Part shown: positions 1-64,000 of the stretch, piece by piece
How positions within the stretch are numbered: the first letter of the stretch is position 1
Layout of the letters: every line of letters starts with the position of its first letter
Assembly: GCA_951812625.1 (NCBI GenBank)
Contig: CATOSP010000001.1
Coordinates: 136,065 to 200,064, forward strand
Direction of reading: 5' to 3'
DNA: 64,000 bases
Origin: an uncultured Dehalococcoidia bacterium
GTDB lineage: Bacteria; Chloroflexota; Dehalococcoidia; Lucifugimonadales; UBA3495
Notes under the pieces: model-generated
Seen by the model: the letters and a program-made list of their open reading frames with translations, nothing else
The model's database searches: none
Told to the model about the DNA's origin: nothing
Position numbers and translations under genes: made by a program

Positions 1-688
1 TTATGGCCATCACATGCGGAATCTCCTCACGCTCCAGCCACAACCGCAGGTTGCGGTCGCTGCCGTAGACCTCGTCCCCGGTGAACCAGGCGAAGGGAAC
101 ACCCGATTCCAGCGCCCGTTCCAGCATCACCTGAGCCTGCTGCGGTTTGGTCCGAAAGCGGATGCTCTCCGGCACCCCGGCCTCGCGCCGTCTTTCCCGG
201 TCATCAGCCCACACCCGGGGCAGGTACAACTCCCGGTCCAGCAGCGTTCTCCCCTTGGCCGACGCATAGGCCAGGAATACCCCGATCTGAGAGTTTTCGA
301 TTCGCCCCGCCGTGCCGCTGTACTGGCGCTGCACCCCAACCGATTTCTCCCCTTTCTTGATGAATCCGGTCTCGTCCACCACCAGAACCGCATCGCCGTC
401 GCCCAGATGTTCGATCACGTACTGCCTCAGATCATCCCGGACCAGGTCCGCGTCCCAGACGTAACCGGACAGCAGGCGCTGCACCCCGTAGGGAGTGGAG
501 TCGCCCGCCTGCTCCGCCAGTTGCCAGCCGTTCTTGCGTTCCACCGGGCTGAGCAACCCCTTCAGATATTCCAGGGCCCGCCTGCGCGGCTCCGGCCGCC
601 GGAACCTGCCTGCGATGCACTGGTGTACCCGCTCAATGCCATCGGCCCACCGGGCGACCTCCGCCACCTCGTCTCTCCCAACCACCAC
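1..688 (-). CDS. IS701-family DDE transposase, N-terminal part (partial)
   Basis: Reverse frame from GTG at 688 reads [11 protein letters not shown]..., colinear with the 392-aa ORFs 3547-4725 and 20603-21781. Truncated by the window edge. Confidence 0.85.
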
Positions 689-753
689 TACGCCACCTCA
701 ACACTCCTTTGGTTCCCTGAAATTCTATCCCTTTTTGATCTGCAACTGTAGTG
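1..753 (-). mobile_element. IS701-family insertion sequence, copy 1 (cut off by window start)
   Basis: Positions 1-753 are colinear with the complete 1410-bp copies at 3381-4790 and 20437-21846. It has the same terminus GATCTGCAACTGTAGTG (737-753). This is followed by CTAA (754-757), the CTAR tetranucleotide duplicated around the complete copies. Confidence 0.85.
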
Positions 754-826
754 CTAAAGGGTGTCGTGAAAACAATGAGAGGGTGGTAAATTGCTGGAAA
801 CGGGGAGAGTGTGGGAGGTGGGGAGT

Positions 827-1201
827 ATGACGGCAGCGCACCGGCGCCACGATATGGCTGATGATGTTTGGGAGAGGCTGAGGCCGTACCTACCCGTGGG
901 AGAGGGCAAGAGAGGCCGGCCGTCCCATGACAACCGGCGGTTTATCGACGCCGTGTGCTGGATACTGCGCACCGGCGCTCCCTGGCGAGATTTACCCCCG
1001 GACTACGGAGACTGGAAGAACACCCATCGCCGCTTCTGCCGCTGGCGGGACCGGGGCGTGTGGGCCGGACTGTTGGAGGCAGTGATGGATGACCCCGATT
1101 TCGAGTGGCTGATGATTGATTCCAGCTACATCAAGGCCCATCCCCACAGTGCCGGGGCCCGGGGCGGAAACCAGGCCATAGCCCGCACAAAAGGGGGCTG
1201 A
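827..1201 (+). CDS. IS5-family transposase OrfA (N-terminal DNA-binding part)
   Basis: ATG 827 preceded by GGAGG. Motifs WERLRPYLP...GRPSHDNRRFIDAVCWILRTGAPWRDLP...RRFCRWRDRGVW are typical of IS5/IS427-group OrfA. Confidence 0.8.
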   Translation: MTAAHRRHDMADDVWERLRPYLPVGEGKRGRPSHDNRRFIDAVCWILRTGAPWRDLPPDYGDWKNTHRRFCRWRDRGVWAGLLEAVMDDPDFEWLMIDSSYIKAHPHSAGARGGNQAIARTKGG

Positions 1202-1590
1202 ACAGCAAGCTGCACCTGGCAGTGGACTCCCACGGAATGCCGGTACGGCTGGCGGTGACCGAAGGCACGTCGGCCGGCTGCTCCCAGGCGTTAACCCTGA
1301 TTGAAGGGATTGAGGCAGAGTGCCTGCTGGCGGATAAAGCCTATGACACCAACGAAATCATAGCCGCTGCCACGGAGTTGGGAATGGAGCCGGTGATACC
1401 GCCCAAGAGCAACCGGAAGGAGAAGCGGGACTATGACCGGGCGCTGTACAGGTTGCGGCACTTGGTGGAGAACGGTTTCCTGGAATTCAAGCAGTGGCGC
1501 GGGGTGGCGACCCGTTATGCCAAGAGAACGGCGTCATACCTGGCAGCCTGTCAACTCCGGGCAGTGATGATCTGGAGCAAACTCTTTTGA
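1198..1590 (+). CDS. IS5-family transposase OrfB (DDE part), reached by a -1 frameshift
   Basis: In the -1 frame relative to OrfA, with an A AAA GGG run at 1189-1195. The shifted reading ..TKG/LNSKLHLAVDSHGMP.. is colinear with single-ORF IS5 transposases. C-terminal motif: NGFLEFKQWRGVATRYAKR. Confidence 0.7.
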   Translation: MNSKLHLAVDSHGMPVRLAVTEGTSAGCSQALTLIEGIEAECLLADKAYDTNEIIAAATELGMEPVIPPKSNRKEKRDYDRALYRLRHLVENGFLEFKQWRGVATRYAKRTASYLAACQLRAVMIWSKLF

Positions 1591-1872
1591 CGACACCCCA
1601 TAAACTAAAGCCAAGATGGGATGTGCATTTTCAAGTCTTGGGGAATCGGGCCGGTGGTTTCGCGGGAGCCTCTCAGACCTTGATTGCCGGACGGTCCGGC
1701 AGCGCCGTTTGACCTCATCTCTCCGGCTGGACAGACCGCTGAGGAAGTTATTGATTCTATCCTGCACCGTCGCGGTCAGCCAACCGGAGACCGCCGCGCA
1801 GAACGCGTCAGAGACCGCGAGCGGCAGCGCCAGTATTCGCAGTACACAATGGACACGAAAAACTCAAGTCTT

Positions 1873-1901
1873 CTTGGGTGGCCGGTCTGAAGGCCACCAA
1901 G
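1873..1901 (-). terminator. Hairpin downstream of the PrpD-family gene
   Basis: CTTGGGTGGCC / GGCCACCAAG stem 11 nt after the stop at 1912. A T-run follows on the minus strand. Confidence 0.4.
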
Positions 1902-1911
1902 CAAAGGCAGA

Positions 1912-3303
1912 CTACCCTTGCTTCAAAGTGAGCTGAATGAGCCTGTCGGCCCGGTCCTGGCGCTCAAGGTCGCGGCAGGTCGCGATGATATCATCGAACT
2001 GCGCCGCTGGGACCGGCAGACCCGGGATAACGTCGAGAATCCTGTGCGCCTCCTCGTCGAAGTCCCACATAAATTCGCGCCCAGTGGCCTGCTTCGTGTA
2101 ACTCTTGCCGTCTCTGGTGTAGATCGTGATGCGCGGTCCGAAGAGGGTCATCTCATGCGACGGGATGAGCGTCACCCGATGCATTAGTTCCAGAACCTCC
2201 GGGGGGTCGTTGGCGTCACTCCGCTCGCTCGGTAGCACCGGGAAGCCACGCTGGACAACGCCGTAGGCAGTGTAGTAAGGCGTGCTTCCCGGCTGCGGGG
2301 CCGCGTCTTCCCGCCGGCTCGGGAAGGCCGGGCTGGGATACTGGGTCTCGAGCCAGTTCACCACGGCCTCGACGCGCTCGACATCCTCATATCGGATGTT
2401 GTGCTCGGCACAGAGCTGCGCCGTGACGTCGACATGGGCAATATTGTACCCGGCTGTCGAGTAGATGCGGTAGAGCGTCTCGAGGAACATCCACTCCTGC
2501 CCCAGCTCGGTGGTGATTTCGTCCAGGCTGGTCTGGGTCGCGCCGACAAAGCTGTAGGTGAGCCGACCTTGGTTGTTGCCCGCGTAGGCGTGATAGAATC
2601 CCGCGTCGCCTTCCAGGACGGTCTCGCCGCCCACGTGTCCCTGATGCGCCAGCGCTACTGCCAGCATAGCGTTGCGTACCGCGGCCCCCTCGCGCAGGGC
2701 GCGGCCGCCGCTCCGAGGCCCTTCGAGATTACCTGCCGCCAGGTGCGCGCAGAGCGCGATGGTGCTATTCACCTGATCCTCAGTAAAGTTCAGGATTTTG
2801 GCGGCAGCGACGGCTGGGCCAAATATGCCAAACACCGGCCCAGCGTGAAAGCCCCGCGCCATCACCGTCGGAATGAAGTCCGCCGCCATCCGCTCCATGA
2901 CCTCGTAACCGGCGGCAAGACCGGTGAGGAAATCCCGGCCGGAGGCGCCGGCGGTTTCCGCAGCCACAAAGGCCCCCGGGAGGATGCTGGTGCCCGGATG
3001 AGTGAGCATGCGGAAGGAATCCAGCTTGCCGCCCGCCATGGCCATCTCCGCGTTGCTGAAGGCGGCTCCGCCCTTGGTCACCCTGGTGCCGTCCACCATG
3101 ATGGTGGCGCCGTGGCCCACACCAGATTCTTCCGCGGTTATGAGCTGCACGGCCTGCTGGCCTCCCGGCGCCTGAGATCCGAGGAGCACGGAGGCGAGAC
3201 TGTGAAGCGTGACGCCCTTGGCGCGATCGACCACCGCGGGCGGGAGATCGTCATAGCGCAGCCCTACGACCCACTGCGCAAGTTGCCGGCTGAGAGATGC
3301 CAT
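1912..3303 (-). CDS. MmgE/PrpD-family protein (2-methylcitrate dehydratase-like)
   Basis: 463-aa ORF. The N-terminus LAQWVVGLRYDDLPPAVVDRAKGVTLHSLA and overall length are typical of the MmgE/PrpD family. Confidence 0.8.
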   Translation of the reverse strand: MASLSRQLAQWVVGLRYDDLPPAVVDRAKGVTLHSLASVLLGSQAPGGQQAVQLITAEESGVGHGATIMVDGTRVTKGGAAFSNAEMAMAGGKLDSFRMLTHPGTSILPGAFVAAETAGASGRDFLTGLAAGYEVMERMAADFIPTVMARGFHAGPVFGIFGPAVAAAKILNFTEDQVNSTIALCAHLAAGNLEGPRSGGRALREGAAVRNAMLAVALAHQGHVGGETVLEGDAGFYHAYAGNNQGRLTYSFVGATQTSLDEITTELGQEWMFLETLYRIYSTAGYNIAHVDVTAQLCAEHNIRYEDVERVEAVVNWLETQYPSPAFPSRREDAAPQPGSTPYYTAYGVVQRGFPVLPSERSDANDPPEVLELMHRVTLIPSHEMTLFGPRITIYTRDGKSYTKQATGREFMWDFDEEAHRILDVIPGLPVPAAQFDDIIATCRDLERQDRADRLIQLTLKQG

Positions 3304-3380
3304 TCTTGCCTCCGCTATGCTGCTTAAGTTTTGCCGCTCGTCTGGGAAATTTGCTAGCCAGGAAATATCAGATGGCCTAG

Positions 3381-4790
3381 TACTACAGTTGCAGATGTGA
3401 TAGGCGCGTTTTGTAGTGGCATTGTTTGGCTTGGGCTTGGTGGCGCCGTCTCCACCACGACCAGTACAGGATGAAATCGGGCAGTTGGCTTTCTGTCCAT
3501 ACCAGGCGTGTCAGCAGCCGTCGCACCTCGGGGACAGTCACGGGAATCAGCTCCTCACCGGGGCCGTAGTGACCCCCTTTTCTCCCTGTTCCGCCGCCTG
3601 ATTTCTGATCACCGCCAGATAGGCGTGGGCCAGCATCGCCAGCGTGATGTGCCGGTACCAGCCATCCCACCGCCGTACCTCGTACTGGTCCAGGCCCACC
3701 TGACCCTTGGCCTCCTCAAAACATTCCTCTATGGTCCAGCGTCTCCCGGCGACTCTCACCAGTTCCTCCAGGGCCGTTCCCGACGGGCCATAACAGACGT
3801 AATAGGCCAGTTCCTCCGGGTTGGCCACGCTACGGCGAGCCAGCAGCCAGTAGCCCTTGCCGGGTTCTCCCAGGGGCCGTATTTCCACCGCGGCCCAGTC
3901 GTAGACCCGGGGACCCTTGGCCCCGTCGCCGGCGCTGCACCTGACCCATTCCGATTCCGCGACCTGCGATGCCAGCCGGTCCGTCCTCACCTGTAGCGGT
4001 CCCCTGTCCGTCAAAGCCCACAGCTTCTCGTTGCTCTTTATGGCCATCACATGCGGAATCTCCTTGCGTTCCAGCCACAACCGCAGGTTGCGGTCGCTGC
4101 CGTAGACCTCGTCCCCGGTGAACCAGGCGAAGGGAACACCCGATTCCAGCGCCCGTTCCAGCATCACCTGAGCCTGCTCCGGTTTGGTCCGAAAGCGGAT
4201 GCTCTCCGGCACCCCGGCCTCGCGTCTGCGTGCCCAGTCATCAGCCCACACCCGGGGCAGGTACAACTCCCGGTCCAGCAGCGTCCTGCCCTTGGCCGAC
4301 GCATAGGCCAGGAATACCCCAATCTGAGAGTTCCCGGTCCGCCCCGCCGTGCCGCTGTACTGGCGCTGCACCCCAACCGATTTCTCCCCTTTCTTGATGA
4401 ATCCGGTCTCGTCCACCACCAGAACCGCATCTCCGTGGCCCAGATGTTCGATCACGTACTGCTTCAGATCATCCCGGACCAGGTCCGCGTCCCAGACGTA
4501 ACCGGACAGCAGGCGCTGCACCCCGTAGGGAGTGGAGTCGCCCGCACGCTCCGCCAGTTGCCAGCCGTTCTTGCGTTCCACCGGGCTGAGCAACCCCTTC
4601 AGATATTCCAGGGCCCGCCTGCGCGGCTCCGGCCGCCCGAACCTGCCTGCGATGCACTGGTGTACCCGCTCAATGCCCTCGGCCCACCGGGCGACCTCCG
4701 TTACCTCGTCTCTCCCAAGCACCACTGCCTCACCTCAACACTCCTTTGGTTCCCTGAAATTCTATCCCTTTTTGATCTGCAACTGTAGTG
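3381..4790 (-). mobile_element. IS701-family insertion sequence, copy 2 (complete)
   Basis: 1410 bp. Terminal inverted repeats TACTACAGTTGCAGAT (3381-3396) and ATCTGCAACTGTAGTG (4775-4790). Flanked by the direct repeat CTAG (3377-3380 and 4791-4794). Confidence 0.9.
3547..4725 (-). CDS. IS701-family DDE transposase
   Basis: 392 aa. Motifs [37 protein letters not shown] and WFTGDEVYG are characteristic of IS701/SRSO17-type transposases. Confidence 0.9.
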   Translation of the reverse strand: MVLGRDEVTEVARWAEGIERVHQCIAGRFGRPEPRRRALEYLKGLLSPVERKNGWQLAERAGDSTPYGVQRLLSGYVWDADLVRDDLKQYVIEHLGHGDAVLVVDETGFIKKGEKSVGVQRQYSGTAGRTGNSQIGVFLAYASAKGRTLLDRELYLPRVWADDWARRREAGVPESIRFRTKPEQAQVMLERALESGVPFAWFTGDEVYGSDRNLRLWLERKEIPHVMAIKSNEKLWALTDRGPLQVRTDRLASQVAESEWVRCSAGDGAKGPRVYDWAAVEIRPLGEPGKGYWLLARRSVANPEELAYYVCYGPSGTALEELVRVAGRRWTIEECFEEAKGQVGLDQYEVRRWDGWYRHITLAMLAHAYLAVIRNQAAEQGEKGVTTAPVRS

Positions 4791-5025
4791 CTAGCCTGTC
4801 CTCGCGGAGATGGGCAGTGCGCGCGTCTCCATTAGTCTGGCCGGAACGTCGCATTCTGCGAATCTGTTTGGGCGGGACGTGAATACGAATAACGTCTCAT
4901 TTTCCAAGTGATTTGCTGACTTTCGTATCTGCTGTTTCTTCCCTGTCCAGTTCCAAGTCTCTCCAGTGGTCTGATTTGCCTTTGTATCATACCAATTATT
5001 GATATAAGTCAGCTTTCAACATCTC

Positions 5026-5054
5026 TTGACATGATAGAAGGGGTGCTCTATCAT
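5026..5054 (+). promoter_or_regulatory. Sigma-70-like promoter with embedded inverted repeat
   Basis: TTGACA (5026-5031), 17-nt spacer, TATCAT (5049-5054). The spacer holds the inverted repeat TGATAGA..TCTATCA. It lies in an AT-rich stretch upstream of ORF 5160-5483. Confidence 0.5.
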
Positions 5055-5159
5055 ATATACAGATGATTACTAGATGTCAGTATCTCTGTACATAATGTGC
5101 GAGTTCGAGCACCGGACGAGTAAGCATCGTAGATGTAGCGCTATCGCGCAGGAGGAGAC

Positions 5160-5483
5160 TTGGTAACCGCAACGAGACCCACCCATCGCCTACCCACCAA
5201 CGTGGTCAGGGGGCCGGAAAGCGCACCCGCCGCCGAGGTAATCCCGGCATCGGTCGAGACGATTGATTGGGACAAGGAACTGGCCCATCTGGTCCAGACA
5301 CCCGCAGTCGAGCAGCCCATGCCCGTCAAGCGAGATCCCGTGACCATGGTGGTCCATGTCCTAGAAGACTTCTGGAAGTCCATCAAGGGCCCTGCAATGA
5401 GCCAGAGAGAGAGGACCCGCCAGGAGATTCAAGAGAACCGGGACGTGAAGTACCTGTCCATGACAGTCACCCGGTTCGTCTAG
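5160..5483 (+). CDS. Hypothetical protein (107 aa)
   Basis: TTG start 7 nt after AGGAGG, downstream of the promoter at 5026-5054. I recognise no family. Confidence 0.4.
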   Translation: MVTATRPTHRLPTNVVRGPESAPAAEVIPASVETIDWDKELAHLVQTPAVEQPMPVKRDPVTMVVHVLEDFWKSIKGPAMSQRERTRQEIQENRDVKYLSMTVTRFV

Positions 5484-5564
5484 CCACTACAGCATAACAA
5501 CGGCTATCCAACTGCAACAAAGGCCAGGAACAACGCCCGCCGCTCGCGCCACGGACATAGTGAG

Positions 5565-6524
5565 CTAGAAGGGCAGTTCTTGGCCTATTCCTTGCTCAAC
5601 CGCCTTCCGGTAGACCAACTGGGCGGCGGCGATGTCTTCCAGCGCCACTCCCATTGACTCGAACAGGGTGAGGGACTCCACAGACGGCCTCCCTTGTACC
5701 CTGCCCGCCACCACGTCCTGCAACTCATGGGCCATGTCCCAGCGGAACGTTCCCCTGGCCTCTGGCCACATCAGGTCTCCGCACTCGATTTTGGCCTGAT
5801 CAAGGTCATCCACCACTATCACGTCGGCTCCGGTCACCGTGGCCTCGTCGATTTCCCGCCTCATCCAGTGATTGCCCCCGGCGGCATTGACATGCGCTCC
5901 TTGCCCCAGCCATTCGGCTTGCAAAACCGGGTCCCTCGCCGAGGTAATCACAGCGGCGATGTCCACGCCGGCCACGCAGTCCTGGGCGCTTTCCACCGGC
6001 GTAATTTCCAACTCCAGCCGCTCCCCGCTGCGGCGGGCGAACTCCTCCCGCCGCTCCTGCCTACGGCTGAAGACCCTCACTTCCCGCAGATCGCGGACCG
6101 CGGCTATCGCTTCCAACTGGGTGCGGGCCTGAAAGCCGGTCCCGATTAGGCCGAGGGTCGCGGCGTCCTGCCTGGCCATGTAATCGGTGGCCAGACCGCT
6201 GGCGGCCCCGGTGCGTATCTGGCCCAGCCTGCCCGCTTCCATGCAGGACAGCAGTTGGCCAGTTTCGTAGTCGTAGAGCATGACCATCATCTTGCTGCCG
6301 CCCGGCCCGGCGAAGGACGGGTATGCCTTGAAGCCGAAGACTTTGTGCTCCGCGTCGGCGGCGGACATGAAGTGAAAGAACCCGCCGGGCATCCGGATGC
6401 GGGAACGGGGCTTTACATCCGTCGCGCCCGCACCAGCGTGGGCGAACGACTCTTCGAGCGCGCCGATGCACTCCTTCATCGGTAGTAGCTCAGTCACCTG
6501 TTGCTCGTTAAGGAATAGCGCCAT
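5565..6524 (-). CDS. Ornithine cyclodeaminase / mu-crystallin family protein
   Basis: Start taken at ATG 6524 (MALFLNEQQVTELLPMKECI...), preceded by AGGAGG. Contains the GLIGTGFQARTQLEA Rossmann motif. The ORF-track extension to 7097 overlaps the divergent gene and is rejected. Confidence 0.8.
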   Translation of the reverse strand: MALFLNEQQVTELLPMKECIGALEESFAHAGAGATDVKPRSRIRMPGGFFHFMSAADAEHKVFGFKAYPSFAGPGGSKMMVMLYDYETGQLLSCMEAGRLGQIRTGAASGLATDYMARQDAATLGLIGTGFQARTQLEAIAAVRDLREVRVFSRRQERREEFARRSGERLELEITPVESAQDCVAGVDIAAVITSARDPVLQAEWLGQGAHVNAAGGNHWMRREIDEATVTGADVIVVDDLDQAKIECGDLMWPEARGTFRWDMAHELQDVVAGRVQGRPSVESLTLFESMGVALEDIAAAQLVYRKAVEQGIGQELPF

Positions 6525-6675
6525 GCAGTCCTCCTGTAGATGCTGGGCAGTCACCAGAGTATACCACCGCACCGGTGCAGCCCGGCGGTATGGAAAACGG
6601 CGTGGCCCGTAGATACAATGGCGGCACTCCCTGAAAGTACCGCACGGGCACATTCCATGGTTAGGAGGCTCTCCC

Positions 6676-7674
6676 GTGACATCACCCCGTTCAAGGGTGT
6701 TCGTGACCCGCAGAATATTTCCCGAAGCCGAAGACCTGATCTCAGACGCGGCAGAGATGGAGGTCTGGCCGGACGAAAGTCCTCCCTCCCCGGAGATGCT
6801 TCGGGAGAAGATAGCAGGGGTTGATGGCGTCCTGACCAACATTATGGACCGGGTGGACGCCGGCCTTTTGCAGGCGGCGGGAAGACTCAAGGTCGTAAGC
6901 CAGTTGGGTGTCGGCGTGGACAACGTGGATGTGGCGGAGGCGACACAGCGAGGAGTGCTCGTGGGAAATACACCCGGAGTGCTCGCCAAGGCCACAGCGG
7001 ACATCGGGTTTGCATTGCTGATGTCGGCGGCACGCCGGGTCGGCGAGAGCGAACGCTGGCTCCGGGGCGGCAATTGGAGGATACAGTACCACCCCATGTT
7101 CTGGCTGGGGCAGGATATTCATGGCTCGACCCTTGGTATCATCGGCATGGGACAGATAGGCTTGGAGATGGCCAGGCGTGCCCGGGGATTCGACATGCGG
7201 GTGCTGTACTATTCCCGTACCCGGAAACCAGACGTGGAGGCGGAACTGAGCACGGAATTCGTTGGACTGGACCGCTTGCTGGCCGAGTCGGATTTCGTGT
7301 CATTGCACGTGCCTTTGACCCCGGAGACGCGCCACTTCATTGGCGAGCAGGAACTGCGCCAGATGAAGCCGTCGGCGATTCTGATCAACGTGGCTCGCGG
7401 CGCGGTGGTGGACCAGACCGCCCTCTATTCGGCGTTGAAGGACGGTTTGATAAGGGCGGCGGGAATCGACGTCACCGACCCGGAGCCTATACCAACCGGG
7501 GACCCGCTACTAACCCTGGACAACCTGGTAGTGACGCCGCACATCGGAAGCGCATCGATGGACGCCCGGCGGGAAACATGCCTGCTGGCCGCGAGGAACC
7601 TGGTCGCCGGGATAGAGGGAAGGCGGCTGGACGCTTGCGCCAATCCGCAGATCTATAACGCGCTGGGGATCTGA
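6676..7674 (+). CDS. D-isomer-specific 2-hydroxyacid dehydrogenase (glyoxylate/hydroxypyruvate reductase-like)
   Basis: GTG start after AGGAGG. Motifs GIIGMGQIGLEMARRA (NAD binding) and NVARGAVVD...TPHIGSAS (catalytic R/E/H region). Confidence 0.85.
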   Translation: MTSPRSRVFVTRRIFPEAEDLISDAAEMEVWPDESPPSPEMLREKIAGVDGVLTNIMDRVDAGLLQAAGRLKVVSQLGVGVDNVDVAEATQRGVLVGNTPGVLAKATADIGFALLMSAARRVGESERWLRGGNWRIQYHPMFWLGQDIHGSTLGIIGMGQIGLEMARRARGFDMRVLYYSRTRKPDVEAELSTEFVGLDRLLAESDFVSLHVPLTPETRHFIGEQELRQMKPSAILINVARGAVVDQTALYSALKDGLIRAAGIDVTDPEPIPTGDPLLTLDNLVVTPHIGSASMDARRETCLLAARNLVAGIEGRRLDACANPQIYNALGI

Positions 7675-7748
7675 GGCGGCGCCATACCCATTCGAAGTCC
7701 CCGAAGCGCGTTTCCCGCAGAGTGCTACGTGATGGAATAACGCGGGTT

Positions 7749-8423
7749 CTAACCCAGGTCCGGCGTGTCATCAAGAAGACCGCTTCGCACGGCCCAGACC
7801 ACCAGGTCCTGTTTGGACTTCGCACCCAGTTTGTTCTGAATGCCGTATATCGCGTTACGGATGGTCAGGGGGCTTCTGCCGCTGATCTCGGCGATTTCCG
7901 AGTACGACTTCCCCCGCGCAAACAAACTTAGTATCGCTTGCTCACGTGCGGTCAACTGGTTTGGAGCAGGGGGGTTGCTTCGCACCAATGTGGAGCGTAT
8001 TCCTTCGAATACCCGCTTTACTACCTCACTGGGGATGCGAAACTCTCCTTCGACCACGTCCCTCACAGTGGAGATCAGCTTGTCCCTTCCTGAGTATTTC
8101 TGAAGATACCCCGTCGCGCCTGCGGCCACTGCATCGATTACTGCATCCTCTTCAGTCGCGGCAGTCAGCATAAGCACACGGGTGCCCGGCAATTCCTCCC
8201 GGATCTCCCGGCAGGCGTCGATGCCGTCTTTTACCGGCATCATTACGTCCATTATTATTACGTCGGGCTTTAGAGTCTGGGCCATTTCAACGGCCTGTTG
8301 ACCGTCCCCGGCGTGCCCCACCACGTCAAAGCCGCCCGCCCGTTCCAGCACTTCCTGCAGGCCATCCCGGACGATCGTGTGATCATCCGCAATCATTACC
8401 TTGGTATTCGTGGTCGAAGTCAA
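7749..8423 (-). CDS. NarL/LuxR-family response regulator
   Basis: REC domain (IADDH...IIMDVMMP...LTAA...) followed by a LuxR-type HTH (LTAREQAILSLFARGKSYSEIAEISGRSPLTIRNAI). Confidence 0.9.
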   Translation of the reverse strand: MTSTTNTKVMIADDHTIVRDGLQEVLERAGGFDVVGHAGDGQQAVEMAQTLKPDVIIMDVMMPVKDGIDACREIREELPGTRVLMLTAATEEDAVIDAVAAGATGYLQKYSGRDKLISTVRDVVEGEFRIPSEVVKRVFEGIRSTLVRSNPPAPNQLTAREQAILSLFARGKSYSEIAEISGRSPLTIRNAIYGIQNKLGAKSKQDLVVWAVRSGLLDDTPDLG

Positions 8424-9646
8424 CTCAGCGGCCTCCTGGCTTCCCCATCATACGGAATGATACATCTTACCGTCGTGCCCATTCCAGGCCCTCCCGATTC
8501 CACCTCCAGTTTGCCGCCCATGCGCTCGGTGTCCGAGCGCATGTTTCTGAAGCCGTGGCCCCGGTCGGAGTAGTCCTGGGGAAGGCCAACCCCGTCATCC
8601 GACACCGACAATCGAAGATCGCTGGCGCCGAATTCCAGCATGATTGTAACCTTGCCGGCGCGGGAGTGTCGAAAGGCGTTGGTCATCGCATTGTGAGCTA
8701 TGGAGAAGACCAGGCGCTTGACGAAAGTAGATAGGCTCGGTTCCACACCGTTCTGCACAACCTCAGCAGGGACCGAGGTTATGGTAGTGAAAGTGCCTGC
8801 GTGGGACCTGAGCACGTGGGCCAACTCCCTTCCCTCAAATATGAGACCAACGTCTATGGGATGCCTTAACTCCCACATGGCTGATTGGGAAAGGGACCTC
8901 GTGGCTTCCAGGCTTGCAATCAATTCCTGGTTGGACTTATCTGCGATTTCTATGGCGCTCTCGATGCCCAGCCCAATCATGTAAGCGGATTGGGCGGTAG
9001 TGTCGTGTATAGCCTGTGATAGCTCAATGCGTTCCCGCTGGAGCTCCTGTTCCCGTTGAACGGCCTCTGTCCTCCTGATTCGCTCGAACCTAGAGACTAG
9101 AGTGACGGCTCCCACCACGGCGTACATGACGATTACCCTGCCAAACAGGACTTTCTCGTCCACAGATTCTAAATTGATACCTGACCCGACTGTCAGACTC
9201 ACCAAGGTATAAGCCGTGGCTACGACCGTCACCCAAATGAAGCTGAACCAGAGGGATGTGAAGACGACAGCGAACATGGCCAATGCCGGGTAGTAAATCA
9301 AGAATGCAAAGAATTGGAATCCACCCCCTATGGCGACAGTGGAAGTTATAAGGACCATATCCACCGCGCTGAGACCGAGCAGCCACTGCCATGTCACATT
9401 ATTTTTGAACTTGAGCCGGTAGTGAACATACCCATTGCACATCGCCAGCAGTGCGAGGAACGATACGTACGGTATATGCGTAAAATAGGCGAACATCGGA
9501 CGGTAGACTAACTCCACGAAGCAAACAAGCCATATGGTCCAACGTCCCCAGATCCAGATCGTTGCCGGGTACCGCAGCTCCTCAGGGTCAGGCCTCTCGA
9601 ACTGCCATGGAAGACCCAGAAACTTGTATGTTGGAGAGTTAAACAA
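8420..9646 (-). CDS. Membrane sensor histidine kinase (HisKA_3 / NarX-type)
   Basis: Multi-TM N-terminus. H-box LSQAIHDTTAQS; ATPase motifs AHNAMTNAFRHS, VSDDGVGLP and GHGFRNM. It overlaps the regulator gene by 4 nt. TTG start after GAGGA; the start is not certain. Confidence 0.85.
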   Translation of the reverse strand: MFNSPTYKFLGLPWQFERPDPEELRYPATIWIWGRWTIWLVCFVELVYRPMFAYFTHIPYVSFLALLAMCNGYVHYRLKFKNNVTWQWLLGLSAVDMVLITSTVAIGGGFQFFAFLIYYPALAMFAVVFTSLWFSFIWVTVVATAYTLVSLTVGSGINLESVDEKVLFGRVIVMYAVVGAVTLVSRFERIRRTEAVQREQELQRERIELSQAIHDTTAQSAYMIGLGIESAIEIADKSNQELIASLEATRSLSQSAMWELRHPIDVGLIFEGRELAHVLRSHAGTFTTITSVPAEVVQNGVEPSLSTFVKRLVFSIAHNAMTNAFRHSRAGKVTIMLEFGASDLRLSVSDDGVGLPQDYSDRGHGFRNMRSDTERMGGKLEVESGGPGMGTTVRCIIPYDGEARRPLS

Positions 9647-10112
9647 ACACTGTCCTCAGTTGGTATCTACGAATCCCCTCCAGACCGGTTTGGAAGAATG
9701 AAGTAAGCCTGAAGCTCATAATATTTAGTCACCGTTTACAGTCGAATTGTCTCTCCGGCCAACCAGTGGCGACAAGGGCAGTGTGTACTGAGTTGCACGA
9801 TACGAATGTATCTCTCAGATTCCGGTGCAAAAGTAACTGCCCTGAGACTGCCCTCCCGGCAAGCGCCCTTCGGGATGGTCCCGTGGTCCGGGAGAGTGGT
9901 AGTGGTTACCGTTTGGTGTGTGTGGGCAGATGAGTCGATATGGGTGCGGTCCGGTAGCGGTCTGCCGTTTAGCAGCAGCCTTACAGCCTACGGCAGGGGT
10001 GGATAATCGGTCAGGCGATCCAGCCCAATAATCCCGTGCGCTTGCCGACGACAGTTCCCGCTGCGCATGTTTCCCGGTCGACGGAAGTCACAGTCAGTAT
10101 AGGCGATTCAAG

Positions 10113-10143
10113 CAACTCCTTGTCCACAATGGACAAGGAGTTG
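10113..10143 (-). terminator. Perfect 14-bp hairpin downstream of the ACT-domain gene
   Basis: CAACTCCTTGTCCA-caa-TGGACAAGGAGTTG. No clear U-tract, so it may be a terminator or a protein-binding palindrome. Confidence 0.3.
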
Positions 10144-10261
10144 GTGATGACCCAAACCATGCACGGTCTGTTGAGCCTGACTTAGAACGGGACGGGCGGA
10201 ACCTGGAAATAGCAAGTGCATATGGGATCACTGTACTGGCTGATTCGGACTAGGCTTTGCC

Positions 10262-10654
10262 TCAGACAATGGACTCCGGATCAACCAGGTCCTCAGCCCG
10301 AGCACGGTCGTCCGTCGTGAGGGCCACTGTAGCATATCCGGAACGGCGGGCCAGGATGTGAAGACTTTGGATGTTCACACCGGCCGCCTTGAATCGTTCA
10401 GCCACCCTCGCCAACGCCCCGGGCTCATCACGCAGCCGGAATATCAGGGAGTCATCGGTGGCAGCCTTGAAACCGGCGTCGTTCAGCGCGTGAAGCGCCC
10501 GGTCGGTGTCGTCAGTCGTGAGGGTCACTATACCCTGCTCCCCGGCTCTCTCGGTGTCCAGGGACTCGATGTTGATGCCCACGTCCGCCAGGGCCATTGT
10601 GATGTCCGCTATCACCCCGACCTCGTTCCTCGCCATGATGACAATCCTTTCCAT
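10262..10654 (-). CDS. ACT-domain protein (two ACT repeats)
   Basis: ATG 10654 after GAGGAGG. Two repeats of the ACT pattern (GVIADITMALADVGINIESL and GALARVAERFKAAGVNIQSL). It starts 18 nt after the decarboxylase stop codon. Confidence 0.75.
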   Translation of the reverse strand: MERIVIMARNEVGVIADITMALADVGINIESLDTERAGEQGIVTLTTDDTDRALHALNDAGFKAATDDSLIFRLRDEPGALARVAERFKAAGVNIQSLHILARRSGYATVALTTDDRARAEDLVDPESIV

Positions 10655-10671
10655 ACAGGTGGCCCTCCTCT

Positions 10672-11784
10672 CTATCTCAAGCAATCGTCGACGAGTTCGT
10701 CCATCATATCCCGGGTCACGTGCGGCATCGTGATTACGTGGGCTATGTCCTCGAATGGGGCTATCTGCCACTTCCGGAAGACTTCCGGCTTCGGCCGGGG
10801 GAAAACGACGGTAGCCGAGTTCCGGTTCCGCCATGCGGGAACGCCAGCGTCATTGAAGCGGCGGACCCCATATTCGGCTACTTCCAGCATTCCGACCACA
10901 GTTTCCTGAAAGCCTTCATGGCCGCGCTCCTGAAAAGCGTGCCAGATGATCAGCGGCGCCAGGGCGCTCCGCGATCCCGGGATGGTGGTGTCCAGGGCTC
11001 CCACATACTCGATTGAGCGGGCGATACGCGCCACATAGTCCTTGTTGGTCAGTACGACGCCGCAGGGCAGGGGAGAGCCTATCAGCTTGTGGCCACTGAC
11101 CGCCATACTATTCACCCCGGCGTCGAATCCATGGGGCTGCGGGTCCGGGACGAAGGGAAGTATCATCCCACTGAGCGCAGCGTCAGCGTGGACGTAGGAG
11201 TCCTGCACGTCCAGGCCCTCCAGGATGTCCCTGATTCTGTACAAATCGTCCACGGCACCCTTCATGGTGGTGCCAATGTTGGCGACGATGATCGCCGGAG
11301 TGTCCCGGTTGACCCGGATGGTCTCGCGGAGGTCCTCATAGTCCACCTCTCCGTTCTCCTGGCTCTTGATCATGATGTTTCGCATGTTCAGGACGCGAAG
11401 GAGCTTAACAACGCTGTAGTGGGTGTCCTGGGAGAAGTAGACGGTGCCCGTGGGGAAGAGTTCTCGGCCCATGTACAGGCCGTACATGTTCCCCTCGGTG
11501 CCGCCGGAGGTAACGTAGCCCCACGCTTGTTCCTGATCGAGGTGCATGAGGTCCGCGAAGGTAGAGATTACCTCCCGCTCGATCTCGTGGGTATTCATGC
11601 GGAAGTTGCTGCCCTGGAACGGGTCGCCGACATTATTGGCGGAGTACTGGAGGAAAGGCAGGAGATCTGAGTAGTCGAAGTCCTGGTTGACGGGATAACC
11701 TACCTGTCGTTTAGCCATCTCCTTGAAGCTGGAGAGGAGTGCGTTCAGCCGAGCTGAGGCGGATTTTGGCAGAGGGCCGGACAT
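10672..11784 (-). CDS. hdc: PLP-dependent histidine decarboxylase
   Basis: ATG 11784 after AGGAGG. TSGGTEGN and the PLP-lysine motif AVSGHKLIGSPLPCGVV closely match Gram-negative-type histidine decarboxylases. Confidence 0.8.
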   Translation of the reverse strand: MSGPLPKSASARLNALLSSFKEMAKRQVGYPVNQDFDYSDLLPFLQYSANNVGDPFQGSNFRMNTHEIEREVISTFADLMHLDQEQAWGYVTSGGTEGNMYGLYMGRELFPTGTVYFSQDTHYSVVKLLRVLNMRNIMIKSQENGEVDYEDLRETIRVNRDTPAIIVANIGTTMKGAVDDLYRIRDILEGLDVQDSYVHADAALSGMILPFVPDPQPHGFDAGVNSMAVSGHKLIGSPLPCGVVLTNKDYVARIARSIEYVGALDTTIPGSRSALAPLIIWHAFQERGHEGFQETVVGMLEVAEYGVRRFNDAGVPAWRNRNSATVVFPRPKPEVFRKWQIAPFEDIAHVITMPHVTRDMMDELVDDCLR

Positions 11785-12519
11785 GACGTTGCCTCCTTTC
11801 CCAGGTCCCAGCAACCTGCGCTCGTGGGTGAAACACTGTTTGGAGGGTTCCTCCCCCGGTTCCTGCCGGTAAGGGTCTATGCCGGCTCGTTCGTAAGCGA
11901 CAGGGTGAAGCAGCTGACGTTGTAGGCGCCCGCCATACATTACTTATGCTTTCTTCCCGATGGGGGAATGTATCACGGGGTGATGCCTCCATCAAGCCTG
12001 TTCCGGTCGGGCTAAGTTTATTTCCTTCTTCCGTTCCGCTCCTTATGTTGAATCAGGGGATTGGGATCTGTCCTGTTCCTGCCCGTCATCTGGATGGCCC
12101 CAAGAGCACGACGTGCGTTGGAAAGAGCGACCCAGGCTGCGAGGCTACCTCATGTTCGTTCCGCTTGAGTCGACTCCCCCGGGCCGGCGGGGACAACCCT
12201 TCAGGCCATTGCAAGATTGGAGTGACGAGGGAATTGTATTTCGTAAATGTTTCGTGTATGTTTCGTAATTATTTCATGATGACAGATGTGGTGTCCTATC
12301 TACACCCTATTGCAGGTCATTGGGGGCGGAGCAGCCTGCGCCGATCGCAAGACAGGTGGGCCCGGGTAGATGGCTATCCTGTCTCCCGTTTGTATATATC
12401 CATACCTACGACTGTTCAAATTCAGCGTATGCAAACCATGTGGCGAATACGGATCGCACAGTCGAAGTAGCTGCTTAACAAACAAGACGCTCCGAAATTA
12501 TGAAAAGGATATAAGAGGA

Positions 12520-12549
12520 TTGTGACGAATACATTGCTTATGATATACT
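12520..12549 (+). promoter_or_regulatory. Putative promoter of the fusion-regulator gene
   Basis: TTGTGA-18 nt-TATACT. A similar box (TTATGA...TATACT) precedes the tandem paralogue near 15330-15360. Confidence 0.35.
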
Positions 12550-12607
12550 CCTGCACCGTTGGGCTGTCCCGGCCAGAACGGTTTATGGGCGTGCCCGACA
12601 GCTTCAT

Positions 12608-15139
12608 GTGGCTGGTGTACGCATGAAGCGCGCATATTTGAACGGATCCTATCCGTCTATTGCGCCCAAGTACGAGCATTGGGTGGAACTGATGCGCTCG
12701 TCGCAGACTTCTCATGAGGCGGTCATGTCTTCCTCTCGATTGCACGAGGGGGACACTGAAGCAGACCAACTCAGGCGCCAAAATGCGGAGTTGAGAAACA
12801 GGCTCACCAAGCTGAGTGAGGCCACTCTTCGCGTTACTGAAAACCTCGACTTCAATGCCGTCCTGCAGGAAGTTATCGACAGCGCCCGCACCCTGACCGG
12901 AGCCCGCTACGGGGCGCTCCTGACTTACGATCAGGCCGGGGGCATACAGGACTTTATCACCTCTGGACTGACTCCCGAAGAGATTGAACTGCTAACCATC
13001 TCGCCCAAAGGTCTGGGCCTTCTGGGATATCTGAACGACGTCAGAGAGCCGCTGAGGGTCTCGGACATCGCCAGCCATCCCGGTTCCGTGGGATTCCCCG
13101 AAAACCATCCGCCGATGAAGACCTTCCTCGGAATGCCTGTGAGGCATCACGGTGAGCACGTCGGCAACATCTACCTGACGGAGAAGGATGGTGGCCGGGA
13201 GTTCACGAGTGAAGACGAAGAAACCCTCGTGATGTTCGCTTCCCAGGCGGCCCACGCCATCTCGAACGGCCGACGGCATGAAGAGGCGCTTGTCGCCAAA
13301 GCCGACCTGGAGGCTCTGGTCAACATCTCGCCGGTGGGCGTCGCGGTCTTTGATGCAAGGACAGGAGAATTGGCCTTGGTTAACCAGGAGGCCCGCCGCA
13401 TCATTGGCGATGTGGGTTCCCAGGATATGCCTTGGGAACAGGTCCTTGAATTGCTGACATTTCAGCGTGCGGACGGACGCGAGCTTTCGCTTAGTGATGA
13501 CCCCATGATGAGGGTATTGCGAAGCGGAGAGACGGTTCGTGCGGAGGAAATCATCATTAATCTCCCGGACGGGAGGTCAGTTCCTACCCTGGTCAATGCC
13601 GCACCCATATATTCGGAGCAGGGCGAGATTGTGTCCGTTGTAGTCACCACACAGGATATGACACCCCTGGAAGAAGTGGGACGCCTACGCGCAGAGTTCC
13701 TCGGCATGGTCAGCCAGGAACTGCGGACTCCCCTGACCACCATCAAGGGTTCTGTCGCCGCCCTGTCGGGGGCGATGTCTTCCTCTAATGCAAGAGAGTC
13801 GGTTCAGCTCGTGCGAATCGTCGACCAGCAGGCTGACCTCATGCGCGCTCAGATCAACAGCCTGATCGAACTGACCCACATCCAGGCAGGAACATTGTCG
13901 ATCTCTCCGGAAACCGTGGACGTACTACCCCTGGTAGATACGGCGATCAGGGAGTTCCAGCGTGGCCAACCTGGGAACCCGGTAGAGAAGAACATCCCGC
14001 CGGGCTTGTCCCAGATCATGGCTGACGGACAACGCATCGTCCAGGTCCTTTACAACCTCATGTCCCACGCATCCAAGTACTCGCCCCAGTCCTCCACAAT
14101 CGCCGTGTCGGCGGTCAACGATGACCTCTACGTTGCCGTCTCAGTATCTGCCATCAGGATTGGTATGGCGGCGCCGGAATCTTCCCGGCTGTTCAGGAAG
14201 TTCTCGCGCATACGTCCAGGAGAACCGAGAGAGATGACCGGCGGAGACGACTTGGCTCTTGCCATTTGTAGGGGCATCGTGGAGGCGCATGGCGGACGAA
14301 TGTGGGCCGACAGCGGCGAAAGTGGACGTGGAATCGTACTTACCTTCGAGATTCTAGTGTCCGAAGAGGTGACAGAGAACGCAGCCCCAGGGTCCGCACA
14401 GGAGCATGATCCCTCCGAGGTTGCATCGGGCCAAAGCCCGCGGATCCTCGTGGCAGTTGATGATACAAGAACGCTGGGAGTTGTCCGTCGCATCCTTTCT
14501 CGCGCGGACTATGCACCCGTCGTGGCTGCGGGCTCTGGCGAAGTGGACCGCCTCATGTGGGAGGAGAAGCCTCAGCTTCTCCTGTTAGACATGGCAGATC
14601 TTGGGAACGACAGCTTCGACGTGATTCGAAATGTATCCGGGACATACGACGTACCGGTCATTGTCATGTCCGAGCCGGGTGACGGGGACAAGATCGTCAG
14701 AGCCTACGAAATGGGGGCCGACGGTTACATTGTGAAACCCTTCTCACCCACGGAACTCGTGGCGAGGATCAGGGCGTCCCTACGAAATCGGCCCGGGTCG
14801 CGCCGGAGCCAGAAGCCCGAGGGTTATTCACTAGGGGGCATGGCAATCAACTACGAGGGACGTGTGGTGACTGTAGGCGGACACCAAGTGCAAATGACCG
14901 CCACGGAGTACAATCTGCTCTTCGAGCTTTCCACGAACGCCGGGCGTGTCCTGACCCAGGATGAACTGCTGCAGCGGGTCTGGGGACCAGAATTTCTGGG
15001 ACAGCCCGAGGTGTTGCGCTCCTACGTGAGAAGCCTCCGCAGAAAGTTGGGAGATAACGCGAGGAACCCCTCGTACATCTTCACAGAACACGGCATCGGC
15101 TACCGGATGGCGCAGCCCCAACCGCAGTCCACCCCATAA
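12608..15139 (+). CDS. GAF-PAS-(His-less kinase-like core)-REC-OmpR-type winged-helix fusion protein, paralogue 1
   Basis: 843-aa ORF; alternative starts include ATG 12623. GAF (ARYGALLTYD...HPPMKTFLGMPV), PAS, an H-box-like FLGMVSQELRTPL with Q in place of H, a degenerate ATPase boxes region, REC (VAVDD..LLLLDM..VKPF), and wHTH (TATEYNLLFEL...YIFTEHGIGYRM). Confidence 0.85.
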   Translation: MAGVRMKRAYLNGSYPSIAPKYEHWVELMRSSQTSHEAVMSSSRLHEGDTEADQLRRQNAELRNRLTKLSEATLRVTENLDFNAVLQEVIDSARTLTGARYGALLTYDQAGGIQDFITSGLTPEEIELLTISPKGLGLLGYLNDVREPLRVSDIASHPGSVGFPENHPPMKTFLGMPVRHHGEHVGNIYLTEKDGGREFTSEDEETLVMFASQAAHAISNGRRHEEALVAKADLEALVNISPVGVAVFDARTGELALVNQEARRIIGDVGSQDMPWEQVLELLTFQRADGRELSLSDDPMMRVLRSGETVRAEEIIINLPDGRSVPTLVNAAPIYSEQGEIVSVVVTTQDMTPLEEVGRLRAEFLGMVSQELRTPLTTIKGSVAALSGAMSSSNARESVQLVRIVDQQADLMRAQINSLIELTHIQAGTLSISPETVDVLPLVDTAIREFQRGQPGNPVEKNIPPGLSQIMADGQRIVQVLYNLMSHASKYSPQSSTIAVSAVNDDLYVAVSVSAIRIGMAAPESSRLFRKFSRIRPGEPREMTGGDDLALAICRGIVEAHGGRMWADSGESGRGIVLTFEILVSEEVTENAAPGSAQEHDPSEVASGQSPRILVAVDDTRTLGVVRRILSRADYAPVVAAGSGEVDRLMWEEKPQLLLLDMADLGNDSFDVIRNVSGTYDVPVIVMSEPGDGDKIVRAYEMGADGYIVKPFSPTELVARIRASLRNRPGSRRSQKPEGYSLGGMAINYEGRVVTVGGHQVQMTATEYNLLFELSTNAGRVLTQDELLQRVWGPEFLGQPEVLRSYVRSLRRKLGDNARNPSYIFTEHGIGYRMAQPQPQSTP

Positions 15140-15501
15140 ACTGCTGCCAAAACCCCTGACGCCTCTACGCTATTGACACACGACCCGTAACCCCTAACAC
15201 GCGTATCCTCCCCAGGCTATCCAACGATCAGATACGGCATATCTAGCCCGTTTCGTGAATGAGGATTGCGCCGCTCACGTAGCTGCGCAGTCGACATAGA
15301 ACACGGAATAATAGCGATGATATGTCAATATTATGACGAATGAACGCCCAAGCTATACTTCCCCACCTCAGGAGTGCCTCGGCAAGGCAGGTTCAGGGGC
15401 ACGTCCATCGACTTCCTGTATCTTATGTGCACGTAAAACGTGGATACAACAACGTAATATCTCCATGCATGGCTCCCAAGTATGAGCATTAGGTGGAATA
15501 T

Positions 15502-17976
15502 ATGTCCTCGTCACAGACCTCTTGCCAAACAGCCATGGCTTCCTCTCAACTGGAGGAGGAGACTGAATCAGACGGGCTCAGGCGCGAATACGAGGCGCTA
15601 AAGGACCGGCTCAAGAAGCTGAGCTAGGCTACTCTTCGCATCTCCGAAAACCTAGACTTCGGAGTTGTCCTCCAGGAAATCGTCGACAATTCCCGTTCCC
15701 TGACCGGCGCCAGGTACGGGGCGCTTCTGACATACGATGAAACCGGGGCCATACAGGACTTCACCACCTCGGGACTCTCTGCCAAGGAACTGGAGTTGTT
15801 GAAAACCTCGACCAAAGGGCTGGGACTTCTCGGATCCCTGAACCAAGTCAGCAAGCCGCTGAGGATTTCAGACATAGCCAGCCATCCCAGTTCGGTCGGA
15901 TTTCCGGAGAACCACCCGACCATGAAACCCTTCCTTGGAATACCAGTCTGGTACCACGGGGAACACGTCGGCAGTATCTACCTCACCGAAAAGGAACGAG
16001 CACAGGAGTTTACCGAAGAAGACGAAGAGATCCTGGTGATGTTTGCTTCCCAGGCAGCATCGATAATCTCGAATGCCCGAAGGTATGAAGAAGAGCACCA
16101 AGCAAAGGTGTATCTTGAGACCCTGCTGGACCTCTCTCCGATGGGAGTTGTCGTCTTCAACACGCAAACGGGCGATCTGGACTTCCTTAACCAGGAAGTC
16201 AGGCGCATGATGGGGGACCTGGGGATCCCGGAAGAGGGGTTGGATGACATTTTCGAAGTATTGTCCTTTCGCCGAACCGACGGGCGAGAAATCTCCTATA
16301 TGGACCTTCCCGCCACGAGGGTGCTTCTAAGCGCCGAAACTGTCAAGGCAGAAGAAATCGTGGAGCAAGCTCCGAGCGGGGAAGAGATTACCGCCGTGAT
16401 AAACGCCGCCCCCATCTTTTCTGAATCTGGAGAGATAGTGTTGTCGGTGGTGTCTGTTTTGCAGGACATGACACCCTTGGACAGTTTGGAACGTAAGCGG
16501 GCTGAATTCTTGGGGGTGGTGAGCGAAGAGCTGAGAACCCCCTTGACGACCATCAAGGGTTCTGCCGCCGCCCTTAGAAGCATTGTTGATCCGATGAATC
16601 CGACTGAGCCACTGCAGTTGTTGCGTATCATTGACCAGCAGGCGGACCTGATGCGCAGCCAGGTTAACAGCCTCATTGAGGTGAGCCAGATAGAGACAGG
16701 AACATTGTCAGTGGTGGCCGAGTTGGCGGATGTATCAGAATTGCTAAAGGAGGCCTGCGGAGAGTTCATTCGAGACCACGGCGCCAGTGCAATAGAACCT
16801 GACATCCCGGCTGGGCTCCCCAATGTCATGGTCGACAAGCAGCGCATTGGCCAGGTATTACACAATTTCCTTCGCCAGGCCGCAAAGTACTCGAACGAAT
16901 CGGCGCCAATTAAAGTGTCTGCGTCAACGGTCGACATTTATGTTGCCATCTCGGTTTCTGTGGAAGCCTCGTTTGCTTCTCCCCAGGAAACTTCCGTCCC
17001 GTCCGACGAATCAGAAACTCCTGAAGTGTTCAAGAAGATTGTACGTTCGCACGCCAAGATCGAAGACATGGTATCTCAGGGGGAGGGCTTGGCGATTGCG
17101 TTTTGCCGTGGTGTTGTTGAGGCACACGGGGGCCGGATGCACGTGGAAGATGGAGCCGGGCCGGGAGGGATGACAATAGCCTCCACCATTCCGTCGGTTG
17201 ACGAGCCTGAAGAGAAGGCTGTATCGGTCGGCACACCCCATGCGGGGCACGACGGTTCTCCGGCAAGTGAAGCAGCCCGGATCGTAGTATCCATTGACGA
17301 TCCGCAGGTGCAGGGAACGGTCCGCCAGGTCCTTTCCAGTGCCGGTTACACGCCCATAACGGCGTACGACCTGGACAGCTTGGAGAATCTGATCAAGAAA
17401 GAGACGCCCCACCTTCTCCTGATGGATCTGTCGTCTCACGGAGCGGAAGGGTTTGAGTTAACGCGACATCTCTCCAACGCGTTCGACGTTCCAGTTATAG
17501 TACTGTCCAGCCAAGGGGATGACGAAGATATCACCCGGGCCTTCGAAATGGGAGCCGCTGACTACATGGTCAGACCCTTCTCACCCACGGAACTCGTGGC
17601 GAGAATCAAGGCGTCCCTTAGAACGCGAGCCAACTCCGACCGAACTCGGGCATTCGAAGGCTATAAGTTGGGCGACATGGCAATCAACTACGAGGGACGT
17701 GTGGTCACTGTGGGCGGACACCAAGTGCAAATGACCGCCACAGAATACAATCTGCTCTTCGAGCTTTCCACGAAGGCCGGGCGTATCCTGACCCAGGATG
17801 AACTGCTGCAGCGGGTCTGGGGACCAGAATTTCTGGGACAGCCCAAGGTGTTGCGCTCCTACGTGAGAAGCCTCCGCAGAAAGTTGGGAGATAACGCGAG
17901 GAACCCCTCGTACATCTTCACGGAACACGGCATCGGCTACCGGATGGCGCAGCCCCAACCGCAGCCCACTCCATAA
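15502..17976 (+). pseudogene. GAF-PAS-(His-less kinase-like core)-REC-wHTH fusion, paralogue 2, interrupted by in-frame TAG
   Basis: Colinear with 12608-15139. ATG 15502, in-frame TAG at 15625-15627 where paralogue 1 has GAG. The first possible restart (TTG 15796) would truncate the GAF domain. H-box reads FLGVVSEELRTPL. Confidence 0.7.
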
Positions 17977-18858
17977 ACTGCTGCCAAAACCCCTGACACC
18001 TCCAACATGGTGCCAGTAGAAACTCCAGTGGAACGCACCAGTTCTCGAGCCTGGGCAGTCTGAGTTGCGAACTTTCCGCTGGGAAATCTCCCTTTGAGAG
18101 AGCGAACGGTGCCTGAGTACCGCTTGTTAGCCACCGCGGTCCTTAACCATCCCCCACTCGGCATGGTGCAAGTACCTGTCGGCCACTCCGGAGTAGAAGG
18201 GGATTTTTCAGGGGACGATGCACCACTTTCCGTCAACTTGGAGCATCCCACAAGACTTGCATGGTCACGGGACCAGTTTCCGGGGAACAGACCGCACATT
18301 AGGAATGGTCTCTAATGCATCGCCAGCGTGCATGGTCTCGCTATCGGACCAACCACGGCCCCCTTCCCTGAAAAATCCATACAAGCAATCAGTCGGTCAA
18401 ATTGGTTACCGCAACCGTGACCTCCAGCCTTGTCGTGTTGATCTGGTCATCCCCGGCTTCCACCGTCACCAGGTATGAGTCCGGCCCTGATAGCCTCCAA
18501 GAAGCAACTTGAGGCTTCTAGAGTGCGGCACTCAAGACCAACAGCCGTAGAGTTCTGAGCGAATCTACCTATACTGGAGGGCGTAAGCAGGAGTTCGAGA
18601 GCGGTCCAGATCAAGTATTGCTCAACGGTTCTGCCAGCCGGTGCGATTCAGGCATGGTCTCGTAGGTCTCTATACCCCCACCATGATTGGTATACCAAGA
18701 GACCTACGCAGCGCGATGTGGACTATTCTGAACCAGTGTCCGCCAGGGTTCACATGGAAACATCAACCCGCCATGTCACCCGGCCGGGCAAGCCCCGGTC
18801 GATCGGTGCGCATATAAGTACACACATCGGCCAAGTGGTCTCAAAAAGGGCCGCACTA

Positions 18859-20078
18859 GTATTCAGTCAAATCAAGAATGGCAGGGGTAGAGGCGACGGA
18901 GCTTCGTTCGCGCGTCCTTGGCGGTGAAACGCCAGTTAATGGCGGATGCCGTAGTGTTACGCTCTGACACGCAGGCGTCCACGGCAGTTCCCAGGCTCTC
19001 CTCGTCGGCGTTGCGTCCGCGCAGGCAGGCCCGGGCCAGCACGCTGAACTCGGTCTCCGCCATGTTCAGCCAACTCCCGTGCCTGGGCGTGTGATGGAAC
19101 TCCAGCCGCCTGGCGATGCGCCGGGCCTCCGGGGCCGGGAAGGTCTCGTACAGCGACGCCATCCGGTGAGTGTTCAGATTGTCCAATACCAGGCGGACCA
19201 CCGGAACGTCCGGGTAGGCCTCGTCCACCAGCCAGCGCATCTGATGAGCGAAGTCCTGCATGGTGCGCCGCTGGGTTATCTCCACATGGCGCCAGCCAGC
19301 CTTGGGCTCGCAGGTCAGGAACAGGTTGCGGGTGCCGGACCGCACGTATTCGTAGTCCTCGCGCCTGGGACGTCCGGGCCCGGCCGGCAGGGGAGCCCTG
19401 GTTTCCGCGAGCAGTTGGGTGGAGGTCTCGTCGAAGCAGACCACCGGCCTCTGGGGACCGTAAGGCTCAGCGTAGAGGTCCAGCACGTCCTCAATGGCCG
19501 CCACGAACTCCCCGCCTGCCCTGGGGATACACCACTGCTGCTTCCGCCACGGCTTGAGAGTGTTTTTTTTCAGGTGCAGCCGCACCGTCTCGTGGGACAA
19601 GGATGCCACCAGCCCCAACTCCACCGCCCTGCCAGCCAGGGCGCGGAGCGTCCAGTGGTCATGGCCCTCGGGGGCCGGACTGCAGGCCAGAGCTATCAGG
19701 TGAGCTTCGACCCGCTCGTCCACCTTCCGGTACGGGTTGGGCGGGTTGTGGCGCCGCAGCGCCTCCTCCAGTCCCTCCTCCACGTACCGGCGCTTGGCGC
19801 GGCGCACGGTCCGCTCCGACACGTCAAGGGCCGCGGCTACCTGGGGAGCGGTCCAACCCTCGTCGGTCTTGAGAAGTATGCGCGCCCGCGTGATGGCCTG
19901 GGCCGAGTTCCTGCCGGCCCGGATCATCCTCTTGAGCCGTCCCTTCTCCTGCACAGTTAGATGGACTGTGTAAACCTCCTGCACCATGGATGTCCCTCCC
20001 ACAACACAACTTCAGTCCAAAAGATAGCATCCAGGGCCAGAATGTGTACTACGTGACAATGCCGCTTTGACACAATAC
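18859..20078 (-). mobile_element. IS630-family insertion sequence
   Basis: Terminal inverted repeats GTATTCAGTCAAA (18859-18871) and TTTGACACAATAC (20066-20078). Flanked by a TA/TA duplication (18857-18858 and 20079-20080), as expected for IS630/Tc1. Confidence 0.85.
18872..19987 (-). CDS. IS630-family transposase
   Basis: ATG 19987 after GGGAGGG. An N-terminal HTH is followed by the DDE_3 part (VVCFDETS...LVLDNLNTHR...FHHTPRHGSWLNMAETEFSVL). Confidence 0.9.
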   Translation of the reverse strand: MVQEVYTVHLTVQEKGRLKRMIRAGRNSAQAITRARILLKTDEGWTAPQVAAALDVSERTVRRAKRRYVEEGLEEALRRHNPPNPYRKVDERVEAHLIALACSPAPEGHDHWTLRALAGRAVELGLVASLSHETVRLHLKKNTLKPWRKQQWCIPRAGGEFVAAIEDVLDLYAEPYGPQRPVVCFDETSTQLLAETRAPLPAGPGRPRREDYEYVRSGTRNLFLTCEPKAGWRHVEITQRRTMQDFAHQMRWLVDEAYPDVPVVRLVLDNLNTHRMASLYETFPAPEARRIARRLEFHHTPRHGSWLNMAETEFSVLARACLRGRNADEESLGTAVDACVSERNTTASAINWRFTAKDARTKLRRLYPCHS

Positions 20079-20436
20079 TAGATGACCCACGGAGGTTTAA
20101 TCTCAGTTGGGGAGGACGCAGGTCTACAGTTGGGAAGCGAGGGGAATACACGGTTGACATCATCTCATACGACGATGGAGTGCGGAATACCGTAAACGAA
20201 TGGTTCGCCAAATTTGGAATCCCATACAAAATAGTTGATGTCAGGAATGTAGCGGATACAGAATTTACCGGCACCCTGAGTGCAATGGTGTTGGAGGATA
20301 GCAGAACGGGAACGATCGTTACCCCTGTAGATGTCGGCTTTGGAATAAGTCAGATTATGCCTGTAATAGTTGAAGGTGTCGCTGGAGCATGCACCATATT
20401 GTGCGTAGACCCGCCAGAGGTCCACCTTCACCCTAA

Positions 20437-21846
20437 CACTACAGTTGCAGATGTGATAGGCGCGTTTTGTAGTGGCATTGTTTGGCTTGGGCTTGGTGGC
20501 GCCGTCTCCACCACGACCAGTACAGGATGAAATCGGGCGGTTGGCTTTCTGTCCATACCAGGCGTGTCAGCAGCCGTCGCACCTCGGGGACAGTCACGGG
20601 AATCAACTCCTCACCGGGGCCGTAGTGACCCCCTTTTCTCCCTGTTCCGCCGCCTGATTTCTGATTACCGCCAGATAGGCGTGGGCCAGCATCGCCAGCG
20701 TGATGTGCCGGTACCAGCCATCCCACCGCCGCACCTCGTACTGGTCCAGGCCTACCTGACCCTTGGCCTCCTCAAAACATTCCTCTATGGTCCAGCGCCT
20801 CCCGGCGACTCTGACCAGTTCCTCCAAGGCCGTTCCTGACGGGCCATAACAGACGTAATAGGCCAGTTCCTCCGGGTTGGCCACGCTACGGCGAGCCAGC
20901 AGCCAGTGGCCCTTGCCGGGTTCTCTCAGGGGCCGTATTTCCACGGCGGCCCAATCATAGACCCGGGGCCCCTTGGCCCCGTCGCCGGCGCTGCACCTGA
21001 CCCATTCCGATTCCTCAACCTGCGCGGCCAGCCGGTCCGCCCTCACCTGTAGCGGTCCCCTGTCCGTCAAAGCCCACAGCTTCTCGTTGCTCTTTATGGC
21101 CATCACATGCGGAATCTCCTCACGCTCCAGCCACAACCGCAGGTTGCGGTCGCTGCCGTAGACCTCGTCCCCGGTAAACCAGGCGAAGGGAACACCCGAT
21201 TCCAGCACCCGTTCCAGCATCACCTGAGCCTGCTGCGGTTTGGTCCGAAAGCGGATGCTCTCCGGCACCCCGGCCTCGCGTCTGCGTGCCCAGTCATCAG
21301 CCCACACCTGGGGCAGGTACAACTCCCGGTCCAGCAGCGTCCTGCCCTTGGCCGACGCATAGGCCAGGAATACCCCGATCTGAGAGTTTTCGGTCCGCCC
21401 CGCCGTGCCGCTGTACTGGCGCTGCACCCCAACCGATTTCTCCCCTTTCTTGATGAATCCGGTCTCGTCCACCACCAAAACCGCATCTCCGTGGCCCGGA
21501 TGTTCGATCACGTACTGCCTCAGATCATCCCGGACCAGGTCCGCGTCCCAGACGTAACCGGACAGCAGGCGCTGCACCCCGTAGGGAGTGGAGTCGCCCG
21601 CCTGCTCCGCCAGTTGCCAGCCGTTCTTGCGCTCCACCGGGCTGAGCAACCCCTTCAGATATTCCAGGGCCCGCCTGCGCGGCTCCGGCCGCCGGAACCT
21701 GCCTGCGATGCACTGGTGTACCCGCTCGATGCCCTCAGCCCACCGGGCGACCTCCGCCACCTCGTCTCTCCCAACCACCACTACGGCACCTCAACACTCC
21801 TTTGGTTCCCTGAAATTCTATCCCTTTTTGATCTGCAACTGTAGTA
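20437..21846 (-). mobile_element. IS701-family insertion sequence, copy 3 (complete)
   Basis: 1410 bp with the same termini as copy 2. Flanked by the direct repeat CTAA (20433-20436 and 21847-21850). It lies inside the ATPase coding sequence. Confidence 0.9.
20603..21781 (-). CDS. IS701-family DDE transposase
   Basis: 392 aa, colinear with 3547-4725 and showing scattered substitutions. Confidence 0.9.
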   Translation of the reverse strand: MVVGRDEVAEVARWAEGIERVHQCIAGRFRRPEPRRRALEYLKGLLSPVERKNGWQLAEQAGDSTPYGVQRLLSGYVWDADLVRDDLRQYVIEHPGHGDAVLVVDETGFIKKGEKSVGVQRQYSGTAGRTENSQIGVFLAYASAKGRTLLDRELYLPQVWADDWARRREAGVPESIRFRTKPQQAQVMLERVLESGVPFAWFTGDEVYGSDRNLRLWLEREEIPHVMAIKSNEKLWALTDRGPLQVRADRLAAQVEESEWVRCSAGDGAKGPRVYDWAAVEIRPLREPGKGHWLLARRSVANPEELAYYVCYGPSGTALEELVRVAGRRWTIEECFEEAKGQVGLDQYEVRRWDGWYRHITLAMLAHAYLAVIRNQAAEQGEKGVTTAPVRS

Positions 21847-22158
21847 CTAAGCTCCAGGCAGAAATCGCGGACCTAATGGTTGAATGCCATGACAAGCAGT
21901 GGATTGTGGAAACACATAGAGAATTGCTTGTACGGCGGGTCCTGACTCGAATCGCCGAGGGCAAAATCAAGTCTACTGAAGTTTCGGTACTCTATGTAGA
22001 CCCTCCGAAAATGCCCGACGAAGGGAAGGGAAGCACCATAGAGGTACTGGATATCGAGGAGAGTGGAAGGTTTTCAGGTTCTACGCCGTGGCCGGACGGG
22101 TTCTTCGAGGACGGGTATCGTGAAATGATGGCCGCAGTCCGAGCCGGGGGTTAGGGGA

Positions 22159-23111
22159 ATGCTCTTGCGATTTGTAATAGAGCCTTCGACGTTTGAAGAC
22201 CTAGTGCTGAGAGGAGACTGGGGGACATCCTTGGAGGGGTTGGACTCGTTTTGGCCGAACCACGGCATGTTCGTAATGCCCGAGGACTTCGATGACATAC
22301 TTGACCAGTCAAGCTTGGACAGACATAGTATCGGCCAATGGAGAACATTCCTTAAGGCTGGCGCGAAGAGGACACTTCTTCGAAAAAAGGAGGGATTGAT
22401 TGGTCTGGAATCCAATCTTGGGATGACCTCAAAGGGGTAAACGGACAGTTTGAAATAGCCATTCTACAGAGGGCTAGCACAGTGCGATTCAGGTCTCCCG
22501 CCGACAGCGAATACTGCGCGCACGATCCAGCGGATCAAGTCACCATAGAGATTTCACGCGGTGACCACTTGTTGTTCACATGCCAATCGCGGAAAGTGCA
22601 AGAGCTTGGTCGCAAAGCAGTTACATAGGAAGAAACTCCAACCCAAGTGTGGGAGGAACGCCTCCGAAATCATATTAGGCATTCGACTTCCATCCTTTTG
22701 GTCGACATTTACGCTGCCCGCCGTTCGGAAGGGTTGCAATTTTTCTTGGAGAAGCTTGTCACAGATGGCCGTCAACCCGGCGAAACCCTGCAAGCCGTTC
22801 ACATCTACTCCAGCTGTAGGGCGTTCAGTGGAACAGGCGACGGGACTGCGGCGTCTATAAGGAAGGAACTGCGAGAAGGTGTTACGCGCATGATTGCGGG
22901 AATTGGCTCAGTGGTGCCAAATTTGGAAATCCAGGTGCACCTGTTTCACGAAGCCGATCTACCAAACGATCGATGGCTTCGTGTTGACGACAACATTATC
23001 GAGTTGGGGCATGGATTAGAAATTCTTGAGCCTACACGTTCCCAGGCATTTGGTTTCAAACTGGCAGGGGGAGACTCAGGCCGGCAAAGACAAGAGTCAC
23101 AGAGACGATGA
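22159..23111 (+). pseudogene. Unknown partner gene of the ATPase, with a frameshift and an in-frame TAG
   Basis: ATG 22159 lies 5 nt after the ATPase stop. The reading frame changes within the overlap window 22356-22438, most plausibly at the A6 run 22383-22388. In-frame TAG at 22626-22628. The three pieces together give about 317 codons of protein-like sequence. GC is lower than in flanking DNA. Confidence 0.55.
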
Positions 23112-23886
23112 CGCGGTTTCGCACGGGTCATTTAGTTTTGGTGTTTGCACTCGTCCACGGAGGAACCGGCGTTAGGGTTTTGGGATAATAAGACCAGTTC
23201 CCTTCCGTTCCCAAGTTCGGATCTACAATGTCGCCTCCACGTCCTGGAGATGAACGGCGACAGCTACCGCTCCAGGAGTAGGCGCAACAGCTCTGCTTCC
23301 CATTCCTCAGCCCTGTCAGATGGCGCAGATGTCCGGGCACAGGCTTCTCGAAAAAGTGGCCGGACCTATTACCTGACCGATTACATTTGATCGTACACAT
23401 TGGCTCTGCCTGAGAAGGCTTGAACCCGTAGGACGGTCGGCAGACGAGTTTGGGGATCCATTTAGGATTGGAAGTCTAAAGCCTCCAAAGCCTGTTGCCA
23501 GTTATTCAGCTCTAGTTGCATCCAAATGGCTTCCCACGTGTACCGCAGCTTCTTGTGTTGATTGAAAGACAGAAAACTCGGCCGGGACTTAGATGGCATT
23601 GCAGATGCCGGTGCGTACCATCATAATTTTGGAAAGAGAGCCTTGATGGGCTTACAACCCACCCAGCCACATCTCGAAGACAGTACCATCTACCGTGCAC
23701 TCAGGCTCACCTAACTGGAATCGAACTCCCCGGGGATCGTTGTACCCAAAATTCCGCAGCCTCATTCACATCCAGAGGACAAAGCGCAATCGACTATTCG
23801 GAAGGTGAAACGTCCTCCAATGGGGCGTCCCTGCGCCGGGGCTAGGACCAACCATCCACTTACGCGTCAAGGGTCTCAGGCCTGCA

Positions 23887-25020
23887 TCAAGACCTGCCGA
23901 TCAGCTCCAAAACCGGCTGGACGTCACCGGGTTTTGATGCAAGGCCGACCAGGTCGGCTACCGCGGCGTCAAGCCGTTCCAGGGTGTTGCGCAAGTAGGC
24001 AGCGGCCCGTTCACATTCGTAGCTGCAGTAGCCTCCCGTGACTATCCAGAACACGAACACCTCCAGCATCGAAAGCCGGTAGTCGTACAGACACTCTTCG
24101 AATGTGTAGCCCCTGACACCACGTTCCTCCAGGACGGAGTGGTACTCCCTCAGAAGTCCCATCTCCATCTCCCTTCTTTTCCTGGACGGGAACGCATCGC
24201 TGATAAAGGCGGCGACGTCATAGGCGCCGCGGCCCCTCGTGCAAAACTCCCAGTCAATGACAACCACCTGCCGGGAGTCTGCACCCGTGGGGAAGAAACA
24301 ATTGTCCAGTCGGTAGTCCCCGTGAACGACCGTGCGCGGAGGACGCGTCAGCCGGGTTTTGATCCCGCGCACTTCAGGGATCAGGTGGTCGCCCAGGACC
24401 CGCAGACTGGGCGGCATTCCGCCGCCGGCCTTTTCGATAAGGGCAGCCCAGGCGCCGGGGTATATATGCTCAAAGGCCCCTGCGTCGGCCTCCCTGAGCG
24501 GCATCCAGTCCAGTCCCTCCAGGAGCGGGCTGTCCCACCAGGATGCATGGAACCCGGCCAGCTGCCCTATGCAGCGGCGGGCCTCCTCCAGGGTGCAACC
24601 GGCGACGCTGTCGCCCTGCCGCGCGGAGCTCATGTCCTCCAGAAGCAGAGCGGTGGTCCCGGCGCCAGGGTCCATCCCGCTGTGATAGACGCGGGGAGTC
24701 AGCATATCGGGGCTGTCTGCCAGTTCCCGGTAAAACCTGAGCTCGCGCCGGTTCTGTCCCAGCCTGTCAGAGACCGTCCTGAGCAGCGGGTCCGCCGAGG
24801 GGAGCTTGGCTATGACCGTTCTGGGCAGACCTGCGGGACCGGAGTCGAAGTGAAGCCCCAGCCGGAACAGCTGATTCATAAAACCCCTGCCCTCGGCAAG
24901 GGGCTCGGCCGAGTACCCGGTTACGGATGGCCCCCCTGAAATCCGGCCGGCATTGAGGGCCCTGGTCAACCAGCAGGGCGTGATGTCTGAAAGGCCCCCG
25001 GGAACTCGCAATCCGCTCAT
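23887..25020 (-). CDS. Phosphotransferase-family protein (APH/choline-kinase fold)
   Basis: Start taken at ATG 25020 (MSGLRVPGG); the start is uncertain. Brenner-type motif VVHGDYRLDNCFF and VVVIDWEFC. Confidence 0.75.
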   Translation of the reverse strand: MSGLRVPGGLSDITPCWLTRALNAGRISGGPSVTGYSAEPLAEGRGFMNQLFRLGLHFDSGPAGLPRTVIAKLPSADPLLRTVSDRLGQNRRELRFYRELADSPDMLTPRVYHSGMDPGAGTTALLLEDMSSARQGDSVAGCTLEEARRCIGQLAGFHASWWDSPLLEGLDWMPLREADAGAFEHIYPGAWAALIEKAGGGMPPSLRVLGDHLIPEVRGIKTRLTRPPRTVVHGDYRLDNCFFPTGADSRQVVVIDWEFCTRGRGAYDVAAFISDAFPSRKRREMEMGLLREYHSVLEERGVRGYTFEECLYDYRLSMLEVFVFWIVTGGYCSYECERAAAYLRNTLERLDAAVADLVGLASKPGDVQPVLELIGRS

Positions 25021-25066
25021 CTCAAACTGGAAGTTGCCGGAACAACCCTGAGACAGGGCCTCCCCC

Positions 25067-25759
25067 TCATGCGTCTTTTCGGGCGAACAGAACGCAGTGG
25101 TCCATAGGCTTGGGGTCCTTGAAGTACATGACCCCTCCGAGTTTCCCGCTTTCCCCGGCGACCACCCCCAGTCCCTGTCCCTCCAGCATGTCCAGCACCT
25201 TTTCAACGGCGTATAGCTGGAAGGCCCTCTCGACACCATAGTCCCCGTCGTACACGGTTGCGACCCCGTCCCCGCACTTGAACATTAGCTGCAGCACGCC
25301 GCCGGCCTTCAGCATCCTGGCCAACTCCGGCAGCGTCATCCCCAGGGTTACGTCCGGTTCGATATGCTGGATAACCGCGTTGCACAGGACAAACTCGAAA
25401 GAGCCGTCCGGGTAACCGAGCGCCCTGCGCAGGTCTGCCACTTCCACCCGGTCGGCAATCTCGGGATGAAGCCTGCGTGCCTCCAGGATGTTCTCCTCCA
25501 CCGCGTCCACACCATAAATGTCGTATCCCCTCTGCCAGTAGAAGTACACGTCCCGCGCCCCTGCGCCACAACCGGCGTCCAGCCCCCGGCATCCCGGCGG
25601 GACCAGCTCCATGAGACGGTCCATCAGGTCCCTGTCGCCCCCGAGCATTGGATGGGACATATCGGTGTAGACCGACTGGATGAAGTTGTGGCTCACCTCA
25701 GCGTAGCGCTGGGCGTGTTGCCTGTAAAAGGACTCGGAAAAATCAGGTGATATGGTCAT
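25067..25759 (-). CDS. Class I SAM-dependent methyltransferase
   Basis: ATG 25759. Motif I is GLDAGCGAGARD, and the post-I acidic residue is in YGVDAVE. Confidence 0.75.
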   Translation of the reverse strand: MTISPDFSESFYRQHAQRYAEVSHNFIQSVYTDMSHPMLGGDRDLMDRLMELVPPGCRGLDAGCGAGARDVYFYWQRGYDIYGVDAVEENILEARRLHPEIADRVEVADLRRALGYPDGSFEFVLCNAVIQHIEPDVTLGMTLPELARMLKAGGVLQLMFKCGDGVATVYDGDYGVERAFQLYAVEKVLDMLEGQGLGVVAGESGKLGGVMYFKDPKPMDHCVLFARKDA

Positions 25760-25789
25760 CGCCGGCCCGCTGCCCAACAGGATGAAGAA

Positions 25790-26501
25790 TCAGTTGCCAA
25801 AAGGGTCGATGAATTGCCCGGTCATCGAGGCGGGCGCCTGTGCCGCAAGGTACAGCACCGCCTGCGCCACCTCTTCCGGAGCAATCCAGTCCGGGTCTCC
25901 AGAGGGATTGTACTCCCGCGCCATACCGGTATCCAACCAGCCGGGATTGATGCCGTTCATCCTGATTCCGTAGGAGCAGAGGGAATGGACCAGGGAGGCC
26001 GTGTATCGTATCCCACGACCCCCCATTTTGACCCTGCGTACGCCCCGTATTCGCATCGGGCCGCCTCCCCGAGGACGATCCCATGTTGATTATGACGCCG
26101 CGCTTTCTCCGCATCATGTGGGGAATTACCGCCCGGCGGACCAGGTGCATCCCCCGGAAATTGGTGCCCATCACCTCGTCCCACTGCTCCAGCGTTGTCG
26201 CCCACAGCGGTGTTTCGTAGGTGATCACTCCGGAGTTGTTGACCAGCAGACCGGTCCGGCCCAGCGTCCCGATGACCTCCCCGGCAACCCGGGCTGCATC
26301 GTCGCACCGGGTAACGTCCAGGGAAAAGGCCGCCGGCTGTCCTCCGGCAGCCTGTATCTCCCTGGCCACCCGCACCAGGCGGCCTATGTCCCGTCCGGCA
26401 AGGACGATTCGGGCGCCTTCGCGAGCGAAGCACAGGGCTATGGCCCGGCCTGTGCCACGGCCGGCGCCGGTGATAGGAGCCGCCTCACCGTTGGGCAACA
26501 T
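25790..26501 (-). pseudogene. Short-chain dehydrogenase/reductase with two frameshifts
   Basis: TGAGRGTGRA and NNSG lie in one frame, YAGSKWGVVGY in a second, and GIRMNGINPGW in a third. One lesion is the tandem 5-bp duplication GTATCGTATC (26003-26012). The other is best explained by a 1-nt loss in the C-run 26043-26046. Confidence 0.7.
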
Positions 26502-26616
26502 ACGCTGGCTGTGCCCTTCTGCTACAGGACATTATCCCGTAGTCGGCAGCGCCTCGATGCGATCTGCGACTCTGAAACCACGAAGGATCCGGTCGTTGCC
26601 CCACCGGTGAATGCAA

Positions 26617-28011
26617 TTACATCCGCAGTTCAAGCCGGGGAGCAAGCAGGCGGTCTGGCGCCCCGGTCTGGCGCATGAAGTGGACCAGCTTCCGGTGCAG
26701 TTCAGAGGCTATGGCCGTGTGGCCCTCTATGACGTTCGCCGACTGCCCGGGGTCGGCGGCAAGATTGTAGAGCCTGGAGACCCCGGGGAGCGGGCTGTAC
26801 AGGAGGCTCCAGCCTCCCGAGGTCACGGTCGTCACCGGAGGCTCCGTCAGGACCCGGAGCAGGTTGTCCACCGAGTGGACCGGGTCTCCGACGTTGGCGA
26901 AGGGCAGGCTGCTTACAACGAAATCGCGCCCCTGCGCAGCGGGGTCGCGCAGCGCCGGCGCGAGAGAGCGGCCCTGCACAAACCGGGGAATTTCCAGCCC
27001 CAGCAGGTCCAGGACCGTGGGCATCACATCCACGGCAGAGGTCATGCCGGTGTAGTTGCCGGGCGGGACGCCGGGCGCCTTGATCAGCAGGGGCAGGTGG
27101 ACGATCTCCTCGTATAGGGGGGAGTAGCTCCACTGCGAGCCCGGCTCATCATAGGGTCTGAGAGTGCCGTCGGGATACTTGCCGGAGCTCATCTTGCCAA
27201 AGAGGCCGTCGTGCTCTCCGAAATAGAAACCGTGGTCGGTCGTGAAGATGACGGCCGTCCTGTCGGCCAGTCCCATGTTCTCCACCATTCGCAGCAGGAA
27301 CCCGGCCCAGGTGTCGACCATGGTTATCTCGCCGCAGTAGGTGGCGTGTCCCTTCCTGAGTTGCTCCTCCCGGTAGCCGGGCACGTCGTGCCAGTTCCCG
27401 TAGAGCGGCAGCACCAGTTCGCCGTCATACCCCGGCCAGTAGAGTTCGGTGTAATAGGACGGGGCGTCCCAGGGTTCGTGGGGGTCCCAGGTGTCCACGT
27501 AGAGGAAGAAGTCCTCCCTGTAGTGCTGTTCCAGCCACCGCATGGCCGACATGAACGTCCTGGGCGCGTTCCTGTCCGCCTCGCCGCGCCAGGCAGCCCT
27601 GACATCAAGGGCCTCGTTGTGGTACCCGGGCCCGGGTACCAGTGACCAGAGGGTGTCCTGACCCAGGTTCATGAAGAAAGACTGGAAGCCCCGGTCGTAG
27701 TTCATCCCGTCCCTCAGATAGTAGGGAGTGTCGACGGAGGCTGCTGTGTGCATCCCGTGTCCGGCCAGGATCTCGGCTAGGGTGGTGACGCCCGCCGGGA
27801 GTGGTTCCCAGCCCATGAACGACATGGTCCAGCGCCCGGTCTGGTGGTCGGCGCGGGTGGGCATGGTGGGGAATCCGGCCGAATAGTGGTTGTCGAACCT
27901 CACTGCGCTGGCCGCCAGCGAGTCAAGAGAGGGTGTCCGGATAAAGCTGTTGCCGTAAGCGCCCAGGTGGTCACGGCGAAAGGTGTCCGCAACAATCCAG
28001 ATGACATTCAT
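26617..28011 (-). CDS. Sulfatase-family (alkaline-phosphatase superfamily) protein with Thr at the formylglycine position
   Basis: ATG 28011 after AGGAG. VIWIVADTFRRDHLGAYG and TPSLDSLA match type I sulfatases, but the C/S-x-P-x-R box reads T-M-P-T-R (FPTMPTRADHQTGR). No signal peptide. Confidence 0.75.
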   Translation of the reverse strand: MNVIWIVADTFRRDHLGAYGNSFIRTPSLDSLAASAVRFDNHYSAGFPTMPTRADHQTGRWTMSFMGWEPLPAGVTTLAEILAGHGMHTAASVDTPYYLRDGMNYDRGFQSFFMNLGQDTLWSLVPGPGYHNEALDVRAAWRGEADRNAPRTFMSAMRWLEQHYREDFFLYVDTWDPHEPWDAPSYYTELYWPGYDGELVLPLYGNWHDVPGYREEQLRKGHATYCGEITMVDTWAGFLLRMVENMGLADRTAVIFTTDHGFYFGEHDGLFGKMSSGKYPDGTLRPYDEPGSQWSYSPLYEEIVHLPLLIKAPGVPPGNYTGMTSAVDVMPTVLDLLGLEIPRFVQGRSLAPALRDPAAQGRDFVVSSLPFANVGDPVHSVDNLLRVLTEPPVTTVTSGGWSLLYSPLPGVSRLYNLAADPGQSANVIEGHTAIASELHRKLVHFMRQTGAPDRLLAPRLELRM

Positions 28012-28515
28012 CACTTGCACTCCTGGGAACTGGTGGGAGGAGCTGAATTTATCACAGCGCCTCACTCAATTGAACACCGCCTGACACCGGAGCCCGCTGG
28101 CAGGCCGGCGAGTCAGAATCATCCATCCCGGTTCTTTCCCCGGAAGCTGTGGTTCAGGACCATTCGGTTATGACCCGGGCATGGCCCGATGCCCCACGCT
28201 GTAGGATGAGGCTGACCCCACGGAACTACAGTTCCGGGACGGCCCGGAAAATACACATCCCGCCTTGCCTGTAGTCTGGGCAGGACCAGCTTCCGTCGAC
28301 GGAGCGAACTACCCGCCAAGCCCTGGCGACGGCGGAGCCAGGAACGTATCCGAAAAGTCTCGATGCCCCCGGAGATTCGCCGCTTGCGCGGGATGTGACC
28401 CGGCAAACAGGTACGGGTAAGCGTGGAGGAATTAACAAAGATTTAACAACACGGAAAATAGTCTGTAACACCGGTCCGTAGAATCGGAAGTAGAGATTGA
28501 CTCGAGGAGGGACCG

Positions 28516-28599
28516 ATGGAGGCGATCATCGCCGGGGCAGCATTCGTGGGACTTTTCACCCTGTGGGTGGTGCTGCCGAAGAAACTCCTGCGGCGGTAG
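28516..28599 (+). CDS. 27-aa hydrophobic peptide MEAIIAGAAFVGLFTLWVVLPKKLLRR
   Basis: ATG 6 nt after GAGGAGG. One predicted TM helix and a basic tail. Its own terminator follows at 28633-28666. Confidence 0.45.
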   Translation: MEAIIAGAAFVGLFTLWVVLPKKLLRR

Positions 28600-28632
28600 T
28601 CCCCTTCAACCGGAAACCCCAGGGAACACCGG

Positions 28633-28666
28633 ACCGGGAGACGTATCAGTCTCCCGGTATTTTATT
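28633..28666 (+). terminator. Rho-independent terminator
   Basis: ACCGGGAGAC-gtatca-GTCTCCCGGT followed by ATTTTATT. Confidence 0.7.
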
Positions 28667-28851
28667 GTCTCCGGGTGAGAGATTGGATGCCCTACGAGGG
28701 ACTCCGGTCCCGGGTCCATCGGGGCATCCTAATGCCGTGTGCAACATGGCAACCCTGGGTCCCATTGAACAATTTCAGAGGCAACGCGAGGAAGGGGGAC
28801 CCCCTGCGAATCGATAGTTCGAGGGTCACCAGGCTCGCGGGATGAGAAGCT

Positions 28852-29877
28852 CTAAAGCCTCCCTCGCCCCTGGCCCTGCCGCCATGTCCTTCCCGCAGAC
28901 GCCGTCCTCCCCAGCCTGTCCCCGGGGCTGACCTGCTGGTGAAACTCCCGGGCGTCCTCTTCCCCCAGCGTACGGAAGTAGGTCTCGGGAATCTTCTTCC
29001 ATCCGCCAACTATCTTCAGGACCTGCTCCGGCATCCCGGCTCTCAGGGCGTTTATGGCGTAGGAATGACGGAACCTGTGGGGATGCATGTCTTCTATGCT
29101 GGCCCGCTTAGCCAGGCGCTTCAGAATCTGGCAGATCCCGTTTGGCAACAACGCTTCCCCTTGCTCGGACACCCAAAGCGCCTTGCTGCGCGGCATGAGA
29201 ACATCTCTTTCCTGCAGGTAGTCCAACAGCACGGACCTGGCCGAGTCGCCAATCGGCATCCTCCGTTCTCTCCGTCCCTTGCCCATGACCAGCAGCGTAC
29301 CATTACTCAAGTCCACGTCATAAGTCCGCAACCCGGCTATCTCGGCGAGCCGACCCGGGGTGTCCCAGAACGCGTACAGGAGCGCCCGGTCGCGGACCAA
29401 GCGGAAACGGTGGGCGGGAGTCCTGGCGAGGACGGGGTCAGCGAGGGTCAACAGGTCCCGCATCTGGCCTTCGGTGATCACGGGGACCGTCTTCTCCTCC
29501 AGCCAGGGGGGACTGATGGAGAGCATGGGGTTTTCGGCAGGGGGCCCGCGTTCCACGAGCCAGTTGAAGAACCGGTTCAGGCGGCGGTACTGGGCGTTGA
29601 TATGCCCCTTGGACAGCTTCCTGGGTTCAGCGTAGGTCCGTTCCCCGAACCACCGCACCCGGCCTTGAAGGTACGCGAGGTATTCCTCCAGGCGCTCGGT
29701 GGTGATCTGCTGAACGCCGGGCCAGCCATGTCCCTCGGCGTACAGGGCAGCCATCGCCAACGTGGTTTCCAGGCTGGCGAGGTATCCCTCGGAGTACCGG
29801 TTGGAGGCCTTCAGGCTGCTGAGAAACCGTTTGCCGTAAGCGCGAAGACTGTGGTCAAAAACCTGCTTGACGACCAT
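28852..29877 (-). CDS. Tyrosine recombinase / phage-type integrase (XerC/D-like)
   Basis: GKGRRERRMPI, HPHRFRHSYAINAL and GGWKKIPETYF supply the R...HxxR...Y catalytic pattern. Confidence 0.85.
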   Translation of the reverse strand: MVVKQVFDHSLRAYGKRFLSSLKASNRYSEGYLASLETTLAMAALYAEGHGWPGVQQITTERLEEYLAYLQGRVRWFGERTYAEPRKLSKGHINAQYRRLNRFFNWLVERGPPAENPMLSISPPWLEEKTVPVITEGQMRDLLTLADPVLARTPAHRFRLVRDRALLYAFWDTPGRLAEIAGLRTYDVDLSNGTLLVMGKGRRERRMPIGDSARSVLLDYLQERDVLMPRSKALWVSEQGEALLPNGICQILKRLAKRASIEDMHPHRFRHSYAINALRAGMPEQVLKIVGGWKKIPETYFRTLGEEDAREFHQQVSPGDRLGRTASAGRTWRQGQGRGRL

Positions 29878-29946
29878 TCATCCGGTGGCGCCTGAGAGAA
29901 AGAGCCGTCATTCTGTATCTGATTTTACCAGAAGGTGCGGAAGAAG

Positions 29947-29993
29947 TGGGCCTCGAAGGACTCGAACCATCGACCTCGGTCTTATCAGGACAG
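29947..29993 (-). pseudogene. tRNA-Ile(GAU)-like 3' fragment (anticodon arm to 3' acceptor strand)
   Basis: The minus strand reads CTGTC-CTGATAA-GACCG AGGTC GATGG-TTCGAGT-CCTTC GAGGCCC A. This gives an anticodon loop with GAU, variable loop AGGTC and a TPsiC loop, each stem with one mismatch. No complementary 5' acceptor strand or D-arm is present. It lies 70 nt upstream of the integrase start. Confidence 0.55.
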
Positions 29994-30333
29994 ACGCCAG
30001 TGTGTGCGCTTCCAGAAGGTCTGCGATTGATTGCCTGGAGTTTTATGAAATTGCCACAGGCAGTCCGGCTCTGAAAAGCACCACAGAATCCCCGCACTAC
30101 GGCTTTCGCGACTCCCGGTCAACGAGTGATGAGCGACCAGCCCACACCCGCACTATTCGCCAACAAGCCGGAATCGGCTCACCATTGCCGTCGGTCAACT
30201 GTTCCGGCAGTCAGCGCAGTTGGAGCTGGTCAAGGCAAGTTGTTACCTCTGCCACCGTAACAGCTATGTCGACTCCATGGGTGTGCGGCTGGTTTCCTCA
30301 ATCGATGAACCACGGGAACATCGTAGGGTTCGC

Positions 30334-31554
30334 TCAAGCCCTGTTCGAGACTCCATCATGTGTATTGGAAGCTAGAAATTCGGCCCAATCCTCCATCAAC
30401 GGCCGCCGAACCTCAAGAAGGTCAGTCCGGGCATACGCCTGCTCCGTCGAGTTGCCCAGGTTGTGGGCCAGCGCAGCCTCGCTGGGAAACCATGTGGCAC
30501 CGGGGTCCCTGGCCTCCATGCACCAGTTCTTGAAGCTGCTCCGGAACCCGTGGGGAACCGCCGATATCCCCAACCGGCGCAGCATCACCGTGTAGGCCAT
30601 ATCGGATAGCGCCTTGCCGCCTCTCGCCGCCGGGAACACCAGGCTTCCCTCCTGAGTGTCCAACTCCTTCGCCTGAGACAGGATATCCAGACACCGGCTG
30701 GACAGGGGGACACGGTGTTCCCTGCGGGCCTTCATCCGCTCCGCCGGAACGGTCCAGGTCGCCGACTCCAGGTCGACCTCCGGCCACGTCGCCAACCGCA
30801 CCTCACTCGACCGTGCGGCGGTCAGTACGAGAAATTCGAAGGAGAGTTTCGTCACCGGGTCGGCTGTGGACTCCCGTACCTGCTCCAGGGCCACCGCCAC
30901 TTCGCCATAGGGCAGGGCCGTGTGGTGGCTCTTCAGCCGGGAGGTCCGGGGCAGGACCCTGATGACGGCCTTTCCCGCGGGATTGTCCGGCCGCCAGCCC
31001 TGGGCGACGGTCCAGTCAAACACGGTCTCCAGGCGTTGCCGCACCCGGCTGGCCGTTTCCGGCTTGGTGGTCCAGATGGGGGTCAGAACGGCCAGGACAT
31101 CGCCGGTGGTGACCTCGTCCACCAGCTTTCGTCCAATGACCGGGTGGGCGTAGGTCCGGAGGGTGTTGGTCCACTGGGAAGCGTGCTTCGAGTTGGACCA
31201 GGTGGGCCGCCGCATCTCGATGACCTGCTTGGCGGCCTGGGCGAAGGTGGGAATTGCGGGTCTGCGGAGTTCCTCGGCGGCCTGGCGCCTCTCGGCCATG
31301 GGGTCCCGGCCCTGCCGGATGAGCCTCTGGTTCTCCGCGGCCAGGTCCCGGGCCTCGGCCAGGGAGACGGCGGGATAGCCCCCCAATCCCATGTTGCGGC
31401 GCTGTCCGGCGATGGTGACCCGCTGGACCCACCTCTTGGCCCCGGAGGCCTCGACCTTCAGGTTCAGGCCGTTGCCGTCTGAATACATGCCTGGCTTCGT
31501 GACGGTGCGGACCATCATGGCCGAGAGGGCCTGCTGCTTGCGGTCTCCGGGCAT
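30334..31554 (-). CDS. P4-type tyrosine integrase (DUF4102 arm-binding N-terminus)
   Basis: N-terminus KPGMYSDGNGLNLKVEASGAKRWVQRVTIAGQRRNMGLGGYPAVSLAEARD. Catalytic region LTAARSSEV...HGFRSSFKNW...AYAR. Alternative start at 31518. Confidence 0.85.
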   Translation of the reverse strand: MPGDRKQQALSAMMVRTVTKPGMYSDGNGLNLKVEASGAKRWVQRVTIAGQRRNMGLGGYPAVSLAEARDLAAENQRLIRQGRDPMAERRQAAEELRRPAIPTFAQAAKQVIEMRRPTWSNSKHASQWTNTLRTYAHPVIGRKLVDEVTTGDVLAVLTPIWTTKPETASRVRQRLETVFDWTVAQGWRPDNPAGKAVIRVLPRTSRLKSHHTALPYGEVAVALEQVRESTADPVTKLSFEFLVLTAARSSEVRLATWPEVDLESATWTVPAERMKARREHRVPLSSRCLDILSQAKELDTQEGSLVFPAARGGKALSDMAYTVMLRRLGISAVPHGFRSSFKNWCMEARDPGATWFPSEAALAHNLGNSTEQAYARTDLLEVRRPLMEDWAEFLASNTHDGVSNRA

Positions 31555-31570
31555 CCGGCACCTCGAATTC

Positions 31571-31592
31571 CGTATACCTAAACGTATACCTA
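31571..31592. repeat. Direct repeat CGTATACCTA x2 between integrase and tRNA
   Basis: CGTATACCTA at 31571-31580 and 31583-31592. The position is compatible with integrase arm-type sites. Confidence 0.4.
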
Positions 31593-31716
31593 TTTCTACC
31601 GGATTGTAGCGGGTGTTAGAGGACGTTACAAGACCTGAGATTGAGGTAATTGATACTCATATGGGCGTAATTACGGAGGTGTTGAGACGGGCATTAGACG
31701 ATTCTGAGGGTAGTTC

Positions 31717-31805
31717 TGGCGGAGAGAGTGGGATTCGAACCCACGATACCCGGAGGGTATACCGGTTTTCGAGACCGGCGCTTTCGTCCGCTCAGCCATC
31801 TCTCC
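31717..31805 (-). tRNA. tRNA-Ser(CGA): tRNA-Ser (anticodon CGA), CCA encoded
   Basis: Reverse complement: GGAGAGA TG GCTGAGCGGACGAAAGCG CCGGT CTCGAAA ACCGG TATACCCTCCGGGTATC GTGGG TTCGAAT CCCAC TCTCTCC G CCA. All four stems pair, and the long variable arm is typical of class II tRNAs. Confidence 0.93.
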
Positions 31806-32301
31806 GCGTAGCCAGACTTCAGGAGACTCTGTCATCCATCAGACTATATTGTAAATCCACCGCCCTGAGACGGCCCCTCTCGCCCGGCAGCAGGCTCGCA
31901 TGGGCATGGTGCAAGCTATTTATGGAAGCGAACCCACTCGGCCCCAGCACTCTAGGCCAGCTTGCTGAAGACCTTGGACACCGTGCCGGGAGGTAGCACG
32001 TGGACGATTCCCGCACGGCGGCGATTTCGAATTGCCGGACCGGATACTGCCAATTCCAGGCGACCCAACCCTTGGCGTCACCGATGAGGCTTGACCCACG
32101 AAACAACAATAAAACTGTAAACGGCTGCCCTGGCGGTGTCAATCATCCTCGGGTACAAGGGACCTGCTATCTGCAAGCGTAAGCCCCCAGGGGTGTGTAG
32201 CCCAAATGCGCCAATGATCTCAGTCGACTACAGCCGACGGATGCACTCCTCTGAACGCAGTTGTACCGTCGGGAAAAGCAACCCCCACATCCCAGACTGT
32301 G

Positions 32302-32883
32302 TCAACCGCCTCCTCCCTGTCCCTCCAGGTGATTCGTCAGCAATTCCCGGTACTCCTCCAGGCCAGCAGTCGCAAGACCGGGAGTCTTGCCCTGGTCATC
32401 CCTCAACCGCAACCGCACCTTCTCGCCGAACCATGAAGTCCGGGAAAACGCATCCGCTTCCTCCGGCGACATGGGTCCTCCCTGCAGGCGAAGGGACTCC
32501 ACGCTCGCCTCCGACAGTTGGGCAGCATATTCGCTGTCGCTGCCTACCAGGTAACGCTTCGCCTCCACGTGTCCCGCCACGATCGCGGCTACGGCGTCGG
32601 AGAAGCCCAGGCTGCGCAGCGTTTCCGCCCCCAGCCCGTCGTGCTGCACCACACCCACGCTGGTCATCACGCTGGCGTCGTCGGGCCAAATGTGCCCGAT
32701 GTCATGCAGCAGCGCCGCGATGACCTCCTCGTCTTTGCCGCCCTCGTCACGGGCGATCTGCGCCGTCTGCAGAGCGTGTTCAAGCTGGGACACGGACTCA
32801 CCGTGGTACTCCATGTCTCCCAGGTCCCGGTACAGGCCCAGCACCCGGTCGGCAACTGCCTCCGGTGACCTGCTCCCCGGCAT
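32302..32883 (-). CDS. HD-domain protein, PhnZ-like (phosphonate-degradation HD oxygenase family)
   Basis: ATG 32883. Motifs SQLEHALQTA, ALLHDIGH, GHVEAKRYL and LRLQGGPMSPEEA match the pattern I recall for PhnZ/TmpB-type HD oxygenases. Confidence 0.6.
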   Translation of the reverse strand: MPGSRSPEAVADRVLGLYRDLGDMEYHGESVSQLEHALQTAQIARDEGGKDEEVIAALLHDIGHIWPDDASVMTSVGVVQHDGLGAETLRSLGFSDAVAAIVAGHVEAKRYLVGSDSEYAAQLSEASVESLRLQGGPMSPEEADAFSRTSWFGEKVRLRLRDDQGKTPGLATAGLEEYRELLTNHLEGQGGGG

Positions 32884-33011
32884 GGGTCCTGCCGCGTCCC
32901 CGCCGGTCTGGGCACCCTCGGATTTGAAGTTCGTCAAACCAGCACCTCCAGAGGTGAGAAAACAACGCCTCCGCTCATTCCGAAGCTGGGCCGGCAACGC
33001 TCCCGGCCGGC

Positions 33012-34991
33012 CTACCCGGGATTCAACACCTTCATCCTGCTGTCGATATCCTCCGACTCCAGCGACAGCCTCTCCCACTCATCCCAGAGCGATTCCGCCT
33101 CCATCTTGAGCAGGGCGTACTGCTCGCTCGCGGACACCAACTCATCGGGGTCGTCAAACTGGTCCGGGCTGGAGAACATGTTCTCCAGCTCCGCAATGCG
33201 TCCCTCATGGTCAGACAGGGACACGTTTATCTCTTCTATCCGCATCGACAGCTTGCGCGACTCCCTCGCAAGCAGACGGCGTTGTTCTTCCTCAGGTGTC
33301 AGGGGCCTACCAGACCGTCTCCTGGCAGGTCCCTGCCTTGGGGAAGCGGACGTCCCATTGGCCTCGGGCTTCACAGCCCCGTTACGACTCTCTTCCTGCT
33401 TCTGGTAAAGGTAGGTGTCGTAGTCGCCGGGGAAGACCCTGGGCCTGCCACCTTCGATCTCGACTATCTTGTTCGCCACCTCCCGGATGAGCGTCCGGTC
33501 GTGCGTTATCAGGCAAACCGTGCCGTGATAGTCCCCAAGCGCGTCCGCCAGTATCTCGCGGGAGGTGATGTCCAGGTGGTTGGTCGGCTCATCCATCAGG
33601 AGCAGATTGCTCGGCTGGAGCAGCAGCTTGGCCAAGGCTACCCGCGCCTTCTCCCCGCCGGACAGCACCGATATCGGCTTCTGGACATCGTCTCCGCTGA
33701 ACAGAAACCCGCCAAGGGTGGTGCGCAGGTTCTGGTCAGACTCCGATGGCGCGGCCTGTTGCAGTTCCTGGATGATAGTGTTGTCCGGGTTCAGCAGTTC
33801 CAGCACATGCTGGGCGTAGTAGGCCGTCACCACGTTGTGGCCGGTCTTTCTTTCACCCGCGTCGATGGGAAGCACGCCAGCCAGCATCTTCAACATCGTG
33901 CTCTTGCCCGCGCCGTTCGGCCCCACCAGCGCGACCCGGTCGCCCCGCGAAAGCTCGAAGTCCATCCCCCGGTACACGGGATTATCACCGTAGGACTTGC
34001 TCACGTTGGACAGCCACATAACCCTGGTACCGGCCCGGGGAGGCTCCGGGAACGAATACCGGACTTTCTTCGTCGCCCTCGGCAGCTCAATGATCTCCAC
34101 CTTCTCAAGCTGCTTCAACCGACTCTGCACCTGGCTCGCCTTCCGCGCCTTGTAGCGGAAACGCTCCACAAAGCGCATCTGCCGCTGCATCTCCCGTTCC
34201 TGCCGGGCTGCCGCCGCCTGCTTGATCTCCAGTGCCCGTTCTCGCGCTACCAGGTACTCGTCATAGTTGCCTCGGTGGAGCGCCACCTCGTCCGGTTCGA
34301 TGGCAAGAATCCTCGTCGCCACCTGGTTCAGAAACGCCCGGTCATGGGACGTGATGAGGACTCCTCCCTGGAAGGAGGACAGATACTTCTCGAACCACAG
34401 GTTCGCCTCGAGGTCAAGGTGGTTGGTCGGCTCGTCCAGCAGCAGCAGGTCGGGGTTCATGAACAGCAGCCTCGCCAGGGCCGCCCGCATCACCCACCCG
34501 CCGCTGAACTCCCGCATGGGCCGTAGAAACTCGCTTTCCTTGAACCCTAGGCCTGAGAGAATGGCCTTGGCCTCGTGCTCCCGGTCGTCTCCGCCCGCAG
34601 CTTCCAGCGCTGCGTCAAGCTGGCCCAGGCGTTCCATCAGGGCGTCCTGTTTCCCGGCGTCCGTCTCCAGCGACAACGCTTCTCGCGTGGCCGCAATTCT
34701 ATCCATCAGGCCCACCGCCTCCGAGTTGGCGTCCAGCACCTCCTGGAGAAGTGGTTTATCCGTGAATGCTGCCAGGTCCTGCTTGAGATAGCCTATGGAG
34801 ACGTTCCGTTGCGTGGAGAGACCGCCCGTATCCGGAAACGTCTCCCCCGCCAGGATGTCCATGAGCGTGGTCTTCCCCGAACCGTTAGCCCCTATCAGGG
34901 CAATCCGGTCACCGGCGGCCACATTGAAGGTAAGGCCACTGAACAGGGTCCTGTCCGAGTAGCCTTTACTGATGTTGGATGCAAATAGCAA
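33012..34991 (-). CDS. ABC-F family ATPase (two ABC cassettes, coiled-coil C-terminus)
   Basis: Two Walker A sites (GANGSGKTT and GPNGAGKST), two signature motifs (LSGGW and LSGGEKARV), no TM domain, and a charged C-terminal extension. Confidence 0.9.
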
Positions 34992-35280
34992 TTCTCTCCG
35001 CCCAACTATTGATTATATCCCACTTGGGCAACACTAAGAGACGCACGATTTCATAGTCGCTTTGCAATTCGGAGCCAGCCCTTCTCTGGACCAGAGGCCG
35101 TCTCATCCCCGGACCGCTTGCCGCACCCCACGCTACTGACAATTGCCCCTTCCCAACCCCGGATGCACTCCCTATCATGTCTTGTACTCGTCAGGTCACC
35201 GCCAACGTCCCGACCGGGGCCTTGACCCCGCCGGTGGTTCCAAATGGGCGAAAATAGGAAGCAAGCTCAGGAGAAACGCA

Positions 35281-35634
35281 ATGGGAACGGTAAAAGTGAC
35301 CATAGGAGTCGGAGACCCACAGGGACGACTGTTCGAGGACCTCGAAGTCACAGTCGACACCGGCTCCACCTACACGGCAGTCCCAAGAGGACTGCTACAG
35401 AGGCTGGGAGTCCCTGTACAAAGGTCACTCCCCTCGGAAACTGCCGACGGCATCGTCCCGGTCGACGTCGCCCACACTACCATAAAGCTGGAGGGACTGG
35501 AGTTTCCCACCCCGGTCATATTCGCAGAAGAGGGCGAGCCGAGCCTGTTGGGCGTGGTCTCCCTGGAGCAAGCCGCCCTTGCCGTAGACCCCGTGGCGGG
35601 ACGGCTGGTGCCGGCAAACCTGCTGCGCTTTTGA
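35281..35634 (+). CDS. Retropepsin-like (clan AA) aspartic protease
   Basis: ATG 35281 after AGGAG. 117 aa with the active-site motif VDTGSTYT. Confidence 0.7.
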   Translation: MGTVKVTIGVGDPQGRLFEDLEVTVDTGSTYTAVPRGLLQRLGVPVQRSLPSETADGIVPVDVAHTTIKLEGLEFPTPVIFAEEGEPSLLGVVSLEQAALAVDPVAGRLVPANLLRF

Positions 35635-35835
35635 CCAGGGAAAGAAAATTTCCTCCCTCCCCACCCCAGCACTGAGCCGGAATGACTGAAAATGTCCAGA
35701 GTTGTCCGCAAATGTCCGGGAAAATAAGAAATCAATGGCCGGTGGTTCGTGGACTGTAGCTCCAGGACAGCAACCCAGTGGCCGCCATAATCAGGGAGCG
35801 AACACAGCGGGTGAAAGCCCTCACCTGAAAGGAGA

Positions 35836-36633
35836 TTGGACGTGGTGCGTCTAGAAGGAAAGGTAGCCCTGATCACAGGAGCCACGGGCGGTATCGGCCA
35901 GGCTGCGGCGAGGCTCTTCGCCGAAGAGGGCGCGCGCCTGGCATTGGTCGACCTTGACGAAACGGCCCTCCAGGAAACCGTGCGGTCGATTGGAGAGGAC
36001 ACCGCCAGCTACACCGTGGCCGACGTTACCCAACCCGAACAGGCCCAGGCTTATGTAAATGCAGCCGTGGACCGGTGGGGCGGCATCGATGTGTACCTGG
36101 CCAACGCTGGCATCGAGGGCGCCATATCTCCCATACCCGACTATCCCATAGACGTCTTCGACCGCGTCATGGCGGTCAACGTGCGCGGAGTATGGCTGGG
36201 CATCAAGTACGTGGTGCCCGCGATGCGGCAACGGGGCGGCGGCAGCATAGTCATCACTTCTTCCACCGCTGGCGTCGGCGGCGGCCCAGACATGTCGGCC
36301 TACACCACCAGCAAGCACGCCGTCATTGGCCTCATGCGCACCGCAGCCATGGAGGGCGCGCCGTCGGGCATTCGCGTCAACACCGTCAACCCTGCCCCCA
36401 TTGAGACCCGCATGATGCGCTCCATCGAGGAGATGCGCGCCGCAGCCCTGGACGACTCCACCATAACCGTGGAGCATCTGAAACAGGCCACCGCGTCCCG
36501 CATACCCCTCCAACGGTACGGACACCCCGAGGAAGTGGCCCGGTTGATGCTGTTCCTTGCCAGCGACGACAGCAGCTTCTGCACCGGGGGCGTCTACATG
36601 GTGGACGGAGGCAGGTCCGCGGGCAGCCGTTAG
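35836..36633 (+). CDS. SDR-family oxidoreductase
   Basis: TGATGGIG, NAG and YTTSKHA motifs. The start may be GTG 35842 or 35845. Confidence 0.85.
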   Translation: MDVVRLEGKVALITGATGGIGQAAARLFAEEGARLALVDLDETALQETVRSIGEDTASYTVADVTQPEQAQAYVNAAVDRWGGIDVYLANAGIEGAISPIPDYPIDVFDRVMAVNVRGVWLGIKYVVPAMRQRGGGSIVITSSTAGVGGGPDMSAYTTSKHAVIGLMRTAAMEGAPSGIRVNTVNPAPIETRMMRSIEEMRAAALDDSTITVEHLKQATASRIPLQRYGHPEEVARLMLFLASDDSSFCTGGVYMVDGGRSAGSR

Positions 36634-36679
36634 CCGGTCGTCTCGTCCTGTCCGCCGGGCCTGAAGGAGAAAGACTCCG

Positions 36680-37561
36680 TTGCGTATCCTCGTCATTGGA
36701 GCCAGCGGGTTCATCGGCCAATACCTGGTGCGTCGCCTGGGCCGGACACCCGGTCATGAGGTCACTGGAACCTTCCTGTCTCGACCTCCGGCAAGCGACG
36801 GCAACTCCTGGCACAAGCTCGAACTGACCGACACCGGGGGCCTGGAGCAGCTATTCCGCCTGTTCCGGCCCGATGTGGTGGTGCACCTTGCCGCCATTGC
36901 CGACGTGGGAACGGCTGAACGCAGCCCCGAGAGGGCCACGGCGGTGAATACCACCGCAACGGCAGCAATAGCCGGTCTCTGCCGGATGCACGACGCCCGG
37001 CTGGTCTTCGTATCAACCGAGTACGTCTTCGACGGGACCCATGGGTTCTACCGGGAAGACGACGCTCCCAACCCCACCACTCACTACGGCCAGACCAAGT
37101 GGGAGGCCGAGCAGGAAGTGGCAAAGCTGGACTTCCCTTGGAGCATCCTCCGCACCAGCATCGTCTACGGCTGGCCCGGACCCGGACGGCGGAACTTCGT
37201 CCCCTGGCTGGTGGCTTCCCTTCAGAGCGGACAACCCTACCTTGGCTCCACCGGGGTGATGCGGACTCCGGTATACATCGAGCATCTCGTGGACGGCATC
37301 GTCAAGCTGGTGGAGGAAGACTACCCCGGCACCCACCACGTTGCGGGCAAAGACTGGGTCAGCATGTACGACTTCGCCGTCGCTGTTGCCGACGGTTTCC
37401 AACTCGACCGTGGGCTGGTGATCTCCGCGGACGGCGCACCCTCACAGGCCCCCGACATGCTCGGCCTGGACTGCGCCAGGACCATGAACTTGCTAAACTT
37501 ACCTCAACCGGGTCTTACCGAAGGAATCGCGGCAATGCGCGCAAACACCCCGCACCCCTGA
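36680..37561 (+). CDS. RmlD-like NAD(P)-dependent sugar-nucleotide reductase/epimerase
   Basis: GASGFIGQYL, STEYVFDG and YGQTKWEAE resemble dTDP-4-dehydrorhamnose reductase-type proteins. Confidence 0.7.
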   Translation: MRILVIGASGFIGQYLVRRLGRTPGHEVTGTFLSRPPASDGNSWHKLELTDTGGLEQLFRLFRPDVVVHLAAIADVGTAERSPERATAVNTTATAAIAGLCRMHDARLVFVSTEYVFDGTHGFYREDDAPNPTTHYGQTKWEAEQEVAKLDFPWSILRTSIVYGWPGPGRRNFVPWLVASLQSGQPYLGSTGVMRTPVYIEHLVDGIVKLVEEDYPGTHHVAGKDWVSMYDFAVAVADGFQLDRGLVISADGAPSQAPDMLGLDCARTMNLLNLPQPGLTEGIAAMRANTPHP

Positions 37562-37631
37562 TCGGGTATCCTAGCGTTACCCTGGCAGCGACCAGAATTA
37601 TCCAGGCATAACCCATCACAGGAGGGGAGTC

Positions 37632-38069
37632 ATGCCAGTCTTGAAGGTGGAAGGCGTAACCCACTGGTCAATTCCGGTCAACGACCTGAACAAGGCCGAA
37701 GATTTCTATGGGGAACTGCTGGGCCTGGCCCCGGTGGGACGGCTGGGCAACAACATCATGTCCTGCTTCAACGTCGGCGACCACAACATCCTGCTGTGCG
37801 AGCGTCCCAGTCCGGTGGACGGGCCGTTGAAGGAGGATGCGGGCGTCCACCATTCCTTCACCGTTTCTCCCGAGACCTTCGAACTTGCCTGCAAGGTCTT
37901 CCACGAGAGAAACGTCACCATAGAGCATCTGACCTATCGCGCCCAGGGAGTCTTCACTGGCCGCGAGCTCTACTTCTTCGACCCTAGCGGCAACCGGCTG
38001 GAGCTGAGAGACCCAACCTGGACCCAGGGAATGCCGGAGCCCTCATTCGAAAAGCTGGCCCGCGCCTAA
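37632..38069 (+). CDS. VOC-family (glyoxalase/dioxygenase fold) protein
   Basis: 145 aa with HWSIPVNDLNKAEDFYGELLGL and HHSF...ELYFFDPSGNRLEL. Confidence 0.7.
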   Translation: MPVLKVEGVTHWSIPVNDLNKAEDFYGELLGLAPVGRLGNNIMSCFNVGDHNILLCERPSPVDGPLKEDAGVHHSFTVSPETFELACKVFHERNVTIEHLTYRAQGVFTGRELYFFDPSGNRLELRDPTWTQGMPEPSFEKLARA

Positions 38070-38146
38070 CCTTCGCGCCTGTTTATCGCCAAACGCCCAC
38101 AATCACCCGCGATTTGGGACATTGCTGGAGCCGTGGTCAGTGCGGG

Positions 38147-39841
38147 TTAGCGGGCCAGCACCACGTCCACCAGAGCAAGCTGCCCCCCGTTGACCGCGGC
38201 AAGGGCACGTTCAAGAGCGGGCTTCAGCTCTGCCGGGTCCTCCACGCGCTCGCCATATCCGCCGAATGGCGCGACCAGTTCGGCGTAGTTGGGACCGGGA
38301 ATATCAACCCCGTGGTGGATGCCGGTCCTGGCGGCAACCCCGTCGGGGAAGAATTGGAGGTGCGAGTTCTGCATCGCCGCATACTTCCCGTTGTTGAACA
38401 CCACGATCAGGATAGGAATGTTCTCCGACGCGGACACGCCAAGGCTCTGGGTCACTGGGTTGTATAGGAAGCACCCGTCTCCCATCAGCGCGACCACCGG
38501 CTGCTGTGGCCTGGCCAGCTTCACTCCGAGGGCCATCCCAAGTCCCTGGCCCAGGCCGCCGTTGGGGTGGAAGTAGCTCTGGGGCCTGTTCCAGTCCAGG
38601 TGCCTGAAGATCGGCCCCCGGTGCGTGATTGTCTCCTCAACGTAGACCGTGTCGCCGGGCATCACCTCGCCCAACGCCGCACACAGCCAGGCTGGGTCGA
38701 TGGGCCGGTCGTTCTTGACTCTCTCCACCACTGAGTCCGCGCTGTCGCGCATCTTGGCATGTTCCGAGCTCCAGAAAGAACGCCGCTCTTCGACCCTCAG
38801 TAAGTCCCCGTTGCTGCCCGCCGCGTCCAGCAGCATCCCCAGCGTCGCGGCTACATCCCCCTCCAGGTACACGTCGGCCTTCAAAGACTGGTATACCAGG
38901 TGCTCCTTGATGGGGTTCTCGTCGATGACCACGATGTCGCCCTGTGCCGGGGCCTGCGTGGGCGGGTACCAGGGTGTCCTGCTGCCCACCAGCAGGAACA
39001 GGTCTGAGGTATCCATGAACCGGCCCAGGTCGGACCCCATGTACAGGGGGTGGTCCTTGGGGAAGTTGGCGTAGTTGGGCGCAACCTCCACCACCGGAAT
39101 GGCGAACCGGTCCGCCAGTTGCACCAGGTTGTGGAACGCCTCCACGTCCTTGCCGCAGCCCTCGGCAACGATCACCGGATCGTTCGACCTGGAGATTAGG
39201 CCAGCCACGGACGCTACGTCAGAGGCGTCCGGGTACACTCTCGGGGCAGCCGGCGGCTTCGTCATCCTAGCCGGTGGCGCCCATTCGGGGCGCATCACCT
39301 CGATGGGTATGTCCAGGTAGGTTGGCCCCTTGGGCACACGCTGGGCCATCTCGCCCGCCCGGCTCACCGTCTCGTATAGTGTCTGTGGGCTGGTAACATG
39401 ACTGCTCCACTTGACGAATGGCTCCACCAACCGGTTGGGACCTCCCACCACGCTCAGGTTCCGGTACCACTGGGCGCCCGCGTCGAACTCGGGGTCTTCA
39501 CCGTAGGTGATCGACTCGCCGGAGCAAACGATCATGGGTACTTCGCCCAGGTACGCGCCATGTATACCCAGCGACCCTTGAAGCAGACCCACCCCGGCGT
39601 GCAGCAGCACGGCCTGGAGGCGTCCCGTTACCCTCGTGTAACCCATTGCCATGGTCACCGCCAGTGTTTCGTGCCAGCAATCGATGTAGCGGGGACCGTC
39701 TATCTCGTTCGTCTTCTGCCTGGCCAGAGCCTCCCATACGGACGGCCACTCGGAACCCGGCGAGGATATGATGTAGTCCACCCCTAGGTTGCGGAATGCC
39801 TCCAGTACGGCCTCGCCTCCGTCAACTCTTTCCGTCGTCAC
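38147..39841 (-). CDS. Thiamine-diphosphate-dependent enzyme (acetolactate synthase-like)
   Basis: 564 aa. N-terminal Pyr domain (GVDYIISSPGSEW...HETLA) and C-terminal GDGCFLYN...N TPP-binding motif. Confidence 0.85.
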   Translation of the reverse strand: MTTERVDGGEAVLEAFRNLGVDYIISSPGSEWPSVWEALARQKTNEIDGPRYIDCWHETLAVTMAMGYTRVTGRLQAVLLHAGVGLLQGSLGIHGAYLGEVPMIVCSGESITYGEDPEFDAGAQWYRNLSVVGGPNRLVEPFVKWSSHVTSPQTLYETVSRAGEMAQRVPKGPTYLDIPIEVMRPEWAPPARMTKPPAAPRVYPDASDVASVAGLISRSNDPVIVAEGCGKDVEAFHNLVQLADRFAIPVVEVAPNYANFPKDHPLYMGSDLGRFMDTSDLFLLVGSRTPWYPPTQAPAQGDIVVIDENPIKEHLVYQSLKADVYLEGDVAATLGMLLDAAGSNGDLLRVEERRSFWSSEHAKMRDSADSVVERVKNDRPIDPAWLCAALGEVMPGDTVYVEETITHRGPIFRHLDWNRPQSYFHPNGGLGQGLGMALGVKLARPQQPVVALMGDGCFLYNPVTQSLGVSASENIPILIVVFNNGKYAAMQNSHLQFFPDGVAARTGIHHGVDIPGPNYAELVAPFGGYGERVEDPAELKPALERALAAVNGGQLALVDVVLAR

Positions 39842-40108
39842 AATAGCCTCCTCAAAGGTGCGGGCTTGAGCAAGATGCAGCCCACCCTTACCCGTAGAGC
39901 CCCTGCGTTTCGCCCATTATACGGCGTCGGGCAACACGCCGGGCCGCTCCGGGTGTGTTGCCCGGCCGTAACTGGAGCGGGATTGATCCCCGTTGTCCGC
40001 AAGGTTTCCAATTCGGTCGCAAACCGATACAGTATGCTCAAATACGGCCGGTCTGGGGGGGCGACAGCGCCTCCCCAAGAACACTCGCCATAGCGTAAGG
40101 AGAGGGTC

Positions 40109-40864
40109 ATGGGACGAATGGACGGAAAGGTCGCCCTGATTAGCGGCGGCGCAAGGGGACAGGGAGCCGCCGAAGCCAGGCTCTTCGCCAGTGAGGGCGC
40201 AAAGGTCGTCATCGGCGACCTGCTCGACGTGGAGGGAATGCGGGTCGCCGCCGAGATTGCCGAGTTGGGCGGCGATGCCATGTACGTCCATCTCGACGTC
40301 ACCAGCGAGGAGGACTGGCAGTCCGCCGTTGCCGCTGCCGTCTCCAGCTACGGCAAGTTGGACGTTCTGGTCAACAACGCGGGCATCTGGCGCAGGGGCC
40401 GGGTCGAGGACACCACCGTGGAAGACTGGGACGCCATCCAGAACGTCAACTCCAAGGGCGTCTTCCTGGGCACCAAGGCCGCCATCCCGGAGATGCGCAA
40501 CGCCGGTGGAGGCTCAATCATCAACATCTCCTCCACCGCCGGGCTGGTGGGCGGCCCCCGCAGCACCGCCTACACTGCCTCCAAGGGAGCGGTCCGGCTC
40601 TTCACCAAGGCAACCGCGATACAGTACGCCGGGGAGAGCATCCGCGCCAACTCAATTCACCCCGGCCCCATAGACACCGAGATGATCCACCAAGTCTGGC
40701 AGGGCGAGGACAATTCCAGGGAGGAGTCCATCGCCCGGACGCCTCTGGGCCGGGTAGGAACGGTGGACGACATAGCCTATGGCGTCCTGTTCCTGGCATC
40801 CGACGAGTCCTCCTTTATGACCGGAAGCGAGTTGGTAATCGACGGGGGCAGCACTGCGCAGTAG
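40109..40864 (+). CDS. SDR-family oxidoreductase
   Basis: SGGARGQGAA, NNAG, YTASKGA and PGPIDT motifs. Confidence 0.85.
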   Translation: MGRMDGKVALISGGARGQGAAEARLFASEGAKVVIGDLLDVEGMRVAAEIAELGGDAMYVHLDVTSEEDWQSAVAAAVSSYGKLDVLVNNAGIWRRGRVEDTTVEDWDAIQNVNSKGVFLGTKAAIPEMRNAGGGSIINISSTAGLVGGPRSTAYTASKGAVRLFTKATAIQYAGESIRANSIHPGPIDTEMIHQVWQGEDNSREESIARTPLGRVGTVDDIAYGVLFLASDESSFMTGSELVIDGGSTAQ

Positions 40865-40886
40865 TCGATAGCCGGTGGTTGTAGGT

Positions 40887-41381
40887 TCAGTCGCCGGGGA
40901 TATGTTCTCTCTTGTACACCCGGAACCCCCGCGCCCGGTAGTTGGGCAGGGCATGGGCATGGTCCAGGGACGAGGTGTGCAACCAGACCCGCGACGCACC
41001 CATGTCCCAGGCCCGTTGCACGGCGGAGGTCAGCATCGCCCCGCCCAGGCCGCGCCCCACGGACCGGGGCAGCAGGCCGAAGTAGACTACCTCCACGTTG
41101 CCGCCGTCCTGCATCTCAAGCTCGAAGAACCCGGCGACCTCTCCCTCGTCATACGCCAGCCACGTCTCCACGTTGGGTTGGGCCAGCCGCTCCAGCCATT
41201 GGGCATCCGTCCAGTTGCTGCGCTCGGTCCAGTTGTACTCTCCACCCACATCGGCATAGAGGGATCGGCTGAATCCGGCGTCCCTCGCATATCTCCGGCA
41301 GACCTTGACCACTGACGCAGAGGGCCGCAGTTCTTCACGGGAGTTCATCTCCAGGTAGGTTATGGTCTCCGCTAGGGGCAC
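40887..41381 (-). CDS. GNAT-family N-acetyltransferase
   Basis: Start set at GTG 41381 (after GGAG) to avoid overlapping the upstream gene; the ORF track extends to 41471. Acetyl-CoA motif LLPRSVGRGLGGAML. Confidence 0.65.
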   Translation of the reverse strand: MPLAETITYLEMNSREELRPSASVVKVCRRYARDAGFSRSLYADVGGEYNWTERSNWTDAQWLERLAQPNVETWLAYDEGEVAGFFELEMQDGGNVEVVYFGLLPRSVGRGLGGAMLTSAVQRAWDMGASRVWLHTSSLDHAHALPNYRARGFRVYKREHIPGD

Positions 41382-41428
41382 GGGGCATCTCCAACTGAGA
41401 AGTGGGTCCTTGGCGGTTGTGCCGGCCT

Positions 41429-41860
41429 CTAGCAACGCAGAGGGTCCGCGTCCCCAGTTTGGGCCCGCCATCCCGAGATGGCACAGCCCGGCTCCGGCTT
41501 CTCAGGGAACTCTCGGCAGCGGCTAGGACGGTCGGCATAGCTCCGGCAGGAATAGTCCTCCGGGTCCAGCATGGGACATCGGTCCCCCGGATGGTCGGTG
41601 AACCTCAACCACCCGCTCCCATCCGCATTGGCCGTGATGTGGGCCTCTACCCCCAGCCGGGCGGCGTTGGCTGTGAACCCCTCAACTTCACCCGGTGCAA
41701 GCCGCAAAATGATGGGGCCGCGGCAGCACATCGCGCGGCACTGCTCCATGCAAATCCGGCTGGCTGCCTCCGAGGTGAGGGTTATTTCCGGACGTTGGGA
41801 GTCTTGAGCATCTGACGTGGAGGCATCCCGTTCAAACGGGGCCATGTGGGCTGCGCTCAT
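41429..41860 (-). CDS. YkgJ-family cysteine-cluster protein
   Basis: CMEQCRAMCC and DRCPML...YSCRSYADRPSRCREFP. The ATG overlaps the upstream stop (ATGA). Confidence 0.65.
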   Translation of the reverse strand: MSAAHMAPFERDASTSDAQDSQRPEITLTSEAASRICMEQCRAMCCRGPIILRLAPGEVEGFTANAARLGVEAHITANADGSGWLRFTDHPGDRCPMLDPEDYSCRSYADRPSRCREFPEKPEPGCAISGWRAQTGDADPLRC

Positions 41861-42105
41861 AGTTTGAGGAAAAGGGCGATGAGGCCACCCACGATGGTAG
41901 CCCAGATGCCGCCTACCATTAAGAATAGAAGAATAATCCGGCTGTTAATTTCCGCCCGGTTTTGGACCATTTCTTGGCGAAGAGACTCCGTGGACTGCCG
42001 TGATTCTTCACGGAGTGACTGTACCGATTGGTGAAGATCGCTCAAACGGCGGTCAACCTGCTCATATGCGCCTTCCAGCCTGCTGACCCTTTCTTCCATC
42101 ACCAT
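41857..42105 (-). CDS. Small tail-anchored coiled-coil membrane protein (82 aa)
   Basis: ATG 42105 after GGGAGGG. A heptad-rich N-terminus is followed by a single C-terminal TM helix (IILLFLMVGGIWATIVGGLIALFL). Confidence 0.6.
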   Translation of the reverse strand: MVMEERVSRLEGAYEQVDRRLSDLHQSVQSLREESRQSTESLRQEMVQNRAEINSRIILLFLMVGGIWATIVGGLIALFLKL

Positions 42106-42137
42106 ATCGTTTGCCCTCCCGCATCCGGCTCGCCCCG

Positions 42138-42380
42138 CTATACCTGCCATGCCGAGCGGTAGTCCAGATCCGTGGCCCCGGTGCATAGTGGCAACTCCTG
42201 GGCATCTCCGGTCCTTCGCTGGTTCCGGCACCCGAAGTTGGCGGTGCAACGGTCGTTGGCATCGGCATAGGGGCAGCGCCAGGTCGAGACCTCGCTGGCG
42301 GTGTCATTGATGGACCGGAAAATGGCCTCCAGCCGGGCCATGCTCCGGCGGTAACGCTCTACGTCTATCTTCTGGTCCAC
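42138..42380 (-). CDS. Small four-cysteine protein (80 aa), unknown family
   Basis: GTG 42380, with an alternative ATG at 42342. Reads WRCPYADANDRCTANFGCRNQ...LCTG. It lies 100 nt downstream of the corrinoid protein gene on the same strand. Confidence 0.45.
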   Translation of the reverse strand: MDQKIDVERYRRSMARLEAIFRSINDTASEVSTWRCPYADANDRCTANFGCRNQRRTGDAQELPLCTGATDLDYRSAWQV

Positions 42381-42480
42381 TTGGAACGTCTCCCCATACC
42401 GACTTGCCGGACGGGGAGCGGCGGATGGGGTCCGTCCCCCGATGCGTCTGCGCAGCTTGAGGTGTCAGTTGAATTGCCGG

Positions 42481-43251
42481 TCAGGGCGTGGGCGCAGGGT
42501 TCATTGTAGCCTGCAGTTCTTTGGCCTCTTCCAGCAGGCGCGACGCCAGTTCCACGCAAGCCATCGCGTCCTTCCCGTAGCCGTCCGAACCCATGTCGTC
42601 GGCGAACTCCTGGCTCAACGGAGCGCCTCCCACCATTATCTTTACCTGGTCCCGCATCCCCATTTCTTCGAACGCTTCGATGGTCTTCCCCATGTTGGGC
42701 ATGGTCGTGGTCAGCAGGGCCGACATGCCCAGCAATTGCGCGTCGTGCTCCATCACCGCGTCAATGAACTCCTCCGGCTTGGTATCCACGCCCAGGTCAT
42801 GGACGGTGAACCCCGCTCCGCGCAGCATCATGATGCAGAGGTTCTTGCCGATGTCGTGAAGGTCGCCCTTCACCGTTCCCATAATCACCGTACCCAGCGG
42901 CTCGACTCCCGACGCCGACAGTATCGGTTCGACGTGGGTCATCCCGGCCTTCATGGCTCGGGCCGCCACCAGCACCTCTGGGACAAAGATGATGTTGTCC
43001 CGGAACTTGATGCCCACCAGGGCCATGCCTGCAATCAGGCCATCGTCCAGAATGGTGTTGGCATCGAACCCGGATTCCAGGGCTTCCACGGTCAGCCGGT
43101 CAACTTCGTTATGGTCTCCGACAATCAGGTGGTAGGAAATCCGCTGCATCAGTGGGTCGGCGTTCTCGAACAGGCCTCGTATATGACCCCTCTCGGAAGG
43201 GTTGGCAATCAGGGCCAGTTCGGACTCCAGACCTTCATTAACTTCAGGCAT
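42481..43251 (-). CDS. Corrinoid (B12-binding) methyl-carrier protein, MtaC/MtbC-like
   Basis: The N-terminal helical cap is followed by a Rossmann B12 domain with DxHxxG (GDLHDIGKN), SALLTTT and MVGGAP. Confidence 0.85.
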   Translation of the reverse strand: MPEVNEGLESELALIANPSERGHIRGLFENADPLMQRISYHLIVGDHNEVDRLTVEALESGFDANTILDDGLIAGMALVGIKFRDNIIFVPEVLVAARAMKAGMTHVEPILSASGVEPLGTVIMGTVKGDLHDIGKNLCIMMLRGAGFTVHDLGVDTKPEEFIDAVMEHDAQLLGMSALLTTTMPNMGKTIEAFEEMGMRDQVKIMVGGAPLSQEFADDMGSDGYGKDAMACVELASRLLEEAKELQATMNPAPTP

Positions 43252-43412
43252 TCACCAAGTCTCTACTAAAGTAATTCCCGCTCTGATCAAACTGCGACGG
43301 GCATCACGGTCGCATCGCTGGAATTCTAACAGGCGCAACGCAGCCGCCTCAACAACCGTGACAGCCTCCCAAGCTCTCAGTAGTCTCTCCCTGAGGCCAG
43401 TCCCCCTCGACC

Positions 43413-43436
43413 GTCATTCCCACGAAGGCGGGAATC
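43413..43436. repeat. Short GTCATTCCC..GGGAATC hairpin (REP-like, type B)
   Basis: GTCATTCCCACGAAGGCGGGAATC is related to the longer copies at 60338-60382 and 61055-61102. Confidence 0.6.
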
Positions 43437-43519
43437 TACACGCACCGGGTACGAGGGATGTGACTCTGCAATGGCCCCAGTGGCTGCCCGGTGTTCTTCG
43501 GATTCAGTCCGTTTAGGGT

Positions 43520-44563
43520 TTACCCCCCGCCCTGCCTCTCGGCGCACCACGCCCTGACCGCGCGGGGAATCTCCATCAGGTTCTCCAGTTTGGTTGCCAG
43601 AGGCACGGCACACTCCGGGGCCACCATCTGCACCCCGGCGTCCAGGCATCGGAACACCTCATCGCGCACCTCCTCGGGACCGCGGGCATAGAGCGTCTGC
43701 GGGTTATTGATGTTGCCCACCAGTCCAATCCTGCCCGACACTGTATCCATCGCCGCCTGCGGGTCGTTCTTGGAATCAAAGTGGAACGATGCCATCCCTG
43801 TCTGCGCGATGTAGTCCATCCGGTCCAGGGTATTCCCGCAGATGTGCAGGATCAGGGGCACACGCAGCCGCTCCGCCATCTCCTGGTGAATATCAAGGAG
43901 GAACCGCCGGTAATAGTCCCCGCTCACCAGGTCCCCGGTGGCATGGTCCGGAAAGGTCAGCGCATCGGCCCCCGCTGCAATCTGGGCCTCCCCGAACAGC
44001 ACGGAAATCTCCTTGAGTTGGTTGAGACACCGCATCACCATGTCCGGGTCGTCGACTGTCATTATGAGGAAGCGCTCCACCCCGAAGACATGGTAGGCCA
44101 GGGTCCACGGCCCCATGGTCTTGCCGATGACCGCCACCCGGTCCCCGAACTCCGCCTTGAGCATCTCTATCGACTTGATGATGGTCTGGTTGTCGGGATG
44201 CTCCAGGAACCCCGATGGTATGTGCACATCCTCAGGCCCGCTCCAGATGGGGTTCTGCATCCGCACCGTGGGCCAGTTGTCCTTGTCCTCCCACTGCATC
44301 TCGCAGCCCAGTGCCGACGACTCCTGGATGATGGTGAAGTAGGGCATCACCGAGTCGAACCCAAGCTCGGTATGCCCCGTGGCCGCCAGCCGCGCCGCCA
44401 GCTCCGGGTCGCGGCAGGCCTGGGGAAAGGGCGCATCCACCAGGTCCATCAACTCCACCGTGGCCACGTTGGTGGGGTTCGCCACCGGAGGACGGTCCAC
44501 CGGCTTCATGGCCAGAGCATTCATAACCCGCTCCCGCGGAGTCATAGTTTCAGCAAAAGGCAT
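43520..44563 (-). CDS. Uroporphyrinogen-decarboxylase-family methyltransferase (MtaA/CmuA-like, methylcobamide-dependent)
   Basis: ATG 44563 after AGGAGG. UroD-fold length, with candidate Zn ligands in ILHICGN and APECAV. Confidence 0.75.
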   Translation of the reverse strand: MPFAETMTPRERVMNALAMKPVDRPPVANPTNVATVELMDLVDAPFPQACRDPELAARLAATGHTELGFDSVMPYFTIIQESSALGCEMQWEDKDNWPTVRMQNPIWSGPEDVHIPSGFLEHPDNQTIIKSIEMLKAEFGDRVAVIGKTMGPWTLAYHVFGVERFLIMTVDDPDMVMRCLNQLKEISVLFGEAQIAAGADALTFPDHATGDLVSGDYYRRFLLDIHQEMAERLRVPLILHICGNTLDRMDYIAQTGMASFHFDSKNDPQAAMDTVSGRIGLVGNINNPQTLYARGPEEVRDEVFRCLDAGVQMVAPECAVPLATKLENLMEIPRAVRAWCAERQGGG

Positions 44564-44579
44564 GATCAGCGCCTCCTGA

Positions 44580-44909
44580 CTATGGTTCGGCGTCAATGCG
44601 GACAACCTGCCCGCGCTGTACAGTCTCCAATGCACTCAGGATTCTTGGGACCAACGGCGCCAAATCCCTGATGCTGTTGGTCTTTGCCGCCAACACGACT
44701 ACCGCAACATCGGCTTCCGTTATGTCCTGGTCTCTGGGTATATCCTGGTCACAGGTTATCAAGGCGTCGAAGTCATCCCGGGCCCGATCAAGCATTTGGT
44801 CATCGGGCAAGCTGTCCCAGCTTAGATATCCGGAAGAAATAACCTCGTGGTATTGCAGCAAATAGGGCCGAAGGTCCCAGGTAATGTTCTTATCGAGCAG
44901 CAGGCGCAC
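44580..44909 (-). CDS. DUF5615-type PIN-like protein (putative toxin)
   Basis: 109 aa. MRLLLDKNI..., ALITCDQDI and VVVLAAKT fit the DUF5615/Mut7-C-like pattern. It overlaps the upstream DUF433 gene by 20 nt. Confidence 0.6.
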   Translation of the reverse strand: MRLLLDKNITWDLRPYLLQYHEVISSGYLSWDSLPDDQMLDRARDDFDALITCDQDIPRDQDITEADVAVVVLAAKTNSIRDLAPLVPRILSALETVQRGQVVRIDAEP

Positions 44910-45903
44910 AAGCCTCTCTCTCCAGGACCTCCCGCGCCAACCGCAAAATCGCCATCAACTGCTCTCTGCCTGCTCCAGAGAAGTTGTAGGAAAAGTCCTT
45001 CAAAGTGCAGGCATCCGCCAGATAGTCGAACAATATCCTTATCGGGAGACGAGTGCCCACGAACCTGGGTGCGCCGCTCACGTATCTGCGGTCGCTGCTT
45101 ACAACGCCGTTAGGCACTTCCCGATAGGCGTCCATCTCCAGAATTCTCCCGGATGTAACTATGGCATCATAAGTATCTTCCCGGAACACCGATGGATAGT
45201 CCCAATGGAAATCCTTCAGGCTTTTCACGTCGGCCAGGTAGTCAAACATGCGCTTCACCGGCACATCCGACCTCTGAAACACCAACGCGCCATTCGCAAT
45301 CTTCCGGTCGCGCTGTGTGATGCGCTGCGTCGTCTCCCGGGCTTGTCTCTCAATCTCGGCCAACGCCTGCTCCATGCTTACGGACGGGAATTTGTGCAGG
45401 AAGCCATACAGGTTCCAGTCCTCGTGCATGTAAATATGCAGTTCCTTGACGGGCACCTGCGTCCCGTTGAAGAGGGGCGTACCGCCCGAGATTTGCTGGC
45501 CTCCATTCACAACATCACCTATGGCCGCATTTCCTTCAATCAACTCCCACTCGTGTTCGATGTGCTTGGTGAAATTGTAGCCCGTTCCGCCACTCTTAAC
45601 ATCGGTCAGATATTGCGACGACTCGCTCGAGATCTCCAAGTCAATCATGTCCTTGTCCAGACGCTTCCTGAACACCCTAGCCGGTTCAGTAAATGTGTTT
45701 GCCTCGATTCTTAACCAAATAAGACCTTCTTGCCTCTCTTTGACAAGAAGCAAGTGCAGATCGTCTTTGAACTTCCTGGGGGTTACATTAAGCCACCAGA
45801 CGGCTTTCGAGGCATTTAAGTTCGCAAAGCTCGTATTCCGCCCATCCAACAACTTATGTCCCAAATGCTCATTGACTGTTGCTATCGCCGATTGTTTATC
45901 CAT
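44890..45903 (-). CDS. Protein with an unknown N-terminal domain plus three tandem DUF433-like repeats (putative antitoxin/regulator)
   Basis: 337 aa. The repeats are GGTPLFNGTQVPVKELHIYMHEDWNLYGFLHKFPSVSMEQA, NGALVFQRSDVPVKRMFDYLADVKSLKDFHWDYPSVFREDT and SGAPRFVGTRLPIRILFDYLADACTLKDFSYNFSGAGREQL. The gene has visibly lower GC than its neighbours. Confidence 0.65.
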   Translation of the reverse strand: MDKQSAIATVNEHLGHKLLDGRNTSFANLNASKAVWWLNVTPRKFKDDLHLLLVKERQEGLIWLRIEANTFTEPARVFRKRLDKDMIDLEISSESSQYLTDVKSGGTGYNFTKHIEHEWELIEGNAAIGDVVNGGQQISGGTPLFNGTQVPVKELHIYMHEDWNLYGFLHKFPSVSMEQALAEIERQARETTQRITQRDRKIANGALVFQRSDVPVKRMFDYLADVKSLKDFHWDYPSVFREDTYDAIVTSGRILEMDAYREVPNGVVSSDRRYVSGAPRFVGTRLPIRILFDYLADACTLKDFSYNFSGAGREQLMAILRLAREVLEREACAPAAR

Positions 45904-45914
45904 GTTACTTCCAC

Positions 45915-46583
45915 CTACGTCGGCGTAAACCCCAGCGTCCCCGTAGTCATCTGCCCCCGGAGGGCCTCCGCCTCCAGCATACTCTCCACGCTGCTCACGT
46001 TGCGCGAGTAGGGGAGCAGCAACCGCACCAGCCCATCGTGTCGCTGCCCGCAGGGAAACACCACCGAGGTATCTCCCTCCCGGTCCATCTCCCCATACCG
46101 CAGGAACCCCGCCACGATCATCCGCAGCCGAGCCGGAACGTTCGGCGCGTCCCCCTCGGCTGACACGTTGTAAACGTACCTATTCCCCGCCTCTTCACCC
46201 ATCACCACTATCGTCAGCCTCGTGCGGGTGTCCCGGATGGACATCTCGCCCTCGGGCGGCAGGTAGTCAGGACTCTTCCCCACCGCCTGGGCCACCAGGA
46301 ACTTGATCAAGCGCTGGTGGACGTACCCGCATGGGAACACCACCTGGTGATCCGTGCCGTCCACGGGAGCCAGCCCGCCGAGAGCCACCAGCTGGTCTCT
46401 GACCGTCCTCAGCCTGTCCCGGACACCCGGTTTGCCGCTGAAGCTCCACACCGTGAACACTCCGTCCCTGGCGTACAGGCCAACGCTGATCCCCTCGAAA
46501 TGGGCGTCCATCGGCACCAGTTCCACGCAGGCGCCGTACCGTTCCAGCACTTCCGAAACTCGCATTGCCGGGCCTGTAGTCAT
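45915..46583 (-). CDS. Hypothetical protein with an internal duplication (VVFPCG repeats)
   Basis: ATG 46583 after GGAG, or ATG 46565. Two halves of about 85 aa end in HQVVFPCGYVHQRLIKFLV and TSVVFPCGQRHDGLVRLLL. Confidence 0.55.
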   Translation of the reverse strand: MTTGPAMRVSEVLERYGACVELVPMDAHFEGISVGLYARDGVFTVWSFSGKPGVRDRLRTVRDQLVALGGLAPVDGTDHQVVFPCGYVHQRLIKFLVAQAVGKSPDYLPPEGEMSIRDTRTRLTIVVMGEEAGNRYVYNVSAEGDAPNVPARLRMIVAGFLRYGEMDREGDTSVVFPCGQRHDGLVRLLLPYSRNVSSVESMLEAEALRGQMTTGTLGFTPT

Positions 46584-46683
46584 ATCAACGCGACTCCATT
46601 CGGTGACTACTGCAAATCTGACCGGATAACCTGAAGGAAGAGATGTCCATTGGGTCGCTCGGTGACAAGGGATCCGTAGAAAG

Positions 46684-47601
46684 TCAGCCGGAACCGGGGG
46701 ATACGCCGTGCGCCCCGACCGCCGCCACCAGCGCCCGGACGTGGTCCGGCCCGGTGCCGCAGCATCCACCAAGGATGTTGATCCCCAGGTCCGCCAAAGC
46801 CTTGAACCGCTCCGCCATGTATTCTGGCGACTCAGGGTACACAATCACGCCGCCCTGGTAGGCTGGGATACCCGCATTGGAGTGGACCAGCAGCGGCCCG
46901 TCCGTCGCCTCCCGCATCTCCCGCGCCAGTTCCACCATCACGTCGATCCCGTTGCCGCAGTTCGCCCCCGTAACGTCCGCTCCGGATGCAGCCAATTCCT
47001 TGACCGCCCGCTCCGGTGTTACCCCCATCATCGTGAAGAACCCTCGCGGCCCCCGGTCAAACACCATCGTGGCCATCACCGCCAGCTTCGTGTGGCTCTT
47101 CGCCGCCTCGACCGCCAGTGCCGCTTCCTCAACCGCCGACATGGTCTCGATAACCACCGCGTCCGCGCCACCCTCCTCCAACGCCACAACCTGTTCCGCG
47201 AAAGCGTCCAGCATCTCCTCCCGGCTCACCGGCCCCAGCGGTTCCAGGAACTCTCCCGTGGGACCCACCGACCCGACAACGAATTGCCCCGGTCCGGCCT
47301 GGCTGCGGGCATACTGCGCTGCCAGCCGGTTGAATTCCGCCACCTTGCCTTCATGACCGTACTTCTTCAGCATGAACCTGTTCGCGCCGAAGGAGTTGGT
47401 CAGCGCCATATCGGAACCGGCGCCAAAGTAGGCCGCTGCCATCCCTCTGACCACGTCAGGGTGGCTGGAATTGAACTCCTCCGGGCACGCCCCCGGCTCC
47501 AGACCGTGGCCCTGGAGATACGTCCCGGTTGCGCCGTCGGAAATCAGCAATTCCCCGGCGGCGATCCTGTCCAGCAGCGACGATGCGTTCCCAGTGATCA
47601 T
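46684..47601 (-). CDS. Homocysteine S-methyltransferase-domain protein (MetH N-terminal/BHMT-like)
   Basis: DGATGT, TNSFGANRF, GANCG and GGCCGTGPDHV (zinc-binding cysteines). Confidence 0.85.
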   Translation of the reverse strand: MITGNASSLLDRIAAGELLISDGATGTYLQGHGLEPGACPEEFNSSHPDVVRGMAAAYFGAGSDMALTNSFGANRFMLKKYGHEGKVAEFNRLAAQYARSQAGPGQFVVGSVGPTGEFLEPLGPVSREEMLDAFAEQVVALEEGGADAVVIETMSAVEEAALAVEAAKSHTKLAVMATMVFDRGPRGFFTMMGVTPERAVKELAASGADVTGANCGNGIDVMVELAREMREATDGPLLVHSNAGIPAYQGGVIVYPESPEYMAERFKALADLGINILGGCCGTGPDHVRALVAAVGAHGVSPGSG

Positions 47602-47939
47602 GACTCACACCAATGGTCTGCCGCGCCGGGCCTTGGGTCCCGGCCGCCCGAGCCAATCAGGCCGCGTATCCGGGCAACGAAGTCCTGTGGAAATCCGTCG
47701 TTGTAGCGCGCGGCGATCCGGTTCGCCGCATCCTCCGCCGACCCATCTTCCTCCACGAAAGCTCCCCACTCCCAGGCTTCAAGGTAAGCATCGGTGCCCT
47801 GGCTGCCATCAAGCATGGCTATGGCGTCAACCCCCTGCTGGAACCGGCCGTCCAGCTGCCGGGAGACCGTTCCAGCGTCACTCTGTACCTGCACCTGTAC
47901 CGGGATTTCCTTCCAGTACAGCACCCTCGCTTTGACCAA
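47598..47939 (-). CDS. Small conserved protein, 'virulence factor' family-like (function unknown)
   Basis: 113 aa with an N-terminal VLYWKEIPVQVQ motif. It overlaps the homocysteine methyltransferase start by 4 nt. The family call is from memory and low certainty. Confidence 0.5.
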   Translation of the reverse strand: MVKARVLYWKEIPVQVQVQSDAGTVSRQLDGRFQQGVDAIAMLDGSQGTDAYLEAWEWGAFVEEDGSAEDAANRIAARYNDGFPQDFVARIRGLIGSGGRDPRPGAADHWCES

Positions 47940-48183
47940 CTTCAGCCCAACTCAACCAGCGTTGCCACGTGCGCTAACCCGCAACCGGACCCCAGGCCAT
48001 GGGAAGAAAGTACGGTCAAGATACCCCAAATGCCCTGACGTGAAAAGTACGCTCGTCCTGTCTGGGCTGTCCGCCGCGTCGCCTGCGGAAGGCCACTACC
48101 TCGCTTGACTCCCCGTATCCCCTAAAATATACTTCCCTTCGGCCATTTTCAGGTCAATATCCCGATCGAATCGAGGTAACTTC

Positions 48184-48816
48184 ATGCCAATGGACCGGTT
48201 TATCAAACCCCTTGCAATCCTTCTGGCGATAGGAATGTTCTCGGCGATTCTTGCCGCATGTGCCGGCCCCCAGGGAGCACAGGGCGCTCAGGGTATACCC
48301 GGACTTCCCGGAAATCCGGGCTTGTCGGGCGAGCCTGGCAAGCCGGGAAAACCCGGTCTCCCGGGCCTTCAGGGCGTGCCCGGCAACCCCGGACCACAGG
48401 GAGAACAGGGACCTCAGGGCCCACAGGGTGAACCAGGCCCCCAGGGCGAGCCGGGCGAGGTCGGCCCTCCGGGTTCGTCCCATCCCACATCGATCACCCT
48501 GATACCTCCTCAAGCCGAGGAAGGCCGCCCCACCATCAAGGTTGTGGGGGCAGGCTGGCAACCCGACGAGGCTGTGACCGTGGAAGTCTACGGCCCCGAC
48601 GGATACCGCGTCTTCATCGGCGGTGCAGTCGCCGATGAGTCCCGTGCCTTCGAGGTCGACATACGGCCCCGAAGCAACGTAAGGGAAGGCGGCCCCTTCA
48701 AGCCCGGCCTCTACAGCGTCGTAGTCCTGGGCAGTAAGGAGGGCGGAGCAAGTGCGCCCCTCCTGATAACCGAACCGCCTCCTGAGCCAGAGGCCACGCC
48801 CGAAGCCTCCTCCTAG
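48184..48816 (+). CDS. Collagen-like triple-helix-repeat lipoprotein
   Basis: Signal peptide with lipobox ILAAC, then 23 uninterrupted G-X-Y triplets (48265-48471), then a C-terminal domain of about 110 aa. Confidence 0.85.
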
Positions 48817-48883
48817 CAGGAACGCCCAGCCACACAGCAGGGCATCGCCGCTGACGCCACGGCAGCGAGTCCCACCGACCAGA

Positions 48884-48926
48884 ATGCAAACCGGCGCAGT
48901 GTTCGACACTGCGCCGGTTTGCATTT
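48884..48926 (+). terminator. Perfect 18-bp hairpin downstream of the collagen-like gene
   Basis: ATGCAAACCGGCGCAGTG-ttcga-CACTGCGCCGGTTTGCAT followed by TT. Confidence 0.6.
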
Positions 48927-48975
48927 CACGACCGTCAATCCCCCCAACCGTCGAGAGCCACTGACTCAAAGAGGG

Positions 48976-49008
48976 TTGACGCTATGTAATGTGTAGTGTA
49001 AATTACAC
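48976..49008 (+). promoter_or_regulatory. Promoter with overlapping palindromic operator upstream of the RHH gene
   Basis: TTGACG (48976-48981), 17 nt, TAAATT (48999-49004). The palindrome GTGTAA-A-TTACAC (48996-49008) covers the -10 box. Confidence 0.55.
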
Positions 49009-49047
49009 GTAAGTCAGTAATAATGATACAGAATAGGAGGTAATCCA

Positions 49048-49428
49048 ATGCCGGAGAACGAACCGAGAGCAAGGGAACGGGTTATACGCGGGGTGGAAGA
49101 AGTTGGCAGAGGCGTCCGCGAAGTCGGCAGCGGTGTGCGGGATGCCACCGTGGCCGGTGTTGAGACCGCAAAGGAGGCCGTCAAGAACAGACTGCCCCAC
49201 GACCGGCAGACCCGGGACAACGTCGTGATGGTGCGTGTTGACAAAGACACTCTGGACCGCCTGGACGACTTGGTGGAAGCCGGTGTGGCCGGCAGTCGGT
49301 CTGAAGCGGCCAACTACCTCGTGGTTGAGGGTGTCAAGGCCCGCCAGTCCTTCTTCGACACCATTGCCGCGAAGGTGGAAGAGATCAGGAAGGCTAGGGA
49401 AGAACTGCGAAGGCTGCGGGATGAATAA
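49048..49428 (+). CDS. Ribbon-helix-helix (CopG/Arc-like) protein with a repetitive N-terminus
   Basis: ATG 7 nt after AGGAGG. The C-terminal VVMVRVDKDTLDRLDDLVEAGVAGSRSEAANYLVVEG is a typical RHH. The N-terminus contains GVEEVGRGVREVGSGVRD repeats. Confidence 0.7.
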   Translation: MPENEPRARERVIRGVEEVGRGVREVGSGVRDATVAGVETAKEAVKNRLPHDRQTRDNVVMVRVDKDTLDRLDDLVEAGVAGSRSEAANYLVVEGVKARQSFFDTIAAKVEEIRKAREELRRLRDE

Positions 49429-49488
49429 ACCTTCATCAATCGGACCCATTCATGCCAACGAATCCGGCAACCCGGCAGAGGGGGAATT

Positions 49489-50676
49489 ATGTGGTACGTA
49501 ACTTCCGGCCAGCCACTGGCCTGCGACGGTTGTGGTGGTTCAATCCCGCCTGGTGACCCCTGCATATCAGACCTGCCGCAGCAACTGCCCAAGAACGTCG
49601 CGCGGAGAGATTACCGCCACTTCCATTTGCAGTCCCCGCAGTGCAGTCCGGCAGACGCCACACCCTCCTGGTCTTGTTATCAGGAGTTCTCCTCCCAACT
49701 GGTCTCCGAGCGGGCGAAGCATGAAATGGTCTGCCTGGGCTGCGGACATGCGGTCCTCGAAGGCGAAGAATATCTTCAGGACTTCCTCTCTGTCCGGGAC
49801 AATGGCAAGAGTGCCGACAATCTGGAGAATGAATCTGGGCCCGCCGCCCTTCTCGCCACCCTGTCCAGGGGCCAGCCGGTAAATCCGGCCTCTTTCTCTA
49901 ACCTCAGCCGCCAGTCTGCGGCGAAGTTTAGACGCGCTGGCCTGGGCAATGGCCGTGGCATCCGTACCGAGGCTGAGGCTGGAACATTTTTCAGGACCAG
50001 CATACCGGGACCGGTGCGCAACCTGGGGGAAGGATCGGTCAGGCAGTTCACCAAGGGTAAAGAGGCAAGCCACATTCGTTCGGTGGCCAACGCACCCGGC
50101 CAGGCCCGAGACCCGGCAAACATAGTGTGGGAATCTGCCAGGGCCAACGGCAATCGCGGCTCTCGGAATATGACCCGCATGGAAGTGGTCGGCGCCAGGA
50201 CGGTCAATGCGGCTGACGCCGTTAAAATAACCGGGAGGGCCGCCGGGAAGAACGCGGGCAGGGGTACTGCATTCGCCGTACTGTTCGAGCTTCCGGTAAC
50301 CCTGGCCGAGAACGGCATCTCCGTTTATCGGGGCAAGAAATCCAGGCAGGAAGCCGCAAAAGATACCGGGAAAGACGTGGCGGCAGCAGGAGTGGCTGGG
50401 GGTGCCATGGCGGCAGGAACAACTGTGGCCGTAGCCCTGGGTGCCGGACCAGCCCTTGCAGCCGCCGCTCCCGTACTGGTCCCGGTCGGCATTGGCATCT
50501 TCGCATTATCGGCCAGTACGCGAATCTGGCGGGCCTGGAAGGACGGGCTAAAGCGCCTGGAGCTTAATTTCCACGCCGACTGCCCTGCGTGCGAGCCCAA
50601 CTGCAATTGTTACGAAGACTTCGCCGATTGGGTCAGTTCCTACTGCGCGGAAGAAACCCGCACGGAGAAAGGGTAG
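49489..50676 (+). CDS. Zn-ribbon / HNH-like nuclease / glycine-zipper membrane protein (395 aa), unknown family
   Basis: ATG after GAGGGGG. CDGCGG and CLGCGH Cys pairs. SHIRSVANAPGQARDPANIVWESARANGNRGSRNM (50065-50172) resembles the DHIxP...N..L....NRGK HNH pattern. A Gly/Ala-rich TM segment spans 50374-50523. The C-terminus has a CPACEPNCNC cluster. Confidence 0.6.
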   Translation: MWYVTSGQPLACDGCGGSIPPGDPCISDLPQQLPKNVARRDYRHFHLQSPQCSPADATPSWSCYQEFSSQLVSERAKHEMVCLGCGHAVLEGEEYLQDFLSVRDNGKSADNLENESGPAALLATLSRGQPVNPASFSNLSRQSAAKFRRAGLGNGRGIRTEAEAGTFFRTSIPGPVRNLGEGSVRQFTKGKEASHIRSVANAPGQARDPANIVWESARANGNRGSRNMTRMEVVGARTVNAADAVKITGRAAGKNAGRGTAFAVLFELPVTLAENGISVYRGKKSRQEAAKDTGKDVAAAGVAGGAMAAGTTVAVALGAGPALAAAAPVLVPVGIGIFALSASTRIWRAWKDGLKRLELNFHADCPACEPNCNCYEDFADWVSSYCAEETRTEKG

Positions 50677-50715
50677 TCTGCTCAACGAGGTTGAGCCGCA
50701 CCAGGCACATCAAAA

Positions 50716-50740
50716 GCCCCTCCCGCTAATCGGGAGGGGC
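50716..50740. terminator. Bidirectional terminator hairpin between convergent genes
   Basis: AAAA-GCCCCTCCCG-ctaat-CGGGAGGGGC-TTCGCTTT. Confidence 0.7.
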
Positions 50741-50798
50741 TTCGCTTTGCTCCAGTTTGACCGTAATCTACAACGGTCAGGTCAGGTATCGGTGGGGA

Positions 50799-52637
50799 CT
50801 ACCTGTCCAGCCACACGTACTCCAGCCTGCGGGCTTGGCTGTACTGGCCGGAGAAACGCTCGTCCGGCACGTTCTGGACATGGTTCCAGTGGGTCGGGTA
50901 GCGTACCGGCCAGAACAGGGGAACGTACGGGACGTCATCGTAGAAGATCTCCATGGCCTGATCAGCTAGGACCTTGAGTTTCTCCACGTCTGAGTTAACC
51001 CGCATCTCCTTCAGCACATTGTCCAGCGCTTCATTGCAGTAGCCGATGATGTTATTGACCGGAGGCTCCCCGCAGAACGTCGGGTAGTCCAGCCAGTCGT
51101 ATGGGTGGTCGACGCGGGCGCTGCCGGATGCCCCGGATTCAAACAGCCAGTCGGCCGAATTATGCTTCTCGACGTATGCGCCGCTTTCCTGGACATCCAG
51201 CGACATCCGAATGTTGAGGGTATCACGGAGCATAAACTCAGCCACAGGGCATAAGTGGTCTCGATAGTCGGCGATGTCGCGGCACAGGGCTTTGACCTCG
51301 AACCCATCGGGATACCCGGCGTCAACCATTAGCTGCTTTGCCTGGGCTATCTCGGCGTCCTTGGCGGGGCCGGGCATGGCGAAACCAGCCCTGACCGCCA
51401 ACTCATCCCGCTTAACCTTGCCGTAGACCGTAGACGCCAGGTAGTCCCCCATCGTGCAGTTGGGGAGTGCTTCGCACAACTGGTCCCGGTTCACCGCCAG
51501 GTTGATTGCCTGGCGGACCCGCTTGTCCTGCCACGGGCCTTCCTCTCGCCAGTTCCACTTGATTCCCCGGAGCACGGGATGCAGGCCGGGGAAATAGGTT
51601 ATCTGACCGGGATGTCGGTCTACCATCGGATCAATGTTCTCGGGGAACATGCCGTGGCTGCTGCCCATCATAATGTAGTCCAGCCGCTGGGCTTCGAACG
51701 CTGCCAGCTTCGCCGCAACGTCCCGGATGATGAACAGGTCAATACCATCCAGGTAGGGCAGGTCTTCTTTGAAGTAGTCCTCGTGCCGGCGAAACTCGAT
51801 CTTCTCACCCGGCTGGTGGCTCTCCATGTAATACGGACCGGTGCCAATGGGGGTATCCAGGGACTCCATCTCGTCGTAGTCGGCCTCGGTGTACATCGAG
51901 TACTGTTGCAGCCCCAGCCTGGCCAGCAGCAGACCGTCCGGCTCCTTCAGGTTGATGACAACCGTGGTTTCGTCCGGAGCTTCAATGCTCTCCACGGTGC
52001 TCTCTCCAGCAACACTGAGGAAGTCGTGAGGAGGCCTGTTTTCCGTCTCCATGGTCATAAGCTCTAGGGTGAACTTGGCGTCGGCCGAAGTCCACGGGTT
52101 GCCATTGTGGTTCACGACGTTGTCGTGAAGCTGGAAGGTGTACTGTGTGGATGCCTCGTTCACCTCCCAGGTATGGGCGATGTCCGGCCCCACCCTCACG
52201 AAATCCGGGTGTTGCAGGGACAGCAACTGGTTGAAGATCGGAGCATTCGACGTGGTCTCATCGATTGCGCTCCGAACGTCCAGCCTGAAGTGGAGCGGGC
52301 TCCGGCGGTGTACCTGGTTGAGTATCCCGCCCCGCTTGATGGTCCCCTCGGGCGCCGGCATCGCCGTCGGTTCGGCCTTGCTCTCCGCTACCGCGCCTAT
52401 AGCGAATCCCTCAATCTTGGTGGCTGTTGGCACCATCACCTGCTCCGGGGCCTGTGGCTTCTCCGGGTCCGCGCCTTCCATCGCCGCCTGTGGCTTCTCC
52501 GGGTCCGCAGGCTGCATCTGCTCGGCAGTCTGCACCTCCGGCTCCACTGCGGCAGTTCCGCCGCAAGCCACACCCAGCGCCGTTATCATCAATAGGGCTG
52601 CGCCCAACGCTGCAAGTCTGAGAAAACTACGGGTCAT
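50799..52637 (-). CDS. ABC transporter substrate-binding lipoprotein, family 5 (peptide/nickel/opine type)
   Basis: Signal peptide with lipobox (LGVAC), a repeated PEKPQA linker, and a body of about 500 aa typical of DppA/OppA-like SBPs. Confidence 0.85.
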   Translation of the reverse strand: MTRSFLRLAALGAALLMITALGVACGGTAAVEPEVQTAEQMQPADPEKPQAAMEGADPEKPQAPEQVMVPTATKIEGFAIGAVAESKAEPTAMPAPEGTIKRGGILNQVHRRSPLHFRLDVRSAIDETTSNAPIFNQLLSLQHPDFVRVGPDIAHTWEVNEASTQYTFQLHDNVVNHNGNPWTSADAKFTLELMTMETENRPPHDFLSVAGESTVESIEAPDETTVVINLKEPDGLLLARLGLQQYSMYTEADYDEMESLDTPIGTGPYYMESHQPGEKIEFRRHEDYFKEDLPYLDGIDLFIIRDVAAKLAAFEAQRLDYIMMGSSHGMFPENIDPMVDRHPGQITYFPGLHPVLRGIKWNWREEGPWQDKRVRQAINLAVNRDQLCEALPNCTMGDYLASTVYGKVKRDELAVRAGFAMPGPAKDAEIAQAKQLMVDAGYPDGFEVKALCRDIADYRDHLCPVAEFMLRDTLNIRMSLDVQESGAYVEKHNSADWLFESGASGSARVDHPYDWLDYPTFCGEPPVNNIIGYCNEALDNVLKEMRVNSDVEKLKVLADQAMEIFYDDVPYVPLFWPVRYPTHWNHVQNVPDERFSGQYSQARRLEYVWLDR

Positions 52638-52963
52638 AAAGTCTTCCCTCCATTAAGATGCGACGAATGGAAAAGTCCGGTACGGCTTAACGATAAGTCG
52701 CTTTTGCTTCACGCCTGTGGGTTGTCACAGCCCTGGCGCAAGTCTAGGATGATTATATGGATTGCCTATGTGGTGTCAATCCCCGGTTATTCGCGTGGCG
52801 CAGCCAGCTTCCTCGCCCCGGAATCGGGATCTCCGCCCACTGCTGTCTCTGCATGTGGTTAATTGACACTGGATTGCGCTTTTCGTATCATTCCTGCGTA
52901 TCCGGCAGACATCCAGTCGGGGAACTCAACCGGTCGGCTCCAGAGCCGCCTCCCTGTTCGGTC

Positions 52964-53005
52964 ACCGTACGCAGGCCAGCGCGAACCGTACGCAGGCCAG
53001 CGCGA
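52964..53005. repeat. Perfect 21-bp tandem duplication
   Basis: ACCGTACGCAGGCCAGCGCGA occurs twice (52964-52984 and 52985-53005), 77 bp upstream of the permease start. Confidence 0.9.
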
Positions 53006-53081
53006 AAGGTAGTTTACAAATCCAGCGTTCAGTGCCGCAGGCCGCAGGTACAGTTATCCAGATTGAGTCAGTAGAGTAGAC

Positions 53082-54050
53082 GTGCGTCAGTACACAGTCC
53101 GCAGGTTGATCTTGGGCATCCCGACCATACTCGGGGCCGCCCTGCTCATATTCGTAATAATGCGCGTCGCCCCCGGCGACGTGGCAAGCCTGATCGCCAT
53201 CGGCGGGGCTGAGGGCGAGGAAGAGGTCAGCCAGGAAAAGCTGGACAAGATACGTGAACGGCTCGGCCTCAACGCTCCCCTGCATATGCAGTTCCTTAAC
53301 TGGATGTGGGACTTGAGCAAATTCGATCTGGGTGAATCCCTCTGGTCCCGCCAGCCGGTCAGCGACCTGCTCGTCCGGCGCTTCCCGTTAACCCTCCAGT
53401 TATCTGCGATGGCTCTGGTCCTGTCATGGATCATCGCTATCCCCATCGGCATCTTATCGGCGGTCAAGCAGGACTCGCCGATGGACTACATTCCCAGGTT
53501 CCTGAGCATCATTGGCCTCGCTACGCCCAATTTCTGGCTGGGCATCCTGATGCTTACCTACCTTGCCGCCTTCTTCGGATGGGTCCCGGCTTTAACTTAT
53601 CAGGCCCCCTGGCGCGCCCCGGGAGAGAACCTTTCCCAGCTGATGCTGCCGGCCATCGTGCTTGGCACCGCCCTGGCCGCCATCCAGACAAGAATGACCC
53701 GTGCCACAATGCTCGAAGTCCTCCGGGAGGACTACATCCGTACGGCGCGGGCCAAGGGGCTGGGAGCGCAGGCGGTGCTCTGGCGTCACGCCTTGAAGAA
53801 CGCCGCAATCCCCGTGCTCACCATCTCAGGCGGACAGCTCAGCGGGCTGATAAGCGGATCGCTGGTGACCGAGGTGGTGTTCAACCTGCCCGGCCTTGGC
53901 CTGGCAACGGTGGACGCGGTGCGGTTGCGGGACTATCCCGTGATCCAGAACCTGGTGCTCTTCATCACTATCGTGCACATCGTGGTCAATCTGGGTGTGG
54001 ACCTGCTCTACGCCTTCCTTGATCCGCGAATACGATACTCAGACTACTAG
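53082..54050 (+). CDS. ABC transporter permease (DppB/OppB-like)
   Basis: 322 aa, multi-TM, with the EAA-like loop MLEVLREDYIRTARAKGL. Confidence 0.9.
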   Translation: MRQYTVRRLILGIPTILGAALLIFVIMRVAPGDVASLIAIGGAEGEEEVSQEKLDKIRERLGLNAPLHMQFLNWMWDLSKFDLGESLWSRQPVSDLLVRRFPLTLQLSAMALVLSWIIAIPIGILSAVKQDSPMDYIPRFLSIIGLATPNFWLGILMLTYLAAFFGWVPALTYQAPWRAPGENLSQLMLPAIVLGTALAAIQTRMTRATMLEVLREDYIRTARAKGLGAQAVLWRHALKNAAIPVLTISGGQLSGLISGSLVTEVVFNLPGLGLATVDAVRLRDYPVIQNLVLFITIVHIVVNLGVDLLYAFLDPRIRYSDY

Positions 54051-54068
54051 CTGCATATCTGGAGCCGA

Positions 54069-54998
54069 ATGAACACTGGACCAGGCACACCCGAGACACC
54101 GGCAGCAGAGCCTCTGCTTGTACTCCCCGAGGAGAACCAATGGGGCAGGCGCATACGTTGGACCCGCCGCTTTCTGGTCAACAAACCCCTGGGGGCAGTT
54201 GGCGCAGGCATAGTGCTGTTCATGTTCTTCCTGACCGCCTTCGGTTCTTTCCTTACCCCCTACAACCCTATAGACATGGACTTCTTCGCCAAGCTGGAAT
54301 CACCCAGCACAACCCACCCTCTGGGTACGGACCTGTACGGGCGGGACGTTCTGAGCAACATCATCGGTGGGGCGAAAATCTCCATCTATGTGGGCTTCGC
54401 CTCGGTGATTATCGGCACCGGCTTGGGCGCGGTCTGGGGATTGACCAGCGGCTATAGCGGGGGCAGGTACGATCTGATAAGCCAGCGTTTCATAGACGTG
54501 CTCCAAAGCATCCCCACCTTGGCCCTCGCCCTGGTCATAGTCGCCTCCCTGGGTTCAAGCCTCAACAACATTGTCATCGCCATCAGCATCGGACTGATAG
54601 CCACGGCTGCTCGCGTCGTGCGCTCATCGGCCATCGTCATCAGGAACATGGACTACATCCTTGCAGCGGTGGCGATGGGGGCAAGCTGGCAGAGGATAGT
54701 ATTCTCCCACGTAATGCCCAACAGCTTCGCGCCCTACCTCATAGTGGCCACCGCCGCCCTGGGAGGCGCAATCCTGCAGGAGGCGTCCCTGAGCTTCCTG
54801 GGAGTCGGAGTGCCCCCGCCGCACCCGTCATGGGGCAGAATGCTCTCCGGCATAGGCCGTGACTACTTCCTCATCGCGCCGTGGATGTCCTTGTCCCCGG
54901 GACTGGCAATCGTGTTCGTGGTACTGGCCTTCAACCTCTTCGGCGACGCGCTGCGCGACGTCCTGGACCCAAGACTGCGAGGCACCGGCCGCCGGTAG
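54069..54998 (+). CDS. ABC transporter permease (DppC/OppC-like)
   Basis: 309 aa, multi-TM, containing HPLGTDLYGRDVLS typical of DppC/OppC. Confidence 0.9.
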   Translation: MNTGPGTPETPAAEPLLVLPEENQWGRRIRWTRRFLVNKPLGAVGAGIVLFMFFLTAFGSFLTPYNPIDMDFFAKLESPSTTHPLGTDLYGRDVLSNIIGGAKISIYVGFASVIIGTGLGAVWGLTSGYSGGRYDLISQRFIDVLQSIPTLALALVIVASLGSSLNNIVIAISIGLIATAARVVRSSAIVIRNMDYILAAVAMGASWQRIVFSHVMPNSFAPYLIVATAALGGAILQEASLSFLGVGVPPPHPSWGRMLSGIGRDYFLIAPWMSLSPGLAIVFVVLAFNLFGDALRDVLDPRLRGTGRR

Positions 54999-55023
54999 GT
55001 TTATCGCCCAGCCGTTCCTTTGT

Positions 55024-55395
55024 CTAATCGAGCCTCCGCACTACCTCGGGCATTGTTCTCAGTCGTGGTGGAATGTCAGAAGCCGTGGGCCAAGGAACTG
55101 CCATACTCCCAGAGAGAGTCGGTAGAACTTCAATGAAGGCATGGAAGATATCGTCACACGATCCGTAGAAGTGGTCCAGTGACTCGAAAGGGTAAGAGTC
55201 GGATACTTCCAGTCCGTATTGATTCGCTCCGGTCGCGCTCATCTCATAAGTAGATTTCTCTCTATCGAAAAGCTCCTGCATCTGGTGATGGTTGGTCAAT
55301 CCGCAATTGTTGTAAGCTCGGTTGAACTCTTCCAAGTTCTTCAGGGTACGCCAGGCGAACCCTATTGTTGTACCCCTCGATGGAACCAAAGTCAC
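55024..55395 (-). CDS. Hypothetical ORF in a low-GC patch (possibly the 3' part of a frameshifted gene)
   Basis: 123-aa ORF. Protein-like sequence continues upstream in another frame (55262-55530). I recognise no family. Confidence 0.3.
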   Translation of the reverse strand: MTLVPSRGTTIGFAWRTLKNLEEFNRAYNNCGLTNHHQMQELFDREKSTYEMSATGANQYGLEVSDSYPFESLDHFYGSCDDIFHAFIEVLPTLSGSMAVPWPTASDIPPRLRTMPEVVRRLD

Positions 55396-55614
55396 TCCAC
55401 CTGTTGCTTTGAATCGTGTAAAGATGGTATTTCAACGGCCTCAATGTCGAAGACACCAGACACTGGCCAACGAGGCGTTGTATCAAAAGTCCAAGACCTG
55501 GTCGAGATATGAGACAAATCTTTATTTTTGATATAACGTCGGTTAGCGGCTTGAAGGGACCAACTCGAAGTGCCTATTGACCGAGGTCTGAATTAACCTC
55601 TCACCACTCGCAGA

Positions 55615-55905
55615 CTATCCGCCCTGGGTAAGCCTAACGGCCAAGACACCCACCAGGGAAATCAGGGCGACGATGATTCCACCGCCAATGCCCAGTGCGG
55701 CCAGCGTGAGCCGGTCTATCCGGGTATTGAGTTGGCTGTTGATCTGGTCTATCCGATCATTTACCTGGTCTATCCGGGTATTGACCTGGTCTATCAGGGC
55801 ATTGAGGGCACGGATTTCCTCCCGCATATCCTGGAGCGTGGTGAGTACCTGCTCCATCTGTGCTTCCAGCCGCCCTAAACGGAAATCGTCGGTTGCAACT
55901 ACCAT
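55615..55905 (-). CDS. Small tail-anchored coiled-coil membrane protein (96 aa)
   Basis: 21-nt (heptad) tandem repeats encode IDQVNTRIDQVNDRIDQINSQLNTRIDRL. A C-terminal TM helix follows (LAALGIGGGIIVALISLVGVLAV). Confidence 0.6.
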   Translation of the reverse strand: MVVATDDFRLGRLEAQMEQVLTTLQDMREEIRALNALIDQVNTRIDQVNDRIDQINSQLNTRIDRLTLAALGIGGGIIVALISLVGVLAVRLTQGG

Positions 55906-55954
55906 TGCAAACCTTCCCCCATCAGGTCAAACCTATAGGCTGCTCGCCGCTGCC

Positions 55955-56881
55955 TCACCGCACAAACTGAGGCAGTATCTCCGTCCCCATGATCTCAAGC
56001 TGCTCCATGGTCTCGTCGGCGGGGCAGAGAGGGCGGACTACAAACTTCTGCGCCCCCGCGTCCACGTAGCGGGAGATGGCCTGGCAGATCTGCTCCGTTG
56101 ACCCCAAAGCGCTGTACTCGGTGAAGTGAGCGCCGGGCCGGGCCCGGGTCACGTACTGCTCCGCCTTGGCCTCGGCCTCCTCCGAACTGGACGCCACATA
56201 GTAGCCAAGCAGCACCCCAACGTGGTCGTCCTCAATCTCCCGGCCGTACTCGGCGGCGGTGCTGAACATGATCTCCCGGCCCTCGCCAACTTCCTCCGGC
56301 GTCGCGCTGGACACCAGCCAGCCGTCGCCGACCCGCCCCACGCGCCGGGCGGCCGCCGCGCTGCGCCCGCCAATCCAGACGGGCGTCGAAGGCTCAAGAA
56401 ACGGCTTGGGCGTGATGGAAACATTGTGGCAGCTATAGAACATCCCCTCGTGGGTAACGTTCTCCTCCTCCCACAGGCGGCGCATCAACCGGATCGCCTC
56501 ATCGGTGCGGCGGCCCCGGTCCTCCTTGGAAACCCCGCACGCCTCATACTCCTCTGGCTCTTCCTGTCCCAGTCCCACTGCGGGGAAAAACCGGCCTTGG
56601 GAAAGGTAGTCCAGTGTTGCGATCTGCTTCGCCAGCACCACCGGGTTCCGCAGCGGCATCGCCAGAACGCTGGTCCCGAACTTCATCCGGTCCGAGTATG
56701 CAGCAACCATCGACAGCGCGATCATCGGCTCCAGGCTGAAACGGTCGCTGACGATCCGGTCACTGAGCCATATGGAATCGTATCCGTACCGGTCCCCAAC
56801 CTCGACCAACTCACGGAGAAAACCAGGGTCTCCGCCCCCCTGTCCAAATGCGCCGGGTACATAGCCAATGGCGATGCTCAT
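55955..56881 (-). CDS. LLM-class (luciferase-like) flavin/F420-dependent oxidoreductase
   Basis: 308 aa with YDSIWLSDR, LDYLSQGRFFPAVGLG and IGGRSAAAARRVGRVGDGW. Confidence 0.85.
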   Translation of the reverse strand: MSIAIGYVPGAFGQGGGDPGFLRELVEVGDRYGYDSIWLSDRIVSDRFSLEPMIALSMVAAYSDRMKFGTSVLAMPLRNPVVLAKQIATLDYLSQGRFFPAVGLGQEEPEEYEACGVSKEDRGRRTDEAIRLMRRLWEEENVTHEGMFYSCHNVSITPKPFLEPSTPVWIGGRSAAAARRVGRVGDGWLVSSATPEEVGEGREIMFSTAAEYGREIEDDHVGVLLGYYVASSSEEAEAKAEQYVTRARPGAHFTEYSALGSTEQICQAISRYVDAGAQKFVVRPLCPADETMEQLEIMGTEILPQFVR

Positions 56882-57091
56882 GGCTGCTCCTTCATTGTTG
56901 CTCCAAGAATGGCCCTATTCTAACCCAAAGGCCCAAAGACGCAAGGGAAACGGGCTGGTCTGCCTATCGCGTTCCTCTCGTTTCTAAAAAGTCATTGACA
57001 CCTGTTGACAATCTGCGCAAAAATAGAAGCCTAACAGTGGGCTAGGCGGGTTTCCCGTAACATGGAAGCCGGACCTAGCCCACGCTTTTTG

Positions 57092-57769
57092 TCAGGAGAT
57101 GCGCTGGTTGGTCGTAATGTCTCTTGCGCTTACGAAGGAGAGCTCAGGAGGCGTGGTCCCGCCATCCACGACACCCCTGTAGCCGTTGGCTATATGATGC
57201 ACCACTTGCAACCCTTCAACGTAAATCGACGCGGCGTGGGTTATATGAGTCGGCGTTGGAATGCTCCTGTTACCGGCAATATACCGTCTTAAATTCAACG
57301 TTTCTTCCAAGGTTAACTCTACCCGGTCAATGACCAGATCATAATGGTTCGATTGTAGCCTATGCCGTTGGAAGTGGTGTTCCAGCAAGCGCCGAAGCAT
57401 ATAATTGCGAAACCTCTAGGGGTTCGGCAAACTCCCTCCTTCTGGTTTCAGATAACTTCCGTTGTACTTCAGCTTGTCAACGTAGACCACCGAAGCCCAG
57501 GTGTTTTCCCCACCTTCTGCCAAGGCCCGAATCGGGTCGATGAGCCTCGTATATACCTCCCGTTCAGGTGGGATTTTCAGTTCCCTACTCAGACCGGAAT
57601 AATATCGGAAGGCGGCCATGTGTTGGTTCAGGCCACGGATTGAGTCGTCGCACAAATGCAATGCAGCGGCTACGTAGAAGGACGTGCTGAGCAATCGCCC
57701 CGAGTCCGGATCAACCGTGTAGGCTGGATCGCCGGACTCATCAACAAATATGTAGCCATGCCGTGGCAC
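57092..57769 (-). pseudogene. DUF3800-family gene with in-frame TAG
   Basis: N-terminus HGYIFVDESGDP, C-terminus SIYVEGLQVVHHIANGY. One frame is interrupted only by the TAG at 57413-57415 (..LPNP*RFRNYML..). Confidence 0.6.
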
Positions 57770-57788
57770 TGGGCTATGCTAAAAACCT

Positions 57789-58736
57789 CTACCCCACCCT
57801 CTCCAGCGGCTCCATCCCCGCCTCGGCGCGGGCGTCGTTGATATGCTCCAGGATGCGAGTGCCCAGCGGGGCCATCTCGTACCCTATGTCCGCCAGCATC
57901 CGGCTGTTGTCCACCATGTAGACGTGCGGCACAGCCTGGTCTCCCGTGGTTATCTGCGCATCGGGGATGAAGTTCCGCACCTGGTCCGCCATATCCTTGA
58001 TCGTCGCCAGGTGCCCGCCGCTGATGTAAATCCGGTGGTTCAGACTGTCGCTCAGCGCGGCCCGCACGAATATCTCCGCAGCGTCCTCCGCATGGATCAT
58101 CGGCGAAGGTTCGTCCTGGTGGAACGGCATACTCACCGACTGCCCGATGGCCGGCAGCGACACCATCAGCCCGCCGATCATGCCCGTCATGCCCGTAACC
58201 CGCCCATGCCCGAACACCGTGCAGATGCGTATCCCCACGCAGTCCAGGCCGTACCGTTCGTTGTACTTTGCCGCCGCAAAGTCGTTGGCCGCCTTGGTCA
58301 TCCCGTAAACGTTCACCGGCGCGGACAGGTCATCCTCGTTGATGGGACGGTCCCCAAACGTGTCCTGCACCCCGTAGACTGCAATGGAGCTCGCATACAC
58401 CACCCGTTGCACCCCGGTCCAGCGCGCCGCCTCGAAAACGTTGTTCGCTCCCTGGATATTCACCAGCATCCCGAAGTGGGGCCGCTCCTCCGTATCCGGG
58501 GGCAGCAGCGCCGCCATGTGGATGATCCGGTCCACCCCATGCACATTGATCGCCTCCAGCAGGTGCGGGACCTGGGTAATATCCCCCCGGTACACCTGTA
58601 TCCGGTCCAGGTAGGGAGCAAGGTTCGGGCCGGGGCGGCCCAGGTCGAAGCAGACCACCTCCTCACCGCGCTCCACCAACTTGCGCACTATGCGGTTGCC
58701 AATGAATCCCGCGCCGCCGGTGACCATAGTAGTCAT
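57789..58736 (-). CDS. NAD-dependent epimerase/dehydratase (extended SDR)
   Basis: VTGGAGFIGNRIV, ASSIAVYG and YGMTKAANDF motifs. Confidence 0.85.
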   Translation of the reverse strand: MTTMVTGGAGFIGNRIVRKLVERGEEVVCFDLGRPGPNLAPYLDRIQVYRGDITQVPHLLEAINVHGVDRIIHMAALLPPDTEERPHFGMLVNIQGANNVFEAARWTGVQRVVYASSIAVYGVQDTFGDRPINEDDLSAPVNVYGMTKAANDFAAAKYNERYGLDCVGIRICTVFGHGRVTGMTGMIGGLMVSLPAIGQSVSMPFHQDEPSPMIHAEDAAEIFVRAALSDSLNHRIYISGGHLATIKDMADQVRNFIPDAQITTGDQAVPHVYMVDNSRMLADIGYEMAPLGTRILEHINDARAEAGMEPLERVG

Positions 58737-59057
58737 GGGGAAATCTCCCTGGTGCTGAATAAGAAGCCAGGGCCGGAAACTCGATCAAGCCCCGGCCCGA
58801 GGATTGGCCCATGATACAAACGCAACCAGACCCATGCAATCCCCGCCAGCGATCGGAGGCCGGCCCTGCTCCAACCCCCGACCACTGCCCCTTACCGTGC
58901 ATTAACCCACACCCCCATTGTTGACTTTCCTTCTCCCCAACTGATAGTCTCACTTGAACTAGCCCACTGGGGACGGATCCTGTCCGCCGCGTAAGTTCCA
59001 CTTCCCCGGCCGGCACGGCGGTATGGGGCGACGCTCTCGGGAAGGAAGGAGAAACCG

Positions 59058-60197
59058 ATGGCTAAGCGCCTTTTTAAGGAACTGGAAAGGGCCTACGGAT
59101 TCGACGAAGTGGCAATAGTTCCCGGCCAGGTCACCATCAACCCCGACATGACCTCCACCAAGATGACCCTCGGCCACCACAGCTTCGACATCCCCGTCCT
59201 TGCCTCCGCCATGGACGGTGCGGTGTCCCCCAGCTTCGCCACCCTGATGCACCAGATGGGCGGCCTTGGAGTCCTCAACGCCGAGGGCCTCTACACCCGC
59301 TACGAAGACCCCTACTCAGTCCTGGAAGAGATCATCTCCATGCCCCAGGCCGAGGCCACGGGCTACCTCCAGCAGGTGTACTCCGAGCCGATTCAGGAGC
59401 ACCTCGTCGGCGAGCGCGTCCAGGAGATTCGCAAGTCCGGCTCCACCTGCGCCGTCTCCTTCACTCCCCAGAACACCAAGCGCATGTCCCCCGTTGCCGT
59501 CGAGGCCGGGGCCGACATCGTCGTCGTTCAGTCCACCGTCACCACCGCGCGCCACATGTCCCGCAGCTACCGCGGCCTCATCTTCTCCGAGCTCATTGAC
59601 ACGCTGAAGGTCCCCGTCGTCGTCGGCAACTGCGTCACCTACGAGGTGGCCCAGGAACTCATGGAGACCGGCATCGACGGCATCCTCGTCGGCGTCGGAC
59701 CCGGTGCCGCCTGCACCACCCGCGAGGTCGTCGGCGTCGGCGTCCCCCAGGTCACCGCAACCCTCGAATGTGCCGCCGCCCGCGAGGACTACTTCCGCCG
59801 CACCGGGCGCTACGTCAGCGTCATCACCGACGGCGGACTCCGCACCGGCGGCGACATCTGCAAGGCCATCGTCAGCGGGGCCGACGGCGTCATGCTCGGC
59901 ACCCCCTTCGCTCAGGCCGCCGAGGCCCCCGGGCGCGGCTTCAACTGGGGCATGGCCAACCCCCACCCCGAGCTTCCCCGTGGCACCCGCATCGGAGTCG
60001 GCACCAAGGGAACCCTCAGCCAGATCCTCTACGGCCCGACCTCCGTCACCGACGGCACCCAGAACTTCGTCGGCGCTCTCAAGGTGGCAATGGGGATGTG
60101 CGGCGCGTACACCATCCGCGACCTCCACAAGGCCGACATGATCATCGCCCCCGCCATCAAGACCGAGGGCAAATACTTCCAGTTCGCCGGCGCCTGA
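59058..60197 (+). CDS. GuaB3-type IMP-dehydrogenase-related protein (no CBS pair)
   Basis: 379 aa with [37 protein letters not shown] and [16 protein letters not shown]. Confidence 0.8.
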
Positions 60198-60261
60198 CAG
60201 CCATATCGAAACCGCGCCAACCCAATTGTCTCCCCCTCATTGCAGAATGGGACGAGAATAT

Positions 60262-60382
60262 CATCTCCCCCTTTCGCAAAAGGGGGACTGAGGGGGATTT
60301 CTCTCCACAGCCACCACCAATCCCACACCCAAAACGCCATTCCCGCGAAGCGTGTCCCCGCCAAGACGGGGAGCGGGAATCC
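60262..60382. repeat. Composite REP-like hairpin pair (type A at 60262-60306, type B at 60338-60382)
   Basis: Type A: TCCCCCTTTCGCAAAAGGGGGACTGAGGGGGATTTCTCTCC. Type B: CATTCCCGCGAAG...GAGCGGGAATCC. The same pair recurs at 60976-61102. Confidence 0.8.
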
Positions 60383-60408
60383 ACTGGCGCCGATACAAGG
60401 AGGAAACC

Positions 60409-60945
60409 ATGCCAGACACTATCCAGATTCTCGACCCCTCCGCCGAGGACATCCCCGAGGAGAAGGGTCTGAATGCCAACCTCCCCAGCCTGCGCGGCAA
60501 GACCATCGGCCTCCTCGAAAACCGCAAGTACCACGCCGACTCCTTCCTCCATGAGCTGAAGGAAGTCCTCGTCAACGACTATGGCGCGGACAAAGTCATC
60601 TACGCCACCAAGTTCAGCTACAGCGCCCCCTGCGCCACCGAGACCCTCGAATCCCTGGCCCAGGAGTGCGACGTGGTTATCCACGGCGTCGCGGATTGAG
60701 GGTCCTGCACGACGTGGGGTCTCCACGACACAGTTATCACCGAGACTAAGGGAACGCCCTCCCTCAGCGTAATCACCAGCTCCTTCACCCGCGCCGCCCA
60801 CGCCCGCACCACAACCCTCGGAATGCCCGGCGCGCGCATAGTCGTAATCCCCAGCCCCCTCGCCACCCGCTCGGTCGCGGACGTCCAGCAGATGGCCCAC
60901 GACTTCGCCCCCGAAATAGTGAGCCTCCTCACCGGCCAGCCATAA
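60409..60945 (+). CDS. UGSC-motif selenoprotein (in-frame UGA = Sec at 60697-60699)
   Basis: ATG after AAGGAGG. The ORF reads ...VVIHGVAD-TGA-GSCTTWGLHD... and then stays open for 81 more codons with the same strong C-ending codon bias, ending at TAA 60943-60945. A SECIS-like hairpin follows the UGA. Confidence 0.75.
60705..60733 (+). promoter_or_regulatory. Bacterial SECIS-like stem-loop
   Basis: CUGCACGACGUGG-GGUCU-CCACGACACAG. The apical 5-bp stem (CGUGG/CCACG) is extended by G60711-C60729 and CUG/CAG. The GGUCU loop puts G and U at +23/+24 from the U of UGA. Confidence 0.65.
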
Positions 60946-60975
60946 TACCTGGGCGGAAGCCGCGCTAGTCCATCA

Positions 60976-61102
60976 TCCATCTCCCCCTTTTGCGAAAGGG
61001 GGACTAAGGGGGATTTCTCTCCTAACCGGCAGAGAGTCCACCCGCCGTAAATCGTCATTCCCGCGAAACGCCTGCCCTCGACCTGATCGGAGGCGGGAAT
61101 CC
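60976..61102. repeat. Composite REP-like hairpin pair, second copy (type A at 60976-61022, type B at 61055-61102)
   Basis: Near-identical type A core (CCCCCTTTTGCGAAAGGGGGACTAAGGGGGATTTCTCTCC) and type B ends (CATTCCCGCGAAA...GGCGGGAATCC). Confidence 0.8.
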
Positions 61103-61137
61103 ATTCCCCTATGGGCACAAGGAGCGCAAACCACCCA

Positions 61138-61503
61138 ATGCAGCAAGCCCAGACCTACCAGGAACGCAGCCGGGAATACCTCAGCAAAGCCTTCCAGGAA
61201 CTGGAGGCCGGAGACCTCACCCAGGCCTCAGAAAAGGGGTGGGGCGCAGCCGCCCAGATGGTCAAGGCCGTTGCCCAGCACAGGGGAATGGAGCACCACT
61301 CCCACCGTTCCATCCTCTTGGTCGCGCAGCACATCGAGCAAAACATCGGCGGTGACGCCGCAACCCAGTTCGCATTCGCCGAACAACTGCACCGGAACTT
61401 TTACGAAGATACGCTAGACCGCGCTGGCGTGACCATGCGGCTGCAGCAGGTCTTAAGTTTCGTCGACTCTCTGGACAGACTGCTGCCAGACGTGGACCAA
61501 TAG
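61138..61503 (+). CDS. PaREP1/HEPN-like protein, paralogue a
   Basis: Start at ATG 61138 (MQQAQTYQERSREYL), 13 nt after AAGGAG. ASEKGWGAAAQMVKA, HHSHRS and LHRNFYED match my recollection of the PaREP1 family. Confidence 0.6.
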   Translation: MQQAQTYQERSREYLSKAFQELEAGDLTQASEKGWGAAAQMVKAVAQHRGMEHHSHRSILLVAQHIEQNIGGDAATQFAFAEQLHRNFYEDTLDRAGVTMRLQQVLSFVDSLDRLLPDVDQ

Positions 61504-61533
61504 ACGCTACCAACAAGGAGCATTGACAGACCA

Positions 61534-61890
61534 ATGCAGCAAGCCCGGACCTACCGCGAACGCAGCCGCGAATACCTCAGCAAAGCTTTCCAGGAACTGG
61601 AGGCCGGAGACCTCACCCAGGCCTCAGAAAAGGGCTGGGGCGCAGCCGCCCAGATGGTCAAGGCCGTCGCCGACGAAAGGGGCCTTGACCACCGGTCTCA
61701 TCGGGCTATCCTCATCGCAGCGCAGCAGTTGTCACGGGAAACCGGCGGCCACGATATGGACATGCAACTCTCTATAGCGCGTGACCTCCACACCAACTTT
61801 TATGAGGACATACTGGACCGCGAAGAAGTTCAATGGAGGCTCCAGCGCGTGGAGCAGTTCGTGAACAGGGTCGAGGGCCTGTTACACTAG
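61534..61890 (+). CDS. PaREP1/HEPN-like protein, paralogue b
   Basis: MQQARTYRERSREYL... has the same RBS spacing. The first ~135 nt are nearly identical to paralogue a and the rest is diverged. Confidence 0.6.
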   Translation: MQQARTYRERSREYLSKAFQELEAGDLTQASEKGWGAAAQMVKAVADERGLDHRSHRAILIAAQQLSRETGGHDMDMQLSIARDLHTNFYEDILDREEVQWRLQRVEQFVNRVEGLLH

Positions 61891-61937
61891 GACTGCCCCG
61901 GCTCATGTAGAAACACCCCCACAAAGGCCAGACCATC

Positions 61938-63569
61938 ATGCCCAACACCCTCTACTACGGCGACAACCTCCAGGTCCTCCGCGACCACGTCCCCTCCGCG
62001 TCCGTCGACCTCGTCTACCTCGACCCGCCCTTCAACTCCAACGCCTCCTACAACGTCCTCTTCCGAGAGCGCACCGGCGAGGAATCCCCAGCCCAGATCA
62101 AGGCCTTCACCGACACCTGGGAATGGACCCAGGAGACCGAGTACACCTTCGAGGTTGACATCATCCAGAACCCCGCCGTCCCCTCCGCGGTCAAGGAAAT
62201 GATCACCGCCTTCCGCCAGTTCATCGGACGCAACGCCATGATGGCCTACCTCGTGATGATGGCTCCCCGTCTCGTCGAGCTCCACCGCGTCCTCAAACCC
62301 ACCGGCAGCCTCTACCTCCACTGCGACCCCACAGCAAGCCACTACTTGAAGACTCTATTGGATACTGTGTTCGGGGCACGAAATTTTCGGAACGAGATTG
62401 TCTGGCCCAGAACGAACGCACATCACGATGCCAAGCGCTATGGCCGCATACATGATGTGATCTTTTACTACTCCAAGTCGCGCACAACCGTTTGGAATAC
62501 CATCTACACCCCATATACCTCCGAGCAGATTGACGAGCATTACTCCCATGTTGAGGAAGACACTGGAAGGCACTTTAGATTAAGCGATGTGAGTGCTCAA
62601 AAGCCGGGTGGTGATGTTGAGTACGAGTGGAATGGAGTGTATCCGCCGAGGGGTAGGTATTGGGCTTACTCCAGAGCAAACATGGAAGTGTTTGAGCAGG
62701 AGGGGCGTCTATACTACACGAGGAACGGACGCCCATTTCTCAAGCGATACTTGGACGAGATGCTGGGCAATCCAGTCCAAGACGTCTGGCAAGATGTTCC
62801 TTTCATACACGGGTCGTCCGTGGAACTTCTTGGGTATAAGACCCAAAAGCCCGAGGCCCTGCTGGAGCGCATCATCTCCGCATCCTCAAACGAAGGCGAC
62901 GTAGTCCTCGACCCCTTCTGCGGCTGCGGCACGGCGGTGGCGGCGGCGCAGAAGCTGGGACGCAACTGGCTCGGCATCGACATTACCCACCTCGCCGTCG
63001 CCCTGATGAAGAACCGCCTCAAGACCGCCTTCGACCTAGACCCCGTCCAGGACTACGACGTGGTCGGCGAACCCCAGGACGAGGGCAGCGCCCGCGCCCT
63101 CTGGCAGCAGGACCCCTACCAGTTCCAGTTCTGGGCCGTCTCCCTGCTCGAAGCCCAGCCCCAGTCCGAGCAGCGCCGCGGCGCAGACCGGGGCATCGAC
63201 GGCCTCCTCTACTTCATCGACGGCCCCAAGCGCACAACCCGGAAGATCGTCGTCCAGGTCAAGGGCGGCCGCGTCGAAGTGTCCCAGGTCCGCGACCTCA
63301 TCGGCGTCGTGGAGCGCGAAAAAGCCGCAATGGGCCTCTTCATCTCCCTCGACCCTCCAACCGCACCCATGCGCACCGAAGCTAACGGCGGCGGTTTCTT
63401 CCACTCCGACCTCTGGCAGCGCGACTACCCCAAAATCCAGCTGCGCACCATCGGCGAAATGCTCTCCGGCAACAACTTCGACCTCCCCCCGCGCCCCGCC
63501 GCCTACCAGCCCGCCCAGCGGGTCCGCCAGTCCCAGGGCCAACAGGCCACCCTCCCCGAAACCGCCTGA
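61938..63569 (+). CDS. Beta-class N6-adenine/N4-cytosine DNA methyltransferase fused to a C-terminal Mrr-like restriction-endonuclease domain
   Basis: DPPF (motif IV) precedes [10 protein letters not shown] (motif I). The C-terminal FQFWAVSLL...[12 protein letters not shown]...IVVQVKGG...GLFISL is PD-(D/E)xK/Mrr-like. Confidence 0.8.
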
Positions 63570-63580
63570 CCCCCCCGTCG

Positions 63581-63808
63581 TCAAACCTTCTCTATGCTCT
63601 TTGCCTGCTCGGCCAGCAGTTTGAGAAACGGGGCTAGATGCTCCGAAGCATGGGTAAGCTCAAATCCCACCACGTCAAACCCGTCCTCCTCGCTGCCAAA
63701 GTCGATTACCAGGGGCGGACTGACCCGGCCCGAAGTTGCAATGCTCCGCCCCGGGATGAGCATCCTCAGGATGTCGGACTCCTCATCGTAGCTGACCTCC
63801 AAGTTCAC
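63581..63808 (-). CDS. DUF2283-like small protein (putative antitoxin)
   Basis: 75 aa with VSYDEESDILRMLI typical of DUF2283. It overlaps the upstream gene by 4 nt. Confidence 0.55.
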   Translation of the reverse strand: MNLEVSYDEESDILRMLIPGRSIATSGRVSPPLVIDFGSEEDGFDVVGFELTHASEHLAPFLKLLAEQAKSIEKV

Positions 63809-64000
63809 AACTCACCTCGCAGATACCTTCTCGTTGCCCGTTCGTCAAAGAAAGCGGTCGGTATGGTCTGATCGTCCCTCTTGGAAATTGCAACCGCCAA
63901 CAGCGTCACATTGTCCCCTATGAAACCATAGTAATTTGTCGAGTCGTTGTATTCATCATCCTCAATCGCCGCCGGAGAATCTATCACCTGAACGATCCAC
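63805..64000 (-). CDS. DUF4258-like putative toxin (partial; runs off the window)
   Basis: The frame is open to the window edge. ...TLLAVAISKRDDQTIPTAFF... resembles the DUF4258 C-terminus. Low certainty. Confidence 0.35.
   Translation of the reverse strand, partial: WIVQVIDSPAAIEDDEYNDSTNYYGFIGDNVTLLAVAISKRDDQTIPTAFFDERATRRYLRGEL

What the first reader, a model, noticed from the sequence alone, without database searches (positions are those of the whole stretch)
12608..17976. Tandem one-polypeptide sensor/regulator fusions whose kinase core lacks the phospho-acceptor His and ATP-binding boxes
Both paralogues combine GAF + PAS + a DHp/CA-like core + REC + an OmpR-type winged helix.

- **H-box:** the phospho-acceptor His is Gln in paralogue 1 (FLGMVSQELRTPL; CAG at 13715-13717) and Glu in paralogue 2 (FLGVVSEELRTPL; GAA at 16525-16527).
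- **N-box:** the Asn is His in one and Gln in the other (NLMSHASKY and NFLRQAAKY).
- **G1 box:** no DxGxG box is visible.
- **G2 box:** it reads GGDDLALA and GEGLAIA instead of GxGLGL.
- **REC:** paralogue 1 keeps DD/D/S/K. Paralogue 2 has Arg at the conserved Lys (YMVRPF).

This points to pseudokinase scaffolds that couple GAF/PAS sensing to a DNA-binding output without autophosphorylation. I cannot place this architecture in a described family.
Basis: partly seen in the sequence, partly recalled or inferred. Interest (0 to 1): 0.65.

Follow-up and report, generated by a model that had tools for sequence, protein, structure and literature searches.

The report
Kinase-dead fused sensor-regulator pair
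Two neighbouring genes each fuse a whole bacterial two-component signalling system into one protein but have lost every residue needed to act as a kinase: one copy is intact and belongs to a large, undescribed family that has lost its kinase function about twenty separate times, and the other copy is decaying.

Summary
The motif observations are correct. In both genes the phospho-acceptor His is replaced (Gln CAG 13715-13717; Glu GAA 16525-16527). The N-box Asn, G1 and G2 boxes are degenerate, while GAF, PAS, HisKA, HATPase_c, REC and OmpR-type wHTH all score above the Pfam cut-offs.

- Paralogue 2 really starts near 15502 and carries an in-frame TAG at 15625-15627. This TAG is polymorphic (GAG in another sample). 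Paralogue 2 also shows near-neutral variation and indels, so it is a recent pseudogene.
- The architecture is a huge unnamed family (more than 8000 hits), mostly in Dehalococcoidia and other MAGs whose isolate labels suggest, from my own knowledge, sponge-microbiome studies. About two thirds of members keep canonical H/N/G1/G2 boxes.
- About one third of 50%-identity clusters lack the His. On a rough tree this is at least 21 changes. The ATP boxes decay with it, but DHp, REC and wHTH stay conserved.

Paralogue 1 sits in an old His-less (E/Q) clade, keeps the full REC active site and the ExxT phosphatase residue, shows purifying selection, and may be transcribed.

Best reading: a kinase-dead, soluble, dimeric sensor and transcription factor whose REC is still a phospho-switch fed in trans. 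The rival is a fully phosphorylation-independent scaffold. It is a new variant of known kinds (histidine pseudokinases; hybrid two-component systems).

The parts
12692..15139 (+). Paralogue 1, intact CDS (815 aa from ATG 12692; the longest ORF starts at GTG 12608). Order of parts: N-terminal coiled coil, GAF, PAS, His-less DHp, degenerate CA, REC, OmpR-type wHTH.
   Evidence: ORF. Pfam domains. The 99%-identical 815-aa P0001 is. AF2 model has mean pLDDT 76. No TM segment: maximum KD19 is 1.41.
12845..13261 (+). GAF domain of paralogue 1 (presumed ligand sensor).
   Evidence: PF13185 E 5.9e-19 and PF01590 E 2e-16.
13304..13663 (+). PAS domain of paralogue 1.
   Evidence: PF00989 E 9e-9 and PF13426 E 1e-7.
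13688..13891 (+). DHp (HisKA) helical hairpin of paralogue 1. The H-box is FLGMVSQELRTPL at 13697-13735. It has Gln (CAG 13715-13717) at the phospho-acceptor position. Glu at H+1 and Thr at H+4 are kept.
   Evidence: PF00512 E 8e-12. HK853 alignment. Codon checked.
14024..14353 (+). Degenerate CA (HATPase_c) domain of paralogue 1. N-box NLMSHASKY at 14054-14080 (Asn to His). G1 is replaced by SAIRIGM within 14138-14167. G2 is GGDDLALA at 14240-14263. The CRGIVEAHGGR stretch is kept.
   Evidence: PF02518 E 6.5e-15.. In the AF2 model the lid region 491-517 has pLDDT below 50.
14444..14773 (+). REC domain of paralogue 1 with a complete active site: DD at 14459-14464, Asp633 (815-aa numbering) within 14576-14596, Ser within 14657-14674, Lys within 14726-14743.
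   Evidence: PF00072 E 1e-12. Column counts. Coordinates.
14879..15109 (+). OmpR/PhoB-type winged-helix DNA-binding domain of paralogue 1.
   Evidence: PF00486 E 4.8e-21. Foldseek hits KdpE, PrrA and MtrA.
15502..17976 (+). Paralogue 2: same architecture, 57% aa identity to paralogue 1, but interrupted. It is a recent pseudogene. The H-box is FLGVVSEELRTPL at 16507-16545 (Glu, GAA 16525-16527). N-box NFLRQAAKY at 16864-16890. G2 GEGLAIA at 17080-17100. REC Lys is replaced by Arg (YMVRPF, 17563-17580).
15625..15627 (+). In-frame TAG (codon 42 of paralogue 2) where paralogue 1 has Glu. It is polymorphic: T in runs X1, X2 and X4, and G (GAG, Glu) in run X3.
   Evidence: TAG is an ordinary stop in this window: 15 ORFs of 300 aa or more end in TAG.
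14647..15165 (+). 3' segment of paralogue 1 that is 86% identical in DNA to 17484-18002 of paralogue 2 (wHTH 95% aa identity, pS 0.13). The rest of the pair has saturated synonymous sites (pS 0.5-0.75). This indicates recent gene conversion of the DNA-binding end.
17484..18002 (+). Partner of the homogenised 3' segment, in paralogue 2.
12239..12282 (+). Candidate operator (inference): four direct repeats with an 11-bp period (TTTCGTAAATG TTTCGTGTATG TTTCGTAATTA TTTCATGATGA). It lies in the divergent intergenic region between the histidine decarboxylase gene and paralogue 1.
   Evidence: Three overlapping pattern matches, with 0 of 100 shuffles reaching the observed four matches. The same motif, TTTCGTGAATGTTTCGTGAATA, lies upstream of the 59%-identical His-less homologue in L083 and is the only exact hit in 83 loci. 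Looser matches are about 3-fold enriched upstream of family genes.
12520..12549 (+). Sigma-70-like promoter match upstream of paralogue 1 (consensus match only).
   Evidence: A contig of the run labelled 'RNA?' starts at 12668.

Best explanation
**What paralogue 1 is.** Paralogue 1 (12692-15139) is a functional, soluble, kinase-dead member of a large family. In that family a whole two-component system is fused into one polypeptide: GAF-PAS sensor, HisKA/HATPase_c kinase, REC, and OmpR-type DNA-binding domain.

**Shown:**
- It has no phospho-acceptor His and no Asn/G1/G2 ATP-binding residues, so it cannot autophosphorylate in the canonical way.
- The DHp hairpin, the CA fold, the complete REC active site (DD, Asp633, Ser, Lys, Tyr) and the wHTH are all retained.
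- In its His-less clade these parts are conserved like those of functional relatives.

**Inferred mechanism:**
- The dead kinase core serves as the dimerisation spine and the REC-docking surface. It carries GAF/PAS conformational signals to the output.
- The REC Asp is still the on/off switch. It is phosphorylated in trans, either by His-bearing paralogues (which co-occur in the same genomes of related species) or by small phospho-donors.
- The retained Thr at H+4 is the one residue required exclusively for HisKA phosphatase activity. It would let the sensor part set the REC~P level by signal-dependent dephosphorylation or shielding.
- The active dimer then binds 11-bp-period direct repeats. 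The TTTCGT array at 12239-12282 is the candidate site.

**Paralogue 2.** Paralogue 2 (15502-17976) is an old duplicate. Its DNA-binding end was recently homogenised with paralogue 1, and it has just been inactivated by a nonsense mutation. It is a decaying copy.
For: **Loss of catalytic residues.** HK853 alignment, column counts, codons.

**Family and clade structure.**
- More than 8000 hits with the same six Pfam domains.
- Among the top 120 homologues, 80 have His and canonical N/G1/G2. About 40 have E/Q/D/N, with all ATP boxes degenerate together but CKGIVEAHGGR invariant.
- Paralogues 1 and 2 fall in a long-branched, mostly E/Q clade.

**Constraint.**
- At matched divergence (about 50% overall identity), His-less members keep DHp 62%, CA 42%, REC 49% and wHTH 77%, against a linker at 17%.
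- Population SNPs in paralogue 1 are 10 synonymous to 9 non-synonymous, with no indels.
- Between paralogues 1 and 2, pN/pS is 0.2-0.6 in the domains and 0.9 in the linker.

**REC.** In the His-less group Asp is kept in 41/42, Ser or Cys in 42/42 and Lys in 39/42.

**Phosphatase residue.** The H+4 Thr is present in both paralogues. [quoted passage not shown] They also show that the His is not strictly required in CrdS or EnvZ.

**His-bearing paralogues in the same genomes as His-less ones.** L005(E)/L030(H), L072(N)/L022(H) and L019(N)/L034(H).

**Transcription hint.** Three contigs of a run labelled 'RNA?' map only inside paralogue 1 within an 8-kb stretch.

**Operator candidate.**

**Decay of paralogue 2.**
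- The TAG is polymorphic.
- A 1-nt deletion and a 14-nt insertion occur in other samples.
- SNPs are 6 synonymous to 14 non-synonymous, and 1 to 12 outside the converted wHTH end.
Against: - No biochemical data exist. Every mechanistic step after 'cannot autophosphorylate' is inference.
- No kinase gene is adjacent to any His-less member examined, and neighbourhoods vary. No His-bearing paralogue lies in this 64-kb window.
- The H+4 Thr is kept in only 7 of 40 His-less close relatives (Met in 16), so a phosphatase role cannot be general.
- Among more divergent His-less cluster representatives the REC Asp is kept in only 29/44, against 69/77 in His-bearing ones. The family can therefore evidently work without Asp phosphorylation.
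- The first acidic residue of the DD pair is D/E in only 26/42 of the close His-less group.
- The run taken as RNA is only guessed to be RNA.
- Population variants come from low-depth contigs, and only 40 of 137 were listed.
- The tree is a rough NJ tree.
Confidence: 0.45

Rival explanations
1. Phosphorylation-independent scaffold. The dead DHp/CA core and the REC are purely structural. GAF/PAS ligand binding twists the DHp dimer and so repositions the two tethered REC-wHTH units, switching DNA binding with no phosphoryl group involved. In effect this is a one-component regulator built from two-component parts.
For: - All kinase residues are lost.
- There is no partner kinase nearby in any locus.
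- His loss recurs at least 21 times in the family, which suggests the fused architecture easily tolerates loss of phosphotransfer.
- A third of divergent His-less representatives have also lost the REC Asp.
- Gao, Wu & Stock 2024 (PMC11253607) point out that tethering DNA-binding domains to a dimeric HK could by itself promote their dimerisation.
Against: - In the clade to which paralogue 1 belongs, the REC Asp (41/42), Ser/Cys (42/42) and Lys (39/42) are kept while the ATP boxes drift freely. This is hard to explain if phosphorylation no longer matters.
- Paralogue 1 has the full quintet and is not a pseudo-receiver by sequence.
Confidence: 0.33
2. Both genes are simply decaying remnants of a canonical fused kinase-regulator and have no function.
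For: - Paralogue 2 has a premature stop and near-neutral variation.
- His-less loci carry internal stops far more often than His-bearing ones: 4/10 against 1/79, Fisher p = 4e-4.
- The region is rich in IS elements.
Against: - Paralogue 1 is an uninterrupted 815-codon ORF in every sample laid on it.
- Its His-less clade spans about 50% sequence divergence with intact architecture and conserved DHp, REC and wHTH.
- Domain-wise pN/pS is well below 1, while the linker is about 0.9.
- Even the stop-carrying pair L005/L007 has dN/dS of 0.20.
- There is possible transcript evidence.
Confidence: 0.1
3. Non-canonical catalysis. The core still transfers phosphate using another residue or another nucleotide-binding mode, for example Ser/Thr/Tyr phosphorylation as reported for some degenerate HK-like domains.
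For: - The Bergerat fold is retained and predicted with confidence outside the lid.
- Plant phytochrome HK-related domains appear among the fold matches.
Against: - The Mg-ATP ligand Asn, the G1 Asp and two of the three G2 glycines are all replaced.
- These positions vary freely among close His-less relatives, so no alternative conserved catalytic set is visible.
- The lid region is predicted to be disordered.
Confidence: 0.05

Closest known systems
Bacteroides hybrid two-component systems (HTCS; e.g. Gao, Wu & Stock 2024, PMC11253607)
   Same: Sensor, histidine-kinase core, receiver and DNA-binding domain are all in a single polypeptide. The DNA-binding domains are tethered to a dimeric HK spine.
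   Different: - HTCS are membrane proteins with periplasmic glycan sensors, an active kinase and an AraC-type HTH.
- The proteins here are soluble (no TM segment).
- They sense through cytoplasmic GAF+PAS and carry an OmpR/PhoB winged helix.
- In this clade they have lost all kinase residues.
PsmA of Streptomyces, a hybrid histidine pseudokinase (Mavi & Flardh 2026, PMC12963549)
   Same: - It is a HisKA-type hybrid HK-like protein with a REC domain.
- The H-box His is replaced (Glu, Asp, Gln and others) and the ATP-binding motifs are not conserved.
- It is nevertheless conserved and functional, and its autokinase activity was shown to be absent.
   Different: - PsmA has no DNA-binding output and acts on the DivIVA polarisome.
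[quoted passage not shown]
- PsmA is one orthologous lineage. Here the loss recurs many times inside a family whose majority is canonical.
DivL of Caulobacter (pseudokinase with Tyr at the His position; PMC4211667)
   Same: It is a HisKA-type kinase fold that has lost the phospho-acceptor His. It was repurposed as a sensor and scaffold that reads the state of a receiver domain. DivL is among the PDB sequence hits (4q20, E 4e-17).
   Different: DivL is membrane-anchored. It binds a separate phospho-DivK and controls another kinase (CckA). It has no fused REC or DNA-binding domain.
Canonical OmpR/PhoB-family response regulators (KdpE, MtrA, PhoB, PrrA)
   Same: The C-terminal 230 residues align end to end with MtrA, YycF, PhoB and KdpE models (E 1e-35 to 1e-42) and with their structures. 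All REC active-site residues are present in paralogue 1.
   Different: No NCBIfam equivalog cut-off is reached. The regulator is fused behind a 580-residue sensor and pseudokinase module instead of being a separate protein.

Membership tests
Active HisKA-type sensor histidine kinase | DHp/HisKA helical hairpin and HATPase_c (Bergerat) fold | tested here: met
   PF00512 and PF02518 are above gathering score in both paralogues. HK853 E is 1e-25. Fold matches to WalK, VicK and HK853.
Active HisKA-type sensor histidine kinase | Phospho-acceptor His in the H-box | tested here: not met
   Gln in paralogue 1 and Glu in paralogue 2, in register with HK853 His260.
Active HisKA-type sensor histidine kinase | N-box Asn, G1 DxGxG and G2 GxGxG nucleotide-binding residues | tested here: not met
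   Asn is His or Gln. G1 is AIRIG or absent. G2 is GDDLAL or GEGLAI.
Active HisKA-type sensor histidine kinase | Autophosphorylation with ATP | not testable with these tools
   Needs purified protein and [gamma-32P]ATP.
HisKA phosphatase-competent DHp | E/DxxT/N motif next to the His position, with T/N at H+4 required exclusively for phosphatase activity (PMC3510030) | tested here: met
   Q-E-L-R-T in paralogue 1 and E-E-L-R-T in paralogue 2. The Thr is kept in only 7/40 close His-less relatives. The activity itself was not tested.
OmpR/PhoB-family response regulator | REC fold with acidic pair, phospho-acceptor Asp, Ser/Thr and Lys | tested here: met
   PF00072. Paralogue 1 has DD, D, S, K. 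Paralogue 2 has Arg for Lys.
OmpR/PhoB-family response regulator | C-terminal Trans_reg_C winged helix | tested here: met
   PF00486 E 5e-21 and 4e-20.
OmpR/PhoB-family response regulator | Binding to direct-repeat DNA as a head-to-tail dimer | tested here: inconclusive
   A candidate array of four repeats with an 11-bp period lies at 12239-12282. A matching motif lies upstream of one homologue. There is no binding data.
Hybrid two-component system (HTCS, Bacteroides type) | HK core, REC and DNA-binding domain in one chain | tested here: met
Hybrid two-component system (HTCS, Bacteroides type) | Membrane-spanning protein with a periplasmic sensor | tested here: not met
   The maximum 19-residue Kyte-Doolittle mean is 1.41-1.45, so there is no TM segment. 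The sensors are GAF and PAS.
Hybrid two-component system (HTCS, Bacteroides type) | AraC-type HTH output | tested here: not met
   The output is Trans_reg_C (OmpR type), and there is no AraC hit.
Bacterial histidine pseudokinases (DivL, PsmA kind) | HK fold without the phospho-acceptor His, conserved across relatives rather than a one-off lesion | tested here: met
   About 40 of the top 120 homologues and 44 of 121 cluster representatives lack His while keeping the full architecture. DHp identity is 62% at 52% overall identity.
Bacterial histidine pseudokinases (DivL, PsmA kind) | Demonstrated absence of autokinase activity and a demonstrated non-catalytic role | not testable with these tools
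   Requires biochemistry and genetics.
Pseudogene (paralogue 2 only) | Premature stop or frameshift relative to intact relatives | tested here: met
   TAG at codon 42. The next in-frame start is 57 codons downstream, inside GAF. The intact GAG allele is present in run X3.
Pseudogene (paralogue 2 only) | Relaxed selective constraint | tested here: inconclusive
   Listed SNPs are 6 synonymous to 14 non-synonymous, against 10 to 9 in paralogue 1. Further indels occur in other samples. These come from low-depth contigs and only 40 of 137 variants were listed.

The most novel reading that the evidence does not exclude
Fusing kinase and regulator into one chain may make phosphotransfer dispensable. 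If so, this family would be a natural series of about twenty independent transitions from a two-component to a one-component regulator, each keeping the dead kinase core as an allosteric spine.

A second oddity is that several His-less members, including paralogue 2, carry an in-frame stop only within the first 66 codons. In one species pair the interrupted gene is still under purifying selection on both sides of the stop (dN/dS 0.2-0.3). This could mean read-through, re-initiation or a split gene is part of how these proteins are made.
Probability: 0.3. Interest if true: 0.7.

Novelty: new variant of a known kind. Interest (0 to 1): 0.5.

Why it matters
- Histidine pseudokinases are known only from a few individually studied cases (DivL, PsmA, RocA). 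Single-chain kinase-regulator-DNA-binding proteins are known mainly from Bacteroides HTCS.
- Here both ideas meet in a very large, unnamed family of soluble regulators. The family is abundant in Dehalococcoidia and in MAGs of several other phyla. From their isolate labels, these MAGs appear, from my own knowledge, to come from sponge-microbiome studies.
- Active and dead-kinase forms coexist in this family, often in the same genome, and the loss has happened many times.
- That gives matched natural pairs for asking what a kinase core does when it no longer phosphorylates. It also allows testing whether a fused receiver stays a phospho-switch.
- For genome annotation, about a third of proteins of this architecture should not be called histidine kinases.

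Tried and rejected
- **Stop-codon reassignment as an explanation for the TAG in paralogue 2.** Rejected: TAG, TGA and TAA all terminate long ORFs in the window, and a GAG allele exists in another sample.
- **A conserved partner kinase or conserved target next to His-less genes.** None was found. The neighbourhoods of P0009, P0082 and P0004 differ.
- **A named family.** No NCBIfam model reaches its cut-off. Five literature searches found no paper on this architecture.
- **Another family member in the window.** tblastn finds only the two genes.
- **A single origin for the His-less state.** Rejected on the rough tree, which shows 23 maximal His-less clades and at least 21 changes.
- **The AF2 monomer model.** It confirmed the domain folds and a low-confidence lid. 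With pTM 0.39 it says nothing reliable about REC-DHp docking. A dimer could not be predicted with the tool.
- **Identifying the source genome.** The best genome-contig hit is only 54-56% identical, so the presence of a His-bearing paralogue in this organism could not be checked.

Full report
**1. What is at the coordinates**

- Two large ORFs lie head to tail on the + strand: 12608-15139 (843 aa) and 15796-17976 (726 aa).
- Both score above Pfam gathering thresholds for GAF, PAS, HisKA, HATPase_c, Response_reg and Trans_reg_C.
- A 99%-identical database protein (P0001) has 815 aa. The likely start of paralogue 1 is therefore ATG 12692.
- Neither protein has a hydrophobic segment long enough to span a membrane.
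- An AlphaFold2 model of paralogue 1 built from a 49-sequence alignment has mean pLDDT 76. It shows, in order:
  - an N-terminal long helix, then GAF, a long linker helix and PAS;
  - a two-helix DHp hairpin and an alpha/beta CA domain, whose lid region (residues 491-517) is below pLDDT 50;
  - a disordered linker, then REC and a winged helix.
- Foldseek against the PDB returns WalK, bacteriophytochromes, VicK and YF1 for the front part. It returns KdpE, PrrA and MtrA for the rear part.

**2. The motif claims are right**

- phmmer against PDB sequences aligns the core with Thermotoga HK853 over 222 residues (E about 1e-25).
- The register is unambiguous:

| HK853 | Paralogue 1 |
|---|---|
| EFIANISHELRTPLT | EFLGMVSQELRTPLT |
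| NLLNNGVKYS | NLMSHASKYS |
| VEDNGIGI | VSAIRIGM |
| GTGLGLAI | GDDLALAI |

- The REC of paralogue 1 has the acidic pair, the phospho-acceptor Asp, Ser and Lys. Paralogue 2 has Arg at the Lys position.

**3.

- Homology to paralogue 1 continues upstream of 15796 in the same frame, back to VEYMSSSQTS at 15493-15522.
- An in-frame TAG at 15625-15627 sits where paralogue 1 has Glu (KLS*ATLRI against KLSEATLRV).
- The next in-frame start codon is the TTG at 15796, which is in the middle of the GAF domain.
- TAG is a normal stop here: 15 ORFs of 300 aa or more in the window end in TAG.
- Contigs of public runs that hold this sequence show T at 15625 in three samples and G (GAG, Glu) in a fourth. 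The nonsense allele is therefore real, common and young.
- Other samples add a 1-nt deletion at 16260 and a 14-nt insertion after 17619 in paralogue 2. No indel is reported in paralogue 1.
- Among the listed variants, paralogue 1 has 10 synonymous and 9 non-synonymous changes. Paralogue 2 has 6 and 14, with only 1 synonymous against 12 non-synonymous upstream of the wHTH.
- These counts come from low-depth contigs and from 40 of 137 variants, so they are indicative only.

History of the pair:
- The two genes are an old duplication. Synonymous differences are saturated (pS 0.5-0.75) in every domain, and pN/pS is 0.26-0.6 in the domains against 0.92 in the linker.
- The exception is the last roughly 520 nt. 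This stretch is 86% identical in DNA, including 26 nt past the stop, with 95% aa identity in the wHTH and pS 0.13.
- The DNA-binding end was therefore recently homogenised by gene conversion. Both proteins would recognise the same sites.
- About 300 nt upstream of each gene is also homologous.

**4. The family**

- More than 8000 database proteins match at E below 1e-20, and the listed ones share the same six-domain architecture.
- In one-genome-per-species contigs, 557 stretches encode relatives.
  - Most are in Dehalococcoidia MAGs.
  - Others are in Caldilineaceae, Latescibacterota, Acidimicrobiia, Gemmatimonadetes, Bryobacterales and one gammaproteobacterial bin.
  - Several genomes carry two or three copies.
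- From my own knowledge, many of the isolate labels look like those of sponge-microbiome studies. This was not verified here.
- No NCBIfam model reaches its cut-off. Five literature searches found nothing on this architecture.

**5. Is the His-less state decay or a conserved condition?**

Close homologues:
- In a MAFFT alignment of the two window paralogues with the 120 best homologues (122 sequences), the phospho-acceptor column reads H 80, E 27, Q 12, D 2, N 1.
- The 80 His-bearing proteins keep the N-box Asn (59/80), G1 D-G-x-G (72, 76, 72 of 80) and G2 G-x-G-x-G (76, 80, 70 of 80).
- The 42 His-less sequences have lost all of these together, yet keep C-K/R-G-I-V-E-A-H-G-G-R invariant.
- At matched overall divergence (50-52% identity), domain identities are as follows:

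| Domain | His-less | His-bearing |
|---|---|---|
| DHp | 62% | 60% |
| CA | 42% | 51% |
| REC | 49% | 41% |
| wHTH | 77% | 64% |
| Linker | 17% | 18% |

- On a neighbour-joining tree, paralogues 1 and 2 lie in a long-branched, mostly E/Q clade.

Wider sample:
- An exhaustive HMMER search of 1.84 billion 50%-identity cluster representatives returned its best 150. Of these, 121 cover all regions.
- Among those 121, 77 have His and 44 do not (Q 14, R 12, E 7, D 5, N 3, S 2, Y 1).
- Fitch parsimony on a rough NJ tree needs at least 21 changes and finds 23 maximal His-less clades.
- Loss of the kinase residues is therefore recurrent in this family. In the clade of paralogue 1 it is old and compatible with continued selection on the rest of the protein.
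Canonical relatives exist and are the majority, but paralogue 1 is not simply decaying.

**6. The receiver and the phosphatase residue**

- In the close His-less group the REC Asp is kept in 41/42, Ser or Cys in 42/42 and Lys in 39/42. The second acidic residue is D/E in 41/42 and the first in 26/42.
- These positions are held while the ATP boxes drift. This argues that Asp phosphorylation still matters in this clade.
- Among the more divergent His-less representatives the Asp is kept in only 29/44, against 69/77 in His-bearing ones. Some lineages have therefore gone on to lose it.
- Paralogues 1 and 2 keep E-L-R-T after the former His position.
[quoted passage not shown] They also showed that the His is not strictly needed for phosphatase activity in CrdS and EnvZ.
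- This Thr is kept in only 7/40 of the close His-less relatives (Met in 16), so the point applies to these two genes rather than to the clade.
- His-bearing and His-less copies occur in the same genomes: L005(E)/L030(H) about 16 kb apart, L072(N)/L022(H), and L019(N)/L034(H).
- No kinase gene lies next to the His-less genes examined. None lies elsewhere in this window apart from an unrelated NarL-type pair at 7749-9646.

**7. Mechanism**

Shown:
- Paralogue 1 cannot be a canonical autokinase.
- It is intact, conserved and probably transcribed. Three contigs of a run labelled 'RNA?' fall only inside paralogue 1 within 8 kb.

Inferred, my preferred reading (0.45):
- The dead DHp/CA core is the dimerisation spine and REC-docking surface that carries GAF/PAS signals.
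- The REC Asp remains the switch and is fed in trans, by His-bearing paralogues or by small phospho-donors.
- The H+4 Thr allows signal-dependent dephosphorylation.

Main rival (0.33):
- Phosphorylation has been abandoned altogether, and the module works by direct allostery.

Weaker rivals:
- Pure decay (0.10).
- Non-canonical catalysis (0.05).

**8. A candidate operator**

- The divergent intergenic region lies between a histidine decarboxylase gene (10672-11940, minus strand; NF002748, 469 bits against a cut-off of 305) and paralogue 1.
- It holds four direct repeats with an 11-bp period, TTTCGTnnnnn, at 12239-12282.
- The pattern gives three overlapping hits there and one elsewhere in the window. 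The expectation is 0.29, and no shuffle of 100 reaches four.
- Across 83 fetched loci (1.46 Mb) the only exact match is TTTCGTGAATGTTTCGTGAATA. It lies about 580 bp (9318-9334 against 9902) upstream of the likely start of the His-less homologue P0004 in L083.
- Matches with up to two mismatches are about three times more frequent in the 1.2 kb upstream of family genes than in the loci overall.
- An 11-bp periodicity of direct repeats is what OmpR/PhoB-type regulators bind. This is established knowledge, not tested here.
- The array lies outside the duplicated upstream segment, so paralogue 2 has no copy of it.

**9. An unexplained pattern**

- His-less homologues carry in-frame stops only near the N terminus:
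  - paralogue 2: TAG at codon 42;
  - L083: TAG at the residue equivalent to 32;
  - L005 and L007: a shared TGA at residue 66, where others have Arg. These are two species with 81% aa identity.
- For L005 against L007, Nei-Gojobori dN/dS is 0.20 downstream of the stop (dS 0.49). It is 0.32 for the 54 codons upstream.
- Only one of 79 His-bearing loci has internal stops (Fisher p = 4e-4).
- This may reflect greater dispensability of His-less copies combined with tolerance of N-terminal truncation. It could instead reflect read-through or a split gene. I could not decide.

**10. Comparison with what is known, and verdict**

- In working principle the closest systems are the Bacteroides hybrid two-component systems. 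They share the single chain, but are membrane-bound, use an AraC-type output and have an active kinase (PMC11253607).
- The other close systems are the histidine pseudokinases PsmA (PMC12963549) and DivL (PMC4211667).
  - PsmA is a hybrid HK-like protein with Glu, Asp or Gln at the His position and degenerate ATP motifs. It has no DNA-binding domain and no ExxT motif.
  - DivL has Tyr at the His position.
- The proteins here fail the defining tests for an active histidine kinase and for a Bacteroides-type HTCS. They pass those for an OmpR/PhoB-type regulator and for a conserved pseudokinase.
- I rate this a new variant of known kinds.
- Interest is moderate (0.5). The single locus is explainable, and one of its two genes is a pseudogene. 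The family-wide pattern of recurrent kinase loss in a fused system is not described in the papers I could search, and it is directly testable.

Noticed in passing
L005 8001-10511; L007 8001-10478; L083 9902-12343; window 15625-15627: His-less homologues carry in-frame stops only within the first 66 codons. L005 and L007, from two species, share the same TGA, yet dN/dS is 0.20 downstream and 0.32 upstream of it. This could be read-through, re-initiation or a split gene. It is unresolved.
   Followed up: partly
window 12239-12282; L083 9318-9340: A four-fold direct repeat with an 11-bp period, TTTCGTnnnnn, lies between the histidine decarboxylase gene and paralogue 1. A near-identical double repeat lies upstream of a 59%-identical His-less homologue in another genome. 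It is a candidate OmpR-type operator. A minus-strand promoter-like match (12297-12268) overlaps it.
   Followed up: partly
window 14647-15165 and 17484-18002: The 3' ends of the two paralogues (wHTH plus 26 nt past the stop) are 86% identical in DNA, while synonymous sites are saturated in the rest of the genes. This indicates recent gene conversion confined to the DNA-binding end.
   Followed up: yes
window 10262-11940 (- strand): A PLP-dependent histidine decarboxylase (NF002748, 469 bits, above cut-off) sits with an overlapping or adjacent ACT-domain ORF, divergently oriented from paralogue 1. It is a possible regulatory target. This neighbourhood is not conserved next to the homologues examined.
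   Followed up: partly
window 1-756, 3376-4793, 20432-21849; 18872-20002: There are three copies of an IS701-like element (one cut by the window start), each with a DDE_5 transposase of 392 aa and 96-97% identical to one another. An IS630-like DDE_3 transposase lies just downstream of paralogue 2. Two of the IS copies bracket the region that holds the regulators.
   Followed up: partly
window 7749-9646 (- strand): An ordinary NarL-type two-component pair: a HisKA_3/HATPase_c kinase (8420-9646) and a REC-GerE regulator (7749-8423). It is unrelated to the fused family.
   Followed up: no
loci L014, L026, L033, L037, L044, L052, L059, L062, L064, L067, L068: Family members at 45-51% identity are recorded in MAGs labelled Latescibacterota, Acidimicrobiia, Gemmatimonadetes, Bryobacterales and Gammaproteobacteria, as well as Chloroflexota. 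This reflects either horizontal spread among co-habiting symbionts or binning errors.
   Followed up: no
window 12668-12843, 13652-13739, 14099-14272: In a 2013 run guessed to be RNA from the same host label, the only contigs matching the 8-kb stretch 10200-18200 lie inside paralogue 1. None falls on paralogue 2 or the decarboxylase gene.
   Followed up: partly
P0002, P0005, P0008, P0011, P0018, P0021, P0026, P0065, P0084: A sub-branch of the family is about 180-370 residues longer, with an extra N-terminal GAF (GAF_3) and, in one case, an IclR-type HTH hit. P0026 and P0084 in it have Asp at the His position.
   Followed up: no

What the first reader, a model, noticed from the sequence alone, without database searches (positions are those of the whole stretch)
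48961..50740. Self-contained RHH plus Zn-ribbon/HNH-like/glycine-zipper membrane protein module (candidate toxin-antitoxin or abortive-infection system)
The unit has its own promoter (TTGACG-17-TAAATT). The -10 box is covered by the palindrome GTGTAA-A-TTACAC, as expected for RHH autorepression. It ends in a bidirectional terminator.

Gene 1 is a 126-aa RHH protein with a repetitive GV(E/R)EVG N-terminus. Gene 2 (395 aa) combines:
- two CxxC-type Zn-ribbon-like pairs;
- a segment SHIRSVANAPGQARDPANIVWESARANGNRGSRNM that parallels the HNH pattern DHIxP...N.vL....NRGK, as in Cas9/McrA-type HNH;
- a Gly/Ala-rich double-TM 'glycine zipper' segment;
- a C-terminal CPACEPNCNC cluster.

I do not know of a described membrane-anchored HNH-like effector under RHH control. 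It is my best candidate for an undescribed system in this window.
Basis: partly seen in the sequence, partly recalled or inferred. Interest (0 to 1): 0.7.

Follow-up and report, generated by a model that had tools for sequence, protein, structure and literature searches.

The report
RHH-controlled membrane-tethered HNH-like protein
A small repressor gene is followed by a gene for an unannotated, membrane-anchored protein with a divergent HNH nuclease fold; relatives of the repressor head known anti-phage genes in related genomes, so this is a credible but untested candidate defence module.

Summary
Two co-oriented ORFs (126 aa and 395 aa) lie between two strong hairpins, behind one sigma-70-like promoter whose -10 box sits inside GTGTAA-A-TTACAC.

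Gene 2 has no Pfam, NCBIfam, PADLOC or PDB sequence match. It belongs to a family of at least 462 clusters at 50% identity, found in Dehalococcoidia, Acidimicrobiia, Rhodothermales and cyanobacterial plasmids. The shared core carries an almost invariant SH-N-WE-N-RG motif with canonical HNH spacing. A confident AlphaFold model shows a beta-beta-alpha unit. Foldseek hits in two libraries are nearly all HNH nucleases, but individually weak (best E 0.013). A Gly/Ala-rich hydrophobic hairpin flanked by basic residues follows the core.

The toxin-antitoxin reading is not supported as stated. The RHH partner occurs in only one Dehalococcoidia lineage of the gene 2 family. The same RHH family, with the same TGTAAT-rich promoter, precedes other cargo in 80 surveyed loci: gene 2-like proteins (17), GIY-YIG nucleases (11), prokaryotic viperin, Uma2, a PLD-NTPase and PADLOC candidate defence genes.

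My best reading is an RHH regulator heading interchangeable defence cargo, here a membrane-tethered HNH nuclease that may work like SNIPE. Function is inferred, not shown.

The parts
48882..48926 (+). Upstream insulating hairpin; likely terminator of the preceding collagen-like lipoprotein gene
   Evidence: 21-bp perfect stem, -38.1 kcal/mol, z -8.1
48976..49004 (+). Sigma-70-like promoter, TTGACG-17-TAAATT
   Evidence: Only promoter-like site in 48700-51000. TTGAC(A/G) is conserved at the same position in 14 related loci.
48985..49021 (.). Operator-like cluster: TGTAAT (48985-90), palindrome GTGTAAATTACAC (48996-49008), inverted ATTAC-AC-GTAAG (49002-13), GTAAT (49017-21)
   Evidence: Read directly. 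GTAAT/ATTAC is enriched in 13 of 14 related promoters.
49048..49428 (+). Gene 1: 126-aa RHH-type regulator. N-terminal 11-mer amphipathic repeats, RHH at about residues 58-100, C-terminal helix.
   Evidence: Pfam RHH_1 E=0.035; NCBIfam AbmR C-terminus E=3e-5. 286 homologues. Invariant VVMVRVD...SRSEAA core.
49489..50676 (+). Gene 2: 395-aa membrane-tethered HNH-like protein
   Evidence: ORF. At least 90 close homologues and 462 family clusters. No curated family match.
49489..49788 (+). N-terminal Cys/His-rich double Zn-ribbon-like region (residues 1-100). Lineage-specific; replaced by amphipathic repeats in other phyla.
   Evidence: Conserved C12, C15, H44, H46, C63, C82, C85. Weak Zn-ribbon Pfam hits in some members. 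Beta-hairpins in the model.
49894..50274 (+). Conserved core domain (residues 136-262): four short helices, then a beta-beta-alpha unit, then a long helix
   Evidence: AlphaFold pLDDT 86.7, pTM 0.79. Profile search gives 462 clusters.
50059..50160 (+). Beta-beta-alpha (His-Me finger) motif: S194-H195, N211, W214-E215, N220, R223-G224
   Evidence: Conserved in 218-232 of 234 domain copies, W214 in 189. Foldseek top hits are HNH nucleases.
50257..50343 (+). Juxtamembrane amphipathic helix with invariant E267, P269, E274, then a basic stretch
   Evidence: Alignment invariants. Mean hydropathy is about 1.2 (hand calculation), too low for a typical transmembrane helix.
50374..50517 (+). Gly/Ala-rich hydrophobic hairpin (residues 296-343) with a GAGP turn, flanked by Lys/Arg on both sides
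   Evidence: Only region with hydropathy above 1.4. G318, G320, P328, G334 are conserved. A C-terminal hydrophobic segment is present in most family members.
50560..50646 (+). C-terminal His/Cys cluster (H362, C365, C368, C374). Co-occurs with the N-terminal Zn-ribbon region.
   Evidence: Invariant in Zn-ribbon-type homologues. Retained with the Zn ribbon in HNH-less variants in L112 and L120.
50714..50742 (.). Downstream GC-rich hairpin shared with the convergent ABC-transporter binding-protein gene (50799..52637, -)
   Evidence: 12-bp stem; -27.8 kcal/mol (+) and -34.1 (-); z -4.2 and -5.6

Best explanation
The locus is a two-gene operon.

**Gene 1.** It encodes a ribbon-helix-helix DNA-binding protein. 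This protein most likely represses its own promoter by binding the TGTAAT/ATTACA repeats that overlap the -35/-10 region. The RHH family is widespread in sponge-associated Dehalococcoidia. It sits at the head of interchangeable cargo genes, many of them known or candidate anti-phage genes. It therefore acts as a cargo regulator rather than a cognate antitoxin.

**Gene 2.** The cargo here belongs to an unannotated, multi-phylum protein family. Its conserved core is a divergent HNH (His-Me finger) domain with predicted catalytic H195, structural N211, metal ligands N220 and possibly E215, and R223. A conserved acidic juxtamembrane helix and a Gly/Ala-rich hydrophobic hairpin follow. Basic residues on both flanks of the hairpin predict that the N-terminal Zn-ribbon region, the HNH domain and the C-terminal Cys cluster all face the cytoplasm at the membrane surface.

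**Most likely function.** A nuclease held at the membrane, away from the chromosome, that attacks incoming foreign DNA. This is the logic shown experimentally for SNIPE.

**Shown here:** gene structure, family membership, motif conservation, predicted fold, conserved promoter motifs, and the association of the RHH family with defence genes.

**Inferred:** repression by the RHH, membrane topology, nuclease activity, and the defence role.
For: **Operon anatomy.** One promoter, an unstructured 60-nt spacer, and flanking hairpins.

**Operator motif.** Enriched and conserved in 13 of 14 related promoters, including paralogues with other cargo.

**HNH evidence**
- Near-invariant SH / N / WE / N(H) / RG in 234 domain copies.
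- Spacing matches the canonical HNH motif as I recall it from SpCas9 (H840, N854, N863).
- Core model pLDDT 86.7 with beta56-60, beta77-81 and helix 82-88.
- PDB Foldseek top hits: teneurin Tox-GHH, Cas9 HNH, VcaM4I, PtuB, Cap5, I-PpoI.
- BFVD top hit: HNH endonuclease of phage Aeh1, E 0.013, probability 0.98. Local beta-beta-alpha matches have rmsd 0.8-1.9 A.
- The Anabaena plasmid homologue 'SHIKPHSKGGSNNPNNIKWE' hits Pfam HNH and HNH_5 at E 0.08.
- PGAP names the Kovacikia homologue 'HNH endonuclease'.

**Membrane hairpin.**

**Cargo of the RHH family in 80 loci**
- Gene 2-like: 17
- GIY-YIG: 11
- pVip: PADLOC E 3.8e-87
- Uma2 / PDC-S03
- PLD + P-loop protein
- EcsC / PDC-S29
- PDC-M09A: E 1e-30

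**Defence neighbours of gene 2 homologues in other phyla.** PARIS AriAB (E 2e-203), SoFic (E 2e-35), an REase-like protein, MNT.
Against: - No individual structural or sequence match to HNH reaches conventional significance. Best values are Foldseek E 0.013 and Pfam E 0.08. The profile search against PDB sequences found nothing.
- The window itself is not a defence island. Its neighbours are a collagen-like lipoprotein, a homocysteine methyltransferase and an ABC transporter.
- Many family members sit alone among housekeeping genes, for example P0091.
- No homologue was found in 50,697 phage records, and none of the systems in PADLOC matches gene 2.
- About 12 of 233 family members have an N-terminal signal-peptide-like or lipoprotein-like segment. 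That would place the domain outside the cytoplasm, which fits a cytoplasmic DNA-cleaving role poorly.
- Proteins with 6-9 tandem copies, most lacking the catalytic His, suggest the fold can also serve as a binding module.
- Some RHH family members precede plain housekeeping genes (acetyl-CoA-synthetase-like, racemase). The RHH is therefore not exclusively defence-linked.
Confidence: 0.45

Rival explanations
1. Classical type II toxin-antitoxin pair. The RHH protein is an antitoxin that represses the operon and also neutralises the HNH-hairpin protein (the toxin) by direct binding. Loss of the labile antitoxin frees the toxin, which then damages DNA or the membrane.
For: - The order is RHH first and effector second, with a tight 60-nt spacing and an autoregulation-like palindrome.
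- Other gene 2 homologues are next to or fused with antitoxin-type modules: a HigA-like HTH overlapping the 3' end in L013, PaREP1/HEPN upstream in L011, and a C-terminal DUF7387 fusion in P0050 and P0055.
- In L034 the RHH carries a Gly-rich hydrophobic N-terminus like the gene 2 hairpin, which hints at physical contact.
- Hyperpromiscuous antitoxin domains are known (PMC10440598).
Against: - Most family members have no adjacent partner. This includes all Acidimicrobiia, Rhodothermales and cyanobacterial members and several Dehalococcoidia members.
- The RHH protein is conserved over its full length (52-60% identity, 92-100% coverage) whichever unrelated cargo follows. That cargo includes an enzyme like pVip and plain flanking genes. 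It therefore has no evident toxin-specific binding region.
- The RHH fold lies in the C-terminal half. In typical RHH antitoxins it is N-terminal and followed by a toxin-binding tail (my own knowledge of the family).
Confidence: 0.15
2. Abortive-infection effector that kills through the membrane. The Gly/Ala hairpin and the acidic juxtamembrane helix oligomerise into a pore, as in SLATT or other 2TM effectors. The HNH-like domain senses or binds nucleic acid rather than acting as the main weapon.
For: - A conserved Gly-zipper hairpin with invariant G318, G320, G334, and invariant E267/E274 in the preceding helix.
- Weak SLATT_1 (E 0.12) and DUF4231 (E 0.16) hits on the C-terminal part of the Anabaena homologue.
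- HNH-less variants keep the Zn ribbon, the transmembrane segment and the Cys cluster (L112, L120).
- Tandem arrays contain mostly His-less copies.
Against: - The SLATT-type hits are far below threshold and seen in one sequence only. No Gly-zipper or SLATT family appeared among the 25 most frequently matched Pfam families listed for the 39 or the 127 members scanned.
- The catalytic-type residues are the most conserved positions of the whole family, which points to an active enzyme.
Confidence: 0.15
3. Not a conflict system. The protein is a membrane-associated nucleic-acid-processing or tethering protein with a housekeeping or stress role, for example DNA uptake or turnover at the membrane, or surface binding like lipid-droplet or PHA-granule proteins. 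A local RHH regulator controls it.
For: - The context in the window and in several loci is housekeeping.
- Gene 1 and the N-termini of homologues from other phyla carry 11-mer amphipathic repeats. There are weak Apolipoprotein and Oleosin hits and a PHA_gran_rgn neighbour in L012.
- Some members have signal peptides.
Against: - The family is patchy and spread across phyla, and it occurs on conjugative cyanobacterial plasmids next to PARIS, restriction-related and phosphorothioation-associated genes.
- The RHH family is linked to pVip, GIY-YIG, Uma2 and PDC candidates.
- The lipid-related hits are weak, and I attribute them to Ala/Gly-rich composition rather than homology.
Confidence: 0.2
4. 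The HNH resemblance is coincidental. The core is an unrelated small alpha/beta domain with no catalytic role.
For: No match reaches standard significance in Pfam, NCBIfam, PDB sequence or Foldseek searches.
Against: - The motif spacing is canonical and position 220 alternates N/H.
- A beta-beta-alpha unit is predicted with pLDDT around 90.
- Two independent structure libraries both return HNH nucleases almost exclusively.
- The cyanobacterial 'SHIKPHSKGGS' homologue is a bridging sequence.
Confidence: 0.05

Closest known systems
SNIPE (PD-lambda-1), membrane-bound nuclease that cleaves phage DNA during injection (Saxton et al., Nature 2026, PMC13190303)
   Same: A nuclease domain tethered to the inner membrane and facing the cytoplasm. 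[quoted passage not shown] In SNIPE, membrane sequestration prevents self-cleavage. Gene 2 likewise combines a conserved nuclease-like core, a variable N-terminus and a membrane anchor.
   Different: SNIPE has an N-terminal single transmembrane segment, DUF4041 and a C-terminal GIY-YIG domain. Gene 2 has an HNH-like fold, no DUF4041 and a C-terminal hydrophobic hairpin. There is no sequence relationship, and PADLOC gives no hit. The function of gene 2 is untested.
HNH / His-Me finger nucleases (Pfam HNH PF01844, HNH_5; Cas9 HNH domain; Septu PtuB; CBASS Cap5; polymorphic-toxin Tox-GHH and Tox-SHH types)
   Same: Beta-beta-alpha topology. His at the end of strand 1, Asn in strand 2, and Asn or His followed by a basic residue in the helix, with canonical spacing. 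The structural neighbours are these proteins.
   Different: No significant profile match. Ser (not Asp or His) precedes the catalytic His. Gene 2 lacks the structural CxxC Zn site of many HNH domains. It has an invariant Trp-Glu after strand 2 and a four-helix N-terminal subdomain specific to this family. It is fused to a membrane hairpin.
[quoted passage not shown]
   Same: The gene 1 family sits at the head of many unrelated defence-type genes and has a conserved promoter-operator architecture. This is the genomic signature used to define those regulators.
   Different: Gene 1 is a single small RHH protein with amphipathic N-terminal repeats. It has no WYL, protease or kinase partner. It is confined (as far as sampled) to Dehalococcoidia/Chloroflexota and Poribacteria. 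Its inducing signal is unknown.
Type II toxin-antitoxin systems with RHH antitoxins (CcdA, ParD, RelB, CopG-like)
   Same: A small RHH gene first and the effector second, with a palindromic operator over the promoter.
   Different: The pairing is not conserved across the effector family. The RHH is conserved whatever the cargo. The RHH fold lies in the C-terminal half of the protein.

Membership tests
HNH / His-Me finger superfamily (gene 2 core) | Beta-beta-alpha-metal topology | tested here: met
   AlphaFold core model has pLDDT 86.7, with strands 56-60 and 77-81 and helix 82-88. Local superpositions on phage HNH endonucleases give rmsd 0.8-1.9 A over 38-42 residues. This is a predicted model only.
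HNH / His-Me finger superfamily (gene 2 core) | Conserved His at the end of strand 1, Asn in strand 2, and Asn/His metal ligand in the helix, with canonical spacing | tested here: met
   H195 in 224 of 234 copies, N211 in 228 of 234, N220 in 218 of 234 plus 4 His. Spacing is 16 / 9 / 3.
HNH / His-Me finger superfamily (gene 2 core) | Significant match to a curated HNH sequence profile or to a solved HNH structure | tested here: not met
   No HNH-family Pfam, NCBIfam or PDB-sequence hit for the window protein. Best values: Pfam HNH E 0.08 in a plasmid homologue, Foldseek E 0.36 in PDB and 0.013 in BFVD.
HNH / His-Me finger superfamily (gene 2 core) | Metal-dependent nuclease activity | not testable with these tools
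   Needs biochemistry.
Type II toxin-antitoxin system | Conserved bicistronic pairing of toxin and cognate antitoxin across the toxin family | tested here: not met
   The RHH is adjacent in 10 of 13 Dehalococcoidia loci found with gene 2, in L034, and in 17 of 80 RHH loci. It is absent in the Acidimicrobiia, Rhodothermales and cyanobacterial loci and in L011-L013.
Type II toxin-antitoxin system | Antitoxin specific for its toxin | tested here: not met
   The same full-length RHH family precedes GIY-YIG, pVip, Uma2, PLD-NTPase, EcsC and housekeeping genes.
Type II toxin-antitoxin system | Toxicity of the effector and rescue by the partner | not testable with these tools
   Needs expression experiments.
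Ribbon-helix-helix (CopG/Arc/MetJ) DNA-binding proteins (gene 1) | Beta-strand, helix, helix motif matching the RHH profile | tested here: inconclusive
   Pfam RHH_1 E 0.035 (14.5 bits against a cut-off of 20.5). NCBIfam AbmR C-terminal region E 3e-5. The invariant VVMVRVD-x-L-x(3)-D-x-L-x(7)-SRSEAA fits the pattern.
SNIPE | DUF4041 plus GIY-YIG nuclease domains | tested here: not met
   No PADLOC or Pfam hit. The fold is HNH-like, not GIY-YIG.
SNIPE | Membrane anchoring of a cytoplasm-facing nuclease | tested here: inconclusive
   Hydropathy and the positive-inside flanks predict an N-in/C-in hairpin. No dedicated topology predictor or experiment was available. A minority of homologues have signal-peptide-like N-termini.
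SLATT / 2TM pore-forming effectors | Match to SLATT family profiles | tested here: inconclusive
   Only SLATT_1 E 0.12 and DUF4231 E 0.16, in one homologue.
Defence-operon regulators (functional class) | Encoded upstream of diverse immune genes with a conserved promoter architecture | tested here: met
   80-locus survey and PADLOC/Pfam annotation of the cargo. The promoter motif is shared by paralogues.

The most novel reading that the evidence does not exclude
Gene 2 would found a new class of anti-phage effector. It would be an HNH nuclease held at the cytoplasmic face of the membrane by a glycine-zipper hairpin, cutting foreign DNA as it enters. That would be a second, independently evolved solution to the self/non-self strategy of SNIPE. 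Gene 1 would define a new RHH-type regulator family marking a defence-cargo hot spot next to metH in sponge-symbiont Dehalococcoidia. That family could then be used as bait to discover further defence genes. Candidates include the small RG-rich GIY-YIG proteins and the HNH-less Zn-ribbon/transmembrane proteins.
Probability: 0.3. Interest if true: 0.75.

Novelty: new variant of a known kind. Interest (0 to 1): 0.6.

Why it matters
If the reading is right, three things follow.

1. A protein family of several hundred clusters in at least four phyla, currently 'hypothetical protein', gains a fold assignment (HNH) and a testable role.
2. Membrane sequestration of a nuclease as a way to tell self from non-self, shown so far for SNIPE, would be seen to have evolved more than once with a different nuclease fold and anchor.
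3. The gene 1 RHH family gives a simple genomic marker for variable defence cargo in uncultured sponge-associated Dehalococcoidia. These organisms are not well covered by defence catalogues built from cultured Proteobacteria and Firmicutes.

If the reading is wrong, the family is still an unannotated, conserved membrane protein with a nuclease-like domain that deserves a Pfam entry.

Tried and rejected
**Searches that found nothing**
- Pfam, NCBIfam and PADLOC scans of gene 2 gave no family.
- phmmer of gene 2, the core profile, and a cyanobacterial homologue against PDB sequences gave nothing relevant.
- Foldseek with the full-length model (pLDDT 65) was uninformative. Only the cropped core model gave a coherent hit list.
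- Pfam scans of 39 and 127 family members looking for a bridging HNH hit gave no significant family. One Tox-GHH hit reached only E 0.032.
- tblastn against phage genomes found no match.
- Rfam found nothing in the region.
- Literature searches for a membrane-anchored HNH or glycine-zipper HNH protein found no description of this family.
- Cluster look-up of ten remote representatives returned no source names or taxonomy.

**Technical limits**
- The search for related loci with the broad alignment A1 failed because no stretch was conserved enough.

**Readings considered and dropped**
- A lipid-droplet or PHA-granule role. It rested on weak Oleosin, Apolipoprotein and phasin hits and one PHA_gran_rgn neighbour, which I attribute to Ala/Gly-rich composition and a single locus.
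- An anti-sigma-like membrane sequestration of the RHH by gene 2. Nothing supports it except the hydrophobic N-terminus of the L034 RHH.
Full report
**1. What is in the sequence**

The window carries two co-oriented ORFs: 49048..49428 (126 aa) and 49489..50676 (395 aa).

The only sigma-70-like site between 48700 and 51000 is TTGACG-17-TAAATT at 48976..49004. Shuffled sequence gives 0.5 such sites, so the site alone proves little. The palindrome GTGTAA-A-TTACAC lies at 48996..49008 and covers the -10 hexamer.

Two hairpins insulate the unit. The upstream one has a 21-bp perfect stem at 48882..48926 (-38.1 kcal/mol, z -8.1). The downstream one has a 12-bp GC stem at 50714..50742 (-27.8 kcal/mol on the + strand, -34.1 on the - strand). 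The 60-nt spacer between the genes is unstructured. Rfam finds nothing here.

**2. Gene 2 belongs to a large unannotated family**

Pfam, NCBIfam, PADLOC and PDB sequence searches give nothing for gene 2. A homology search returns at least 90 unnamed relatives.

Full-length relatives that share the Cys/His-rich N-terminus are all from Dehalococcoidia MAGs. More distant relatives keep only residues about 136-350. They come from Acidimicrobiia (Spongiisociaceae), from Rhodothermales and other Bacteroidota, and from large cyanobacterial plasmids of Anabaena, Nostoc, Calothrix and Kovacikia. Judging by their isolate labels, many appear to come from sponge metagenomes.

A profile of the core finds 462 clusters at 50% identity with E<=1e-3, and 219 with E<=1e-10.

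The N-terminus varies. It is a Zn-ribbon-like region in the window lineage and 11-mer amphipathic repeats in Acidimicrobiia and Rhodothermales. A few members have a signal-peptide-like or lipoprotein-like start. A C-terminal hydrophobic segment is present in most members.

**3. Is the core HNH-like?**

Across 234 domain copies, the best-conserved positions are:

| Position | Copies conserved (of 234) |
|---|---|
| S194 | 222 |
| H195 | 224 |
| N211 | 228 |
| W214 | 189 |
| E215 | 232 |
| N220 | 218, plus 4 His |
| R223 | 230 |
| G224 | 223 |
| M228 | 218 |

The spacing H-16-N-9-N-3-R is that of canonical HNH motifs. As I recall it, SpCas9 has H840, N854 and N863. The N/H alternation at position 220 is the classical HNN/HNH variation.

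An AlphaFold model of residues 136-262 is confident (pLDDT 86.7, pTM 0.79). It shows four short helices, strands ending at H195 and starting at N211, a helix carrying N220 and R223, and a long helix.

Foldseek gives no single significant hit, but both hit lists are coherent:
- In PDB the top hits are teneurin (whose C-terminus, from my own knowledge, is a Tox-GHH HNH-type domain), Cas9 HNH domains, VcaM4I, Septu/retron PtuB, CBASS Cap5 and I-PpoI. The best E is 0.36.
- In BFVD the top hit is the HNH endonuclease of phage Aeh1 (E 0.013, probability 0.98). Nearly all named hits are HNH endonucleases. Some superpose on the beta-beta-alpha unit with rmsd 0.8-1.9 A.

The Anabaena plasmid homologue reads DKHASHIKPHSKGGSNNPNNIKWENAKDNIARG. 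This is close to the classical DHI-P-SKGGS signature, and it hits Pfam HNH and HNH_5 at E 0.08. PGAP names the Kovacikia homologue 'HNH endonuclease'.

I conclude that the core is a divergent His-Me finger domain that probably keeps catalytic residues. I put this at about 85%. It rests on a predicted structure and on sub-threshold matches.

**4. The membrane part**

The only strongly hydrophobic stretch is residues about 296-343. It consists of two Gly/Ala-rich segments of about 21 residues joined by a conserved GAGP turn. Both flanks are basic: RGKKSRQEAAKDTGKD before and TRIWRAWKDGLKR after. By the positive-inside rule this predicts a hairpin with both ends in the cytoplasm.

That topology fits the Cys/His clusters at both termini. 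The two clusters also occur together in HNH-less variants in L112 and L120. An amphipathic helix with invariant E267, P269 and E274 precedes the hairpin.

This topology is an inference. About 12 of 233 members have an N-terminal signal-like segment and may be oriented differently.

**5. Is the RHH a cognate partner?**

A gene 1 homologue lies directly upstream of gene 2 in 10 of the 13 Dehalococcoidia loci found with gene 2 (L002-L013 plus L001), and in L034. It is absent from:
- L011, which has a PaREP1/HEPN-like gene upstream;
- L012, which has a PHA_gran_rgn gene downstream;
- L013, which has a HigA-like HTH gene downstream;
- all Acidimicrobiia, Rhodothermales and cyanobacterial loci.

Gene 1 has 286 homologues of its own. 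I fetched 80 genomic loci containing one and examined the next gene on the same strand:

| Next gene on the same strand | Loci (of 80) | Support |
|---|---|---|
| Gene 2-like | 17 | tblastn and core HMM |
| Small RG-rich GIY-YIG proteins | 11 | Pfam GIY-YIG E 1.9e-4 and 9.5e-7 |
| Prokaryotic viperin | 2, plus 2 earlier loci | PADLOC pVip E 3.8e-87 |
| Uma2 | 3 | PADLOC PDC-S03 |
| PLD + P-loop protein, 674 aa | 2 | Pfam |
| EcsC | 1 | PADLOC PDC-S29, E 4e-14 |
| PDC-M09A homologue | 1 | E 1e-30 |
| PDC-M09B-like | 1 | E 2e-6 |
| Flanking housekeeping genes | several | sequence clustering; Pfam Asp_Glu_race on record at the equivalent position in other loci |

The RHH proteins are 52-60% identical over 92-100% of their length whatever the cargo. 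Their promoters share the TTGACA-N4-5-GTAAT architecture with further GTAAT/ATTAC copies. The motif is enriched in 13 of 14 promoters tested.

This pattern fits a transcriptional regulator heading interchangeable cargo. It resembles the pattern used to recognise CapW/BrxR, CapP-CapH and CapK-CapS (PMC13373217). It fits a toxin-specific antitoxin less well. Hyperpromiscuous antitoxins do exist (PMC10440598), so the toxin-antitoxin reading is not excluded.

**6. Defence context of gene 2 relatives elsewhere**

- In Kovacikia plasmid pB the homologue lies about 2 kb from a PARIS AriAB fusion (E 2e-203).
- In L034 a SoFic homologue follows immediately (E 2e-35).
- Other loci carry an REase-like GHKL protein, an MNT-type nucleotidyltransferase protein (PADLOC PDC-S09; I read a fused HEPN domain from the sequence, untested), a HipA-like kinase, a large STAND-like NTPase, and transposases.
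- The Anabaena and Nostoc copies are on conjugative plasmids near phosphorothioation-associated and HsdR-N genes.

These observations are qualitative. Several family members, including the window copy, sit among housekeeping genes.

**7. Mechanism proposed**

The RHH binds the TGTAAT repeats and limits transcription of the operon (inferred). The gene 2 protein inserts into the membrane by its hairpin (inferred from hydropathy). Its HNH domain, held at the membrane and away from the nucleoid, cleaves DNA that enters through the envelope. This is the logic shown for SNIPE, where removing the membrane anchor makes the nuclease toxic (PMC13190303).

The variable N-terminus would then act as an adaptor, as proposed for SNIPE. 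I put about 45% on this overall reading. The rivals are:
- a true toxin-antitoxin pair (15%);
- a pore-forming 2TM effector with the HNH domain as sensor (15%);
- a non-conflict membrane and nucleic-acid function (20%);
- a coincidental HNH resemblance (5%).

**8. Unexplained observations**

- Two proteins, P0091 and P0092, carry 9 and 6 tandem copies of the domain. Most copies lack the catalytic His, and both proteins end in the same hairpin.
- The L034 RHH has a Gly-rich hydrophobic N-terminus.
- Some members have signal peptides.
- The role of invariant E267 and E274 is unknown.

**9. Verdict**

The HNH-like, membrane and RHH-operator parts of the interpretation are supported at the level of prediction. 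The toxin-antitoxin framing is not supported.

The family is absent from the curated libraries I could search, and I found no paper describing it. I rate it a new variant of a known kind: a membrane-tethered nuclease effector under a defence-cargo regulator. Interest is moderate to high because function is untested.

Noticed in passing
window 48184..48816 (+): The gene just upstream encodes a 210-aa lipoprotein-like protein (signal sequence ending in ...LAAC). It has about 75 residues of collagen-like G-x-y repeats ([19 protein letters not shown]...). The very strong hairpin at 48882-48926 follows it.
   Followed up: no
P0091 (1291 aa; L036 6001..9876) and P0092 (908 aa): These proteins carry 9 and 6 tandem copies of the HNH-like core. 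In most copies the catalytic His is replaced by L, R or Y, and one copy looks canonical ('ELSHIVPFS...NAVWE...LNRARG'). Both end in the same Gly-rich hairpin. P0091 sits among housekeeping genes (efp, ruvABC, pyrG) next to a Uma2 gene.
   Followed up: partly
L112 4224..4787 and L120 4411..4944: Short relatives of gene 2 (177-187 aa) keep the N-terminal Zn-ribbon-like CxxC, one hydrophobic segment and the C-terminal 'YFHADCxxC...CY' cluster, but lack the HNH core. In L112 a full-length gene 2 homologue follows.
   Followed up: partly
L034 4983..5477: A gene 1 homologue (164 aa) has a Gly/Ala-rich hydrophobic N-terminal segment resembling the gene 2 hairpin. This suggests a membrane-associated RHH. 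A SoFic homologue follows the gene 2 homologue in this locus.
   Followed up: partly
L001 4695..5357 (-), L042 4191..4823 (-), L043 9114..9746 (-), L044 1503..2135 (-): A conserved 210-220-aa protein is transcribed divergently from the gene 1 homologue in several loci. Its N-terminus looks RHH-like ('MRIGINVPxxLLKRVKxLxPDxNISQVCRxAL'). It has no PADLOC hit (Pfam '-' in the precomputed gene tables) and is absent from the window.
   Followed up: no
L042 5435..6587, L044, L077, L104: Prokaryotic viperin (pVip) genes in Dehalococcoidia lie directly behind the gene 1-type RHH. In L042 and L044 a 69-aa Gly-zipper membrane protein follows.
   Followed up: partly
L058-L083 (for example L059 4449..4943): A family of 129-170-aa proteins has a disordered Gly/Ser/Arg-rich N-terminus and a GIY-YIG domain ('KYIGTTNNPxRRAxEH'). 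It is the second most common cargo behind the RHH and has no PADLOC match.
   Followed up: partly
P0234-P0237 (gene 1 and its closest homologues): The precomputed Pfam column lists PF27540 for gene 1. That accession is not in the Pfam copy available here, so the gene 1 family may already have a very recent Pfam entry whose name I could not read.
   Followed up: no
P0050 and P0055 (L037, L038 5001..6401): Some gene 2 homologues carry a C-terminal DUF7387 (PF24113) extension whose sequence looks HicB-like to me. Separately, a HicB_lk_antitox gene lies about 2.6 kb upstream in L037.
   Followed up: partly

What the first reader, a model, noticed from the sequence alone, without database searches (positions are those of the whole stretch)
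60409..60945. Unannotated selenoprotein: in-frame UGA in a U-G-S-C motif with a canonically spaced SECIS hairpin
The ORF track ends this gene at TGA 60697-60699. The same frame then continues for 81 further codons without a stop, keeping the same extreme C-ending codon usage, until TAA 60943-60945. The TGA sits in ..HGVAD-U-GSCTTW.., which is the UGSC-type redox motif of a (seleno)protein family I recall from NCBI family models.

Immediately downstream is the hairpin CUGCACGACGUGG-GGUCU-CCACGACACAG. Its loop places G and U at +23/+24 from the UGA. As far as I remember, this is the geometry of the E. coli fdhF SECIS (loop GGUC).

This implies the organism has Sec-decoding machinery (selA, selB, selC, selD) elsewhere in its genome.
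Basis: partly seen in the sequence, partly recalled or inferred. Interest (0 to 1): 0.7.

Follow-up and report, generated by a model that had tools for sequence, protein, structure and literature searches.

The report
UGSC-family selenoprotein gene in SAR202
This is a real selenocysteine-encoding gene whose in-frame UGA was read as a stop, but it belongs to a selenoprotein family (UGSC) catalogued in 2008, so it is an annotation gap rather than a discovery.

Summary
The ORF from ATG 60409 ends at TGA 60697-99, and the frame stays open for 81 more codons to TAA 60943-45. The read-through protein matches NCBIfam NF041046 'UGSC family (seleno)protein' (139 bits, cutoff 125) and Pfam PF24696 end to end.

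In 80 of 80 related loci (Dehalococcoidia/SAR202 MAGs) the aligned codon is TGA, never TAA or TAG. A conserved frame of about 80 codons follows it. Full-length relatives have Cys at that column.

The apical hairpin after the UGA is under RNA-level selection. Of 93 conserved degenerate codon columns, only five use one codon in all 81 sequences, and all five lie at -1 and +7 to +10. Nucleotides 22-26 (GGUCU) match E. coli fdhF at the same distance from UGA.

Sec machinery could not be checked because the genome is out of reach. The family is one of the most abundant marine selenoproteins and its function is unknown.

Side observation: the gene sits in a conserved module with a GuaB3-type IMPDH-like gene (76/80 loci) and an uncharacterised 357-aa gene (72/80 loci). 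Interest is low to moderate.

The parts
60397..60404 (+). Ribosome-binding site AAGGAGGA, 4 nt before the ATG
   Evidence: Read directly from the sequence. The same AGGAGGAAACCATG context is present in the closest relative L001.
60409..60696 (+). UGSC gene, N-terminal part (96 codons, MPDT...HGVAD)
   Evidence: More than 120 public roughly 99-aa gene calls match only this half and stop at the same place. Most family representatives at 50% clustering also end at query residue 96.
60697..60699 (+). In-frame UGA read as selenocysteine (the U of U-G-S-C)
   Evidence: TGA in 80/80 related loci, while the terminal stops of the same genes are TAG 44, TAA 27 and TGA 9. Cys is at this column in full-length forms P0348, P0263, P0273 and P0238. 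The preceding Asp codon is GAT in all sequences.
60700..60942 (+). UGSC gene, C-terminal part (81 codons, GSCTTW...LTGQP)
   Evidence: 94 separately called ORFs carrying PF24696 match it at 64-95% identity. tblastn matches in 80 loci run through query residues 1-177. NF041046 and PF24696 cover both halves.
60943..60945 (+). True stop codon TAA
60713..60727 (+). SECIS core: apical stem C17-G21 / C27-G31 with loop G22 G23 U24 C25 U26
   Evidence: Stem pairs form in 76/76 distinct sequences; the one change, C17 to U, still pairs as U-G. Nucleotides 18-33 (60714-60729) are invariant in 81 sequences. Codons GGT, CTC, CAC and GAC are single-codon columns although GGT and CTC are minority codons elsewhere in the gene. 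GGUCU is identical to fdhF at nt 22-26.
60705..60733 (+).
   Evidence: Basal pairs are kept at 95%, but they lie on protein-constrained Ser-Cys codons and a freely varying Thr third position. G15-C33 is unpaired in 25/76 sequences. There are no compensatory changes. This part is not shown to be selected.
59058..60197 (+). GuaB3-family IMP-dehydrogenase-related gene, conserved upstream neighbour
   Evidence: TIGR01304 at 436 bits, cutoff 342, and Pfam IMPDH. It lies directly upstream on the same strand in 76/80 loci, while other neighbours are shared by at most 8 loci.

Best explanation
Window 60409-60945 (+) is one gene for a 178-residue selenoprotein of the UGSC family. Translation does not stop at UGA 60697-99. 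A SelB-type elongation factor carrying Sec-tRNA(Sec) is inferred to bind the small hairpin that starts 14 nt after the UGA: a 5-bp stem with loop GGUCU, placing G23 and U24 at the same distance as in E. coli fdhF. It then inserts selenocysteine.

The Sec forms a U-G-S-C redox pair with the Cys three residues on. In the model this pair sits at the end of a beta-strand and the N-terminus of a helix, in the middle of a single flavodoxin-like alpha/beta domain. The protein is therefore most likely a small selenol/thiol oxidoreductase.

Shown here: family membership, Cys/Sec equivalence, conservation of the UGA and of the downstream frame, and RNA-level constraint on the apical hairpin. Inferred: SelB binding, actual selenium insertion, and redox chemistry. 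The physiological substrate is unknown. Conserved neighbours (a GuaB3-like gene upstream, and in most relatives a 357-aa gene downstream that is fused to UGSC in some organisms) suggest it serves those proteins.
For: - Family: NF041046 at 139.2 bits against a cutoff of 125, covering profile positions 2-147 of 147. PF24696 at 163 bits, covering 1-171 of 172.
- UGA column: TGA in 80/80 loci with an open frame of 79-88 codons after it. Terminal stops of the same genes are a TAG/TAA/TGA mix.
- C-terminal half: conserved at 64-95% identity in 94 separately called ORFs. One MAG has adjacent split calls IH962_06655 and IH962_06650.
- Cys forms: DCGSC at the same column.
- RNA constraint: of 93 conserved degenerate codon columns, only 5 use one codon in all 81 sequences. 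All five lie at -1 and +7 to +10. Median entropy of the rest is 1.39 bits.
- Hairpin: nucleotides 18-33 are invariant. The apical stem pairs in 76/76 sequences.
- fdhF: GGUCU at nt 22-26 is identical to E. coli fdhF.
- Genetic code: TGA is a normal stop for 15 of 39 window genes, so the code is not reassigned.
- One domain: the AF2 model (pLDDT 84.5, pTM 0.76) puts the motif between strand 106-112 and helix 115-130 of a single domain, so a split there would cut the domain in two.
- Literature: UGSC-containing proteins numbered 255 Sec forms against 21 Cys forms in GOS (PMC2398784).
Against: - No selA, selB, selD or tRNA-Sec was found in the window or in the 80 locus flanks.
- The hairpin's folding energy is no better than shuffled sequence, and RNAfold prefers a competing helix in the 40-nt context.
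- No Rfam family matched.
- There is no compensatory covariation, because the core never varies. Its structure is therefore inferred from invariance plus pairing potential.
- The invariant bases also encode conserved residues W-G-L-H-D. Only the third-position argument separates RNA constraint from protein constraint.
- There is no experimental evidence for Se incorporation in this lineage.
Confidence: 0.9

Rival explanations
1. The TGA is a genuine stop. The locus is two genes or a split gene: a 96-aa protein, and a separately translated protein of about 60-80 aa from the downstream frame.
For: Public gene callers produce exactly this. There are roughly 99-aa N-terminal calls and 57-118-aa C-terminal calls from internal ATG/GTG/TTG codons. 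The ORF listing shows an ATG ORF at 60823-60945.
Against: - The stop is TGA in 80/80 loci, whereas true terminal stops of the same gene interchange among TAG, TAA and TGA.
- The frame never shifts between the halves.
- Residues directly after the TGA (GSCT.WGLHD) are the most conserved of the whole protein, and they lie upstream of any internal start.
- Cys-containing relatives are single polypeptides.
- The predicted domain would be cut through its centre.
Confidence: 0.03
2. The UGA is recoded, but not as selenocysteine. It could be read through by a near-cognate tRNA as Trp or Cys, or by a SelB-like system delivering Cys, in a lineage that lacks selenophosphate-dependent Sec synthesis.
For: No Sec-synthesis or Sec-decoding gene could be shown for this genome. 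Cys at this position is functional in relatives.
Against: - The family is an established selenoprotein family, with Sec forms far outnumbering Cys forms.
- The hairpin carries the same GGUCU loop at the same spacing as the SelB-binding element of fdhF, and it is under strong purifying selection.
- If Cys were intended, a TGA-to-TGC/TGT change is a single step. It is seen in none of the 80 loci.
Confidence: 0.05
3. The gene is a decaying pseudogene, and the hairpin is a chance feature of GC-rich coding sequence.
For: Single-sequence folding is unremarkable. The gene is bracketed by a strain-specific 125-nt repeat insertion.
Against: Both halves are under purifying selection across 80 genomes at 67-94% protein identity. 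Synonymous divergence is abundant everywhere except the hairpin. The RBS and start codon are intact.
Confidence: 0.01

Closest known systems
UGSC-containing selenoprotein family (NCBIfam NF041046, Pfam PF24696; described from the Sargasso Sea and GOS metagenomes)
   Same: Matches both curated models end to end and above cutoff. It has the U-G-S-C motif with Sec at the first position, a Cys-form minority, a size of about 180 aa, and marine-microbe provenance.
   Different: Nothing of substance. This is a SAR202/Dehalococcoidia orthologue. In this lineage it is paired with a GuaB3-like gene, a link I did not see mentioned in the papers read. The predicted fold is flavodoxin-like, not the 'likely Trx-like fold' suggested in PMC2398784.
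E. coli fdhF SECIS (SelB-binding hairpin directly 3' of UGA)
   Same: The hairpin is inside the coding region directly after the UGA. Nucleotides 22-26 counted from the U of UGA are GGUCU in both, so G23 and U24 fall in the apical loop.
   Different: - The apical loop is 5 nt here (G21-C27 closes it), against 4 nt in fdhF (A21-U26 closes it).
- There is no bulged U17. An A/G16-A32 mismatch sits below the 5-bp stem instead.
- The long lower helix of fdhF has no clearly selected counterpart.
- The rest of the sequence is unrelated.
UGSC/'Unknown_1' fusion proteins (GOS paper, Figure S1A)
   Same: P0359 fuses a domain of about 360 aa to a UGSC domain that again stops at the Sec codon. A free-standing homologue of that domain (43% identity, E 1e-89) lies next to UGSC in proteobacterial-type Cys-form loci and in 72/80 SAR202 loci.
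   Different: In this window, and in its closest relatives L001 and L002, that partner is not adjacent. PaREP1 and methylase genes, or a semialdehyde dehydrogenase, follow the UGSC gene instead.
CxxC/UxxC thiol-selenol oxidoreductases of the thioredoxin fold
   Same: A U-x-x-C pair at a strand-to-helix junction, which is the usual position of a redox-active dithiol.
   Different: The model has a five-strand parallel alpha/beta topology. Its best PDB matches are lumazine synthases and FMN reductases (TM 0.4-0.55), with no thioredoxin among the top 50.

Membership tests
NCBIfam NF041046 UGSC family (seleno)protein | HMM score at or above the curated cutoff (125 bits) with full-length coverage | tested here: met
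   139.2 bits, E 9.6e-41, profile positions 2-147 of 147, with Cys substituted for the UGA.
NCBIfam NF041046 UGSC family (seleno)protein | U/C-G-S-C motif with Sec or Cys at the first position | tested here: met
   ..HGVAD-U-GSCTTW.. in the window. DCGSC in Cys forms at the same alignment column.
Pfam PF24696 UGSC | Score above the gathering threshold (25 bits) | tested here: met
   163 bits, covering profile positions 1-171 of 172.
Bacterial selenoprotein gene (Sec recoding of UGA) | In-frame UGA aligned with Cys in homologues and conserved as UGA among orthologues | tested here: met
   TGA in 80/80 loci. Cys in P0348, P0263, P0273 and P0238.
Bacterial selenoprotein gene (Sec recoding of UGA) | Protein-level conservation continues downstream of the UGA in the same frame | tested here: met
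   The family models cover both halves.
Bacterial selenoprotein gene (Sec recoding of UGA) | Stem-loop shortly 3' of the UGA with a conserved G (and U) in the apical loop | tested here: met
   5-bp stem plus GGUCU loop at nt 17-31. It is invariant in 81 sequences, with zero synonymous variation. bSECISearch itself was not available.
Bacterial selenoprotein gene (Sec recoding of UGA) | selA, selB, selC (tRNA-Sec) and selD present in the same genome | not testable with these tools
   None in the 64-kb window or in about 0.9 Mb of relatives' flanks.
Bacterial selenoprotein gene (Sec recoding of UGA) | Selenium actually incorporated | not testable with these tools
   Needs 75Se labelling or mass spectrometry.
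E. coli fdhF-type SECIS | G23 and U24 in the apical loop at fixed distance from UGA | tested here: met
   GGUCU at nt 22-26 in both. The fdhF sequence was verified against 5,419 E. coli genomes.
E. coli fdhF-type SECIS | Bulged U17 below the apical stem (feature taken from my own knowledge of the fdhF literature) | tested here: not met
   Position 17 is a paired C. Below the stem there is an A/G16-A32 mismatch, not a bulged U.
E. coli fdhF-type SECIS | Extended lower helix, giving an element of about 40 nt | tested here: inconclusive
   Basal pairs 9-11/35-37 are kept at 95% but sit on protein-constrained codons. G15-C33 fails in 25/76 sequences. There are no compensatory changes.
Rfam SECIS families | Match to a curated covariance model | tested here: not met
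   No SECIS family hit even at E up to 10 on 60600-60800.
Thioredoxin-fold oxidoreductases | Thioredoxin fold | tested here: not met
   The AF2 model of Cys-form P0348 is a five-strand flavodoxin-like alpha/beta domain. There is no thioredoxin in the top 50 Foldseek PDB matches.

The most novel reading that the evidence does not exclude
In SAR202/Dehalococcoidia the UGSC selenoprotein would be the redox component of a conserved three-gene module: a GuaB3-type IMPDH-related protein, the UGSC protein, and an uncharacterised 357-aa protein with invariant Cys residues. The 357-aa protein is fused to UGSC in other organisms. If these proteins act together, the module would give a first functional handle on three orphan families at once. 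It would also identify SAR202 as a major source of one of the ocean's most abundant selenoproteins, whose genes are systematically split in public MAG annotations.
Probability: 0.3. Interest if true: 0.45.

Novelty: new member of a known kind. Interest (0 to 1): 0.25.

Why it matters
For the biology of recoding it adds little. The family, its motif and its Sec/Cys dichotomy were already described in the 2008 GOS survey and have curated models.

Its practical value is for annotation. In this lineage, hundreds of public gene calls split the gene into two 'hypothetical proteins' at the UGA. A selenoprotein that is abundant in the ocean is therefore undercounted, and SAR202's use of selenium goes unrecorded.

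The comparative data also give an unusually clean example of a minimal SECIS defined purely by synonymous-site invariance. The conserved GuaB3-like / UGSC / 357-aa gene neighbourhood is a concrete, testable lead to the unknown function of the UGSC family.

Tried and rejected
- **Rfam.** A gathering-threshold scan of the whole window, then an E-value scan (up to 10) of 60600-60800, found no SECIS family, only noise hits.
- **Thermodynamic significance of the hairpin.** It is not better than shuffles at 71, 40 or 19 nt. I dropped folding energy as evidence and used synonymous-site analysis instead.
- **Covariation.** None is possible because the core is invariant.
- **tRNA-Sec.** ARAGORN found none in the window or the 80 loci.
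- **sel genes.** tblastn with E. coli SelA, SelB and SelD against the window and loci gave no hit.
- **Literature on Sec use in SAR202/Chloroflexi.** Nothing specific turned up.
- **First motif regex for the Sec column.** It was too strict and missed 63 loci. I replaced it with tblastn-anchored mapping.
- **The 357-aa partner.** It has no Pfam or NCBIfam hit and no meaningful PDB sequence hit.
- **Is the partner related to the GuaB3-like protein?** No.
- **In-frame stop in the L064 partner.** It is just the terminal TAG.
- **Source contig of the window.** Only a 4.3-kb near-identical scaffold was returned.
- **Reassigned genetic code.** Rejected, because TGA ends 15 of 39 window genes.

Full report
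**What is in the sequence**

On the + strand an ATG at 60409, four bases after AAGGAGGA, opens a frame that reaches TGA at 60697-60699 after 96 codons. The same frame then runs for 81 more sense codons to TAA at 60943-60945. Codon bias is the same on both sides, with GC3 of 0.80 before and 0.84 after. The peptide around the TGA reads VVIHGVAD-*-GSCTTWGLHD. A crude filter for TGA codons with coding-like sequence on both sides found only this one candidate in the whole 64-kb window.

**Family membership**

With Cys substituted for the TGA, the 178-residue product matches two curated models end to end:

- NCBIfam NF041046 'UGSC family (seleno)protein': 139.2 bits against a curated cutoff of 125, covering profile positions 2-147 of 147.
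- Pfam PF24696 'UGSC': 163 bits, covering positions 1-171 of 172.

The literature describes 'UGSC-containing protein' as one of the most abundant selenoprotein families in the Global Ocean Sampling data. It had 255 Sec forms against 21 Cys forms, a UxxC motif and no known function (PMC2398784). A 2026 review lists it under NF041046 (PMC13188914). The kind of thing is therefore already known.

**Is the UGA really decoded?**

- A search with the read-through protein returned, as its best 120 hits, proteins of about 99 aa from Chloroflexi/SAR202. They cover only the N-terminal half.
- A search with the 81 residues after the UGA returned 94 separately called ORFs of 57-118 aa. They carry PF24696 and are 64-95% identical.
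- One MAG has the two halves as adjacent 'hypothetical proteins', IH962_06655 and IH962_06650, on one 3,890-bp contig.
- An exhaustive search of 1.84 billion cluster representatives with the N-terminal half showed the same pattern at 30-45% identity. Most family members end exactly at the residue before the UGA. A few proteins of 164-215 aa continue.
- Those longer proteins have Cys at that column: HGVAD-C-GSCITWGLHDS in P0348, GTAD-C-GSCTTW in P0263, YGD-C-GSCTSW in P0273. The window's two halves align onto them without a gap.
- A scan of one genome per species found 164 relatives and kept 80 loci, nearly all Dehalococcoidia/SAR202 MAGs. tblastn matches in these run across query residues 1-177.
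- In all 80 loci the codon at the Sec column is TGA, followed by 79-88 open codons. The terminal stops of the same genes are TAG 44, TAA 27 and TGA 9.
- TGA is an ordinary stop for 15 of 39 other genes in the window, so the code is not reassigned.

**The hairpin**

Counting the U of UGA as 1, the sequence can form these pairs:

- Basal pairs: C9-G37, U10-A36, G11-C35.
- An isolated pair: G15-C33.
- A perfect apical stem: C17-G21 with C27-G31, closing the loop G22 G23 U24 C25 U26.

I checked the fdhF comparison against real sequence. The 46-nt fdhF element I recalled matches fdhF at 100% in 5,419 E. coli genomes. Its nucleotides 22-26 are also GGUCU.

Taken alone, the hairpin is not statistically remarkable:

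- Folding energies are within one standard deviation of dinucleotide shuffles.
- RNAfold prefers a competing helix in the 40-nt context.
- No Rfam model matches.

The decisive evidence is comparative:

- In an ungapped alignment of 81 sequences, nucleotides 18-33 (60714-60729) are invariant.
- Across the gene there are 93 codon columns with a conserved, degenerate amino acid. Their median codon entropy is 1.39 bits.
- Only five columns use a single codon in every sequence. They are Asp GAT at -1, and Gly GGT, Leu CTC, His CAC and Asp GAC at +7 to +10.
- GGT and CTC are minority codons for Gly and Leu elsewhere in the same gene.
- The third base of codon +5 is also always G.
- The apical stem pairs in 76 of 76 distinct sequences. 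The single substitution, C17 to U, preserves pairing as U-G.
- G15-C33 is unpaired in 25 of 76 sequences. The basal pairs rest on protein-constrained Ser-Cys codons and show no compensatory change.

The selected element is therefore the 5-bp apical stem, the GGUCU loop, the two bases A32 and C33, and the base before the UGA. Because the core never varies there is no covariation. The structure is inferred from invariance plus pairing potential.

**Sec machinery**

The window holds one tRNA, tRNA-Ser(CGA) at 31717-31805. ARAGORN found no tRNA-Sec in the window or the 80 loci. tblastn with E. coli SelA, SelB and SelD found nothing in the window or in about 0.9 Mb of flanks. The source genome could not be retrieved; only a 4.3-kb near-identical scaffold was returned. 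This refutation criterion therefore remains untested. Conservation of UGA in 80 of 80 loci is strong indirect evidence that the lineage decodes it.

**Fold and likely chemistry**

An AlphaFold2 model of the closest Cys form (P0348, with an alignment of 34 sequences) has mean pLDDT 84.5 and pTM 0.76. It shows a single alpha/beta domain with five strands. The Sec-equivalent Cys114 and Cys117 lie between strand 106-112 and helix 115-130. Foldseek against the PDB gives only weak matches to flavodoxin-like proteins such as lumazine synthases and FMN reductases (E about 3e-4, TM 0.4-0.55). No thioredoxin appears in the top 50. The position of the U-x-x-C pair fits a redox role. The published guess of a Trx-like fold is not supported by this model. 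The motif sits in the middle of one domain, which argues against two separate proteins.

**Surroundings**

- Upstream, on the same strand, is a GuaB3-family IMP-dehydrogenase-related gene at 59058-60197 (TIGR01304 at 436 bits, cutoff 342).
- That gene is the immediate upstream neighbour in 76 of 80 loci. Every other window neighbour is shared by at most 8 loci.
- In Cys-form loci from other bacteria, UGSC is followed after about 10 nt by a 357-aa gene with no Pfam or NCBIfam match.
- That 357-aa gene is 43% identical (E 1e-89) to the N-terminal domain of P0359, a 460-aa fusion whose UGSC part again stops at the Sec codon. It is likely the 'UGSC/Unknown_1' fusion reported in the GOS paper.
- The same 357-aa gene lies downstream of UGSC in 72 of the 80 SAR202 loci.
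- It is absent from the window and from its closest relatives L001 and L002.
- In the window, the downstream space holds two PaREP1-family genes and a DNA methylase with an Mrr-like domain.
- The partner family has invariant Cys83 and Cys181 and no detectable relative in PDB sequences. Its structure could not be predicted here.

**Verdict**

It is, however, a new member of a known and curated selenoprotein family, missed by ordinary gene calling. Confidence that this is a Sec-decoded UGSC gene with a minimal SECIS is about 0.9. The remaining doubt rests on the untested Sec machinery. The interest lies mainly in two things: the scale of the annotation gap in SAR202 genomes, and the conserved gene module as a lead to function.

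Noticed in passing
window 59058-60197 (+), and L001-L080 just upstream of each UGSC gene: A GuaB3-family IMPDH-related gene (TIGR01304) is the immediate same-strand upstream neighbour of the UGSC gene in 76/80 loci. All other neighbours vary. This is a selectively conserved gene pair that I did not see mentioned in the papers read.
   Followed up: partly
L083:6599-7669, L087:6594-7664, and downstream of UGSC in 72/80 loci (e.g. L047:6690-7724): An uncharacterised 357-aa protein family (motifs GWTDGLPVVPPT and NAVMAGC; invariant Cys83 and Cys181; no Pfam, NCBIfam or PDB match) is adjacent to UGSC across phyla and is fused to it in P0359. It is missing next to the window's gene and in L001 and L002.
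   Followed up: partly
window 60262-60383 and 60978-61103: A composite element of about 125 nt is directly repeated 716-720 nt apart, bracketing the UGSC gene. Each copy has a TCCCCCTTT..AAAGGGGGA hairpin and an ATTCCCGC...GCGGGAAT hairpin, and each ends just before a ribosome-binding site. It is absent from all 80 relatives and present only in the near-identical scaffold L088, so it is a recent strain-specific insertion, possibly a MITE- or REP-like element.
   Followed up: partly
window 61111-61503, 61534-61890, 61938-63569 (+): Two tandem PaREP1-family genes (a family named for archaea), followed by a DNA methylase fused to an Mrr/restriction-endonuclease-like domain. They occupy the place where most relatives have the UGSC partner gene and look like an inserted defence or mobile cassette.
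   Followed up: no
window 3547-4725 (-) and 20603-21781 (-): Two near-identical DDE_5 transposase genes (392 aa each) lie about 17 kb apart and may delimit a composite transposon. Another transposase-like ORF lies at 18872-20002.
   Followed up: no
window 30334-31554 (-) and 31717-31805 (-): A phage-type integrase gene (Arm-DNA-binding, Phage_int_M and Phage_integrase domains) lies about 160 nt from tRNA-Ser(CGA). This is the classic signature of an integrated element at a tRNA gene.
   Followed up: no
window 42481-47601: A corrinoid-dependent methyltransferase set: a B12-binding protein (42481-43251), a URO-D/MtaA-like methyltransferase (43520-44635) and a homocysteine S-methyltransferase-family protein (46684-47601).
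   Followed up: no
L001 and L043 (MAG S34_277); L060 and L063 (MAG NORP26): Some SAR202 genomes carry two UGSC loci on different contigs. The S34_277 copies are 94% and 68% identical to the window protein. Both copies of each pair have TGA and the same invariant hairpin.
   Followed up: no
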